DNA of 64,000 bases from Mustelus asterias. Taxonomy: Eukaryota. Below are positions 1 through 64,000 of the stretch, piece by piece. The stretch covers positions 868,001 through 932,000 of the forward strand of contig NW_027590140.1 of assembly GCF_964213995.1 (NCBI RefSeq), written 5' to 3'. Made by a program: the position numbers and the translations under genes. A model generated the notes under the pieces. It searched no databases and was not told the origin of the DNA. It was given only the letters and a program-made list of their open reading frames with translations. Position 1 is the first letter of the stretch. The number at the start of each line of letters is the position of its first letter.

Positions 1-866
1 TTGGGCTTTTATCAGTTCGAACACATGCCTCAGGGAATTTCAGGAGCACCAGCCACTTTTCAGAGAGTCAGGGAACGTACTGTCAGCGACATGAACTTTC
101 TGGAGGTGTTGGTGTACCTGGACGACCTCATTGTGTTTGGACGAACCCTCGAAGAACACGAGGAGTGGTTGATCAAAGTGCTCGACTGGCTACAAGAAGA
201 AGGTCTGAAACTGTCGCTTGACAAGTGCCAGTTTGGCAGGACTTCTGTCACCTACGTCGTACATGTAGTGTCGCAAGACAGAATAGCGACGGACCCATCC
301 AAGATAGAGGCTGTTGTCTCTTGGCCGAGACCCCAAACTGTGACAGAGCTGAGATTCTTCCTTGGATTTTGTGGCTACTATCACCGCTTTGTCAGGGACT
401 TCTCCAAACTCTGCCGTTTCCTCAACGGACTCCTTCAAGGATATCCTCCCCGCTCCCGCTCCAAGGGGAGTCAGACTGCAAACTCACCTGACAAGACTTA
501 CTTCAAGCCTTCTGAACCCTTTGGCTCTCGGTGGAGTGAGAAATGTGAACATGCTTTCCAAGGACTCAAGACCCGGCTCATCAAAGCCCCTGTATTGGTG
601 TTCGCAGATCCACAGAAGCCTTACTTTCTGCACGTGGATGCTAGCCTGGATGGACTAGGTGGTGTCTTATACCAAGAGCAGGATGATGGTCTATGCCCAG
701 TTGCATTCATCAGCAGAAGTCTCTCGCCATCTGAGATAAACTATCCAACGCACAAACTGGAGATTTCAGCTCTCAAGTGGGCTATTGTGGATAAACTACA
801 TGATTATCTTTACGGAGCTGCCATACAAGTCAGAACGGACAACAATCCCCTGACAAACGTCACAAC

Positions 867-975
867 AGAATTCCCACTCACCTGAAGAAGGGGCTTGGGG
901 CTCTGAAAGCTTGTGTGGCTTTTGCTACCAAATAAACCTGTTGGACTTTAACCTGGTGTTGCTAAACCTCTTAAT
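867..975 (+). mobile_element. Penelope-like pLTR fragment with hammerhead-like core, inserted in Gypsy RNase H
   Basis: Flanked by a 10-bp TSD acgtcacaac (857-866 and 976-985). Removing the insert restores NNPLTNVTTSAKLDA. Contains ctgaaga...gaaagcttgtg. Confidence 0.8.
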
Positions 976-1123
976 ACGTCACAACGTCAGCTAAATTAGA
1001 TGCCACTGGTCATCGCTGGCTCTCAGCACTGTCCACCTACAATTTTAACCTTAAGTATAGACCAGGCCGGCATAACCTTGACGCAGACTCGTTCTCTCGA
1101 CGTCCACATGACAGCATGACACC

Positions 1124-1735
1124 ATAGATAGAACATAGAACAGTACAGCACAGAACAGGCCCTTCGGCCCACGATGTTGTGCCGAGCTTTATCTGAAACC
1201 AAGATCAAGCTATCCCACTCCCTATCATCCTGGTGTGCTCCATGTGCCTATCCAATAACCGCTTAAATGTTTCTAAAGTGTCTGACTCCACTATCACTGC
1301 AGGCAGTCCATTCCACACCCCAACCACTCTCTGCGTAAAGAACCTACCTCTGATATCCGTCCTGTATCTCCCACCACGAACCCTATAGTTATGCCCCCTT
1401 GTAATAGCTCCATCCACCCGAGGAAGTAGTCTTTGAACGTTCACTCTATCTATCCCCTTCATCATTTTATACACCTCTATTAAGTCTCCCCTCAGCCTCC
1501 TCCGCTCCAGAGAGAACAGCCCTAGCTCCCTCAACCTTTCCTCATATGACCTACCCTCCAAACCAGGCAGCATCCTGGTAAATCTCCTCTGCACTCTTTC
1601 CAGCTCTTCCACATCCTTCTCATAGTGAGGTGACCAGAACTGCACACAATATTCCAAATGTGGTCTCACCAAGGTCCTGTACAGTTGCAGCATAACCCCA
1701 CGGCTCTTAAACTCCAACCCCCTGTTAATAAAAGC
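1124..1735 (-). mobile_element. CR1 LINE 3' fragment nested in Gypsy pol
   Basis: Minus ORF with LVRPHLEYCVQFWSP, LERVQRRFTRM and LGLFSLERRRLRGDLIEVYK; (catagaa)n tail at the left end. Confidence 0.92.
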
Positions 1736-3958
1736 CAGATGATGAATGGCCAGAAATCGCCGTTCCAGGAGTGCGGGCTCTCTGTCAGACTGTGTCGAGT
1801 AGCGCACGAGCAGGACACTCCTATCCATGTGTGATAGGACACATAGGAGCTCATGTGTCTGCAGTTCCCAAAGCTTTCTGTCATACTGCTGCAGTAGTAG
1901 CTGATCAGCTGCCCACTTTCAGTCCAGCAGAGCTTCAAGCTGCTCAGAAAAGTGACCCGTGTATAGGAGAAGTATGGCTAGCTGTCAATCAGAAGGCAAC
2001 GGCAAGTCAAATACAGACAAGCCATCCTGATCTTACACTTCTGAAACGAGAGTGGGAGAAGCTGTCCATCGAGCAGGGCCTGCTTTACAGAACAGTCGAA
2101 AAGTCTGATCAATGCTTACGGCAACAGCTTGTGCTCCCCAAGCAGTTCCACAGTATTGTTCTGAAGTCACTGCATGACAACAATGGACTTCTGGGATTTG
2201 GCAAGACCTATGCACTCGTCTGTGACAGATTCTTCTGGCCCCGCATGAAGCTAGATGGAGAGACATACTGCAAGACATGTGAACGCTGCATTAAGAGAAA
2301 GACTCTGCCACAGAGAGCAGCACCACTTTCCCACATCCAAAGTTCAGGCCCTATGGATCTTGTATGCATTGACTTTCTCTCCATAGAACCTGATCCCCGC
2401 AACGTATGCAATGTGTTGGTAGTCATTGACCACTTCACTCGGTATGCACAAGCATTCCCAACCAAGGATCAGAGAGCCATAACGATTGCCAGAACTCGAT
2501 GGGAGAAATACTTCATTCACGACGGCCGACCAACTCGCATACATTCAGACCAGGGTCGGGATTTTGAAAGCCAGTTGGTGAAGGAGATGTTGACCATGTT
2601 GGGCGTGAGGAAATCAAGAACTTCACCATACCACCCACAAGGTGACCCTTAACCAGAGAGGTTCAATAGAACCCTGTTGAACATGCTAGGAACTCTTGAG
2701 CCCAGTCAAAAGTCCAAATGGAGTTAGCACATTGCACATCTGGTCCACGCGTACAACTGCACCCCAAATGAAGCTACCGGGTATTCACCCTACTTTGTAA
2801 TGTTTGGGAGGGAAGACAGACTTCCTGTGGACGTTTGCTTTGGCGTGTCAGCGGATCGGACCTCAACAACTTCCCACTTGCAGTATGCATCTAAGATGAA
2901 GAAAGAGCTGCAAGCAGCCTATCAGTTCGCCCAAGCCACTTCCGCTAAAATGAACCAAAGTAACAAAGAGAGGTATGACCAGAGAGTGCGCAACCATTGC
3001 TTGGAGCCTGGGGATAGAGTCCTCATTCGAAACCTTGGCTTGAAAGGGAAACAGAAGCTTGTTGATCGGTGGAGTGCAAATCCTTATGTGGCTGAGAGTC
3101 AAATGTCTGATCTTCCTGTTTATCGTCTAAAGCCTGCAGATGGTTTGGCACCCATTCAGGTCATGCACCGCAACCATATTTTGCCCCTGGGACAAGAGGT
3201 CCAATTGAGCACTGAGTTTGACCCAAAGCCTACTCCCTCTCAAGAGCCCTCAGGCACAGAAAAGCAAAAGAAAGGAATCAAACTCCTGAGGTTCACAAAG
3301 GTGACTCCGCAGCTGATGTGCCCCTGGGAGATCAAAACTCTTCAGAGTCAGAGTATGGACATTACCCAGAGGACTTGATCATTGACAATCCTGAGGAAAT
3401 CTGTGAACAAACGGAACAGGATGTCATGCCCACGGAGTCCAATCCCTCCACAAATGCTACAGAAGTGCCCGAAGTTGCAACGAGCTCAGAATCTTTAGAA
3501 GGGCGAACTGTTGTGATAGAAGAGGTAGTAACTGGGCAAAGGGAAGTAGAACAAGAAAGTTCTGTTGAGGGCACTTACACTACAGACACGTCCAACATAG
3601 CAAATCCAGGACAGAGATAAGGAGATCACAGAGAGAGAGAAAGCCAGCAGACCGTTTACATTATACAAAGCTGGGAGAGCCGTGTGCAAAGTCTGTCGTA
3701 GTAGGACATACAAGTGTTCACTCAGCTACGCCACCCAATATGCATTTTCCTGAACACTGCAATAGTTGTCATGCATGATGGTGTAACTCCTTTGCTCAGT
3801 GCTTGTCATGTATGAGTAAGGTACCATTCTTTTCGCCCCCTATTATACCAATCATCACACTATGAGGGCCAGTTTAAAGTACATGGTGTAATTGGTTAAC
3901 TGGGTTCTCCGTCATATAGCCCAGCATGGGGGCTTGCTGTCTTTTGGTGGGGGGAGAA

Positions 3959-5254
3959 TGTAGGGGCCTGGAAAAAGGATAAATGAAAGAAAAATGAAAA
4001 GAGTGTGTTTTCTTGAAATATGGGTAAATTTAATGAAAAAGACATTTACCATTGTTCTTTGTTTTCTTGTGAGTTTCAATATCCTGTTTACTGGGCCAAA
4101 TATCGTGAACAGATACTGTTTGTCTGAGTGATGTAAGCTCAGCCAATCCGTTTTCTAGAGAGCTGAACTTTAAGTCAATCAGATTACTTAGGGGAAGGGA
4201 AAAATGGCGGGAGGCAGAGGAAGCTGCAGTGGGGAGACACACCGTGGGGAAGAGGAGCAGTTCCCATGCGATAAAAACTCAGTTTTAACGTCGAGGCAAA
4301 TAATATTTGTAGATTAACATGCTTTACAGTATGGGCACAAATATGACTGTGCAGTTAAAGCTCGTGTTTGTCGCAGTTTAGTAACTCGTTTTTCCAGTTT
4401 GAAGTGAAAGGCAGCAAGGTTTAGTCCTGTTTGTTATTTTCATTACTGTTGAGAAAAACTGTAAAGCATCGTCTTGTACTGTCAAGCGTGGACGTTTCTG
4501 CTAGAAACTGCCGGGCGTAGTTTTCACTGAGAAGACGGAGAGAACGAGGATTAGCTGAAGCTAACTTGGTAAGTACCACTGCCGAGGAGGACAGACTTCA
4601 GCGCACTGGACCTGTGTCACTGCACGGACAGCTTGCTGCATTTTGTTTTCCTGCTGCATCATCTTCCCGCTCGCAGACCCTTCTGGACTGTGTGTGTGGT
4701 GGTTGCGTGACTAACTGGAGGCTATACTATCAGACACTGAACGGTATCAGCAGTGTGTTGTTGAGGGTGTGTTTTCTTCATATGTGCACCAACGTATGGG
4801 CCCCAACGTTTATAAATCCAAGCGCTTGGTAATATTTTGAACATTTCTCAGGGTTGAACTGTTTAATTGAAAAATCTTTAGTTTGGGATTCTTTACCTGT
4901 TTTATGAGACGCAACAATGCAAGAAAATAAATTTATTTTTGTTATTCCTTTTGCATGGTTGTCCTAAACCTTTTCTTATTATAAGGTTTACGTACATTTT
5001 AGGAGGCACCGCGTTATTATTAATAAGTTATTACTCTAGATTGCAGTGCATACACTAATCCTTTTCATTCACGCCTGTACTGACATTTATTGGTAAATAG
5101 GAAATTTAGCCTAGCTCAACACCAACCACTAAGAACTCAGGATCCTGTTAATTAAACATTTACATAGTCGACCCTTATCACATCAAGCACATCCCAGGTA
5201 CAGCTTTACTTAACTCAGCTGGTCAGAGCATATAGTTGTCAGCAGGGGGTTACA
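3959..5254 (+). mobile_element. 3' LTR of the Gypsy element
   Basis: Begins TGTA directly after the PPT and ends TACA at 5254; AATAAA near 4926. Confidence 0.75.
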
Positions 5255-6048
5255 ATATGAAAGAACATTCTCAACAAAATGGCCATCGCACAAAGTGCAC
5301 GAATATTCGAGTGGTCTACAAAAATCAAGTTGCATTCTGATTGCTTCTGTTAATTATGACACATGTAACATGAACCGTGTACATTCTATCTGAATCATAA
5401 GGCCCGAGATGTTCTTTACGTTTCCCCCCGCCCTCCCTCAAATCACGATGGCTGAAAGGACTTACACAGCAACCTTACCCCTTTGCACATCTGTGATGGA
5501 CGCCCCAAGCTATAGTGCATCCCTCAGCACGGAGTCCTGGACTCTGGAATGTGTCAGTCTGCAACATTCGGTCAGGGACAACACTTCACACTGGAAAACC
5601 CCTTTTTCCCCCGCTCATTTCACCTTGACTGCTCTGTTGGTTCAATGGTTTATCCCTTTCTCCTTTTCTAAACATGGAACATTTATAGCTCTCCCGTTCT
5701 CTGGCACCACTCCCATATCCAAGGAGGATTGAAATATTACGGTCAGTATGTCTGATATTTCCACCATTCCAGTCCTCAGTCAACCTCATACATCCAACCC
5801 ACACTGAGTAAATGTTTGACTTGATTGTGATACAAAACGTTTTGGATTGAAAGGAGTTAACTGAACGTGTTTGTTTAGTGAGTGTAACAAATGACAGCCT
5901 CCATGGATCCCAACTGTGTCACTGGAGGGTTTCCCTCTTCTGTTAATAAGGGATTCCTTTCAATGGGAGCATAAACTCTGGCACTCACAGCTCGAATGAT
6001 AGGGGAAGGAGAGATCAGAATCTGAGAATAGATTGGAACGTTACAACA

Positions 6049-6223
6049 ATGGATCAGAATCTGGGAACAATAGATTGGAATCTTCCAACATTCGATGGCG
6101 ATTTCCTCTTGAACTTTGTCGAGTCCATTGACGTTCAGAGACCATTGGGTTACAAGATCAACGATATACTGATACGTATTCAAGAGGGATATTATCCCGT
6201 CCTGGCTATTGTTGGTGTCCCTG
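6049..6223 (+). CDS. GPR139/GPR142-like class A GPCR, coding exon 1 (N-terminus and start of TM1)
   Basis: MDQNLGTIDWN...IQEGYYPVLAIVGVP followed by donor G|gtaagt at 6224 (phase 1). Splices in frame to 12494 to give GVPVNLVTIVIL. Confidence 0.85.
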
Positions 6224-7884
6224 GTAAGTTTCTCTATCCAGTTATTTATCCTAACTGTGTCGGACTGCATCATTTTTCTGGCTATTTACTTTTTGGAAAG
6301 AATGAATCCATTCTCTTCAGCTCCAGTCACTCATTCATTTCATATCCCGCGGCTCCACGCCCCTGTCTTGTTGCTATCAAAGGCTGCTTACAACCTACTA
6401 TCTCCCTTTGACCCTGACTGGATTTGCAACCCCATATTCTCTCCATCCCAAATCCTGTCCTCAGCCACGTCAATAATATCAGACATCCCCACTTCTGCCT
6501 CAGCCCAGCCCATCCGTTGAATAAATCATCATCTCCGTGCTAATATTCTCATTCTTGGTTTTACTGCTGCAACTAATCCCGTTCTTCTGTCCACTCACCA
6601 GTTTCCTGCAAATCCTTCCCCTTCAGGATTTGTCCAATTCCCTGTTTGAAATGAATTTCGTTCTCCCACCTGTCTGTGATATTCACATCCACATGGTCAA
6701 AGTTGCCAGCTCAAAGAAGCTCAGAAGCAATAGAATGATGTGGGAAGTTCTTACATTTACTTCCCGGTGTGGTATCCATATTGGAGAGGAGGTTTTGCAG
6801 CTCTGACGCATGTCTTTGTAACTTGGTCTGTGCCTGTCCACTAAACGCCTGTGTTAGTCAGTCTCAGTCGGACATGTATTCAGCAACACGGGGAACCTCC
6901 CCTCTAATGTTATTCCTTAAATATATTTTCATTGAAGTTTTGGCATTTTTACGAATAACACAACACACCCTCAAACCAGTACAGCTTGATGATTTGCCCA
7001 GATATAAACATGGAAAAGGACAGGAGGAAGACAATACAGTTCATTCAGTACGTTCCGTAAGCGCAGCGACCTCCACATATACAAAAAAAACAAGAGCAGA
7101 CAAGTAACAGAATGGCTAAAAGAGGATGAAACTCAGCAGCCGCCCTGTGTACTAGCTTCAAGATGCATTGCAGTAATTCACCAAAAGATCCTTTCACAGC
7201 ACCGTCCAAACCCACGACCAATTCTATCTAGAAGAACCAGGTCAGACGGATTTGGAACGTTAACTCAGTTTCACTCTGCACAGATGCTGTAAGAGCTCCT
7301 GTGCTTTTCCTGCATTTTCTGTTTTCATTCCAAACTTTCAGCACCCGCACTGCTATTCTTAAGTATCGAGCTGGACAGCGACTGGGAGGCCGGCAGGGCG
7401 GGCTTCTTCACATGGGCCAATATCGGCACTGACAGATCGACGCATGTGCAATGGCCTACTCAGTATAATACTGGCGGCCCCACCGGCGGGAATACAGATT
7501 TCAGCATGAAGCACATTTGGGCTCTCTGTAGTGCACAGAGTGGGGCCGATTCCTTTTGAAACTCCCACTGAAAACACCAGGAGGATTTGCTCCAGTGTTT
7601 CAGTGAATTTGACACTTAGAAATCTTTTTGAACAAGAGCCCCCATGATCTTTTCTGTTCTGCATTTCTAATAATTTAAGTGCATGGTAATTTTCTGGAAA
7701 CCATCTTTTCTTATGTGCGTGTCTGTGGGGTTCAGGAATAAGTGATTGTTCCATTTTTTACGTTTTGTAATAAGTAAATGTTTATCCTATGAAAGCCTGC
7801 TTTTTGACAGTTCTCAGAAATCACTCCCCTGGAGGGTTTAAATACTTCTTCTCACAATTGCATCTTGTTGCAGTGAATAAATCA

Positions 7885-10800
7885 AAGAAAAAATTACAAA
7901 GAAAATTACAGCACAGGAACAGGCCCTTTGGCCCTCCAAGCCTGCACTGACCATGCTGCCCGACAGAACGAAAACTCCCTTCCTTTCCAGGGACCATATC
8001 CCTCCATTCCCATCCTATTCATGTATTTTTCAAGACGCCCCTTAAAAGCCACTATCATATCTGCTTCCACTACCTGCCCCGGCAGCGGGTTCCAAGCACC
8101 CACCACCCTCTGTGTCAAGAACGTGCCTCATATATCTCCTTTAACCCTTAACCCTATGCCCCCGAGTAATTGACATTTCCACGCTGGGAAAAAGCTTCTG
8201 ACTATCCACTCTGTCTATGCCCCTCATAATCTTATAGACTTTTATCAGGTCACCCCTCAACCTCCGTCGTTCCAGTGAGAACAAACCAAGTTTTTCCAAC
8301 CTCACCTCATAGCTGATTCCCTCCGTACCAGGCAACATCCTGGTAAATCTTTTCTGTACCCTCTCAAAAGCCTTCACATCATTCTGGTAGTGTGGCGACC
8401 AGAATTGAACACTCAATTCCAAGTGCGGCCTAATTAAGGTTCTATAAAGCTGCAACACGACTTGCCAATTTTTAAACTCAATGCACCAGCCGATGAAGGC
8501 AAGCATGCCGTATGCCTTCTTGACTACTTTCTCCGCCTGTCTTGCCACTTTCAGTGACCTGTGTACCTGTCCACACACATCCCTCTGCCTATCAATTCTC
8601 TGAAGGATTTTGCCATTTACTGTATATTTCCTATCTGTATTAGACCTGCCAAAATGCATTGTCTGACATTTGTCCGGCTTAAACCCCATCTGCGATCTCT
8701 TTGCCCAAGTCTCCAACCGATGTATATCCTACTGTATCATCTGATGGTCCTCATCATTACCCGCACATCCACCAACCTTTGTGTCGTCTGCAAACTTACA
8801 ATCAAGCCAGTTGCACTTTCCTCCAAATCATTTATATATATTATGAACATCAAAGGTCCCAGCACTGATTCCTGACGAACGCCGCCTGTCACAGCCCCCT
8901 ATTCAGAAATGCACCCTTCCACTGCTACTACCCTATGTCATCTATGACCGAGCCAGTTCTGCATCCACCTTGCCAGGTCACCTCTGATCCCATGCGACTT
9001 CACCTTCTGCACAAGTCTGCCATGAGGGACATTGTCAAACGCCTTACTGAAGCCCATGTACGCAACATCCACTGCCCTACCCTCATCAATCATCTTCGGC
9101 ACTTCCTCGAAAAACTCGATCAAGTTAATGAGACCCGACCACCCCACCACAAAACTATGGTGTCTCTTGCTAATACGTCAAGTTATTTCCATGTGGGAGT
9201 AAATCCTGTCTCGAAGAATCCTCTCCAATAAGTTCCCGACAACTGACACAAGGCTCACAGGCCTGTAATTACCTGGATTATTCTTGCTACCCTTCTCAAA
9301 CAAAGGAACAACATTGACTATTCTCCAATCCCCTGGGACCTCCCCGGTAGTCATGATGTGGTGATGTCGGCGTTGGACTGGGGTAAACACAGTAAGAGTT
9401 TTAACAACACCAGGTTAAAGTCCAACAGGTTTATTTGGTAACAAATGTCTTTCACTTTCTGAGCGCTGCTCCTTTGTCAGATGGAGTGGACATCTGCTCT
9501 CAAACAGGGCATACAGAGACACAAAATCAAGTTACAGAATACTGATTAGAATGCGAATCTTTACAGCTAATCAGGTCTTAAAGATACAGACAATGTGAGT
9601 GGAGGGAGCATTAGACACAGGTTAAAGAAATGTGTATTGTCTCCAGACAGGACAGCCATTGAGATTCTGCAAGTCCAGGTGGCAAGCTGTGGAAGTTACC
9701 GAAAGTGTGATATGAACCCAAGATCCCAGTTTAGGGCGGGACCATGGGTTCATGTCAGACTACCTGTAACCCCCACAGCTTGCCTCCTGGACTTGCCGAA
9801 TCTCACTGACTGTCCGGTCTGGAGACAATACACATTTCTTTAACCTGTGCCTAATGCTCCCTCCACTCACATTGTCTGTATCTTTAAAACCTGATTCGCT
9901 GTAAGGATTCGCTTTCTAATCAGTATTCTGTAACTTGATTTTGTGTCTCTGCATGCCCTGTTTGAGAGCAGATATCCACTCCATTTGACGAAGGAGCAGC
10001 GCTTCGAAATCTAATGGCATTTGCTACCAAATAAACCTGTTGGACTTTAACCTGGTGTTGTTAAAACTCTTGCTGTGTTTAGCTCCTCGGTAGCCAGTGA
10101 GGATACAAAGATTTCTCTGAAGACCCCAGCAATTTTCTCCTTTGCCTCTCTCATTATTCAGGGGTAAATCCCATCAGGCCCTGGGGACTTGTCTACATTA
10201 GTGCTCCTCAAGAACCCGAATACTTTCTCCTTTTTAATCTCAAAATGACTCAAACTAACTGCACACCCTTTCCCAGACTCATCATCCACCAAGTCCTTCT
10301 CTTTGGTGAATACTGACGCAAAGTACTCATTTAATACCTCGCCCATTTCCTCTGGCGAAACGCACAGATTCTCTCCCCACTCCTTGAGTGGGACAACCCA
10401 TTCCATTTCAACCCCCCTTGCTCTTTATATATGTATAAAAAGCCTTGGGATTTTCCTTAATCCTGCTGTCCAATGATTTTCTGTGATCCGTTTTAGCCCT
10501 CCTTACTCCTTGCTTACGTTTCGTTCGACTTTCCTTGTATTGCACACTTGCTTCGTGTGTTCCCAGCCTCCTAGCCTTGACAAATGCTTACTTTTTCTCT
10601 TTGACTGGGCTCACAATATCTCTCATTGTCCAAAGTTACCAAAACTTACCATTCTTATCCTTCATCCTTACACGTATGTGCCAGTCCTGAATGCCGATCA
10701 ACTTACATTTGAAAGCCTCCCACATGCCAAGTGTTGATTTGGCCCCCAATCTACATTCTTCAGTTCCTGCCTAATATTGTTGTAATTAGCCTTCCCCCAA

Positions 10801-12060
10801 TTTAGCACCTTAACTTGAGGACTGCACTCATCTTGATCCATCAGTATCTGAAAGCTTACTGAATTGTGGCCGCTGTTCCCGAACTGCTCCCCGACTAAAA
10901 CGTCGACTATCTGGCCGGGCTCACTTCCCAATACAAGGTCCAGTCCGGCCCCTTTCCTAGTTGGACTATCTACATGTTGTTTCAAGAAGCCTTCCTGGAT
11001 GCTCCTTACAAACCCTGCCTCACCCACGCCCTTAGCACTAAGTGAGTCCCAGTCAATATAGGGTGTGTTAAAATCTCCCACCACAACAACCGTGTTACAT
11101 TTACACCCTTGCCAAATTCTGCCTGCATATGTGTTCTTCTATCTCCCGCTGGCTGTTGGGCGCCCTATATTAAATCCCCAAAATTGCGACTACACCCTTC
11201 TTATTCCTGAGCTCTACACATATTGCCTCGCTGCATGGGCCTCCCAGCTGTCCTCCCGCCGTACAGCTGTGAGTTTCTCCTTAATTCTTAACTGTTCCAC
11301 CCCTTTGACGTCCCCATCTAACCAGCCTGAAACATCTATCTGCTCAATGTTAAGCTGCCAATCCTGTCCTTCCCTTAACTAAGTCTCTGTAATAGCAACA
11401 ACATCATAATTCCAAGTACTAATCCAAGCCCTAAGTTCGTCTGCTTTACCTGCTACACTTCTCGCATTGAAACAAATGCACTTCAGTCCATCAGACCTTC
11501 TTTCATTTGCAACCACACCCTGTCTGCTCTTTTTCTGAGTCTTAGTGGCCCTACTCTCTGGTTCCCCTTCAGTTAATTCACCTTTGCTTTGTTTCCCACT
11601 CCCCTGCCAAACTAATTTAAATCCTCCCGTGTGACACGAGCAAACCTCCCGGCCAGAATATTTATGCCCTTCCAGTTTAGATGCACCCCATCCTTCTTGT
11701 AGAGGTCACACCTGCCCCAGAAGCGATCCCAATGGTCCAGATACCTGTAACCTACCTCCTGCACCAGCTGTTCAGCCACGTGTTGAGCTGTACAATCTTC
11801 CTATTTCTCGCCTCATTGGGACGTGGCAAAGGGAGTAATACTGAGATTACAACACGAGAGCTACTGCTTTTCAACTTTCTACTAAACACCCTAAACTGCT
11901 GCTACAGGACCTCATAACTCTCCCGACCTATATCGTCAGTACAAATATGTACCACAACAACTGGCTGTTCTCCCTCTCCATTCAGAATGCTTTCTGCCCG
12001 TTCAGAGACATCCAGGACCGTGGCGCCAGGGAGCAAGATACCATGCTGGAATCTCTTTCA
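7885..12060 (-). mobile_element. Long decayed CR1 LINE (EN+RT) in the GPCR intron
   Basis: Minus ORF fragments with VGDFN, LDLVL, KSPGPDGIYP, GNYRPVSL, FSKAFDNVPH and LIRPHLE...ERVQKRFTRM. Confidence 0.9.
9352..10080. mobile_element. Penelope-derived inverted (fold-back) insertion within CR1
   Basis: Arms of ~340 bp in inverted orientation (~9395-9740 and ~9750-10080) carry the pLTR motif accaaataaacctgttggactttaacctggtg. Flanked by an approximate TSD ctcc(c/t)cggtag. Confidence 0.78.
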
Positions 12061-12493
12061 CGTCCAAATCAAAAGCATTTAAATATCGTTTCAAATCATT
12101 TGGAAAACACATAAATTGTCAACATCTCTCCTCTGTCCCTAACAGGCCCATCACCCATGGCTCCTCCCAGTCACCCCAATGCCCCATCACTCCTGAGTTC
12201 TGCATCATCCCTGCATCCCACCACAATCATCAGGATCCCCTGTCACTCTAGACTCTCTCCATCACCTCTGGTTCCCTGTGTCATTCCTGCCACACATTTT
12301 TCCGCACACCCTGAATTTATTTCATCTATGATTCGTCCCATTGTGTCACAGACGTTCCCATTTGTTCTATCAGGGCTGATTACTTTAATACATTACAAAA
12401 TGCAGTACCACGTCTCAATAACACCTTATTCAAACTGGTCATTTTGCCAGCAGCACGATGCATGATTTCATTGTTTATTTCCCTTCCTTACAG

Positions 12494-13380
12494 TGAACTT
12501 AGTCACCATTGTGATCCTCATTCGCAAAAACTGTGGTCTCTCCAGATGTGTCAATCGTTACCTGGTGGCCATGTCATTGGCGGATCTACTGGTTATTATC
12601 CTCGACCTGATATTGAGACACATTCCGATTGTTTTTGATGAACAGTTTTGTGTCCTGAAATTCATCCCCGTGTGTAATATCCACGCCGTCCGGCTTTATG
12701 CAGCCACCGACTGTTCTGTCTGGTTCACCGTCACTTTCACCTTTGATCGATTTGTGGCCATTTGTTGCCAGAAGTTGAAAAATAAATATTGCAGCGAGAA
12801 AACGGTGTCTGTGGTTCTGGGGACAGTGACTGCGCTGAGCTTCTTAAAGAATATTTTCTGGTATTTTATGGTAAAACGTCAGTATGCATTGATGAACGAC
12901 CCTTGGTTTTGTAAGTGCTCATTTGATGTCAAGTTTTCTCCTGTCTGGGGAGCACTTGTGTTTCTCCATTATATTCTAACCCCATGTATCCCATTTGTTC
13001 TGATTCTGCTGCTCAATGTTCTCACCATCAGACACATTTTAGTGACGAGCAGGGCCCGCAAGAGACTCCGGGCTCACTGCAATGGGGAGAGTCTCAGTGA
13101 CCCAGAAATGGAAAGTCGAAGGAACTCCATCATTTTACTGTTTGTTATTTCAGCCAATTTCATCGTGTTATGGTCAACGTTAATGATTGATTCTTTATCT
13201 TTCCAGATGTTCTGGTTGGGGTATCCATCTCCATACAGTGAGATTTTTGTTCTGGAATTGGGCTTCATGCTGCAGCTCCTGAGTTGCTGCACAAACACCT
13301 TTATTTATGCGGTCACCCAGACTAAGTTCAGGGAGCAGTTGAAGAATGTGATGAAATATCCCTTAACTCAAAGTCATTAA
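12494..13380 (+). CDS. GPR139/GPR142-like class A GPCR, coding exon 2 (TM1-TM7); spliced product ~353 aa
   Basis: Acceptor cccttccttacag|tg. Open frame with YLVAMSLADLL (TM2), DCSVWFTVTFTFDRFVAIC (TM3 DRF), LTPCIPF (TM5) and LLSCCTNTFIY (TM7). Exons of 175 + 887 nt give 354 codons. Confidence 0.92.
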
Positions 13381-13479
13381 GGGAAGAACTGAATCACTGA
13401 GAGTTTACAGATTATTTTCAATTTTATTTTACATTTCCTGCAAGGGGAGGGTACAAACACGACAGGATCTCCATTGATT

Positions 13480-15200
13480 CATACAGTTGTGCAGTGCAGA
13501 AAGGGCTCCTCGGTCCATCAAGTCTGCACTCACAATGACTACCACTCAAGTCGCAATACTTACATGCTCTAGCATTTGTCCCATATCCTTGAATGTTATG
13601 ATGTTTCAAGTTGTCATCCAAATACTTTTTGAAGGTTGCAAGGTTTCCCACCTCCATTGCCTTCGCAGGCAGTGCATTCCAGATTCTCACCATCCGCTGA
13701 GTATTATTTAAAAATCCCCTCTGTATCCCCTGCCCCTTGCCCAAAAACTACGCTCCCATGTGATTGATCGTCAACCAAGGGGAATAACTGCTTCCCATTC
13801 AGTATGTCCATACCCCTCATAATCTTATATACCTCAATCATGTCTCCTCGGCCACCTCTGTTCTAGAACAAAATAACAATCCAAGCGTATCCAGTCTCCC
13901 TTTATTGCTCAAATGCTCCATTCTCGGCAAAAGCTTGGTGAATATCCTCTGTACTAGTGGAATTACATCCTTCCTATAGTGGGATGACAAGAACTGTATG
14001 CAGTCCGTCTGCTGTGGCCTCACCGGCGTTCTGTATAGCTCCAACATTACCTCCTTGCTCTTCTACTCTCTGCCACAACTGTTTAAAGCAAGTGTCCGTA
14101 TGCGTTCCAAAATATCGCATTCATCTGCTCTGCTGCCTTCAAGGCTCAATGAATAATTACCCTGTTGTGGGAAAAGTCACCACTCGGAGATCAGACTTGA
14201 GATTCAACTTGCAGTTTATTAAATCGAAGTGCTTCGGAAGAAACCCGATAGTTTCTTAAATTTTGCTTGGTGGCAGCACGTTTTTATACATTGAAACATC
14301 AGTAGTTTTGCATAAAGCCGTAGGCAGTTCCATGCTCTGGCCAATTGGGCCCCCTTGACAATAGCCAGTTATCAATAACTCCCAATCACATTTTGTTGTA
14401 AACAACTCATACCTCATAGTTTCACTTCCCCCTTTCAGGCCATCTGCTGGTGAGGTACCTGGCTATTCTTCTCCTTTGCTGTCTGACTATTCCTGCTTGC
14501 TTTGCATTTTAACACGAAAATGAGACATGGCTCACCCTAGCTTGTCACTGAATCAGGGCTCGAGTGTCTGTGGTTAACCACAGAGTGCAACGTCACATAC
14601 ACATCATTTCTTGTCAGCACAGTTTTGAATTCACAATAAATGGTTTAAACAGTTTTAAAGTCACAATAATGGCTTAAGCAGTCTCAACTTTAAGTTTCTC
14701 CAGCAACCCCAAGAACCCTCTGTTTCTCTGAGCCTCCTCGTGTCCTGCCATTCATTAAATACTCATTTGTCTTGTTTCTTCTCCCAAAGTGCATCAGCTC
14801 GCACTTGTCAGGATGAAATACCATCTGCCACTGCTCTGCCGTCTGACCAACACATCTATATCTTCCTGACAACTACAACCTTCTTCTTTACTCTTAACGA
14901 CCCTCCCAATCTTGCTCATCATTCCTCTACATTATCATCCGATCATTTGTGTAGATAACAAACAATACGTGTCCCTGCACTGATATTTGTGGTACGCCAC
15001 GAGACACCAGCTTTCAGCCACTCAAGCAGCCTTCTATGATGATACTTTGTTTACGATTGCGAAGCCAGTTTCCGATCTGCATTGCAAAGTTTCCCTGGAT
15101 TCCATGTGCGTCAACCTTGTCAATCAGTTCCCCCATGTGGGTCCTTGTCAAAAGCTTTGTTGAATACCCTATAAACAACATTAATTGGACCTTATCATTG
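13480..15200 (-). mobile_element. Old CR1 LINE fragment
   Basis: Degenerate minus ORFs with LELYRTPVRPQ, FHPDKCELMHFGR and GNWLRNRKQ. Confidence 0.8.
14163..14705 (-). mobile_element. Solo LTR inserted in the old CR1
   Basis: TGTTG...CAGCA termini, 4-bp TSD accc (14159-14162 and 14706-14709), minus-strand TATA-like (~14285) and AATAAA (~14216) motifs. The CR1 continues on both sides. Confidence 0.65.
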
Positions 15201-15604
15201 GCTTGGTTAACTGTCCAATATCCAACTACCTTGCTCTGACTTGACAGCAAAACAATGACAATGATACATCACCTCTCCGATTCACCCTTCCAGCTGCCCA
15301 TTATCCCACTGCTTCACTCTGATTGGACCGCAATCATCCAAACATCACCCTCTTGGAAAGTGGTTCTACAATTCCCACAGTGCACCGGTGGGGGTGGCCT
15401 GAACAAGTGAGGTCACAGAGATGGCATGAGGTAAACAAAGCGAAGTGAGGTCACAGGGGGCACCTACATGAACACCTGGGGTTAAGAGTTAATTGTCGCG
15501 TTGTCAATTTGGAGTCAAAATGGGACAGGGGATTGAAGGGGAGCAGGAGGGTCATTAGGCTCCAGAATCAGTCTCAGCGAGAGAGAGGGAGGGAGGGAGG
15601 GAGA

Positions 15605-17929
15605 CATAGAACGTAGAACATAGAACATTACAGCGCAGCACAGGCCCTTCGGCCCTTGATGTTACGCCGACTAGTGAAACCAATCTAAAGCCCATCTAAC
15701 CTACACTATTCCAATATCATCCATATGTTTATCCAATAACCATTTGAATGCTCTTAATGTTGACGAGTCCACTACTGCTGCAGTCAGGGCATTCCACGCC
15801 CTTACTACTCTCTGAGTAAAGAACCTACCTCTAACATCTGTCCGATATCTATCACCCCTCTATTTAAAGCTATGTCCCCGAGCGTTAGCCATCACCATCC
15901 GAGGAAAAAGGCTCTCACTATCCACCCTATCTAATCCTCTGATCATCTTGTATGCCTCTATTAAGTCACCTCTCAACCTTCTTCTCTCCAACGAAAACAA
16001 CCTCAAGCCCCTCAGCCTTTTCTCATACGATTTTCCCTCCATACCAGGCAACATCCTGGTAAATCTCGTCTGCACCCTTTCCAACACTTCCACATCCTTC
16101 CTATAATGCGGCGACCAGAACTGTACGCAATACTCCAAGTGCAGCCGCACCAGAGTTTTGTACAGTTGCAACATGACCTCCTGGCTACGAAACTCAATCC
16201 CTCTACCAATAAAAGCTAACACACCGTACGCCTTCTTAACAACCCTATCAACCTGGGTGCCAACTTTCAGGGATCTATACACATGGACACCCAGCTCCCT
16301 CTGTTCATCCACACGACCAAGTATCTTACCATTAGCCCAGTACTCTGTATTCCTGTTACCCCTTCCAAAGTGAATCACTTCGCACTTTTCCGCATTAAAC
16401 TCCATTTGCAACCTCTCAGCCCAGCTCTGCAGCTTATCTATGTCCCTCTGTAACCTGCCACTTCCCTCCGCACTGTCTACAACTCCACCGACTTTAGTGT
16501 CATCCGCAAATTTACTAACCCATCCTTCTATGCCCTCATCCAGGTCATTAATAAAAATGACAAACAGCAGTGGCCCAAAAACAGATCTTTGCGGTACACC
16601 ACTAGTAACTGAACTCCAGGATGAATATTTCCCATCAACCACCACCCTCTGTTTTCTTCCAGCTAGCCAATTCCTGATCCAAACCACTAAATCACTCTCA
16701 ATCCCATGAGTCCGTATTTTCTGCAAAAGCTTACCATGGGGAACCTTATCAAACGCTTTGCTGAAATCCATATGCACCACATCGACCGCTTTACCCTCAT
16801 CCACCTCTTTGATCACCTTCTCAAAGAACTCAATAAGGTTTGTGAGGCACGACCTACCCTTCACAAAACCCTGCTGACTATCCCTAATCAAATTATTCCT
16901 TTCTAGGTGATTATAAATCCTATCTCTTATAATCGTTTCCAATACTTTGCCCACAACAGAAGTAAGGCTCACCGGTCTATAATTACCAGGGTTGTCCCTA
17001 CTTCCCTTTTTGAACAAGGGGACAGCATTTGCAATCCTCCAGTCTTCTGGCACTGTTCCAGTAGGTAATGACGACCCAAAGATCAAAGCCAATGGCTCTG
17101 CAATCTCCTCTCTAGCCTCCCAGAGAATCCTAGGATAAATCCCATCCGGCCCAGGGGACTTACCTATTTTTACCCTTTCCAGAATTGCTAACAGCTCCTC
17201 CTTATGAACCTCAATCCCATCCAGTCCAACAGCCTGCATCTCAGTACTCCCCTCGACACTGTCCCTCTCCAGTGTGAATACTGACGAAAAATATTCATTC
17301 AGTGCCTCTCCTATCTCTTCAGACTCCACGCACAACTTCCCACTCCTGTCCTTGACTGGCCCTAATCGTACCCTAGTCATTCTTTTACTCCTGACATACC
17401 TATAGAAAGCTTTAGGTTTTGTTTGATCCTACCTGCCAAAGACTTCTCATGTCCCCTCCTGGCTCTTCTTAACTCTTTCTTTAGGTCCTTCCTGGCTAAC
17501 ATGTAACTCTCAAGCTCCCTAACTGAGCCTTCACGTCTCATCTTTACATAAGTCTCCTTCTTCCTCTTCACAAGAGATTCAACCTCCTTAGTAAACCACG
17601 GTTCCCTCACACGTCTGCTTCCTCCCTGCCTGACAGGTACATATTTATCAAGGACGCGTAGCAGCTGTTCCTTGAACAAGTTCCACATTTCAATTGTGCC
17701 CATCCCCAGCAGTTTCGTTCCCCAACCTATGCCAGCTAAATCTCGCCTACTCGCATCAGAATTTCCTTTCCCCCCGCCATAACTCTTGCCCTTTGGTATA
17801 TACCTATCCTTTTCCATAGCTCAGGTAAACGTAATCGGATTGTGATCACTGTCACCAAAGTGCTCACCTACGTCCAAATCTAATACCTGGCCTGGTTCAT
17901 TACCCAGTACCAAATCCAATGTGGCCTCG
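15605..17929 (-). mobile_element. Young 5'-truncated CR1 LINE with a near-complete RT domain
   Basis: 506-aa minus ORF 15860..17380 with NYRPVSLTS, DFSKAFDKVPH, SGVPQ and KFADDTK; (catagaa)n tail. Confidence 0.95.
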
Positions 17930-17954
17930 CATAGAAATAAAGCAACAGGATTAG

Positions 17955-18480
17955 ACACCTAGAGAGAGAGAGAGAAGGGGAGAGAGTGAGGTAGAGCGAG
18001 AGGAGCAGTGCGAGAGAGGAGGAAGAGAGGGCAGGGAGGGTTGCAGAGAGAGGGAAAGGGGGCAGACAAGGAGGTAGATAGAGAGAGGGTACAGTGAGAG
18101 AAAGAGGGCGCAGAGAGTGAGGAGACAGAGAGAGAGAGAGGGGGCAGAGGGAGACTGGGCAGAGAGAGAAGTGCACTGACAGCGTGGGGGAGTGAGAGAG
18201 GTACAGAGAGATGGTGGGGCAGTGAAAGCGTGGGGCAGAGACAGCATGGAGCAGAGTTAGTGTGGAAGAGAGATTGGGGTCGAGTGAGAGTGGCAGAAGA
18301 GAGGGGGTAGAGAGATAGTGGCACACAGAAAGATGGGGCAGGGAGAGCAGGGGCATAAAGAGAGAAGCGCAGAGATAGTGGGGAAAATAGACACAGGGAA
18401 GAGAAAGAGAGACGGAGAGATGGGGGAGGCTTGGGGGCGGGGGCGAACGTAAGTGAGAGAGAGGTGGAGAGAAAGTCACA
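17955..18480. repeat. GA-rich low-complexity tract
   Basis: Degenerate (GA)n/(GAGG)n sequence. Confidence 0.85.
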
Positions 18481-19277
18481 ATAATGTAGAATAATGCTGC
18501 AGTTATATACAATAACATTTCAACTTTGCAAATGAACTACGTTTAATCTTTTAAAAATGGACAGAGACAACAAAAAGAGCTGAGCATGCACAGCCAAACA
18601 AAGAGCAATGGCTGCAGGGTCTCTCTCTGAACACTGAACACCTCCCTGCGCTTACTGAACAAGTAATTGTAAAACTATCCAAAGACTGATTGCCATCCCC
18701 AGTATTGACAAAGGGACATAACAACTATTTTATGTCAGAAACGTTAGATGTTAATTTCCGAGACAAAAATGTGCATCCTGTGTCTCCACTTAGAATATAC
18801 AAAGACAAGTGTTAAAAACTAGCCCAGAGAGCTGTCCAGGGCTGCTGCCTCACAGTCTGTCAGTCTGTATGTGTTGTGTCTGTGTGTGCCCTGTGAGCAA
18901 ACCAGCTGGAAATTTGCCACATTGAAAACGATACAGTAACTGGATCAATACCCCTACAAAATGGCCAGCTTTTGCAGGAATATCTAAAGCTCCCTCTCTG
19001 ACTGTGAAAGTCAATCATCCAGCAGAACAATTGCAGCTGGAAAAGTATCTGGAATCTCTCTACTGAACAACAGGACACTTCAGCTGAAGAGTCAATTACT
19101 GGCAACAACCTCTATCGGTCACAGCGCTCAGCATCTACTCCTCACCAAGGACAGTTCCATATATTTTATTTATATTTACTTACTATTAAACACGATTGTC
19201 ATTTCTAATTTGTATGAATGTAGAGGCATGTGTTTTACCATTTCTTCTTACACTTTTAGGAAGAAATAAACACTCTG

Positions 19278-20508
19278 GTTGGAATTTTACGACCTCTTTA
19301 CGCCTGTTTTGCAGCGGAAAAATGACGTAAAATCGGGCATAAAGAGGATAACGTGAATGGCACCCGTTTTTGCGCCTGTCGCGAAATTACAACACCCGGA
19401 TTTCCAGCCCGGTCAGTCTCTCAATGGAAATGGGCGAGTGGTTGATTAGTTTATTTCATTTTATGGAAGTGTTGGTTTCCATGTGTTTAGCAACTCCGGT
19501 GCTCAAACATCTGGGCTCGCTTGACTTCATGGTCTCACCCGTGAGAGGTTCTCTGCATTGAGTAAAACACCTACCTGCTCAACGTGAATGGTGAACAGTC
19601 GTGTTGCCCTTTCGGGTGGAAGCGGAGGCAATTGAGGCCTTCTGAGGAGGCCAAGTGCAAGGTTGGGGTGTCCCTAGGGAGTGCCAGACTGGCAGTATCA
19701 CCCTCGCAACTAGGCAATGCCAGCCCTTTTTTATTTTATTTATCTATTAGTCACATGCACACTTACATCAACACTGCAATGAAGTTACTGTGAAAATCCC
19801 CGAGTCGCTACACTCTGGTGCCTGTTGAGGTACACCGATGGAGAATTTAGCATGGCCAATCCACCTAACCAGCACGCCTTTCGGACTGAGTGAAAACCGG
19901 GGCACCCAGAGGAATCCCACGCAGACACGGGGACAACGTGCAGACTCTGCACAGACAGAGAACCAAGCCGGGAATCGAACCTGCATCCCTGGCGCTGTGA
20001 GGCAGCAGTGCTAAGCACTGTGCCACCGTGCCACCAGGGCAATGTAACCGGGCAGTACTGCCTCTGTGAGCAGTGCTCGGGGTGATGCCAATGGAGGCCG
20101 GCCAATGTTGGAGGGGGGCCAGCTGCCACCTTGCCTGTGGTCAGTGGGGGAGGGATGTGAGCCCTGATCGGTCTGGGCAGCGGCGGGGTAGCGGGGGCTG
20201 CATCTCAGGCAGCGGGTCCCCGCGATTGCTGGTGGGAGGAGGAGCTAGTTGTGGCTGTCAGACCCCTGCTACTGCGAATGCACATGTGCAGCATCAGAGG
20301 TTTGCACATGTGCACTACCTTCCTCTACAGGTTGTCTGGCGAGTTAAGCCCTGCCCACAGCCTCTCTCGCTAGAAATTGACTAACCCATCATTTCAGAGA
20401 CAGTGTGTATAAGATTGGGCGTGAAAACTGGCCCCAAAAACGGACCTGGAATTCTCCCATTCTCAGACTAGCTGGATACTTAGAAAAAATCTCGTAAAAT
20501 GTCACCCT
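19278..20508. mobile_element. Probable non-autonomous DNA transposon/MITE with a nested SINE
   Basis: Imperfect inverted ends (ggaattttacg at the left, cgtaaaatgtcacc at the right), GC-rich interior and no coding capacity. Confidence 0.45.
19730..20035 (-). mobile_element. tRNA-derived HE1-like SINE
   Basis: Reverse strand reads ggcacggtggcacagtgcttagcactgctgcctcacagcgccaggga...ggttcgattccc (A/B boxes) with a conserved body ttggccatgctaaatt. Confidence 0.85.
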
Positions 20509-20794
20509 TTCTTCAGTCAAGAAAGCCTGATTAAATTGATTCCCGCTTTAACATAACTACCGAGTCTGGAAAAGGTTTTGAAGGGAAAGGGCTCCTTGAT
20601 ATATTAAAAATTGATGCTCAGCACGGAGGGTGGTTGAAAACAAAACATGGAGCCAATCATCCCTCCACACCCGGCTCTGTGTCAATTGGCGGCGGGTGGG
20701 AGGGAGGGGGGAACACAGTTGGATGGTGACAAATCGAGGGGTCTCGTCCAGATCAGCAACCTGTGAGGAACTCACCTGGGGCTGGTCGTTACAA

Positions 20795-21225
20795 AACAGA
20801 GAGGGGAGAGGCACAGAGAGGGGAGGCGGTGACATACAGACTGAGAGCGAGAGGGGAGAGAGAGCGCGAGAGAGAGAGACAGAGGCAGACAGCTAGAGAG
20901 TTAGACAGAGATGATAGGAAGAGAAGGAGAACGAGACAGAAATAGGTGGGAAGAGACACACAGAAAGTGAAAGAGACAGAGAAAGGGGGGCGAAGGAGAC
21001 AGACAGAATGGGATCAAGACAAACGGACAGAGAAAATAAACCAGAGAGATACAGTCAGAGAGAAAGAGAGAGAGAGAGAGCACGTATGGAGAGAAGCGAG
21101 ACATTTAGGCATCTGGCGGCAGAAAAAGAGAAATAGACATGGAGGGGAAGAGACAGATACAGAACATGTGAAGAAAGAGAGAGATAGATGAGAGACAGGC
21201 ATAGAGAGGGAAAAAGAGTCACAGA
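20795..21225. repeat. GA/GACA-rich low-complexity tract
   Basis: Degenerate (GA)n/(GACA)n sequence. Confidence 0.85.
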
Positions 21226-22520
21226 GTATCTGTTTTATTGGAGCCAGGATGGAGGCAATGTTGGGTATACATTTCCCGTGGTAGGTTACCAAACCCAGAA
21301 ACGCTCTTAAATCCTGGATGGAGGTGGGGGCCTTTGATCACCCGCATCTTGTCCTCCAAGTGTACCGCACCAGACTTGTCTGCTCTATCGCCCAGATAGA
21401 TCACTTGAGGACCTGGAATACACATTTTTCTCTTCTTCGGTAAATCAACTTAGAACTTCCTCAAGCTTCTCTAGCTGTTCGGTTTGTGTTTTTCCCGTTA
21501 TGATTTCGTCATCCAGACATCAGGGCAAGGCGATGGCCTAGTGGAGTTATCACTAGACTATTAATCCAGAAACTCAGCAAATGTTCTGGGGACCCATGTA
21601 TCCCCACATGACAGGTAGTAGAATTTGAATTGAAGAAAACATATCAGGAATGAAGAATCTATTGATGACCATGAAACCACTGTTGATTGTCGGAAGTACC
21701 CATTTGGTTCAGTCATGTCGTTGAGGGAAGGAAATCTGCCGGCCTTAGCCCGTCTTGCCTACATGTGACTCAGAGCCACAACAATGTGTTTGACTCTCAA
21801 CTGCCCTCTGAACTGGCTGAGTGAGACAATCAGTTCAAGGAAGACCAGGGATGGGCAATAATTGCTGGCCAGCCAGTGATGACCATGTCCGACGAATGAA
21901 TAAAAAGGTATAGCAACCTGCGGCAGACCTTGTAAAATATTTTCCATCATTCACTGGAAGATTGAGCAGGCAGACGATACCGAAATGGCAATCTGGTGTA
22001 CCGTAAAGGTTGTATGAGTATTAATTGTTGAATATCTCTGGGAATCTTGAGTAGCTGCAATTGCAAGTGGACGTGAATCATCAAGTTTTGAAAACGAGAG
22101 ATCTCCTGACAAATTTGCCCATAAATCCTGGAGCTGCAGATCAGATATTTATCCTGCTGCAAGAAACAGTTCATCCACAAAGGCAGACTATTCATCCAGA
22201 TTCAAAACTCGGACGACCGGTGCTGTCCATTTCGCAAATTGGAATGGTTTGATGATCCCTTCAGATTCCAGTCTTTGGATTCCCGCATCAACTTTTGCCT
22301 GAAGGCAAATAGTGCAGGGCGGATCTTACAAAATCACGGAGTCGCTTCTTGGTCAGCAGGTAACGTCGTCCTGACTCCTTTGTTAGTCCATAGACCTTCC
22401 TGGAAAGCCTCAGGGTCTTTAAGCAGGACTTTACAAAGGCAGCCATTCTCCATCTGGAAGATGTAAAGCCAATCGAGGTGGAATTCTCACAACCACTTTT
22501 GCCCACATTTGTCTGAGCTA
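21226..22520 (-). mobile_element. Decayed second Gypsy-type pol fragment, interrupted by a SINE
   Basis: Minus-strand fragments MMENILQGLPQVAI, PQVIYLG and YHGKCIPNIASILAP resemble Gypsy RT (FQRxMENIL / YYGKFIPNLAxxLAP). Confidence 0.6.
21522..21907 (+). mobile_element. tRNA-headed SINE of a second family (Deu-domain-like tail); related copies on the minus strand at ~30740-31010 and ~37420-37690
   Basis: tRNA-like head gatggcctagtgg...; tail ctacatgtgactcagagccaca...gccagtgatgaccatgtccgacgaatgaataaaaa. Confidence 0.6.
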
Positions 22521-22807
22521 ATCTCTTCTTTTTCAGATGCCTGAAGAAGCTTTTACATTGTAACTCTATTTTCCACAGTCATTTCCATTCATATTATCTA
22601 TTCCTTTCTTAATCATTTTCCCAGTTCCCCTTTGCTGGGTTCTAAATTGTTTGGACATCCAGAATTTTCAGCGCGTTTTTTTCCTGAAGGGATTCCAGTC
22701 ATTAGTTTGGAGAGGACACGGCATTCAGTAACAATAAAGTGTACCGGTTACAGACAACATGGTGCTGACAAAACATCCTGCAGAGAAACAAGATTAGTAT
22801 ACATTGC

Positions 22808-23245
22808 TTAAAGGTACAATATCGCCACAATACTGCATTTCAATGAGAGCGGATGGAATGCCCTTGTATATGGCATGAAGGCGGCAGAAGTTGAAGCAAT
22901 TCCAGCTTGTTCTGTAGTATTTCTGCACTCCAGGATGGAGCTTGTGAAGATGAGATGCTGCATTGCATCAAGATCGAGAAGAGTGTTGGTGCGATGACAC
23001 ACCCTTGCTGGATCCCAGTGCGAAATTGAATTGTGCCTGTAGTGGATCTGTTGGCAGGTCATCCTTGAGCAGGGGGAGGAAGGGGATAAATGTTTGGAGG
23101 AGTCACAATGGAGGAGAACGCTCCATAATCGCTCGCATTTTAACGTGTCAAAGGTTTTTGTGAGGTGACAGTAGGCCATATGCAAGGGTTGGTGCTGTTC
23201 CCTGCATTTCACTTGCAGTTGCCGCGCCGTGAAGATCATGTCCGT
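22808..23245 (-). mobile_element. RTE-clade LINE RT fragment
   Basis: GRTDMIFTARQLQVKCREQHQPLHMAY..LTKTFDT matches the RTE RT motif pattern. Confidence 0.75.
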
Positions 23246-23450
23246 TCTGCCCCGTGCTCCAGCCAGTCCCTCCCCCACACTTTGGTGCTTCTGACCCTCC
23301 AATCAGGACCGTTTCTTCCCCGTGCTCTATCAGCTCCTCCTATGGACCGTCGTGGTGCCTGACACTCCAATCAGAGCGAGAGCTTCTTCCCAGTGCTCCG
23401 TCTACCCCCTCCCCCACACGCACGTGGTGCTTGACCCTCCAATCAGACCG
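23243..23450 (+). repeat. Three diverged ~70-bp tandem units, each ending in CCAATCAG
   Basis: tggtgcttctgaccctccaatcag, tggtgcctgacactccaatcag and tggtgcttgaccctccaatcag. Confidence 0.7.
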
Positions 23451-25190
23451 GTAGGTATTTTCCTGGACTCCTTCTTCCGGCGGCTTGCGCTTTTGCCACT
23501 TAAAGACTGAGCTCGTGTGGCCGCTCCTTCAGTCTCCTCCAGTCAGTCTGCAGAGCAGCCTCAGGGGCTCCTCCAGCCCGCTTCCAAATCACTCATAACC
23601 CGCAGGGAAAAAATGAGGAGGCATACAAACCCAGAATGTGTGTCTTAACGAAGCCAGTTCCAGCTTCATTTTCTTTCGACAAACCAGCAGCAAAACAAAG
23701 CTCACAGAAACCCAGTGTGTGTGTGTGTGTGTGTTTGTGTGTGTGTTGTGGGGGCGGGGGAGGGTACAGATGGAGCGAAGTCCCCTTTCAGTCTGTCAGT
23801 GGAAAACCAACAGCAAAAGGACACAAATTGCTGAGGAAAAGACCAGGTGTATCCACGTGGTGCTCGGGCTGCAGGGTTGCTGAAGACGTCATGCCGCTTG
23901 ATGTCTTTCAGCGATTCCATCAGGAGTCTGGACGCGGCCTCCACTTTTCCATCGATCCTACTGGACCGTCCAGCCGTTTCGATTATGCAGGCAAATTCAC
24001 TGTTCGGAAAATGAAGATAATTGTCGAGGATCCATATTTGTATTGGTAAACATTAGAAATAAGGCATAGATTTATTTGTGTTTATTTGCTGTTTCTGTGC
24101 CTGGAAAGCACCTCATGCTAGACACATGCTGGACAAAGGTGTTTGTATCTGTCGTGTTGCTTAAGTTCTAACTAAATTTCTATTGTGCTCAGAGAAAATG
24201 AAGGCGTGAAGAGTAAATGAAGCAGCCAGCAGAGGTGTGTGGTCTTGCTTATCAAGTGGGGGTCCTCACAAGGGAACAGCTTTTAAGTTTTATTTCAGCG
24301 AATTTGAGAACATTTGGAACCATATCGCTGAAGCAGTTCTTAACTCTGCAATGAAGATGGGAGTAGGTGGTCTTGTGTTAGTCCATTCTTCATTTAAATG
24401 CAAAAAATAAATGCTTCAGTTAATTTTACATCGAAAGATTTTTTTTTTCAGAGAACTGAAGGCAGTTATTCATTTCTAAGTCAATTTTCCCGGCTCAGAC
24501 ATTGTGAACTCTCAGCTTGAGATATTACCTGTATTTCGGTTTGGATCTGAAAACCTAGAATGTGTTGTGAAGCCTGACTCGAACCCTTTACTGTGAGGAC
24601 AACTTTTTTCATTCCAGGTGTGATTCTGTTGACAAGAGGTAGCTTTTATCAAAGCAAATTTTATTTATCAATACAGTTTAACATATCAAATAAATTAGCT
24701 TAACTTTTGCCAATTAATATACTTAAACATGACAAGGCACAATATTTAACAGCTAACCTCGATCTATTAGTTTCAATTCAAGCATTATTCTTCTTATAAA
24801 CTTAAAATCCTCATCAAAATAAATTAGCAACAGGCAGGCGTATTTGTTTGTACTTGCTAACAGTCCTTTGTATTTTAGTACTCCGGCTGCCAGTCCTCGA
24901 GTCTCCAGAACATCTCTGGAGAAAACGAGAGTGAGAGACAATTTCTCCTTGTAGGTCCCAAACAGCTGCCTCCGGAGAGTGAGCGAGCGAGAGACAGAGA
25001 GAGAGAGATGCATCTTGCTTCCTTCAGAACCTGACAGTAACTGGTTACTTTTCCCTCCTGCCCTTGCGCACATGACTCCCTCAATCAACTTAATCAAAAC
25101 GCAACCTTTGATCACTGTCTCTGCAGAGTTTGCACAATCTCCCTGTGCCTGCGGTGGGTGCTCCAGGTTAATCTCACAGTGATTCTTCCC

Positions 25191-25515
25191 AGAGGGGAAG
25201 AATCATAAACCCATACAGTGCGGAAGAAGGCCATTCATCCCACTGAGCCTACACCGACAACAATCCTACCCAGGCACTATCCTGTAACCTTACGTATTTA
25301 CCCTGCTGGTCTCCCTGATAATGAGGGGCAATTTAGCATGGCCAGTGCACGTTAGGTGCACTGGCCATGCTAAATTGCCCCTCATTATCAGGGAGACCAG
25401 CAGGGTAAATACGTAAGGTTACAGGATAGTGCCTGGGTAGGATTGTTGTCGGTGTAGGCTCAGTGGGATGAATGGCCTTCTTCCGCACTGTATGGGTTTA
25501 TGATTCTTCCCCTCT
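25191..25515. repeat. Perfect inverted repeat (160-bp arms, 5-nt spacer) formed from the 3' half of a SINE
   Basis: 25191-25350 is the reverse complement of 25356-25515; spacer gttag. Confidence 0.95.
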
Positions 25516-28456
25516 CAGTGCGGTCATTTAGTCTCAACCACAAATGGACACTTTGGATAAAATCCTTAATGACACGGGAACATGGAATCAGACATTGGAA
25601 GCAGTCGGCATTTTCATTGGACAATTGGCAGGAAAAGGAAAGAAAAATAATGCATTTTCAAAGTAATTTCTGGGAAGACGTGATTTCTGATACTTAATTT
25701 CCTTCCAGTAGAAGTCTTTATTCTAATGGTTGAAAAGTTGCCCACATGTTCCTGGTACAGGTAAAACAGTAGTGATAAACAGCTGGTATGATGTTGACAT
25801 TGAAGGATACTTGCATTGAACAAGTGAATTATCCAGGATGTTTTCAGAATTTGGTGGGGATGGCTGGACTGCGTAAGGTTTCAAACTCCATGGAATCATG
25901 CTGAAGTGCAATGAAGCTGGTTACTGGGCACAATCGCAGGAGTAAAGCAGCAAGGGCCATCGGCTGGAACTTTAGAATATATCAGAGCTTTGATGGCGGT
26001 AAATCCTGGCCACTGTCGGGATGTTGGAGTGAGGCAGAATCGCAGATGGAGCGAGTCTGAAAATCACCCACCAATTGATGGGGAGGTCGGATGTTCTGGG
26101 ATCTCTGACACCCCAACTTTACCTCCTCCTCCAAACACTTACTGCTTCCCATCTCAGAGTGGCTCCGTTGAAGGTAATGTGACACCTCCACTTTTCATTG
26201 AATCAAGCAGAGCAAGAGGAGACATTCAGCCCATCATAGACGTTTCAGCTATTTGCAGAAAGATCCATTTTTTCCCACTCCCCAGTTATTCATCATATTC
26301 TTACATTTTTTTCAATGGCTCCGGCCAATTCCCCTTTAAAAGATTCGAGCTCCCGACATTCAGATTTTTCACCAATAGCCTTAAATCTGTGACATCTGGT
26401 TACAAAGCCACCCATCAGGGGAACTACTTTCTCCCTATTTACCCAGTCAAAATCCCTCAGCATTTTGAACACCTCTATTAAGTCTTCTTCTCCTTTACTC
26501 AAAGAAGAACAATCCCAGTTTCACTCGCCAAACTACTTTGTTCTATTTTTAAATTGACTCTCTAACACACCAGCTACAGTAATATCTCAGGATGTAGATT
26601 GCTACAGGCACAGAGGGCAGTTCCAAACTTCACTTATTTTGATTTTGGCAAATGAATAAAAAACCTTGATGATGACTTTCATTATCTCGTGAAACACAGG
26701 TTCCTATAACAAAAGCAGATCCTGTCAGATGTCAGTGATGAACGCTTCCAAAAGTGAAATATTCCAATCATTCAAAAGCAATAAGTTCTCACAATGTTCT
26801 GATCATTCCACCTGAAATTATAAACATGCAAAACGGTTTTAACTATGACAACGTGGTCACCAATAGGGGATAGACACTGGATGGCTTCATAGTGACTGGA
26901 GGCAATGTGTTGGAAAAGTTGTCCATTTCAGGGCTGATATTTTTAAGAATTATTTCTGATCTCTTTCTCTTTGTGAATAGCCGCTGATCTGATTGGTAAA
27001 GCTTACAATGGTTGAAGCCGGAAGAAAGGACAGATCTACACGTCATGTCATTCACCGTCGTGAGATGAGTTTGGAGGTATTTTGAAATGAATTTGTGTGG
27101 GGCAGAATTTGTGCTAATTGGAGTTTGATGCGGGAGAAATCGAAAGCTGCATGTCACTGGGAATAATCCTGTTGAATCAATGTCTGCATTACTATAGTTA
27201 ATAAAGACACCCTTCCTCGTCACCACCAAAAATAAATTGCCCATTTTCTGTCGAAACATGACTAAGAGGAAACTATTTATCCTGGGCTTCGTCAGCGGTG
27301 TCATCTCTGGAAGAAACATTAAATAAAGTACCTCTCTGTGCTATCAGATGTACATGTATCGGAACTAACAGTGTATTAAACTAATTCACCCTCGCCTCCC
27401 CTCTCCACCCGTCTCCCCATTCCCTCCCCCCCCGCCCCATCACCCCGCCCCACCCCAACCTGCACACGCACCACCCAGGAGTCTCAATGCCCTGAGCAGC
27501 CTGGTTTTCCCAGAGAGTGAATGTTGGGGAAGAGTGTTGGGGAACGCGTATATCGTTTAAGTTTGTTTTGGAAAAGTACAGGGAATAACCCAAAGAAAAA
27601 ATATATTTCACTGCAGAAAGACTGACTTCCATGGAGGTAATAATGGATCCGTCCCTAACCCACCCATTGAAGTAACAGCATTCTCTTATCATTGCCAATT
27701 CCCCTAACATTTGTATAGAGTCAGTGTATATTAAGCTGACTTTTCCCTTCACCCGGGCTATGACTATGACACTATAATCTGCACCCACACCTTTCCTTTC
27801 TCCCTCTCTACACTATAAACGGTATGCTTTGACTGTATAGCACAAAACACAATGTTTTCGCATTGGAACAAGCAAACTGGTTGTGGGCTACATTGATGCG
27901 AAGGTTCATGAGGAATTAATTTATCCCGCAAAGGGAGTCTCTGTGGTGGTCAGGTAGTTGGTTTTTGATGTCAAGGCCAACCCCATAGAAACAGCGAACT
28001 TCTTCTTGTATTAGCTTTCCAGAAGAAAGTATAACCACTAATCAGCTCCTGAAGCTGCCCTTGCCCTGCCCAAAGGGCCTCACCGATGGCAGTAATGTCA
28101 ATGCCGAAACGCCTGAGCTCCCAGGCAATGATAGCAGCACACCATTCGGCTTTGTCCCTGTTGGGATTGTCCTTGAGGGCCCTGACATTCCCGATCCAAA
28201 ATTGCTTTTGTTTTTTGCAAAAATATACTTTATTTCTAAAATATCTGGAAGATTACAAACATGTCAAAGTGGCCATCACACGAAGTGAAATAATGGAAAG
28301 TTTCTATACATGTATCATGTTGCACTCTGAGCTGCTTCAACACAGTCAAAGAAATATTGCCGACATTGAAAAATGTTCATTACGAAAGGTACAAATACAC
28401 TTCAGTTATTTATATTCTGTTCTAGATGGTGGTGACGACCTCCGTGTCCTCCTACT

Positions 28457-30035
28457 TGATTTGATTTGATCTGATTTATTATTGTCAAATGTATTAGCAT
28501 GCAGCGAATAGTATTGTTTCTTGCACACTATGCAGAAAAATCACGCCATTCATAGAGAAGGAAACGAGAGAGTGCAGATTGTAGTATTACAGTCATAGCT
28601 AGGGTGTAGAGAAAGATCAACTTAATGCAAGGTAAGTCTATTCAAAAGTCTGATGGTAGCAAGGAAGAAGCTGTTCTTGAGTCGGTCGGTACTTGATCTC
28701 AGACTTTTGTATCTTCTTCACGATGGAAGAAGGTGGAAGAGAGAATGTTCGGGGTGCGTGGAGTCCACCGCTGGCTGCTTTGCCAAGGTAGCGAGAAGTG
28801 TAGACAAAGTCAATGGATGGGAGACTGGTTTGCGTGATGGATTGGGCTACATTCACGACCTTTTTGGTTTCTTGCGGTCTTGGGCAGAGCAGCAGCTACA
28901 CCAAGCCGTGGTACAACCAGAAATAATGTGGTGCATCTGTTAACGTTGGTGAGAGTTGTAGTTGACATGCCAAATTTCCTTCGTCTTCTGAGAAAGTAGA
29001 GGGGTTGGTAGGCTTTCTTAGCTATCGTGCTGGCACGGGGGGACCAGGACAGTTTATTGATGATCTGGACATCTAAAAGCCTGAAGCTTTCGGCCCTTTC
29101 TCCTTTGTCCTCGTTGAGGTCGACAGAGATATGTTCTCCTCTACGCTTCCTGAAGTCGATGACAATCTCCTTCGTTTTGTTAACATTGAGGGAGAGATTA
29201 TAGTCACTGCACCAGTTCACCAGATTCTCTATCTTATTCCTGTATTCTTTCTCATAATTGTTTGCGATCCGATCCACTGTGGTGGTGTCGTCTGCAAACT
29301 TGACAATCGAGATGGAGTGGAACTTGGCAACACAGTCATAGGTGTATCAGGAGTTAGTAGGTGCTGAGAACACAACCTTGTTGGGCACCGGTGTTGAGGA
29401 TGACCATGGAGGAGGTGTTGTTGTCTACCTTACTGATTGCGGTCAGTGAGTTAGGAAGTTCAGGATTCAGTTGCAGAGGGAGGAGCCGAGGCCCACACCA
29501 CGGAGGTTGGAGATGGGTTTCGTAGGAATAATGGCGTGTAAGGCTGAGCTGTAGTCAATAAATAGGAGTCTGACATAAGTGTCTTTGTTATCTAGGTGTT
29601 CCAGGGTTGAGTGCAGGGCCAGGGAGATGGCATCTGCTGTGGACGTGTTGCAGCAATAAGCGAACTGCAGTGGATCCAAGCAGTCCTGGAGGCTGGAATT
29701 GATTTATGCCATGACTAACATTTTGAAACACTTCATAAGGATGGCTGTCAGAGCCACCAGACGATATTAATTAAGGCACGCTGCTTGCCTTTTCTTTGGT
29801 ACTCGGATAATGGTCGTCTTCTTGAAGCAGATAGGGACCTCACTTTGCTGTAAAGAGCGCTTGAAGATGTTTGCGAATACCCCGGCGAGCTGATCTGTGC
29901 AGGATCTGAGTGCTGGTATGCTTACCCCATCCGGGCCAGCCGCTTTCCATGGGTTGACCTTCGAAAAAGATGTTCTGACATCTGCAATGGTGACCTCAGA
30001 CACAGGTTCATCCAAGGCTTCCAGAATGGAGGGAA
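28457..30035 (-). mobile_element. Rex1/Babar LINE fragment
   Basis: [49 protein letters not shown] and LNVNKTKEIVIDFRK; (aaatc)n tail at the left end. Confidence 0.9.
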
Positions 30036-30041
30036 CGTGTC

Positions 30042-30110
30042 GTTTATGTAGTGTACTGGTTACCACATTCACCTGACGAAAGATTCCCAGTTCGAAAGCG
30101 GGCGGAAACA
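30042..30110 (+). pseudogene. tRNA-Val pseudogene
   Basis: gtttatgtagtgtactggttaccaca...gttcgaaagcgggcggaaaca matches the vertebrate Val body; deletion in the anticodon arm. Confidence 0.8.
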
Positions 30111-32073
30111 TTTGAAAGTACTTTTAACAGCAGAGTGAGGAAAAGAACAGTGCTTCACGTTTAAGGTTGAATATTAACTGAATACTGTATCTTACGCTGT
30201 GTTAAATTTACCCTTCCCTTCACGGTTCCGGACGCACTCAAACCCAGCAAAACATTTTTCACTGATTCTCGCTCTGAGGGTTCAGAAAGCCTCCCTCAAA
30301 CCTGCACATTCCGGCTGATTGCTGCTGATTTGTGTCAGATTATTAAAGGCTCCTGCAGCACCACCTCCGTTAATAACAGTCACTCGAAGCCACATTTCAA
30401 ACGGGGAAACAAAACCAACAATGATTCTCTCTTCTCCGGCTTCACAGTGAGTGAGACAGAAACAAGCAGCAGATTTTACCCCGCAGTCTCTAATCACCCA
30501 CTGTCAGCAGAACGTCGCGACTGCAGATGCATCTGTACGTTGTTTTAAACTCAGAGTGAGGATCAATAATTTATCGTCGAAAATTAACTCAATACAGTAT
30601 TTTAATTTCCTCATACCTCTATCGTTCTGTGCACACTGAAACCCAATATTTTTCACTGACTCCCTTTTCCAGCTCTGACAGTTCAGAAAGCTTCTCTCAA
30701 ACCTGCACATTCCGGCTCTTTCTTTCGTTGGTTTGTTGAGCATAAGCGTCACTGACCGGCATTTACTGCCCATCCCGTGTTGAGAGAACCACTTTGTTGT
30801 GGTTCTGGAATCACGTGTAGGCCAGGCCAGCTAAGAATAACAGATTTCCCCCGCCTCAAGGACATTAGTGAATCATGGGTCAATGGACAGTGGTTCATGG
30901 TCATCAGTGGATTCTTATTTCCAATCTTCTTTATTGTATTCAAATTTCACCAGCTGTCGTGACTGTCCCAGAATATTGGCTGATCGAGCGATAATACCGC
31001 TGGGCCAACGGCCCACCTGAAGCATCTGCTCCATGTGAAGCTCGAACTCATAACCTCGGCATCGCCTGCTGGTTGCGTTGCTGTATAAGTACCGTGCACT
31101 AACCAATTGAGACACTGGAGCAATGCTCGCTGCTGCATTGCGTCAGACTATTAATGGCTCCAACAGCGTCACCTCCGTTAACAGATAGTCGAAGCCACAT
31201 TTCAGTCGGGGAAACAACCCCATCAATGACTCTCTCTCATCCACGTCTCCACAGTGAGTGAGACAAGGACAAGCAGCAGGACTTTACCCCGCATTCTCCA
31301 ATCACCCATCCGCTGCCAGCAGAGAGCGCCGACTGCAACTTCAATCAGCGGGTTACTGCACATCCCTGGGACACAAGACCCAACCCGGGTCAAACCTTCC
31401 AATACACCGAGCACAGGCTCAGGAAAACAAAGGCAGATTATACCCGGCTCACTGAACCTTCGAGCAGCATTTACACAATACCCGAGTGAGTCACAAACAG
31501 AATTCACACCAACTTTCCAAACCTTTTCAGTGATAAATTCCTCCATTTGATTGAAAAGCTGAGTGTTGTGAATCTGAAAATGAGCACCATGGATTTGTGT
31601 TACCCAGTGACTTGTTTCCCACTGTTCATCCGTCAGGTTTGCAATTCCATTTATGTTGTATATTGAAGGGAATCTCATTTGAAAATGAGGAGAAAGCAAG
31701 GAAAATATTAAATCTTGGAACAAATCCTGATGGAAATGGATCACAATATTTGGAAACAGGTGCATCTGTGAATGGTGTTATTGATGATTGAGTGGAAAGT
31801 ATTGGATCCTTGGCCTTCTGGTGGTCAGTTAACTTCCCTCCCGTTGAGTTCCTCCCTGTGATAAGAGACATGGATTCATTTTACATGCACGTTCGTAGGA
31901 GAAACGGAATAACTTCTATACCACAGCAATACTGCGGGATCAAAATAACCAAACAGACTTGTTTAGGGTTGTAAACGGTGCCGTCACGTTGGAGATCTGG
32001 AACAGGTTTAGCAGAAATATAATTGTGGTCATTCACACCCTGGTTTTGAATATCTCTGGTAGCTCCTGTCGTA

Positions 32074-32147
32074 GGCTCTCTGGCGCAAATTGTCAGCTCG
32101 TTCGGTTGTTAACCGAAAGGCTCGTGGTTCGAGGCCACCCAGGGACG
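32074..32147 (+). pseudogene. tRNA-Asn(GTT) pseudogene
   Basis: tggcgcaa...gttcggttGTTaaccgaaagg...ggttcgaggccacccagggacg with stem mismatches. Confidence 0.8.
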
Positions 32148-32644
32148 GACCTTTGGCTGTTTTCTCCGCATCGTCATCCAAGCGCAAACAGTTGCGAGTT
32201 GGCAATGTTCCGTGGGCGTCAATAAGAAAAAGCTCTCAAGTGTTACCGGCTGTGCTGTTATCTGGTGCTCCCTACATTATTTAATGTCTATTGATTTCAA
32301 ACATATTGCATATAGTAATGTATATATGCTTCCATTATACTAAGAGACTTAACAATTGGAATAGAAACATTAATTTGTGGCTCAACATTTGTTCCAATTC
32401 CATATTCCATGTTCCCAGTCATTGCTGGATAGATCACAAATCTGTCCAACCCAGACTGAAATGTGTTCAATGATGGAGCATTTACAAGCCTCTGGCGTGA
32501 ACTCTGAAGATTAGCTACCCTTTGAGTGAAGCAATTCCTCCTCACCTCAGACCTCAATAATCATCGCCTTATCCTGAGATTGTGTTCCGTGTTTTAGATT
32601 CCCGGACCAAGGAAAATGTTATCTCAGCAACCACCCTTCAAACT

Positions 32645-32910
32645 CGTAGAATCTGCAGTGCAGAAGGAGGCCATTCGGTACACCATGCCTATACCGATAA
32701 CAATCCCACCTCCACAATATTCCCGTCACACCACGACTGTGAGGCAATTTAGCATGGCCAATCCACCGAACCCATACATCTTGGGCAGGAAAGCGGTGCA
32801 CCCAGAAGGAAATGCTCGCAGACAAAGAGAAAACGTGCAAGCTCCAAACAGAAAGTCTCACGAGTCCGGAATTGAAGCTGGGTCTCTGACGCTCTGAAGC
32901 AGCAGTGCTG
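32645..32910 (-). mobile_element. HE1-like SINE nested in an old CR1 fragment
   Basis: gcaatttagcatggccaatccacc...gcagcagtgct pattern shared with the other SINE copies. Confidence 0.75.
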
Positions 32911-33949
32911 CACTCAGTCAGTCTTGTGTAGGTTTCATTGAGATCTTCTCTCATTCTGCGAAACTCCAGAGAATTTCACTTTAATATCGTCAGCCTGTCA
33001 TCACAGGGTAACTCAACGCAGAGGAAAATCTAGTAAATCTTCAGTGTACTGTCTCCCATAAATGCATAGCCTACTCTGACGAAGGGTCGTCCTGACTCAA
33101 AACGTTGACTTTACCCTCTCTCCAAAGATGCTGTAAGACGTGTTATGATTTTGCAGCATTTACTGTTTCTGGTTCAGTTTCCAACATTCTCACTATTTTG
33201 GTTTTATTCTGTCTTAAATGTGGAGACCCAAACTGCGCGCACTATTCCAGATGTGGTCTCAACAGTACCCTAATTAACTGTAGCAAGACTTCAAACACTT
33301 GGGAACTTAACTGCGTGCTGAAGGCTGGAAGGAGAAGGTGAAAGTGGATAATTGGCATTGAGTACATTCTTGTAATCAGTGACTGGGAGGACCAGGAAGA
33401 TAAGATATTTGTGTCTCTTTATACTGTCATCTCTAAAGTCCATGTCCTCTCAATGCCGTGTGCCTTACATTCCCTGCCCCTGCTTTCCAGCTGAAGCTCG
33501 GGTTCACGAACTACCTGTGTCTGTATCAAGCAGCTAATTGGCCCTGGGTGCTGGACGGCCAGAGGGAGATGGATGAGAGGCAGAGACAGAAACAGGAAGA
33601 GAAGCGACATGATAGTGTTTCATAAATGACTTGTGCCAGTTGCTCTCCGTGATGAATGCCTGCCGTGTGTTACCTTGTAAGTTTCACAGAAGCCACAATG
33701 ATGAGTTTGGTGGGTTTTGGAAACTGAAAGTGCCACATGAGCAGCTTGCGGGACTATTTCACCTTAATGTCGATTTCATGCTCCAGCGAACAGGAATCGC
33801 TGTTTTCATTGGCTGAAGCAGTTCATGTGTTCGATCTAGACATGACAATTTAAAGGAGAAAATTGTTTTGGCGAATAAAACGTCTGCAATAAAAATTAAA
33901 AGCAGATGGTTCATGGCTAAATTAGTTTCTTAAATAACGTGCATCAACT

Positions 33950-34021
33950 TTCCTGATGGTCTACTGGTTCGGATTCGGCGCTCTTACGATCGTGACCCCG
34001 CTTCGACTCCCGGTCAGGGAA
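33950..34021 (+). pseudogene. tRNA-Glu pseudogene
   Basis: tcctgatggtctactggttcggattcggcgctc...ttcgactcccggtcagggaa matches the Glu body; anticodon loop and stem are damaged. Confidence 0.8.
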
Positions 34022-34546
34022 TATAGATTTCTTGATGAGCAACGACCCTGCGTTACTTTCTGATCAGCACCAGTTCCGTCGGAATCAGTATCAGAGAGAT
34101 TTCCTCTTTTGCGTCTGAATTGGAAATGTCACATGTAAAGAACAATAAAAAGAGAGCGATAGGCTGCAAAGCGCTGACGATAGAAATGGTGATGCGGGGT
34201 AAAATCTGGCTGTTAATGGGGTAGATTCTATTGTTTTCACTGACACAAATACCTCTCAGGTCTGTGTCCAAATCTCAGGCTCAATGACAAGAAAACCTTT
34301 AATTGAATTAAACAATAAATTCTACGACCTCCAGTGAAGTGGAGGCAGTTTTCACTCAGAAACCAGAGCTGATGTTCACCCAGAAAAACAGCAAATTTTA
34401 TAAACAATGGCGCCCAAACTCACGATTCATCAACGGTGATGAATTAATGCAGCTCAGCAGGATTGCCACAAGACGGTTTATCGCAGGTTCATGCTAACAC
34501 TGCTCTTTGAGTGCAGTAAATTGCAGTAAAATTGAATGCAGTAGAA

Positions 34547-34858
34547 GGGCGGCACGGTGGTACAGTGGTTAGCACTGATGCCTCACAGCGCCAGGGACTC
34601 AGGTTAAATTTCTCAGGCCACTGTCTGTGCGGAGTCTGCACATTCTCCCCGTGTCTGCGTGGTTTTCCTCCGGGTGCTCCGGTTTCCTTCACACAGATAT
34701 GTTGGTTAGGTTGATTGGCCATGCTTAATTGACCCTAGTGTCAGCGGGATTAGCAGGATAAATAAGTGGGTTTACTGGAATAGGATGTGGGTGGGATTAT
34801 TGTCTGTGCGGACTCGATGGGTCAAAAGGCCTCCTTCTGCACTGTAGGGATTCTATGA
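34547..34858 (+). mobile_element. HE1-like SINE (duplicate copy at ~38400-38700)
   Basis: gggcggcacggtggtacagtggttagcactg...ttctgcactgtagggattctatga. Confidence 0.85.
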
Positions 34859-35061
34859 GAATATATCATTACTCATTTTGACTGGAGGAACCAAAAGAGG
34901 CAATGCAAGTATAAAGTGCTGTGGCTAATTGACGGGATGGTGGAATGGGACGGATTTTTCTCTCTGCTGTGAAACTGGCACCAATATCATTCATGTTTTC
35001 GATTTGGAAGTAATTCCAACTGCACTTTAATCATGTGCTGCACGAAAACAATAAATCTTCA

Positions 35062-35127
35062 TTTTCTGTCTGGGAATCGAACCGCTGCGGTGAAAGCACC
35101 AAGTCCTAACCATTCGACCACGAGAGA
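35062..35127 (-). pseudogene. tRNA-Glu(TTC) pseudogene
   Basis: Reverse-complement Glu pattern gggaatcgaacc..gcggtgaaagc...tcctaacca..gacca with an internal deletion. Confidence 0.75.
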
Positions 35128-36314
35128 AACTGCTTGTAAGAATTTTTATCTGACCTATCCATGCTCACTTGGCGCTTTGTTACTAATTCAGCAGTTTTTT
35201 TTTTGCATACGAGGGGCAAGTCGGACTATCAAGTGCCTTTTGAAATAAACAAATTTACTGCGGATGCTGGAATCTGAAACAAGAACAGAAAATGGGGGAA
35301 CATCGCAACAGGTCTGTAACCACCTGTGAAGAGAGAATAGAGCTAACGTTCAACGTCTGGATGACTCTTCGTCCAATCTGAAGACAAATACATTTGGACG
35401 AGATTTATACTGCAATGCTGAGAGATATGGGTGTGGTGTGGGTGACAAAGGTGTCAGATGTAAATAGAAAAAAACAAAGGGAATTTTAATGGTGGTGATC
35501 AATGGCTGAGAAGGGAGCTGCTGGCTGCCCATTAAGTGATCAGAATGTGTAAATGGCAGAACAAAGGAAATGTAAGTGATGGCCCGAGTAGGATGGAGGG
35601 AGAGGAGACAACAAGATGGAAAGTAAGATTTTAAATAAACAATGCAAAAAAGGGAAATTAAAAAATAAATATACATAAATAAAGATATAGGATAATAAAA
35701 ATAAATAAATAAGATGAAATGAAATTAAGCAAAATAAATGGAAATGGGGTGAAGATGGCAGACAGGAGATGCCCTGAAGTTGTTGAACTCAATGGTAAGT
35801 CCGGAACGCCGTAAGTACCGAATCGGGAGACCGGGGCGATATTCCTCCAGTTTGCATTGGAGTGCCTCTTCATAGCATTGTTTCTTGCCCCTTCCATCAT
35901 ATTACTGATGATCAAGAGTAGACTAGTGGTACTTGGTGGCGTTGCATTTGACCTGACACCGGGCAATCTTGGGCAAATTTTAGCTTTGGCGGCTAGATGG
36001 CAGTGTTGCAGTTTAGGAACAGCTTAGCTAAGGCTTTGGCAAGTTCTGAAGCACAATTCTTCAGCACCATTGCCAGATTATTTTTCAGAGCCATAGCATT
36101 TGCTCTTTCCAATGCCTTCAAGCTTCTTTTTTCTTGAAATCATACGGAATAGTAAAGTGTTTCTGTCCCGCTCAGTATCAACCCACTCTGGCTTTGTGTG
36201 CGTTTTCTCAGAAATAGTGAAGACTAAATATTCAATATTTTGATTGATACCCAATTCAGTTCACATTTAACAATAAACTTGAATTCGGAACCTTCAGAGC
36301 AGTGAGTTTTGATA

Positions 36315-36390
36315 ACGTTTCTGCCCTGTTTATTGCCTGGGACCTGCACAAATATGAATAGAATGTGATAACACCTTCAACACTGAAAGT
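36315..36390 (-). pseudogene. Highly decayed tRNA-Val remnant
   Basis: gtttctgccc...gggacct...gtgataac resembles the reverse complement of a Val tRNA. Confidence 0.4.
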
Positions 36391-36570
36391 TCGCTCAGGA
36401 TAAAAGCGACTGGTCTTGAAGGTCAAACCGTGCAATCTGATTTAACTTCAGAACCTGACTTGCGGAAGTACAATTCGGCTCAAAACCCATTTTTCATGCG
36501 GCAGAGAAATTCATCTCACATTAGAATCATAAAATTACATTTGCGCCTTTTTTTCTCTTTTTCCATGTCT

Positions 36571-36830
36571 CGGGCGGCACGGTGGTACAGTGGTCAGCAC
36601 TGCTATCTCACAGCGCTAAAGACCCAGGCTCAATTCCCAGCTTTAGTCACTGTCTCTGTGGCGCTTGCGCGTTCGCCCCGTGTCTGCGTGGGTTTCTTCT
36701 CACAGCCTGAAAGACGTGCTGGTTATGTGCATTAACCCCAACAGGCGCCGGAGTCTCGCGACTAAGGAATTTAACAGTGTCTTCATTGCAGTATAAACCT
36801 TACTTGTGACTAATAAATATACTTTACTTT
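36571..36830 (+). mobile_element. HE1-like SINE
   Basis: gggcggcacggtggtacagtggtcagcactgc head and (ttac)n tail. Confidence 0.8.
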
Positions 36831-37112
36831 AACTGAGCATTTTGCAGAATATTATTTAACACTTGGAAATGCAACTGCAGTTAGGCTGAGAGACAATGTT
36901 TTCTGTCACTATTTAATAACAAACGGAAATGAGGTAACTTTTCCTCACACTGAGAGATGAGGAAGTTTGAACACTGTTGTCCTATTTCACACAGGGAACC
37001 ATTAACATTTTAGGTGAATTTATTAAACACCACACTTCAGAAACAGAGAATACATGACTCTGAAGTACAATCAGACAGCACGGTTCGACACTCCAGTCAG
37101 TTGTCGAGCATA

Positions 37113-37185
37113 GTTTTTGTAGTGTAGTGTTTATCACAGTCATCTGACACACGAAAGGTTCCCAGTTCCAAAACGGATGGAAACA
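37113..37185 (+). pseudogene. tRNA-Val pseudogene (anticodon reads GAC)
   Basis: 73-nt Val body gtttttgtagtgtagtg...ggaaaca with a damaged B box; paralog of the copy at 30042. Confidence 0.8.
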
Positions 37186-37997
37186 TTTATACATACTTTT
37201 AACCTCAGAGTGAGGAAAAGAACAATAATTCACGTTAATTGCTGAATATAAACTGAATACAGTATTTTACACAGTGTTGCATTTTCCCTTCCCCTCTACA
37301 CTTCTGTACACACTCAAATCTGACAGAATATCTTGAACTGGTTACCGTTTCCAGCTCTCACTGCTCAGAAAGCTTCTCTCAAACTTGCACATTCGGGCTT
37401 TTTCATTTGTTCATTCCTTAAACATGGCCGTCGCTAGCCATCATTCACTGCCCAACCCTAGTTGAGATGCAACCATACTGCTGTGGCTCTGGAGTCACAT
37501 GTAGGCCAGACCAGGTCAGGAGAGCAGATTTCCTTCCTAAGATACATTGGTGAATCATATGGGTTCCTTCATCAATCGAAAATGCTTTCACGGTCATCAA
37601 TGGATTCTCAATTCCAGATTTTTCCTATTGTATTCAAATCCCACCAGCTGTCCTGGCCGGTCCCCAGAATGTTAGCTGGTCGAGCGATAATTCGCCCCTC
37701 CTAAAGCATCTCCGAATGGAAAGTATTGGATCCTTGGTCTTCTGGTGGTCAGTTCCCTTCCCTCCCGTTGAATTCCTCCCTCTGGCCAGAGACATGGATT
37801 CATTTTAGCTGCACGTTCATAGAAGAAAGGGTATAACCGCTACACCACAGCAATACTACGGGATCGAAAGAAACAAAGAGACTTGTGTAGACTTGTAAAT
37901 GGTGCGGTGATGCTGTAGTTCTGGAACAGGTTTCGCAGAAATAGAATTGTGATCATTGACACCCTGGATTAGAATATCGTTAACAGCTGCTGCATCA

Positions 37998-38018
37998 GTC
38001 TCTGTGGTGCAATTGGTC

Positions 38019-38051
<33 letters not shown>

Positions 38052-38071
38052 GTCCAGACCACCCAGGGACG
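37998..38071 (+). pseudogene. tRNA-Asn(GTT), probable pseudogene
   Basis: Near-canonical Asn sequence, but the T-loop reads gtccaga instead of TTCGAnn (B box broken). Confidence 0.82.
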
Positions 38072-38907
38072 GAGCTTGTACTGTTTCCTTACCATGATCC
38101 TTCAAAAGCAAACAGTTGCGGGTTGGCAATGGGTCCGTGGGCGTCAATAAAAATAGCTCTCAAGTTTTACCGGCTGTACTGTCATCTGGTGTCAGTTTGA
38201 GTGGTGACGCTGCCGGAGAAATTCAGAGCTGGATTTCACCCAGAAAAGCAGCAAAGTTTAAAAACAGTGGCGCCCAACTTGGGGTTGCAACCCACGGTCC
38301 ATTAACGGTGATAAGTTAATGTTGTTCAGCAGAATTACCACAAGACGGTTTATCACAGGTTGATACTAACACTGCAGTAAAATTAAATGTAGTAGAAAAG
38401 GACGGCATGGTGGCACAGTGGTGAGCAATGATGCGTCACAGCGCCATTGGCTCAGGTTAAATTCCTCAAGTCACTGCCTGTGCGGAGTTTGCACCTTGTC
38501 TGCGTGGGTTTCCTCTGTGTGCTCCGGTTTCCTTTCCAAAGATGTGTGATTTCGGTTGCTTGGCCATGCTAAATTGACCCGCCTGTCAGCGGGATTATCA
38601 GGGTAAATATGTGGGTTTCCGGGAATAGGGCGTGGGTGGGATTGTTGTCAGTGCGGACCCGATGGGCCGAACGGTCTCCTTCTGTACTGTAGGGATTCTA
38701 CAAGAATGTTTCATTGTTCATTTTGACTGTAGGAACCAAAAGAGGCAATACAAGTATAAATTGCTGTGGGTAATTGACGAGCTTGTGGAATGGGGCGGAT
38801 TTTTCTCTCTGCTGTTGAAACTGGCAGCAATATCACTCATGCATTCGATCAAGAAGTAACTGCAACTCCACCTGCATCATGTCCTGCAAGAAAACAATAA
38901 ATCTTCA

Positions 38908-38978
38908 TTTTCTGACCGGGAATCGAACTCGGGCCGCAGTGGTGAAAACAACAAATCCTAACCATTGACCACCAGGGA
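38908..38978 (-). pseudogene. tRNA-Glu(TTC) pseudogene
   Basis: ttttctgaccgggaatcgaactcgggccgc..ggtgaaa...tcctaaccattgaccaccaggga; anticodon stem mismatched. Confidence 0.82.
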
Positions 38979-40758
38979 AACTGCCTGCAATGGTTTTAAT
39001 CTCGCCTATCTATGGTAACTTGGCGCATTTTTTTCAATTTCAGCGGGGTTTTTTTGTATTCCAGGGACAAGTCCGTCTGACAAGAGCCTCTTGCTATAAA
39101 CAAATTTCCTGCGGACGCTGGAATCTGAAACAAGATCAAAAAATGCCAGAAAATCTCAACTGGTCTGAAAGCCTCTGTGAAGAGAGAATAGAGCTAACGT
39201 TCAAAGTCAGGATGACCTTCGTCAGAGCTGAAGACAAAGAAACGTGGACGAGATTTATACTGTAATGGTGAGGGATATGGGTGAGGGGTGGGTGGCAAAG
39301 GTGTCACATATCAATCAAGAAAAACAAAAAGGCAAATTAAATGGTGGTGATCATGGCTGAGAAGGGAGCTGCAGGCTGCGCATTTAGAGATCAGAATGTG
39401 CAAATGGCAGAACAAAGGAAATGTAGGATTTGGCCCGAGTGGGACGGAGGGAGAGGGGGCAACAAGATGGAAAGTGAGATTTTAAATAAACAGTGCAAAA
39501 CATGGAAATCAAAAAAATAAATATAGATATAAAAGAAAAAATATTAATTAATAAAAATAAATTGCATAAAATTAAATAAAACAAAATTAATGGAAATGGG
39601 GTGAAGATGGAGGAAAGGAGATGCTCTGAAGTTGTTGAACTCAGTGTTAAGTCTGGAATGCAGTAAGATCCGAATCGTGACATCGGGGGATGTTCCTCCA
39701 GTTTGCATTGGAATGCCTCTTGATATCATTGTTTATTGCGCCTTCCGTCACCTTACTGATGATCAAGAGTAGACTGGTGGTAATGTGGGGCGTTGGATTT
39801 GACCTGATTTTTGTAAAGCGGGCAATCTTGGGCAAGTTGTAGCATTGGCGGTTGATGCCAGTGTTGTAGTTTAGGAACAGCTTAGTTGAAGGTGCGGCAA
39901 ATTCTGAAGCGCAATTCTTCAGCACCATTGCCAGAATATTTTTCAGAGCCGTAGCATTTGCTCTTTCCAATGCCTTCAAGTTTTTTTTTACTTGAAACGG
40001 TATGGAACAATGAAGTGTATCTGTTCTGTTCAGTGTCTACCCCACTCTGGCACTTTCTCTTTTCTCTCTGTAGATCTGTCTCAGTCCTTCCCTCTCTCAG
40101 TCTAACTATCCATTCCCCTTTTTTGTTTTTGTTCCATCTCTTCTCTCCCTGTTTATGTGGAACCAAATTTAACTGAATTGATTCCTGAAATGAGGCAGTA
40201 GTTGAGCTCGGAATTGATTTAAAGTGGGGGAGGAGACTCAATGGGACATGTGATCTAATCCAATTCCATTCATTTGGTTCATTGCCAATACCAGCTCTGA
40301 CAGCAATGACTTCTGCTGGTGTCCTTGATGGGAAATCTAAGACACTAAATTTAGGATATGATTTTTATGAAGGAGGGGGATCACATTCTCCCACTGTTCG
40401 ATTTTCACTTAAATTACTATAAACGTTATGAACAGCTTTGGTCAAACATGTGATTACTAAAATTTAATGCAGTGGAATGAATCATCATTCATTTTGATTC
40501 GAGGAACCAGCAGAGAGAATGTAAAGTGAGCAACTGGATAAAAGCAAATTACTGTGGATGCTGGAATCTGAAAGCAAATGTGTCACACAAAACTTTGACA
40601 AAGGGTCATCCCGACCGAAACGTCAGCTCTTTTCTCTTCGACAGATGCTGCCAGACACAATGTGATTTCCAGCGTTTTCTCTTTTTGTTAAAGTGAGCAA
40701 CCGACGGGCTTGTCGGACGAGTTTAGTTGCTCTCCCATTAAATCGGAGCTGCATCATG

Positions 40759-40832
40759 TACCCACGTTGGTATGTGGTCATCATGCTCGCTTTGCATCTC
40801 GAAAGCCCACGGTTCGAAACCAGGTAGAAACA
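40759..40832 (+). pseudogene. Val-body tRNA pseudogene (anticodon position reads TGC)
   Basis: 3' half gaaagcccacggttcgaaaccaggtagaaaca is Val-like; the acceptor stem is disrupted. Confidence 0.6.
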
Positions 40833-41504
40833 TTTCCCGATGGCTTTGTTTCAAAGTGGTTCGGATTACAGAGTTATCCTCGTTTATCACGAAACTTGAG
40901 TTGAACTATTGAGTTTTCTACGGTATTTCAAGCGGAAATAACTCAGTAAAGAATATAAAAGGGAAGGTCTGTGACAGTGAGTAAGACAACTGACACAAGG
41001 AATAACGGTCAAGGGCAACATTGGTTGGTTCCGGTTATGTTTAAACTTTGCTGCTTTTCTCAGTGTACTCCAGCTCGCTATTCCTCCCGCAGTGTCACCG
41101 CTGAAACTGAGTCTTTCTCCATCCCGCTTTGTAAATTTCACAATTACTGCTTTCTGAATGAAAACTGCTTGCAATCAGTCGAAGTCAAATAGTTTAGTAT
41201 TTCATTCATGGAGAGGTTTTCTTGTAATTTAGCCCGAGAATGTTATCCAGAAATGAGTGATATTTCTGTCAATGCAAACGGTTAAATCTGACCCATTACC
41301 ACCCAGGTTTTCCCTTGTATCACCACCTCTATCGGCAGCGTTTTGCATCATATCACTGTTTTTCACTATTTGTTTTTGTTCTTGACCTGTTGCACGTGTG
41401 ACATTTCCAACTCGGAAGTAAAAATGCAAATCTCACTCCACCGATTCTGGCAGAGCTGCTTTGGACCAGGCAGTATTGCTGGTTTGTCTATGAAAATCAT
41501 TAAA

Positions 41505-41571
41505 TCTTAACATATCGAACGCAGCCTGCGACCCTGAAAGCGCCGAATCCTAACCACGAGACCACCAGGAT
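41505..41571 (-). pseudogene. tRNA-Glu(TTC) remnant
   Basis: tgaaagcgccgaatcctaaccacgagaccaccagg is the reverse complement of the Glu 5' half. Confidence 0.7.
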
Positions 41572-41985
41572 CCCATCTGCCTGATTTTCCGAGAGACTGA
41601 TTACAGGAATATGCACAGCGCCAATTGTCCACAGTCACACACTCCTTTCTGTCTGTTAAGATTTGAAATTCTTCATATTTTCACATTGGCTTCCAGTGTG
41701 ATGAAAGCAGAGCTCTGATCAGCTGATGTTGTTCAGTAAAATTACCACAGTAATGTTGATATCTGTTCGATGCTAACATTGCTCTTTGAATGTGATCAGC
41801 TGCAGTGAAATTTAATGCAGTTGAAGGTAGCCTACTCATTTTTACAGGAGCAACCAGCCAGGGCAATGTAATGATTAATTGTTGTGGGTAATTGACGGGA
41901 TTGTACAACGGGACTGATATTTCTCCCTGCTGTTCAAATTGGCACAAGTATTGAGCGACGATTTTCAGATGGCTGCCGTGAGTTG

Positions 41986-42057
41986 GGTTTCGTGGTGTAA
42001 TGGTGAGCACTCTGGACTTTGAATCCAGCAATCCGAGTTCAAATCTCGGCGGAGCCT
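41986..42057 (+). tRNA. tRNA-Gln(TTG), probably intact
   Basis: 72 nt; acceptor GGTTTCG/CGGAGCC (two G-U pairs), anticodon stem CTGGA/TCCAG with loop CTTTGAA, T stem CCGAG/CTCGG with loop TTCAAAT. A and B boxes are intact. Confidence 0.85.
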
Positions 42058-43303
42058 TGCTTTACTTTGCAAAGGCAGATGATTGATTTGCTGAAGGGCG
42101 CTTCGTTTCAATTTCTCACAAAGCACGAATAGAGAGGACAATTTGTCAGCCAGTTCAACTGCTATTACAATGCACATTGCTGAGCCTCAGGCGCCAGATC
42201 CCTGCAACGTTAGTGTTTTTCATCTTTTCGCTGTCCTTCAACTCCTCTGTTGAAAAAAAGAAGTGGTTGGTGTCACACAATAACAATTCGACTGGAGTCT
42301 GGCAATTATTGAGCAAGTGTGTGTGCCTGAGCGTGTGTGTGCGTGAGCGTGTGTGGTGTGTGTGTGAGCGAGAAAGAGAGGGTGTGGGTGTGTGTGTGTG
42401 TTTTGGGATAAAAGTCTACTGTCTTCATTCAGATTGCTGTTGATTCCACGGGTAACTGGGTTTTGGTCTCTGCAGCTGAATTCCAGAAGTTCAGAATGAA
42501 TGCAGGAATTTGAGCCGTGTCGATTTTGGCAGGAAGAAATAGGAGAAACAGACCAATGTAAACAGTTGTTGAGGTAAAGGAGCGTGTGTGGAAGGAATGG
42601 AGCAAATTAGTGCTGATGTTGGAATCGGAAACAAGAAGGGAAAATGCTGAAAAATCTCAGCAAGCCTGGCAGCATCTGTGAGGAGAGAAGAGCTGAAGTT
42701 TCGCATTGAGATCAGCCTTGGTCAAAACTGGGGAAGGATTGGAGTTGCTCCGATAGAGAATACAAACGGGAACACAGGGTGAAAGGCTGTCTGCTGATAT
42801 AAGTAACAGGATCGCAAACATTGAGTCTGCAGTCACGGCCCAGGGGATGGATTGGGATTTTCTAACTGAGGCTCAAATCCTGTCATGTCGCTTCCCGTCA
42901 TTCCTCATTGTGACTTATTTTTATTGAAAGTAATTGAAAATAAAGAGATGATCAACTGATTGCAAGTCTCCCACATCAACGTCACTGAGAGTCTAGTGAT
43001 CAGGATCGGCGTCGTGACGCGGTTTCAATTCCCACTCACGGAGTGAATAACTTCTTGCTCAATTCTTCATTTAATGAAAACACGCCTCACAGGGTCTGTG
43101 AAGGGAGCAACATCTAATTCCTCCAGCTGGATGAACTTGCATCGGAGCTGGAAAAGTCAGAGATGTAACATTAACGATAAACTCTGAAGAAGAATCACAT
43201 GACACGCACAACATTCATGTCAGATACACACACATGTCAAATCATGTCACTTTCAAGTTGTGTCTTTTAACTTCCTGCTCTCCACTTCAGACATTTCCAC
43301 ATT

Positions 43304-44063
43304 CATAGAACATAGAACATAGAAAGCCACAGCACAAACAGGCCCTTCGGCCCACAAGTTGCGCCGATCACATCCCCACCTCTAGGCCTATCTATAGCCC
43401 TCAATCCCATTAAATCCCATGTACTCATCCAGAAGTCTCTTAAAAGACCCCAACGAGTTTGCCTCCACCACCACCGACGTCAGCCGATTCCACTCACCCA
43501 CCACCCTCTGAGTGAAAAACTTACCCCTGACATCTCCTCTGTACCTACCCCCCAGCACCTTAAACCTGTGTCCTCTCGTAGCAACCATTTCAGCCCTTGG
43601 AAATAGCCTCTGGGAGTCTACCCTATCCAGACCTCTCAACATCTTGTAAACCTCTATCAGGTCACCTCTCATCCTTCGTCTCTCCAGGGAGAAGAGACCA
43701 AGCTCCCTCAACCTATCCTCATAAGGCATGCCCCCCAATCCAGGCAACATCCTTGTAAATCTCCTCTGCACCCTTTCAATGGCTTCAACATCTTTCCTGT
43801 AATGAGGTGACCAGAACTGCGCGCAGTACTCCAAGTGGGGTCTAACCAGGGTCCTATAAAGCTGCAGCATTATCTCCCGACTCCTAAACTCAATCCCTCG
43901 ATTAATGAAGGCCAGTACGCCGTACGCCTTCTTGACCGCATCCTCCACTTGCGAGGCCGATTTAAGAGTCCTATGGACCCGGACCCCAAGGTCCTTCTGA
44001 TCCTCTACACTGCTAAGAATGGTACCCTTCATATTATACTGCTGCTTCATCCCATTGGATCTG
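43304..44063 (-). mobile_element. Young CR1 3' fragment
   Basis: Open minus ORF with DLGVRVH, LVRPHLEYC and RGDLIEVYK; (catagaa)n tail. Confidence 0.92.
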
Positions 44064-44148
44064 TCATCAAAAATTCCGACCTCAAACCCCTTCCTGTTCC
44101 TCAATCCACTGATAATGCTACACATATTGCGGGGGATTGGTAGCATTT

Positions 44149-44222
44149 GGCTCCGTAGCTCAGTGGTTAGAGCACTGGTCTTATAAACCAAGGATCGCGA
44201 GTTCAATATCTCGCTAGAGCAT
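44149..44222 (+). pseudogene. tRNA-Thr(TGT)-body pseudogene with a TAT anticodon
   Basis: ggctccgtagctcagtggttagagcactggtctTATaaacca...gcgagttc; two acceptor mismatches and an 8-nt T-loop. Confidence 0.8.
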
Positions 44223-44379
44223 GCACGTAAATTTCAGCTGATCGAAGTTTTAGGGTAGAGGCAGACAACGGGGGAACATAACAGAGGGCTTTGATAACTG
44301 GATGGCAGATCAGGTGCAATTTTTGCAGAGCGAATAGATATTCTCTTCTTCGTAAAAATAGAAAGGGCAGAACGTATTT

Positions 44380-46930
44380 GAAAAGCTGAAAATGATACTG
44401 AGAATAGAATAGATGCGTTTGTGCAAGGAATGCATAAAGTTAATACGTCGGTGCAGCAGATAATTGGAAGGGAAATGACATTTTGGTCTTTATTGCCGGC
44501 AGACTGGAGTCCAAGAATAACGAGGTGTTGCTGCAGCTGCACAGGGTTTTGTTGAGACCACATGTTGAGTATTCTGTGCAAATATGATAGTCACATTAAA
44601 AAAAAGATATGTTTGCATTGGAAACTGTAAAGAGAAGGTTCACCAGATTGTTCCCTGGGGTGAGGGAGTTATCCTCTGATGAGAGGCTGAGTAAACTGTG
44701 CTGAAATTCTCTGGAGTTTCGAAGAATAAGAGGCGATCTCATTAAACCTACACAACTCTGATTAGGTTTGAGAGGATGGAGGCTGTGAGATTTTTTTCTG
44801 CTGGTCGGGGAATCTAACCCAGTGCGGCCCAGATAAGAGGCTGATCATTTAGGGCTATGACAAGGAAAGATTCCTTCACTCATTCTCTGTACCTGACAGT
44901 TACGTATGCCCCACCATCGAGCACATTTAATTCTGGGAAACAGGTATCTAGTCCCTTGGGGAATTCAGGGATCTGGGGAGCTGGTGGAAAAACTATGTTG
45001 CAGCCCAAGATTAGCCATGATGGTATTGAGTGGTGGAAGAATCTCGATGGACCGAGTGGTCTGCTCCTCCTCCTATGATTCATGTCAGAATAAAAACAGA
45101 AAGTACTGGAAGTTCTCAGCAGGGCTTGCAACAAATGTGAAACAAGGCATAGAGTTAAGGTTCTGAGTCCAACATAACTCTTTTCAAACCAGTAACTGAG
45201 TTTGAATTATAACAATTAGCAAAACATCGAGACTAGGAATTGAATTGGATCCAGGCAGCGAAAGCCCTGAGTTTAAACTGCTGCATTATTTCTGTAGGAA
45301 AATTGTTCAGAAAAGTGTGCTGCCAACTGAACGGGTGGAGGTTTGAGAGCACCCCGAGACAAAAAACTTATTTCTGTTTCTCCTTATATTTCCGACGGAG
45401 AAACACTTTGTGTCTTTCTGCAACAGGGAAATAGTGTCCAAACTTTGCCAATCTTGATGTTATTCAGTAAATTGTCATACAAATCGATCTATGAATATTC
45501 ATTTAAAATAAAACGAGATACATTGGATCATGCTGCTGTACTTTTACAACCTATTAGAAATATGGGTTTACAGTAGCTGATAGAATTTGATGCTGCGGTT
45601 GCAGATAGAGAACTGGAACCCACCATCACAACGAGTGATTCCACTGTCTGTTTAAATGTTGATCAGTGAAAATTTCAATCATTCTCTTCTGTGTCACTAC
45701 GGATGGTGAGTCAATAAGCAATATTCACTCAACAAAGCCCGAATCAGTCAATCTTTCTCGCAACTTTCAAACATGTTGTTATTCTCTGTACCAATTGCCA
45801 TTGAGGTATACGAATAAGTGAATGCAGTTGGTGATGGCAAAAATGTGCTTACCCTCTCGGGGAACACAATCACATTGATGCACACACAAGGTAGCAATGG
45901 ATTCCAAAGGTATGAATTCATGAAAAGAAAAAGGAAATCATGTCTGACTAATTTATTAGATTTCTTCGAGAAGTCCCTCCCAGAGTGGATAGAAGGGGAC
46001 CAGGGGATGTATTGTTTTTGGACTTCCAGAAGGTGTTCAACAAGGTACCTCACAAAACGTTAACTCGTAACATAAGAGCCCATGATGTTGGGGGTAGTAT
46101 ATTTGTCGGTAGAGAATTGATGGCAGGAAGCAACAATTTAGGATAAAGGGTTTTCAGTTTGGCGACGTGTAACCGTAGGCTTCCAGCGGGATTAATATTG
46201 GGATCACAACTGTTTACAATAAATGTTAATGACTTGGAGGGAGGAAGCAAATATATCGTAGAAAAAATTTCAGACACAAAAATAGGTGGAAAGGCAAATT
46301 GCGACAGGGATACAAACAGTTGATATCGATATTGTGATAGGTTATCTAAGTAGTCGAAAAGTTGGAAAATAAAATTTAATACGGGGAAATCTAAAGGTGT
46401 TCAATTTGGATGGGAGAACAAACGAACAGAGTGCTATGCAAATAGGGTAACTGGATAACACTACCACACAAAGGGACTTAGGGGTACTTGTCCATGAAAC
46501 ACAGAAAGTTAGCAGACATGTGCAGCAATAATCAAGAAGGATAATGGGATGTTGATTTTTATTTCAAGGGTGTTGGAGTATAAGTGTAGGGAAGTTTTGC
46601 TGCAGCTGTACAAGGTATTGGTGAGACCACATCTGGAGTTCCGTCAGCAGCTTTGGTCCCCTTATTTAAAGACATATATTTTTTCATTGCAGGTAGTTCA
46701 GGGAAGGTTCACAAGGCTGATCCCGAGTATGGAGGGATTGTTTTATGAGGAAAGATTAAACAGGTTGGGACACTACTCATTGGAATTTAGAGAAATGACA
46801 TGTGCCCTCATTGAAACATAGGATTATTGAAGGTCTTGAGAGCCTAAATGCTGAGAAGATGTTTCTGCTCGTGGGAGAGTCCAGGGAGAGAGGGCATAGT
46901 TTCAGAATAAACGAGTGCTAATTTATGAGT
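44380..46930 (+). mobile_element. Old plus-strand CR1 fragments (~44380-44880 and ~45900-46930)
   Basis: Degenerate KSCLTNLLDFFE and LLQLYKVLVRPHLE motifs. Confidence 0.7.
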
Positions 46931-47149
46931 GAGATTATTTGTTCTGTTAGGTTCAACACCCTGACATATTCCATAGTAAGAAGTCTCACAGGTTAAAGAC
47001 CAACAGGTTTATTTGAAATCACGAGCTTTCAGAGTGCTGTTCCCTCATCAGGCGAGTCACCTGTTGGAATTTAACCTGCTGTTGTGAGACTTCTTAACAT
47101 GTCCACACAAATTCAACGCCAGCATCTCCACATCACGGATCCTCCATAG

Positions 47150-48600
47150 TGCATAGACACTTAGAAACGAGAAGCAAGTGTAGGCCATTCGGTCCTTTTA
47201 ACCTGCTCCGCCATTCATTTTGATCATAGTTGATTATCAAATTCAAAATCCTGATCCTGCCCTCCATCTATATCCCTTGATCCCTTTAGCCTAAAGAGCG
47301 ACATCTAGTTTCTTCATAAAATCACACAACGTTTTGGCCTCAACTACTTTCCTGTGGTAGTGAATTCCATACATTCACCACTCTCTGGCTGAAGAAATCT
47401 CTGCTCACCTCAGTCCCAAAAGGTTTAACCCTTACCCTCAAACTGCGACACTTAGTTCTGGACTCCCCCATCATCGGGAAAATTCTTTCAGAATCTATTC
47501 TGTCTAATCCTAGAGAGGGAGCACAGCAAAGGTTTAACAGGCTGATTCCTGGGATGGCAGGTTTATCATATGAAGAGAGACTAAATCGGTTAGGATTGTA
47601 TTCATAGAATCATAGAAATCATAGAAACCCTACAGTGCAGAAGGAGGCCATTCGGCCCATCGAGTCTGCACCGACCACAGTCCCACCCAGGCCCTACCCC
47701 CACATATTTTACCTGCTAATCCCTCTAACCTACGCATCCCAGGACTCTAGGGGGCAATTTATTTTTAACCTGGCCAATCAACCTAACCCGCACATCTTTG
47801 GACTTTTCACTGGAGTTTAGAAGAGTTGGAGGGGATCTCATATCAACTTATAAAATTCTAACAGGGTTAGGCAGGGTAGATTCAGGAAGTATGCTCCCAG
47901 TGATGGGGGAGTCCAGAAATAGGGGTCATAGTTTGAGGAAAAAGGGTAAGCCTGTTAGAACTGAGGTGGGAAGAAATGTCTTCACTCAGAAAGTGGTGAA
48001 TGTATAGAATTCACTACCACAGAATGTATTTGAGGCCAAAACGTTTTCTGATTTCAAGAAGAAATTAGATATAGCTCTTGGGACTAAAGGGATCAAAGCG
48101 TACGAGAGGAAGGGGGAATCAGCATATTAAGTTTGATGATCAAAATGAATGGCGGAGCAGGCTCGATGGGCCGAATAGCTTATTCCTGCTTCTAGCTTCT
48201 ATGTGTCTATGTAATCCTCTTAGAATTGTATCAGTTTCAATGAGATCTCCTCTCACTCTTTCGAACTCCAATGAACATGATCCTAACTGATTTATTCTCT
48301 GCTGAAATGACAAACCTAACATCCCAAGCAACAGCCTGGTAAACCTTCTCTGCACTCCCTCTATAGCAAGGACGTCCTTTCCAGTATAAGGACGTCAACG
48401 CTGCACAAAATACTCCAGGTGTGGCCCCGACAATGCCCGATAGAATTGCAGCAAAACATCCCTATTCTTATACTCAAATGCTCTTGCTATGAAGGCTAGC
48501 ATATCATTTTTCTTCTTTACTGCCTGCTGTAACTGCACGTTTACTTTCAGGGACTGACGCACGAGGATACCAGGCTCTCGCTGAGTATCCATCTCGCTCA
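47150..48600. mobile_element. Nested CR1(-) containing CR1(+) (~47512-48210), itself containing a SINE(-) (~47605-47800)
   Basis: CR1 motifs switch orientation across the interval; taatcct occurs on both sides of the inner CR1. Confidence 0.65.
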
Positions 48601-48614
48601 TGCTTTATCACTTT

Positions 48615-49825
48615 GAACATAAGAACATAACATAAGAAATAGGAGCAGGAGTAGGCCATCTAGCCCCTCGAGCCCGCCCCGCCATTCAATAAGATCATGG
48701 CTGATCTGACGTGGATCAGTACCACTTACCCGCCTGATCCCCATAACCCTTAATTCCCTTACCGATCAGGAATCCATCCATCCGCGCTTTAAACATATTC
48801 AGCGAGGTAGCCTCCACCACCTCAGTGGGCAGAGAATTCCAGAGATTCACCACCCTCTGGGAGAAGAAGTTCCTCCTCAACTCTGTCTTAAACCGACCCC
48901 CCTTTATTTTGAGGCTGTGTCCTCTAGTTTTAACTTCCTTACTAAGTGGAAAGAATCTCTCCGCCTCCACCCTATCCAGCCCCCGCATTATCTTATAAGT
49001 CTCCATAAGATCCCCCCTCATCCTTCTAAACTCCAACGAGTACAAACCCAATCTCCTCAGCCTCTCCTCATAATCCAAACCCCTCATCTCCGGTATCACC
49101 CTGGTGAACCTTCTCTGCACTCCCTCCAATGCCAATATATCCTTCCTCATATAAGGGGACCAATACTGCACACAGTATTCCAGCTGCGGCCTCACCAATG
49201 CCCTGTACAGGTGCATCAAGACATCCCTGCTTTTATATTCTATCCCCCTCGCGATATAGGCCAACATCCCATTTGCCTTCTTGATCACCTGTTGTACCTG
49301 CAGACTGGGCTTTTGCGTCTCATGCACAAGGACCCCCAGGTCCCTTTGCACGGTAGCATGTTTTAATTTGTTTCCATTGAGATAGTAATCCCATTTGTTA
49401 TTATTTCCTCCAAAGTGTATAACCTCGCATTTATCAACGTTATACTCCATTTGCCATATCCTCGCCCACTCACTCAGCCTGTCCAAATCTCTCTGCAGAT
49501 CTTCTCCGTCCTCCACACGATTCACTTTTCCACTTATCTTTGTGTCGTCTGCAAACTTCGTTACCCTACACTCCGTCCCCTCTTCCAGATCATCTATATA
49601 AATGGTAAATAGTTGCGGCCCGAGTACCGATCCCTGCGGCACGCCACTAGTTACCTTCCTCCAACCGGAAAAACACCCATTTATTCCGACTCTTTGCTTC
49701 CTGTCGGATAGCCAGTCCCCAATCCACTTTAACACACTACCCCCAACTCCGTGTGCCCTAATCTTCTTCAGCAGCCTTTTATGGGGCACCTTATCAAACG
49801 CCTTTTGGAAATCCAAAAACACCGC
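48615..49825 (-). mobile_element. Young CR1 RT fragment
   Basis: 368-aa open ORF with DFQKAFDKVPH, SGVPQGSVLGP and KFADDTK; (cataagaa)n tail. Confidence 0.95.
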
Positions 49826-51952
49826 ATCCCAAGATCACAAGGTTGAGCTCCTACACCCAGCTTACAAGCAAAACTGAAGCGGGAGAATCCGTCAAAGAAT
49901 GGAATTGGATAATCTGCTTGGAGTCAGTGGACTGGTCAGTATTTAAAAACTCTGGGACTAGCCTGAACGAGTCGCCACTGCAGTAACTGACTTCATTCGT
50001 AAGCATGCAGAAGACTGTGTGCAAAAAAAGCAAATCCGCGTGTTCCCCAATCGGAAACCATGGATGAACAGGGATATCCAATGCTTGCTGAAGTCCAGGT
50101 CTGAGGCATTCAAGTCAGGCGACACTGACCTTTACAAGAAAGCCATATACGATTCAAGGAGATCCGTTAAAGATGCCAAAAGACGGTACTGCACCAAACT
50201 AGAGTTCCAGGCTAGCCACACAGATCCACGCCATGTATGACAAGGTCTGCAAGACATAACAGGATACAGGATGAAGACATGTAAAATCTCGGCTCCAATG
50301 CACTCTTCCCTGACGAGCTCAATGCATTCATGCCAGTTTTGAGCAAGAGGTCAGCGAGAGCATGCCCTCCACCCTGGAAGCTCTGGATGAACCTGTATCT
50401 GGCGTCACCATTGCAGATGTCAGAGCAACTTTCTCGGAAAGCGACTGGACCAGATGGGGTACCCAGACGAGCACTGAGATCCTGCGTGGATCAGCTGGCG
50501 GGGGTATTTGCAGACATTTTAACTTCTCTTTACAACAATCTGAGGTCCCTATCTGCTTGAAGAAGACGACCAGCATCCCGGTACCTAAGAAAAACCAAGC
50601 AGAGTGCCTCAATGACTATCGTCCCGTGGCTCTGACATCCATCATTATGAAGTGCTCTGAAAGGCTAGTCATGGCACGAATCAATTCCAGCTTCCCGGCC
50701 GCCGGGGATCCACTACAGTTTGCCGATCGCTGCAACAGGCCCACAGCTGACGCCATCTCCCTGGTCCTGCACTCATCCCTGGGACACCTCGATAACAAAG
50801 ATACCTATGTCAGACTTCGATTCATTGACTACAGCTCAGCCTTCAACATCATTATTCCCACGAAACCCATCTCCAAACTCGGTGGCCTGGGCCTGGGCTC
50901 CTCCCTCTGCAACTGGATCCTGTGCTTCCTAACTCACAGACCACAATCAGGAAGGGTAGGCAACAACACATTCTCCACGATCATCCTCAACACCGGTGCC
51001 CCACAAGACTGTGTTCTCAGCCCCTTACTATACTCCTTGTACACTTATGACTGTGTGGCGAAATTCCCCTCCAATTCAATTTTCAAGTTTCTGACGACAG
51101 TACCGTTGTGGGACAGATCTCAAACAATGCCGAGACAGAGTACAGGAATCAGATAGAGAATCTTGTGAGCTGATGCGGCGGCAATAATCTCTCCCTCAAT
51201 GTCAACAAAACGAAGGAGATTGTCATCCACTTCAGGAAGCGTAGAGGAGAACCTGACCCTGTCTACATCAACGGGGACGAAATAGAAATGGTCGAGAGCT
51301 TCAAGTTTTTAGGTGTCCAGATGACCAAAAAGCTGTCCTGCACCCGCCCCACCCCCCCCTCCCGCCGCACGCCGATCTTTCGTTAAGAAAGCCGACCAAC
51401 GCCTCCACTTTCTCAGAAGACGAAGGAAATTTGGCATGTCAGCTAAGACTCTCACCAGCTTTTACAGATGCACCATAGAAAATATTATTTCTGGTTGTAT
51501 CACAGCTTGGTATGGCTCCTGTTCTGCCCAAGAAACTACAAAAGGTTGTGAATATAGCTCAATCAATCACGCAAAGCAGCCCCTCATCCATTGACTCTGT
51601 CTACACTTCCCGCTGCCTCAGCAAAGCAGCCAGCATAATTAAGGACCCCACGCATCCCGGACATTCTCTCCTCCACCTTCTTCCGTCGGGAAAAACGATA
51701 CAAAAGTCTGTGGTCACGTACCAACCGACTCAATGATAGATTCTTCCCAGCTGCCGTCAGACTTTTTAATTGACATACCTTGCATTAAGTTGATCTTTCT
51801 CTCCACGCTAGCTATGACTGTAATACTACATTCTGCACTCTCTCGTTTCCTTCTCTATGAACGGTATGCTTTGTCTGTATAGCGCGCAAAGGACAATACT
51901 TTTCACTCTATGCTAATACTTGTGACAATAATAAATCAAATCAAATCAAATC
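49826..51952 (+). mobile_element. Rex1/Babar LINE fragment
   Basis: [38 protein letters not shown] and [17 protein letters not shown]; (aaatc)n tail. Confidence 0.92.
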
Positions 51953-52837
51953 AGTGAAAAAGCAGATAAATGGATGACTTCCAAGTCCATATCGCGAGCA
52001 AAGTGAACATTCTTCAATTTAGGAATTTGCCAGTTAAGAGCGCTGCAGCTGTGAGGATTTCTTAAAGCCAACATGTTCACAGAACCAATGCTGGATGTGA
52101 ACTCAGCAAGTTGAAGCTTAATTGCTCGATTTCAGATTTCACAAGATGTTGAGTAATATCCGACCTCACTTGCGATTGAATCATTCCTGACAGAACCAAC
52201 AGGAGATCCCGAATCAGCTCACGATTCCTTTGTCCTACATTTCATCCAACCAGCTCACAGTGTGTTTGTTCTTTAAAACATGACGTCAGAGGGAGGAGCA
52301 CGGAACTATTTGAATCTGTTCTCAGAACAATGCACTGGGCAGAAGGACATCAGAGAATAGGGAATAGGAACTGGAGTGAACGTTTAGTTCCTTCACTCGG
52401 GCCCGCTACCGCCGTTCAACAAGACCATGGTGGATTTACCGCACATACACCTTCCTGCATATCCCCATATTTCTTATTTGCCTTAATATCCATCAATCTA
52501 TGCCACCCTGCTTGAATAAACTACGTCTCTCTGATGGAGAATAGTAATGTTGGGTATTAAAAACAATTTTGTTTCTTTATCAGAGTTAATCTTTGCTTCG
52601 TTCACTTATGGGTAACAGTTCATGTTGTTTCCATAACAGCACCAGAGCTTCCCCGTTCTTGAAATGCTCGGAAACAGATATGATGACGGATTTTACAGAG
52701 AGCGACACACATTCAGCGCCGCAGAAATAAAGCATTCGAGCAAGTTGGCCTTTTTAAATGTGTTTCCGTTATATTAACAGTTCACAATCCAGGGTCACAG
52801 GTCTGATACAGTGAGACGAGGTGAGAGTGCCTTTGCT

Positions 52838-52876
52838 GTTTTTTGTACGGACTGACTGTGCCTCTGTAACAGTGTG
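52838..52876 (-). promoter_or_regulatory. 23-spacer recombination signal sequence
   Basis: CACACTG - 23 nt - ACAAAAAAC on the minus strand, abutting the V coding end. Confidence 0.9.
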
Positions 52877-53172
52877 GGGATCAGCGCACAGTGATACACG
52901 GCAGAGTCAGAGAGACAGACCCGGGTGATATTTAACGGAACCGTTTTCTTGTCTTGCTCCAAATCAGCAGAAAACCGGTCAAGGAAATCGGTAGAATTAT
53001 CCCCCCTTCCCTTTGCCGTAACTCCTCAGTAAATATCTCAGAGCTTTCCCAAGACACTGGATGTACCAGAAGGGAGTATTGCCTGCATATTTTGTTTCGT
53101 AACTGCAGTTCAGTATTACCGTCTGTCCTTCCTCAACCGTAATTCAGGCGGCTCCTGGGAAACTGACTCCTG

Positions 53173-53497
53173 TAGGTTTATTTGGTAGCAAAAGCCACAC
53201 AAGCTTTCGGAGCTCCAAGCCTCTTTTTCAGGTGAGTGGGAATTCTGTTCACAAACAGGGCATATAAAGACACAGACTCAATTTACATGAATAATGGTTG
53301 CATTATTCATGTAAATTGAGTCTGTGTCTTTATATGCCCTGTTTGTGAACAGAATTCCCACTCACCTGAAGAAGGGGCTTGGAGCTCCGAAAGCTTGTGT
53401 GGCTTTTGCTACCAAATAAACCTGTTGGACTTTAACCTGGTGTTGTTAAACTTCTTACTGTGTTCACCCCAGTCCAACGCCGGCATCTCCACATCAT
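53173..53497. mobile_element. Penelope-derived fold-back insertion with hammerhead motif, inside a V exon
   Basis: 12-bp TSD aactgactcctg (53161-53172 and 53498-53509); inverted arms ~53174-53295 and ~53301-53422. Confidence 0.88.
53358..53402 (+). ncRNA. Minimal type I hammerhead ribozyme motif
   Basis: cac-CTGAAGA-a-ggggc/gctcc (stem II)-GAAA-gc-TT-gtg, with palindromic AGCT as helix III. Confidence 0.6.
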
Positions 53498-54379
53498 AAC
53501 TGACTCCTGGCCATTGGTTCCTGTAACATGATATGGAATGTGTGAGAAATCTGTGAGTGAATATAATCCATGAAACGCACACTGTGAGGATTTGAGCTCA
53601 GACTCACGGGGCAGAATGGCCATTATTATCAGTAAAGCACACAGGTAACACATGGCCCCTGATTGCACAGTAAACAACGACATTATTTAAAATATGTTGC
53701 TGCATGGAGTCTTATATCACAGAGTGACCTCAGATCAGAGGCGGCTCCTCTTATCGGGACATTGAAGGGCGTTTCTTCGTGCTGCAATTGGCTGGTTTCT
53801 CAGCTCTGAAGTCAGCTGAGGGCCAGTCACGGTTAGTTGTGGGTATAATGGGTGACTCTCCAATCACATTCCATCCCTGGCTGTGTCTATCTCTTTCACA
53901 TTCTCTTGCTCTATCTCACATTGTCAGCCATTTGTCACTTTCTCGGTTTGAATCCCTTTCCTCTGAACTGCGTGTCCATCCCTTTCGCCCTAATGAAGGT
54001 AGAAGGTGAAATAAATATATTAACGTAAGTCTCAATGCGCCGATGGGCCTTTTCTGCGTTGTATACTTCTCTGATTCTATCACTATATGACTCAATTCAC
54101 AGGGATAGATTGTCAGCTGATCCAGAAATTTTACATGCACAGATTGATTAAGTTATTCATCCAGGAGATCTGCGGGTCTGTGCGAATGGGATCGGGAAAT
54201 GATTGAATTCCATCCTAGAGTAATATGTAATCTTTACCAACAGTGACAATCATTGACTTCAACGAAAGAAAGCCTCTCAGATGGCGCTGCATTGATGCCT
54301 TCATTATCTGTACATATTATATGAAATTCAACCCCATGCGTTGTCCTGATCTCAAACTCTTGATTATCAATCAGCACCT

Positions 54380-54418
54380 GGATTTTGTATGAGGCCCGCG
54401 GAAGGCTCATTCACTGTG
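54380..54418 (-). promoter_or_regulatory. 23-spacer RSS
   Basis: CACAGTG - 23 nt - ACAAAATCC on the minus strand. Confidence 0.92.
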
Positions 54419-54884
54419 GGTCCCAGTGCGCAGTCGTACACGGCGCTGTCTGTCATCTCCAAATTTTCACACCTCCGGTTGAGGTTCCCGCTGAGGCGTT
54501 AAAAGCCGGGAGCTGCCTTCTTATTCCCTTAAGTATCGGCTCTAAGCAGATACTTAGGAGCTTGCTGTGGATACAGGCGATAGCAGCACTGGCCATATGC
54601 TCTCGCTGAACTCGGAACAGAGTACGTGCAGGGAATTGCTGATTCTTCACCCTCTGCTGCTCCAACTCCTGTTTCTGACTGGTACACTGAGACTCCATCA
54701 TTCATCTTTGAAAAGGAACAGCACACAAACGACGGTAGAAGGAGTAACATGAGGAGGTTGAATACCCAGAGATAGAAATGATTTAAATATAAGGAAATGG
54801 GGAATTTAGAGCAAAGGTTCAAATTGACCGACCTGTGATTCGGACAGAAACCAGAGGCAGACATGGTTGCAGTCTGAAATCCAG
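54419..54884 (-). pseudogene. TCR alpha/delta-type V pseudogene (decayed leader ~54884-54833; V exon ~54707-54419)
   Basis: GVSVYQSE..AEGEESAIPCTYS..CCYRLYPQQAPKYLL..*..*..LEMTDSAVYDCALG. The conserved Trp is lost, there are two in-frame stops, and the leader lacks an ATG. Confidence 0.88.
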
Positions 54885-55799
54885 AAACAGAGACAGTGAC
54901 TGCACTAGATCTGCAATTGACATTTGCACCAGCCGGAAACAAATGCGATTTTTTCTCCCCACCCATTTTCATGTCTGCAAACAATGGCGTTCTCGAGAAG
55001 GGGATCGTGACCTCTAATAATCGGAGAGCGCCCTCCTGTGGACACCATGACCATATGTTGGAAACAGATACACACGTGCACAGATATACACGTATAGAGA
55101 CCACATTTGTCAGGGACAAAGGAGGACAGCACAATAAGTTTGCTTCCGTGGGTGCCGTGTAGAAATAAATGACCTGTGCACACATCGTGCATGTTCACAA
55201 GCAACTCATTGAGAGTGCAGCGTTGTTACACTGAAGAAAATAAGGCGGATTCCATGTGTTGAAGTAAATCCATTAAATTCTGCGCGTTCAATCCGAAAGT
55301 TTCAACGGAGAGGAGGCACAAGATGAAAAGCTTGTGACCAGCGTAGAAATATTTTGACTAATTTCGAGAATGAAACTTTTGTTTTATAAAATCTTCTGGC
55401 ATTCATATTTGGTGGATGTATTTACGTTCACAATCGTGTCGATCTGTCTATTCCACTATATATGCACTTGTATTTATCAATCTGTTGTTGCACCAATTCT
55501 CTCTGTATATCGGGACCGACGTGTCTATGTCTTTAGGTGTTTCACGCATCCCGACAAGCTCTCAAAAGCACACCACTCTATCTCTGAAATTGCCAGCTTA
55601 TCTATTCATCCATTTATCCATCCATTGACAACTGATGTCTGCTTTGCTTCAGGCGCCTGAATACCACCGAATCAATAAAAAAATAAAAATAACAGCGTAT
55701 GTTTAGAAAATGATATGAAAGCGCGTGGAGGGGCTTGGTTTTTCCCTTTATTTATCTCAGCCTCTGAATTGTTTGTTGGAACATTTGTTAGGAACAGTA

Positions 55800-56490
55800 A
55801 CATAAAGAGGAATCTGGACGTGCAGGTCCACAGTTCCCTAAAAGTGGTAACACAGGTGGCCAAGTTGCTGAAGGAGGCATATGGCATGTTTGCCTTCATC
55901 AGCCAGGGAATTGAGTACATGAGTTGGAAAATCATGTTCCAGCTACATAAACCTTGGTTCGGCCGCATTTCGAGTATTACGTGCAGTTTTGGTCCTCACA
56001 CAATCAGAAGGACATGGAAGCTTTGGAGAGAGTGCAAATAAGGTTCACCAGGATGTTGCCTGGTCTCGGGGGGTGTTGGCAATGATGAGAGGTTGAATAA
56101 ACTAAGATTGTTTTCACTGGAAAGGTGGAGGCTGAGCGGAGACCTGATAAACTCGACAAAATTATGAGAGGAATAGGCAGGGTGGATAGTCGGGTTTTCT
56201 TTACTTCTGGTGGAATTGCGAATTGCAAAGGGTCAGAGGTTCTAGGTGAGATGGGGAAAGTTCAAGGGAGATGTGAGGGGAAGGTTTTTCACACAGAGAG
56301 TGATGGGCGCCTGGAACGCGCTGCCAGAGAACATGGTGGAAGTGGGCACATGAGCAACATTTAACAGGAATCTGAATGGCTGCATGGATAGGGAGGGAAT
56401 AGAAGGATAAGGCAGAAGGTTTTGTTTTCGTTAGGGCATCATGATTGGGACATTCGTGGAGGGCCGAAGGTTCTGTTTCTGTGCTGTACT
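55800..56490 (+). mobile_element. Old CR1 3' fragment
   Basis: RNLDVQVHSSLKV..EAYGMFAFI; aggttcaccaggatgttgcc. Confidence 0.8.
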
Positions 56491-56631
56491 TTTCTTCGTT
56501 TTCTGCTGTTCTTGAAATAACCGTACACTTTTGTTTGCAGATGCTTAATAATATGTCCAAATGCAGTTGCAAGAATTGCATATTTTCAGTGAAAGACGGA
56601 AATAAGTTGCACGTACTTATAGCCTTTCAAA

Positions 56632-56900
56632 GTTAAAGTTTATTTATTAGTCACAAGTAAGGCTTACATTAACACTACAATGAAGTTACTGTTAAGATTC
56701 CCTAGTCGCCACACTCTGGTGCCTTTTCGGGTCAATGCACCTTACCAGCACATCTTTCAGACTGTGGGAGACAACCAGAGTACCCGGTGGAAACCGAAGC
56801 AGGCATGGGGCGAATATGCAAACTCCACACAGACAGTACCCAAGCCGGAATCGAGCCCGGGTCCCTGAGCGGCGGAGTTAACCACTCTGCCAGCATGCCA
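56632..56900 (-). mobile_element. HE1-like SINE
   Basis: Same family pattern as 19730-20035. Confidence 0.75.
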
Positions 56901-57628
56901 CAAGTTCATTGCACAACAATGTTCTTTTGAGCTGCATATGTTATATGCAATATATAACATATTACGCTGTTGTATAATGTATAACAGTTATACATTATAA
57001 CTGTTATAATGTGTAGAATATAAGCTGTAAGAGCCATTCGGTCCATCGATTCTGCGCTGTCATTGAATAATATCATGACTGATCTGATGTGATAATCCTT
57101 AACACTATTTTCCTGCCTTATCCCTATGAAATTTGATTCACTTACTGATTAAAATCTGTTTACCTCAGCCCTGAATATACTTAAGGACCAAACCTTCTCA
57201 AACTTCAGCGTAAATAATTCCACAAATTACTGTCCTATCAGAAGAAATTCCTCCTCATATCTGTCTTCGATGGGCACCCTCTTAATGTGAGATCATGTTC
57301 TCTGGTCCTGGGCTCTCCCTCAAGGTGAATCAACCTCAATGCATCTACCCTTTCAAATCCCTTATTAGGAATCGGATATGTTAATTAGACATTAAACTGC
57401 GTCTCATCTTAATTTGAAATCAACCTCCTCAGGACAATTAGAGTTTCGTTTGTCTTTCGGGTCTATTCAAGATCCAATATCCAGTTGGATATATGTTAGC
57501 AGGTATATATGCTGCTCTCTACTCAATGGGATGGGGTGTTAACCTTCATATTTCCTGGAAATAAACATGCACTTATAAAGGAGCATTAGAGCACTCAGCG
57601 CCATTGCCCACGGTTCTAGATGATTTAC

Positions 57629-57735
57629 TGCAGGAAGTGACATCAGATAAGCTCCGCAGGCATTGTATTTTTGCAGGAAGTGACATCGACCCAGTCCAAA
57701 CTCTGAGGATGTATTGTCCTGTAGGCGGTTACATC
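57629..57735 (+). promoter_or_regulatory. V-gene promoter: repeated Ets + CRE/decamer module
   Basis: TGCAGGAAGTGACATC at 57629 and 57672, and degenerate TGTAGGCGGTTACATC at 57720. The first copy contains AGTGACATCA followed by GATAA. The repeats lie 70-180 bp upstream of the leader ATG. Confidence 0.7.
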
Positions 57736-57806
57736 TGCTGTTATTTATTGAATATTCTGCAGCTTTCCCAGATATGAAAACTCCTCAGAATTCCGGAGCG
57801 GCAGCA

Positions 57807-57852
57807 ATGCGTCTCCCGGTTCTCGCTTTGGTGTGGATGACATTGATTGTGG
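57807..57852 (+). CDS. Leader exon of an intact TCR alpha/delta-type V segment
   Basis: MRLPVLALVWMTLIV followed by donor G|gtaaga (phase 1), in frame with 58470. Confidence 0.88.
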
Positions 57853-58469
57853 GTAAGAAGATCAAAACGTGAAAAACGTTTGAAAAGCAAAGAGCTCATT
57901 TTAATCTTGTGTCTAAACTTGGTTAGACCCAACTATGAGTGTTAGGACAATAATATAAATACAAAGGTGAAAACAGAAAATGCGATTTGTCAGGATGAAA
58001 TCAGATTTCAGGTTAAAAAAATACTATCTGAAATTATTGCATATATTATTGCATATGTTCTTATCGCAAGGAAAGGAAGCAATGCGTCAGCCTAGTGGAG
58101 GTTTTTGAAAAGCTGAAGATCTTTCAGAAATTAATCGTGCGAAGGATCTTCCCCCAAATTTGGACGATTTTAAAATGAGGAATCTAAAATTTATCAATGA
58201 GCCCGAGAGAGATTTCAGGAAAAACTGCCCAACCCATACTCTCATGTGGAAATCACTATCAGAGAGTGGGTTGTTTTTATTAATGCAATTAAAGGGAAAA
58301 TAAATGAAAAGATTATGGGCAAAGGAGTGGGAGGAAATTTTCGGTGCGTGAGATGAAGAGGATTTCAGGATGTTCTCTGAAGTACTAACGAGCCCACCGA
58401 AGATTTATTCTAGGCTTTCGTTCTATCTGACTTAATAAAGAACTGACCACCATTTTTTCCCCGTCCCAG

Positions 58470-58773
58470 ATCTGAGCGATGAAGATTCTGTTACTCAGCG
58501 GGAATCCTCACTCACACAGACAGAGGGAGAAGTTGTCACTTTAACCTGCACCTATACCGGCAATAATTTTTATTTGTTCTGGTACCGTCAGTATCAAGGC
58601 AGACAGCCCGAGTTTGCAGTCCGGAGATATACCGACGGCCGTTCCGAATTGAAGGCGAATTTCGCTCAGAGCCGGTTTTCTGATTCAGTGCAGCAGTCAG
58701 TGAAGTTGTACCGATTGACCATCCCGGAGCTGGTGCTGTCTGACACCGCGGTCTATTACTGTGCACTCAGACT
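58470..58773 (+). CDS. TCR alpha/delta-type V exon, intact
   Basis: Acceptor ttttttccccgtcccag|. DLSDEDSVTQRESSLTQTEGEVVTLTCTYTGNNFYLFWYRQYQGRQPEF...RFSDSV...LVLSDTAVYYCALR; both Cys, WYRQ and YYC are present with no stops. Confidence 0.95.
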
Positions 58774-58812
58774 CACAGTGATGGAAACGAGTGAAATCCT
58801 CGTACAAAAACT
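58774..58812 (+). promoter_or_regulatory. 23-spacer RSS (near consensus)
   Basis: CACAGTG - 23 nt - ACAAAAACT. Confidence 0.95.
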
Positions 58813-59369
58813 GCCACAGGTTTCTGATTCACAGCTGTTGTCTGTTGGGAACTGTTTACAACAGCGGATCTGACACTGTCACGTGAATACATTCCCGTGA
58901 GCGCAGATATCGAACGCAATCAAACGGAAAACTTCCTCCCACTCCTTTGCCCATAATCTTTTCATTTAGTTTCCCTTAATTACATTTATAATAATCACCC
59001 CAACTCTCCCTGTGATCGTGATTTCCACATTAGTGATACAATTTAAAACAATTCACATTGAATCCTGACTCTGTCCGATGGTTGCATTCATTGTGTGAGG
59101 GCGGAATTTGCTGTTCACCATCCACATTAACAAAATAAACTCCAGCCTTTTTCCCAAAACTAGTTCTTTCTGTTTAGCTGCTTCACTGTACAAAGAGAAG
59201 CTAGATAATATGATATGATCATAATATATAGACTGATTAAATATTCCACAATGTTAAAACACTTGAAGTCGGATATTATTACAAAGGATAGTGACTATAT
59301 TTATACTACAACAGATCTTGTCTCGGTTGCTCCTGCAATAAAGTAGTATGAGCATATCTATGACTATTT

Positions 59370-60290
59370 CAATCCATTGAGAGGGTGAAGAGGCGATTTA
59401 CCGGGGTGCAGCTTGAGCTGGAGGTTCTGAGCTATGAGGAAAGATTGAATGGGCTGGGGCTGTTTTCCTTGGAGCAGCGAAGTTTGAGAGGGGACCATGA
59501 GATCATGAAGGACATAGGTACGGAGGATTGGAGCGCACTTTTTTCCCATCAGTAGAGGGGTCAGTATGCAGGGGCATATATTTAAGCCAAGTGGTAGAAC
59601 GGATTCGAGAAGAAGCTTTTCCACGGAGAGATGGTGGGAGTCTGGAACTCAATTAACCCTCCATGGCAATGACCCAAGCGATAGAATATAGGATTAGCGT
59701 CATCAGATCTTTGTTGATCAGCATGGACAGAAGCCAAATTGCCCCCTTCTGTGCTGTAAATATCTCTGAATATAAGAATCCGTCGTCATTTCCCTGGGCA
59801 GCAGCATGGGAAACACGGAAAGCTTTTACTACGCAGGAGAATATCTCGTGACTGGGCAGACTGGGTATAAATGTTGAGCTGAATGGCCTCCTTCTGTTTT
59901 GTAAGTGTCCATGTAAGTCTGAATCTAGGCTTTCATTGCATATCGGTCAGGGGACGAGGAGGTGATCTAGTTGAAGCATACAATTCACAAAGAGCTTCAC
60001 AGGGCAGTTTTTGACAGATGCTTTCCCCTGCCTGTGAAATTCTGTGCTCACATTCTCTAAATTCAATGATCATGAGATGAATTGCATAGGAATTCTTCAG
60101 TCAAAGCGTTATGAATGATGGGAATCTTCCATCTCCACGAGTTCTTTATACCAGATCGTTTGAATATTGGGTGCAAAGAGAGTTTAGGAATTTGGGGAGA
60201 GGGTGAGAAGGTGGAGTTCACGTAGAAGACCGGCGTGGAGGAGCAGTCTGGAAGGGTGAAACCGTCCAAAACTGCTCTCATTGTTTAAAT
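59370..60290 (+). mobile_element. Old CR1 3' fragments
   Basis: Degenerate CR1 3' motifs (gctatgaggaaagattg, ttttccttggagcag, gaatggcctccttctg). Confidence 0.65.
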
Positions 60291-60614
60291 AATGCACGGT
60301 TACTAATGAAAAAAAAATGAAATTTCACGATAAGTGTTGTCTGCAAAATTAAACAGGAAATTCAACATTGTGAACAATGGTCTCGCCAGTTTCCTCAATC
60401 ATCAGCAAAGTAATGGATGTCTTTGACAGTACGAGCAGGTGGCACTTTATTTGCAATAATTTGCGCACTGATGCTCTGTTTGGGTTCCATCACAGTCACT
60501 CGGCTTTCGATCTCATTGTAATTTTGGTCCATATAAAAGCGTAAGAGTTGAAATCCAGATGTGAGGGGAGAGCGATTTCACTTAACTTAAAGGCAGCCGT
60601 TGATCGTGTGGCAT

Positions 60615-60930
60615 TACGGATGGCACAATGACACAGTGGTTGGTGCTGCTGCCTCACAGCACCAGGGACCAAAGTTCAATTCCAGGAGTTTGCACGTTCT
60701 CCCTGAGTCTGTGTGGGTTTCCTCCGGGTGCTCCGGTTCCCTCTCAAAGTTTAAATACGTGCGGGTTAGTTTAATTGCCATCCTAATTTGCCCCGCAGTG
60801 TCAGGGGAACTGGCAGAGTAAACATGTATGGTTACGTTGATACGGCCTGAGTGGGATTGTTGCTGTTGCAGACTTGATGGCCGAATAGCCTCATTCTGCA
60901 CTATAGGGATTCTATGATTCTATGATTCTA
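60615..60930 (+). mobile_element. HE1-like SINE
   Basis: cacagtggttggtgctgctgcctcacagc head and (gattctat)n tail. Confidence 0.8.
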
Positions 60931-60989
60931 AGAATCAAAATTGGTATCAATCGGAATCATGAGCCTATATCCAGTTCAAATGAAGATGG

Positions 60990-61830
60990 AGGCAAACAAA
61001 CCCTGCCTGTCGCAGAATTTTGTTGCAAGAGTTCCTCAAGGCAGCGTTCGTGACCCAAAGATATTCACCTGCTTCATCAATGACCTTCCTTCCATTATAA
61101 GATTAGGCATCGTTGCCGACGATTCCACAATGCTCTGAAGCATTCCGGACTTCTGAGAAAAATAAATCGTCGATTTTGGCATGTAGCGATAGCAATGGTC
61201 GATAGGTGGCAGATATCATTCGCGCCACAAAAAATGTCAATCAATGATCATTTCCAACAAGAGGGTTTCTAATATTCTACGATTTCGTGTTAACTACATT
61301 TCCATCGCTGAATCCCCCACCATCTACACTCTGGAAGCTAACATTGATCGACCTTTAAAACACTGGCTTCAAGAACATGTCAGGCATTGAGAATTTCCCC
61401 GACTCCCCAAAGCCTGACCGCTAACTGCAAAGCAGTCAAGAACGCGATGACATTGTTTCTACCTACCTGGACAACTGAATCTCCAGCAATCCCCAAATGC
61501 TCGACATCAGCCACAGCTCCTTGATTGCTACCCCGCCTACCACCTTAAACATTCACTCCTTCCATTAAAGGCACACGATGATAGCAGATAGCAGCATTAT
61601 GCAAGGTGGAATGCAGCAATTCGCCAACAGCACTTCGACAGCACATTACAAACCCGCGGCCCCTACCGCCCAGAAAGAGAAACACAACAGCGGCACGGGA
61701 ACAACATCATCTACAAATTCCCGAACAAGAGTGCAGCTGTATAGAATGGCAACTCACTCATTCCTGTTTAAGGTCAACTAGGGATGAGCAACACATTCTA
61801 GCATCATCTGAGATGATGAAATCCTTTAGA
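60990..61830 (+). mobile_element. Old CR1/L2-group LINE RT fragment
   Basis: RVPQGSVRDPKIFTCFINDLPS..VADDST. Confidence 0.65.
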
Positions 61831-62143
61831 TGTGTGAACACAAATTTAACATTTGAGGGGGAGTCGCCGTTCCCAAAAAAATTAAACTAAGGGAATTTAA
61901 GAGTACAAAATACCCTGGAATAAAACCGAAAGCTCGAGCTATGGGCACAATATAACCAGACAGTGTTTCATATTCACGCTGTTCTTTCCTTCCGAAGTCA
62001 CGAACACAAAATGAGTAATGTCTGTCACTCAGCACGGGTAACTGGCTCAGCACCCACCGGCCTCACAGTGCTCCCAGCGATACAGAAAGTGAGATGTCTC
62101 CTGAAGATTACCCCATTCCCATTTTACATTGCGGAGAGTGGCA

Positions 62144-62602
62144 ATGCAGCTGCTCAGCACCTGGGTTGTGTGGGTAGGATGCATGACAGGTAATTCATGA
62201 TTAAGTGCATTTCATCTTTTTTCTGATTTATCAAGCATGGTTCAAATCTTACCAACCTCTCGCCTGATCTGTTTCAGTGTGACTGCCATTTTTCCATATC
62301 TGATTCATGCGGATTCTGTCACCCAGCTTCTCTCCTCAGATGCTCAGGCAGAAGGAGAAGCGGTGGCAATGACGTGTACCTATGACATCACAAAGAGGAG
62401 TTACAGATTATATGGATACTGAGAGCGCCCAGAGTCTCAGCCTGAGTTAATCGTGTGGAAAAGGTCTGGGGCTCTAAATATCAAGCAGATTTTGCTATAA
62501 TCCGTTTGGCTGCTGAACTCCACACCGGAACTAAATTCATCATCTTAATCATCTCGTGTCTGCAGCTGACTGAGCCGGCGACTATTAATGCACTTTCAAT
62601 CT
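62144..62602 (+). pseudogene. TCR alpha/delta-type V pseudogene (leader 62144-62189; V exon 62298-62602)
   Basis: Leader MQLLSTWVVWVGCMT with donor G|gtaatt; acceptor mutated to CAT. V reads DSVTQLLSSDAQAEGEAVAMTCTY..LYGY*ERPESQPEL..QADFA, with a stop and frameshifts. Confidence 0.9.
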
Positions 62603-62641
62603 CACAGTAATAGAATACAGTCTTATCGCCGTCCAGAAACC
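62603..62641 (+). promoter_or_regulatory. Degenerate 23-spacer RSS
   Basis: CACAGTA - 23 nt - CCAGAAACC. Confidence 0.8.
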
Positions 62642-62919
62642 ATAAGTGGCAGCGCTTGCCTGCTGCGGGTTGTTTAGAATCGGGGGAAGATACAGCTTCA
62701 ATGAGCGGCGCCGCCGTCGGACACAGCGAGAGGAAACCAGATTAACCTCCGATCAAACTGTCACTCAACCGTTACGAGGAGCGGCTGAGAAAACAAACTG
62801 GCGAACCAATGGGACAGAGGCACAACACAGAATCTTATTTGAAATCATACACTCTCTTTCCAAGCCTCAACAAACCTCGGTCTTGTGAGATCTGTCAGGG
62901 GTGAATACAAGCATCCAAA

Positions 62920-63235
62920 CAGAGTGGCACAGTGGTTAGCACTGCTGCCTCAGAGCACCAGGCTTATGGGTTCGATTCCAGACTTGGGTCTCTGTCTGTG
63001 TGGCGATTGTACATTCTCACAGTGCCTGAGCGGGTTTCCTCCAAGTGCTCCGGTTTCCTCCCACAGTCCAAAAATCCGTGGGTTAGGTTAATTGGCCATG
63101 CTGAATTGCTCTTTATTGCCTTGGCTGTGTCGGCTAAAGGGCTGTTTGAGGTCGTGGAATAAGGCCCAAGGTGGGATTGTTGTCGGTGCAGACTTGATGG
63201 GCCGAATGGTCTCCTGCACAGTCGGGTTTCTGTGA
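62920..63235 (+). mobile_element. HE1-like SINE
   Basis: gtggcacagtggttagcactgctgcctc...ggttcgattcca head. Confidence 0.8.
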
Positions 63236-64000
63236 TTCATTCCCGGCTGGGCTGCAGACAAATTCCCTGCAGGGGGAATGGATCGGCTGTTGCAGCGGTG
63301 GCAATGGAAGCCTGATCCGTCAATGAGCAACGGTTCAAAATGTAAAATAAGTGCAGGCTTTCGAATCAAATTTTTTGCGCTCACAAATCATTTACACTAC
63401 ATCTGTGCAGCAATAACTCGCACAAATTTCTAGATTAATTTGAGAACTCCGTATGTACAGTAATATCCATCATGTTGGCATGACCACTGCAACAGATCAA
63501 TCACTAAATTACATGAGAATGAGGAGGGTCATTTGTTAATCTTAACTCACCAATTCTGGAATTCCCAAGAGTCTCTATTATTTCCTTAAGGGTAACTGTC
63601 CATTTTGTTGCTTTTCAAATGTGTCACTTCGAATAGATTCCATTGCAAGTGATGACCACGATCAGTGTAACGAATTGTCTCCTATCTGAGCCCCAATTTT
63701 ACCTTTTACTCGACTGGACCTATGTAAATTTACCGCCCCTACAGCTGAATTTAAGGTAGAACTCAGGCTCAACCCTTTCCAGACCCAATGCTACTTTGGC
63801 TATTTAGGCTTTGTTTAGGTATTTATGTTTTCTTACTTCCTGCAACGCTGCTTCGATATGATTCGTTTCTTTTTCCCCTTTACACCTGTTTCTCTAATTT
63901 TTCCTCCAACCCCTCTGACATACCGTTCTCTCCCCCGACCAATGCATTCCTATGTTCCCAAGCTTCCTCATACTCTCTCCCTCGCAAAATCTGTCCGTAT

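Follow-up and report, generated by a model that had tools for sequence, protein, structure and literature searches.

Most vertebrates carry a single TCR-delta D-J-C block, and reviews describe the TCR genes of cartilaginous fish as translocons and their Ig genes as miniclusters. In almost every jawed vertebrate, according to reviews, TRD lies within or next to TRA. In the elasmobranch antigen receptor complex described by Flajnik et al. (2025, PMC12227049), TCR alpha/delta V segments are spread across megabases in either orientation and interspersed with IgM clusters, NAR-TCR Vs, and IgH-like Vs; great white shark chromosome 27 (8.2–17.1 Mb) is an example of such a mixed V field. Table S1 of the same study holds one TCR-delta constant entry each for stingray and catshark, within ~80 kb of TCR-alpha (PMC12227049). 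Related arrangements are found in marsupial TCR-mu, which is TRD derived, with eight tandem clusters, two V domains, and a supporting V joined in the germline (PMC2275272); in shark Ig miniclusters, where the (D)-J-C unit exists in many copies, some of them reportedly prejoined through germ-cell RAG activity (Lee et al. 2000, PMC2193156); and in the newt, where TRD lies apart from TRA, together with galliforms, flounder, carp, and alligator, for which extra TRD or TRA/D loci are listed (PMC12698447).

The 64,000-nucleotide stretch analysed here (the window) lies on C108, an unplaced contig of the shark assembly G000 (contigs are given C numbers throughout), and holds four V segments, V1 to V4. 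Compared with the published complex (PMC12227049), these four are plain members and, taken alone, ordinary; what is unusual is the C-delta context outside the window. We propose, with a probability of a little under 0.8, that they are shark TCR alpha/delta segments at the edge of a mixed-orientation island and that the likely RAG partner of V3 is either one member of a large set of dispersed TCR-delta D-J-C cassettes or one of the two J-alpha/C-alpha units, within the same antigen receptor complex. C108 and other unplaced contigs would then belong to the complex on C71, the cassettes may have spread by segmental duplication, and V3 would be used in T cells. A bolder reading, at somewhat better than even odds, is that TCR-delta in this shark is a multicluster system like that of shark antibody genes, with at least 10 working D-J-C-delta cassettes in a V field of more than 14 Mb, detached from TCR-alpha, and with repeated V-D joins made by RAG in germ cells, dedicated NAR-TCR clusters parallel to marsupial TCR-mu, and an inherited IgM VH-D/TCR-delta hybrid.

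In G000, 17 contigs carry between them 19 intact TCR-delta constant genes, and three of these genes are on C71. The C-region query returned 19 Ig-domain and 19 transmembrane exons on these 17 contigs (70 of 70 candidates scored), and all 19 genes have three open exons with AG/GT sites, encoding 15 distinct proteins. Every cassette has three to six J-delta segments, a count that leaves out two low-complexity spurious rows (C181 and C154); D segments with 12/23 RSS precede J1, and the J segments carry a 12-RSS. D-delta was intact in 11 of the 18 readable cassettes and joined in 7. The RSS of J1 is poor in the C138 cassette (five mismatches). No N bases were present in the cassette DNA examined. 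A V of the V3 family lies 27–35 kb downstream of the cassette in 13 of 19 cases. Identification of these constant genes as TCR-alpha, the name attached to P0076, was ruled out by the D segments, by the best PDB hits (human TCR-delta, E 4e-11, versus alpha, E ~1e-3, with a sawshark C as query), by 58% identity to a catshark protein named as in the 'IgWVTCRD' row of Table S1, and by the sequence CLASDFSP, which fits the published trdc signature CLXXXFXP.

TCR-alpha is arranged separately. Two J-C units, 74% identical, were found in G000, apart from the C-delta cassettes; on C546 the scaffold is interrupted by a gap 8 kb ahead of the first J-alpha. A search with Pfam PF09291 yielded 17 candidates, none of which was a TCR-alpha constant exon. 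In stingray and catshark C-delta lies within ~80 kb of TCR-alpha, whereas on C71 the 136 kb leading up to the first J-alpha are free of gaps and contain no V, D, or C-delta, and the canonical single TRA/D layout, 5'-trdc-(traj)n-trac-3', is absent there. Where PMC12227049 calls TCR alpha/delta a translocon, G000 instead has 19 C-delta cassettes and two C-alpha units. The newt, galliform, flounder, carp, and alligator cases are similar in having TRD apart from TRA or a duplicated TRA but involve one or two loci rather than at least 10, of which at least 3 share a scaffold with a TRA unit (PMC12698447).

The joints in the 7 joined cassettes comprise six V-D joins and one IgM-type VH-D fused to D-delta; all stop at V-D (or D-D), with no full VDJ. 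C436, C119, and C96 share one identical junction between flanks that are 97–98% alike, and this junction was therefore likely inherited. On C850, a V 99.5% like the C154 V is joined to a D-J-C 99.8% like that at C71:12.27 Mb, a combination that points to joining across cassettes. On C138, which carries the hybrid cassette with the IgM-type VH-D, the window's Vs recur as a 99.6% copy 251 kb upstream of that cassette, with V3 set for deletion and V1 and V2 for inversion relative to the cassette. An origin by RAG in germ cells appears well supported for one of five joints and likely for two. Alternatively, joined cassettes may be somatic T-cell rearrangements that were built into contigs; it is rather doubtful that this applies to even one of the five joints, and the number of cassettes would be unaffected. 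Such an origin would be in keeping with the near-identical unjoined partners of the cassettes on C850 and at C71:11.04 Mb (99.94% and 99.65%, respectively) and with IgH-to-TCR-delta trans-rearrangement, which PMC12227049 gives as a common somatic event in sharks. However, somatic events cannot produce the junction common to C436, C119, and C96, given the divergence of its flanks; the cassettes on C138 and C401 have no partner above 97.7% and 98.3%, respectively, among the 19; and, for the V joined at C71:11.02 Mb, the 40 candidates scored out of 150 include no copy above 98%. When contigs from four runs were compared with the C138 hybrid region, the ends of an unjoined IgH D and D-delta appeared as loose ends among the 32 of 294 records covered; this gave no usable copy number and bears neither way on the joint.

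The joints invite comparison with two of the known systems. On C436, C119, and C96 the order is NAR V, D, then a supporting V already joined to D-delta, J-delta, and C-delta, so that both the cluster layout and the prejoined supporting V recall TCR-mu (PMC2275272). TCR-mu, however, is a separate chain with its own constant gene, fully joined VDJ, and tandem clusters, whereas the G000 cassettes are TCR-delta itself, joined only at V-D, and dispersed in an open V field (PMC2275272). These three clusters work like TCR-mu in layout without being members of it. Shark Ig miniclusters similarly have many unit copies, some prejoined with RAG-type junctions, but they are reported for Ig, while the cassettes here are TCR-delta, with 3 to 6 J segments each, at least one joint across cassettes, and one joint of IgH to TCR-delta (PMC2193156). 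If the multicluster reading is true, at least 10 TCR-delta cassettes in a shark would represent a change from translocon to cluster in progress in a TCR and a living model for the origin of TCR-mu-like and Ig/TCR hybrid genes by germline RAG joins. Dispersed cassettes would also explain how a V finds a partner when the Vs are spread over megabases. Moreover, the 15 constant-region variants mark the cassette from which a transcript comes, so that one could test how a gamma/delta T cell holds to a single receptor when its many delta loci cannot be removed by alpha rearrangement.

The four Vs of the window form the left-hand margin of an island of Vs within the published elasmobranch complex. Within 160 kb beyond them, C108 bears ~16 further V loci or fragments, including a NAR-TCR V-J unit, with orientation mixed throughout the island, and an IgH cluster lies ~400 kb upstream (VH and C exons at 507–523 kb of the contig, further Vs at 507–531 kb); a NAR V is present at 957 kb. 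C108 therefore displays the interleaving of TCR Vs with IgH clusters and NAR-TCR Vs that characterizes the complex. The V3 query gave 1,813 candidate places, and the 150 scored fell along C71 (7.2–19.2 Mb) and across more than 60 contigs; the V1 and V2 queries gave 206 and 208 candidates (40 scored each). The preliminary description had offered two readings, an orphan V cluster, which as stated is a poor fit to these neighbors, and an inverted V block at the distal edge of one locus, which does not agree with the mixed orientation here and in published sharks or with the many D-J-C targets, in both orientations, in the genome. It had also held that D, J, and C on the same scaffold would exclude an orphan cluster. 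No match to TCR C-delta, C-alpha, or D-J1 was found on C108, ~424 kb of whose 1,408 kb was read directly, but D-J-C is present on C138 with the near-identical copy.

The duplicated block common to C108 and C138 spans ~72 kb in all at 95–99% identity, starts at a 1.2-kb repeat that recurs elsewhere at 99% identity, and occupies 48616..64000 of the window (99.6% over 15.4 kb). A more specific form of the orphan reading holds that the island is an orphon, in which segmental duplication carried genuine Vs to a site out of reach of any D-J-C and V3 is intact only as a young copy. We regard this as unlikely, although the absence of C-delta, C-alpha, and D-J1 matches from C108, the high identity of a block that begins at a young repeat, and the loss of three of the four Vs are all compatible with it. 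C108, like C71, bears an IgH cluster and the further Vs at 507–531 kb, in published sharks a V can be as much as 9 Mb away from the TCR constant gene listed (Table S1, PMC12227049), and the C138 copy has a cassette in range. The block also bears on what had been described as an adjacent tRNA array. ARAGORN does call five tRNAs (Asn, Asn, SeC-like, Gln, and Ile; 32074..44222), but the term overstates a loose group spread across 12 kb, of which only three pass Rfam. The group ends 8.6 kb from V1, and a functional tie between the Vs and the tRNAs was rejected because the duplicated block with the Vs does not extend to the tRNAs.

Returning to dispersed cassettes as partners of V3, it is very improbable that the C-delta copies are an assembly artefact of uncollapsed haplotypes or mis-joins, with one ordinary alpha/delta translocon and the window at its far edge. 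G000 is divided into 5,313 contigs, five C-delta pairs are at least 99.5% identical, and other sharks have one C-delta each, with two in one species (sources including Table S1, PMC12227049). Two haplotypes, however, yield two copies and not 19; those five are the only such pairs among 171, and identity falls as low as 88%; the cassettes differ in their J sets, in insertions, and in the genes upstream; the three C71 copies, 96.2–97.4% alike, are on one scaffold; and C-alpha from the same region gives only 2 matches. Some of the 19 are probably alleles, but at least 10–14 loci stand after pairing of possible alleles, and 10 are left even when all copies at ≥97% are paired. This evidence comes from one assembly, and annotated proteins that repeat the cassettes lend no independent support, since they probably derive from this assembly or one very close to it. 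No report of multicopy shark TCR-delta was found in the literature searched, whose coverage did not extend to key nurse shark papers.

Within the window, all four leader + V + 23-RSS units described previously are real: each RSS lies at its reported position, directly behind a V-type reading frame, and V3 is intact while V1, V2, and V4 are broken. V3 has a split leader and a V exon with both cysteines and the tryptophan and no J-like end; the others are decayed versions. V3 scored 53 bits against Pfam V-set and, in pairwise comparison with eight references rather than a tree, 99 and 92 bits against shark TCR-type Vs, 60 against a VH-like V, and 40 against a NAR V. This comparison with shark V sets had been suggested previously and places V3 nearest to TCR-type Vs; with the 23-bp-spacer RSS 3' of all four Vs and the PDB results, it bears out the original TCR alpha/delta call. 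V3 also matches, at 53% and 51%, Vs in gene models spliced to C-delta, although such models can be chimeric and alpha and delta use are not separable from DNA. That V1 to V4 are instead non-rearranging immunoglobulin superfamily genes is refuted by the RSS and family evidence, for although the top PDB rows for V3 are multidomain antibody constructs, through summed scores, the best single-domain rows are TCR alpha/delta V, NAR V and VH-like references score far lower, and every V ends at a 23-RSS with no J-like G strand.

The minus-strand pair are pseudogenes, as first described, each with a leader. V1 comprises a 23-RSS (52838..52876), the 3' part of the exon (52877..53172, with a 1-bp deletion near 53140 and a 1-bp insertion near 53000), the 5' part of the exon with an intact splice acceptor (53498..53520), and a 46-nt leader exon with ATG and GT donor (53608..53653). 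Between the exon parts, in framework 1, a 325-bp repeat with a 123-nt palindrome (53173..53497, strand not applicable) is inserted between 12-bp direct repeats (53161–53172 and 53498–53509). The 3' part of the V1 exon is 91.7% identical to a paralogue on C122, and the paralogue does not have the insertion. V2 has a 23-RSS (54380..54418), an exon (54419..54707) that has lost its acceptor and conserved Trp and carries stops near 54530 and 54500 and a 20-bp deletion, and a 32-nt leader exon (54833..54864) with a 14-bp deletion relative to its paralogue. On the plus strand, one intact V and one pseudogene were confirmed. The former, V3, has its leader exon at 57807..57852 (ATG at 57807), a GT/AG intron, an open V exon at 58470..58773, and a 23-RSS with one mismatch to consensus at 58774..58812. 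V4 has a leader exon (62144..62189), an exon with a lost acceptor, a stop, and frameshifts (62298..62602; 49% to a whale shark V in P0165), and a 23-RSS with three mismatches (62603..62641).

Scanning of both strands found no J segments in the window, in agreement with the earlier failure to find a J facing the minus-strand Vs. A strict J pattern, which gave 0 matches, was too tight, as many Js exist in G000. Three weak 12-RSS-like matches (three mismatches each) were present, a number reached in 6 of 100 shuffles, and no J motif lies behind those at 30443 and 31250. By comparison, 23-RSS matches at ≤3 mismatches numbered 5 versus 0.87 expected, with 0 of 100 shuffles reaching 5. The RSSs of the dead Vs are indeed near consensus, but the weight placed on this was too great: the RSS of V1 departs from that of the closest paralogue at 1 of 16 positions versus a background of 8% (P = 0.61), and that of V2 from the family RSS at 2 of 16 versus ~21% (P = 0.32). 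Selection preserving these RSSs was thus ruled out, retention being at background level. No Ig octamer was found near any of V1 to V4. Upstream of V3, an ETS/CRE-like motif at 57633..57645 (plus strand), the sole match to that motif in the window, has a near copy ~40 nt further on and may resemble the TCR V promoter decamer.

All four V units that the preliminary description had reported in the window (C108:868001-932000, C108 being a 1.408-Mb contig of a 3.68-Gb genome assembled in 5313 contigs) were confirmed, and their 23-RSSs stand out from chance expectation (5 window matches versus 0.87 expected, with 0/100 shuffles as high). Reading of exons, splice sites, and frames bore out that V3 is intact and the other three are broken. 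V3 (plus strand) is complete, with a 46-nt leader from 57807, a GT/AG intron, an open V exon, and an RSS with 1 mismatch. A 325-bp repeat, partly palindromic and bordered on either side by a 12-bp direct repeat, interrupts framework 1 of V1, which also carries two 1-bp indels. In V2, part of the leader is deleted and the acceptor is gone, and there are two stops as well as a 20-bp deletion; V4 has lost its acceptor and contains a stop and frameshifts. As described, no J segments were found in the window. The near-consensus RSSs of the dead V1 and V2 had been singled out, but their retention is at the level predicted by overall divergence (P=0.61 and P=0.32, respectively). Similarly, the tRNA array placed beside the Vs exists as 5 ARAGORN calls, of which 3 pass Rfam, but lies at least 8.6 kb away.

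The four Vs are members of an already known kind of V segment. V3 is assigned to the V-set domain; in PDB its top single-domain matches are to TCR alpha/delta V, and its scores against TCR-type Vs of sharks greatly exceed those against VH-like V or NAR V. Relatives in bamboo shark and cloudy catshark are 73-76% identical. Within the assembly, the 150 scored of 1813 V3 candidates spanned C71 from 7.2 to 19.2 Mb and more than 60 contigs. V1 and V2 yielded 206 and 208 candidates, with V2 matches starting at C71:5.05 Mb, and the two occur together as a pair, often opposing a V3-family gene. Reading covered 384 kb that include the window (C108:828-1212 kb). This stretch holds roughly 20 V loci or V fragments, lying in either orientation at C108:921-1089 kb; the 92 kb ahead of V1 are free of Vs, and only two J-like segments occur, both of NAR type. 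One of these, with a 23-RSS, faces a NAR V that has a 12-RSS and a long 3' end (C108:956800-957730), with no D between them; a decayed unit at C108:946320 faces this unit from 10 kb away. An IgH VH, IgH C exons, and a further TCR V lie at C108:507-531 kb. A study of the elasmobranch antigen-receptor complex (PMC12227049, with its Table S1) describes 9 Mb in which TCR alpha/delta Vs of either orientation are interspersed with IgM and NAR-TCR genes. The C108 island is alike in mixed orientation and interspersed IgH and NAR-TCR, and on that account the V cluster as first described is ordinary.

Constant regions were sought with the C portion of P0076, a TCR model from sawshark (70/70 candidates scored). 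The search picked out Ig-domain exons and TM exons, 19 of each, spread over 17 contigs; three C-delta are on C71 (7.14, 11.04, and 12.27 Mb) and none on C108. Despite the database name of the query, these 19 constant genes are identified from their sequences as TCR-delta, because the query ranked TCR-delta (E 4e-11) ahead of alpha (~1e-3) in PDB, the copies carry the trdc signature given in PMC10322711, and the name of the catshark relative matches that of the row 'IgWVTCRD' in Table S1 of PMC12227049. Three open exons with AG/GT sites are present in every copy, and the 19 together encode 15 distinct proteins; 3-6 J-delta lie within 22 kb of each (two spurious rows having been removed before counting). 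A D-J1 DNA search found 19 places, namely, 18 of these cassettes and, on C973, a D-J1-J2 piece for which the 40 kb read contained no C gene. Over an 8.4-kb core compared in 171 pairs, only 5 pairs reached 99.5% identity and the lowest was 88%; if possible alleles are paired, 14 loci remain with the cut set at 99.5% and 10 with it at 97%. The three C71 cassettes are mutually 96.2-97.4% alike. In 13/19 cassettes, a V3-family V is found 27-35 kb downstream, and in at least five it is followed in turn by an inverted V2-family V.

In this one assembly, the multi-cassette TCR-delta system around these Vs appears to be a variant not previously described. C-delta proteins elsewhere numbered one each in catshark, whale shark, and sawshark and two in sevengill shark (from 56 and 141 candidates, counts limited by annotation and word matching); the eight further matches are models of one houndshark species, which probably derive from this assembly or one very close to it and do not count as independent. 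A review describes cartilaginous-fish TCR genes as translocons (PMC6795676), a newt paper lists exceptions to TRA/TRD linkage that are all one- or two-locus cases (PMC12698447), and the nurse-shark locus is given as unassembled (PMC5931798). No report of multi-copy shark TCR-delta was found in the literature covered, outside of which lay four primary nurse-shark papers and the PDF supplement of PMC12227049.

A second, TCR-alpha constant exon type, bearing the trac signature, is present in two copies that are 74% identical in protein (42/42 candidates scored). One unit, C546:137570-242100, has ~83 J-alpha, with a scaffold gap 8 kb ahead of the first J; the other, C71:18370833-18431900 (constant exon at C71:18.42 Mb), has 23 J-alpha. 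Ahead of its first J-alpha, C71 has 136 kb of gap-free sequence that contains zinc-finger genes and repeats and no V, D, or C-delta; the closest C-delta on C71 is 6 Mb off.

The 12/23 rule governs which RSS pair joins. The 23-RSS of V3 could thus pair with the 12-RSS of a D-delta or of a J-alpha, by deletion or inversion depending on target orientation, and we infer that V3 may be used in T cells on either chain. DNA from window 48616 onward is shared with contig C138 (99.6% in the window part, 95-99% over ~72 kb). In the 342 kb read there, 251 kb separate the copy of V3 from the D of a cassette that lies downstream of it and shares its orientation; ~16 further V loci or fragments intervene, and the V1 and V2 copies are opposite to the cassette. 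Since cassettes occur in both orientations, a V in this region cannot be called "inverted" in any fixed sense. The earlier interpretation as a TCR alpha/delta edge or orphan cluster is partly supported: the V identity stands and the inverted block as a distinct class does not.

Among 18 cassettes with a readable first J, 11 have a D with both RSSs, 6 have a V fused to D, and 1 (C138) has an IgH fusion; the joins in these seven cassettes are five independent events. At C138:217400-218500, an IgM-type VH and D are fused precisely to D-delta, ahead of four J-delta and an intact C-delta, making this a candidate inherited Ig/TCR-delta hybrid gene. The IgH D is whole to the heptamer position and is followed by a trimmed D-delta; the upstream 4.8 kb match the C71:7.06 Mb IgM cluster at 99.1%. 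At the C850 joint, 3 nt are trimmed off both V and D, and the C71:11.02 Mb joint has trimmed ends with a 1-nt overlap. To judge from such ends, the junctions look like RAG coding joints; RAG joins in germ cells are known for shark Ig (PMC2193156). The C850 and C71:11.04 Mb joints may be of somatic origin or segregating alleles, because both cassettes have close unjoined partners; none of the 19 is such a partner for C138 or C401. One junction is common to C436, C119, and C96 with flanks 97-98% alike, and the join is therefore older than their duplication. Upstream of each of these three lie a NAR V and a D that are not rearranged, a layout similar to that of TCR-mu (PMC2275272).

Several other elements were observed. 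At C71:7097667-7102668, an unusual V and two IgH-like Vs, which we presume to be TAILV-like, lie just upstream of D-delta, and the same pair precedes the C973 partial cassette. Large C1-set exon arrays at C13:60.06-61.42 Mb and C8:50.17-51.09 Mb are probably light-chain or MHC clusters. In the window, the repeat family found in V1 (53173-53497; related copies at 864-973, 9384-10081, and 47059-47135) makes long palindromes, with arms of 123 nt and 344 nt, and leaves a target duplication of 12 bp. A 79-nt inverted repeat (82%; 58267-58345 and 58924-59002) encloses the V3 exon and RSS, and a perfect 160-nt inverted repeat with a 5-nt loop lies at 25191-25515. Broken frames at 1-3600 (plus strand) were judged by eye to be reverse-transcriptase/integrase-like, of LTR retrotransposon type, and at 12466-13377 (plus strand) a putative 304-aa open frame without introns matches the rhodopsin-family receptor domain Pfam 7tm_1. 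Local duplications at 30000-40000, around tRNA-Asn calls, have spacings of 3.85 kb and 5.9-7.1 kb and 77-89% identity.
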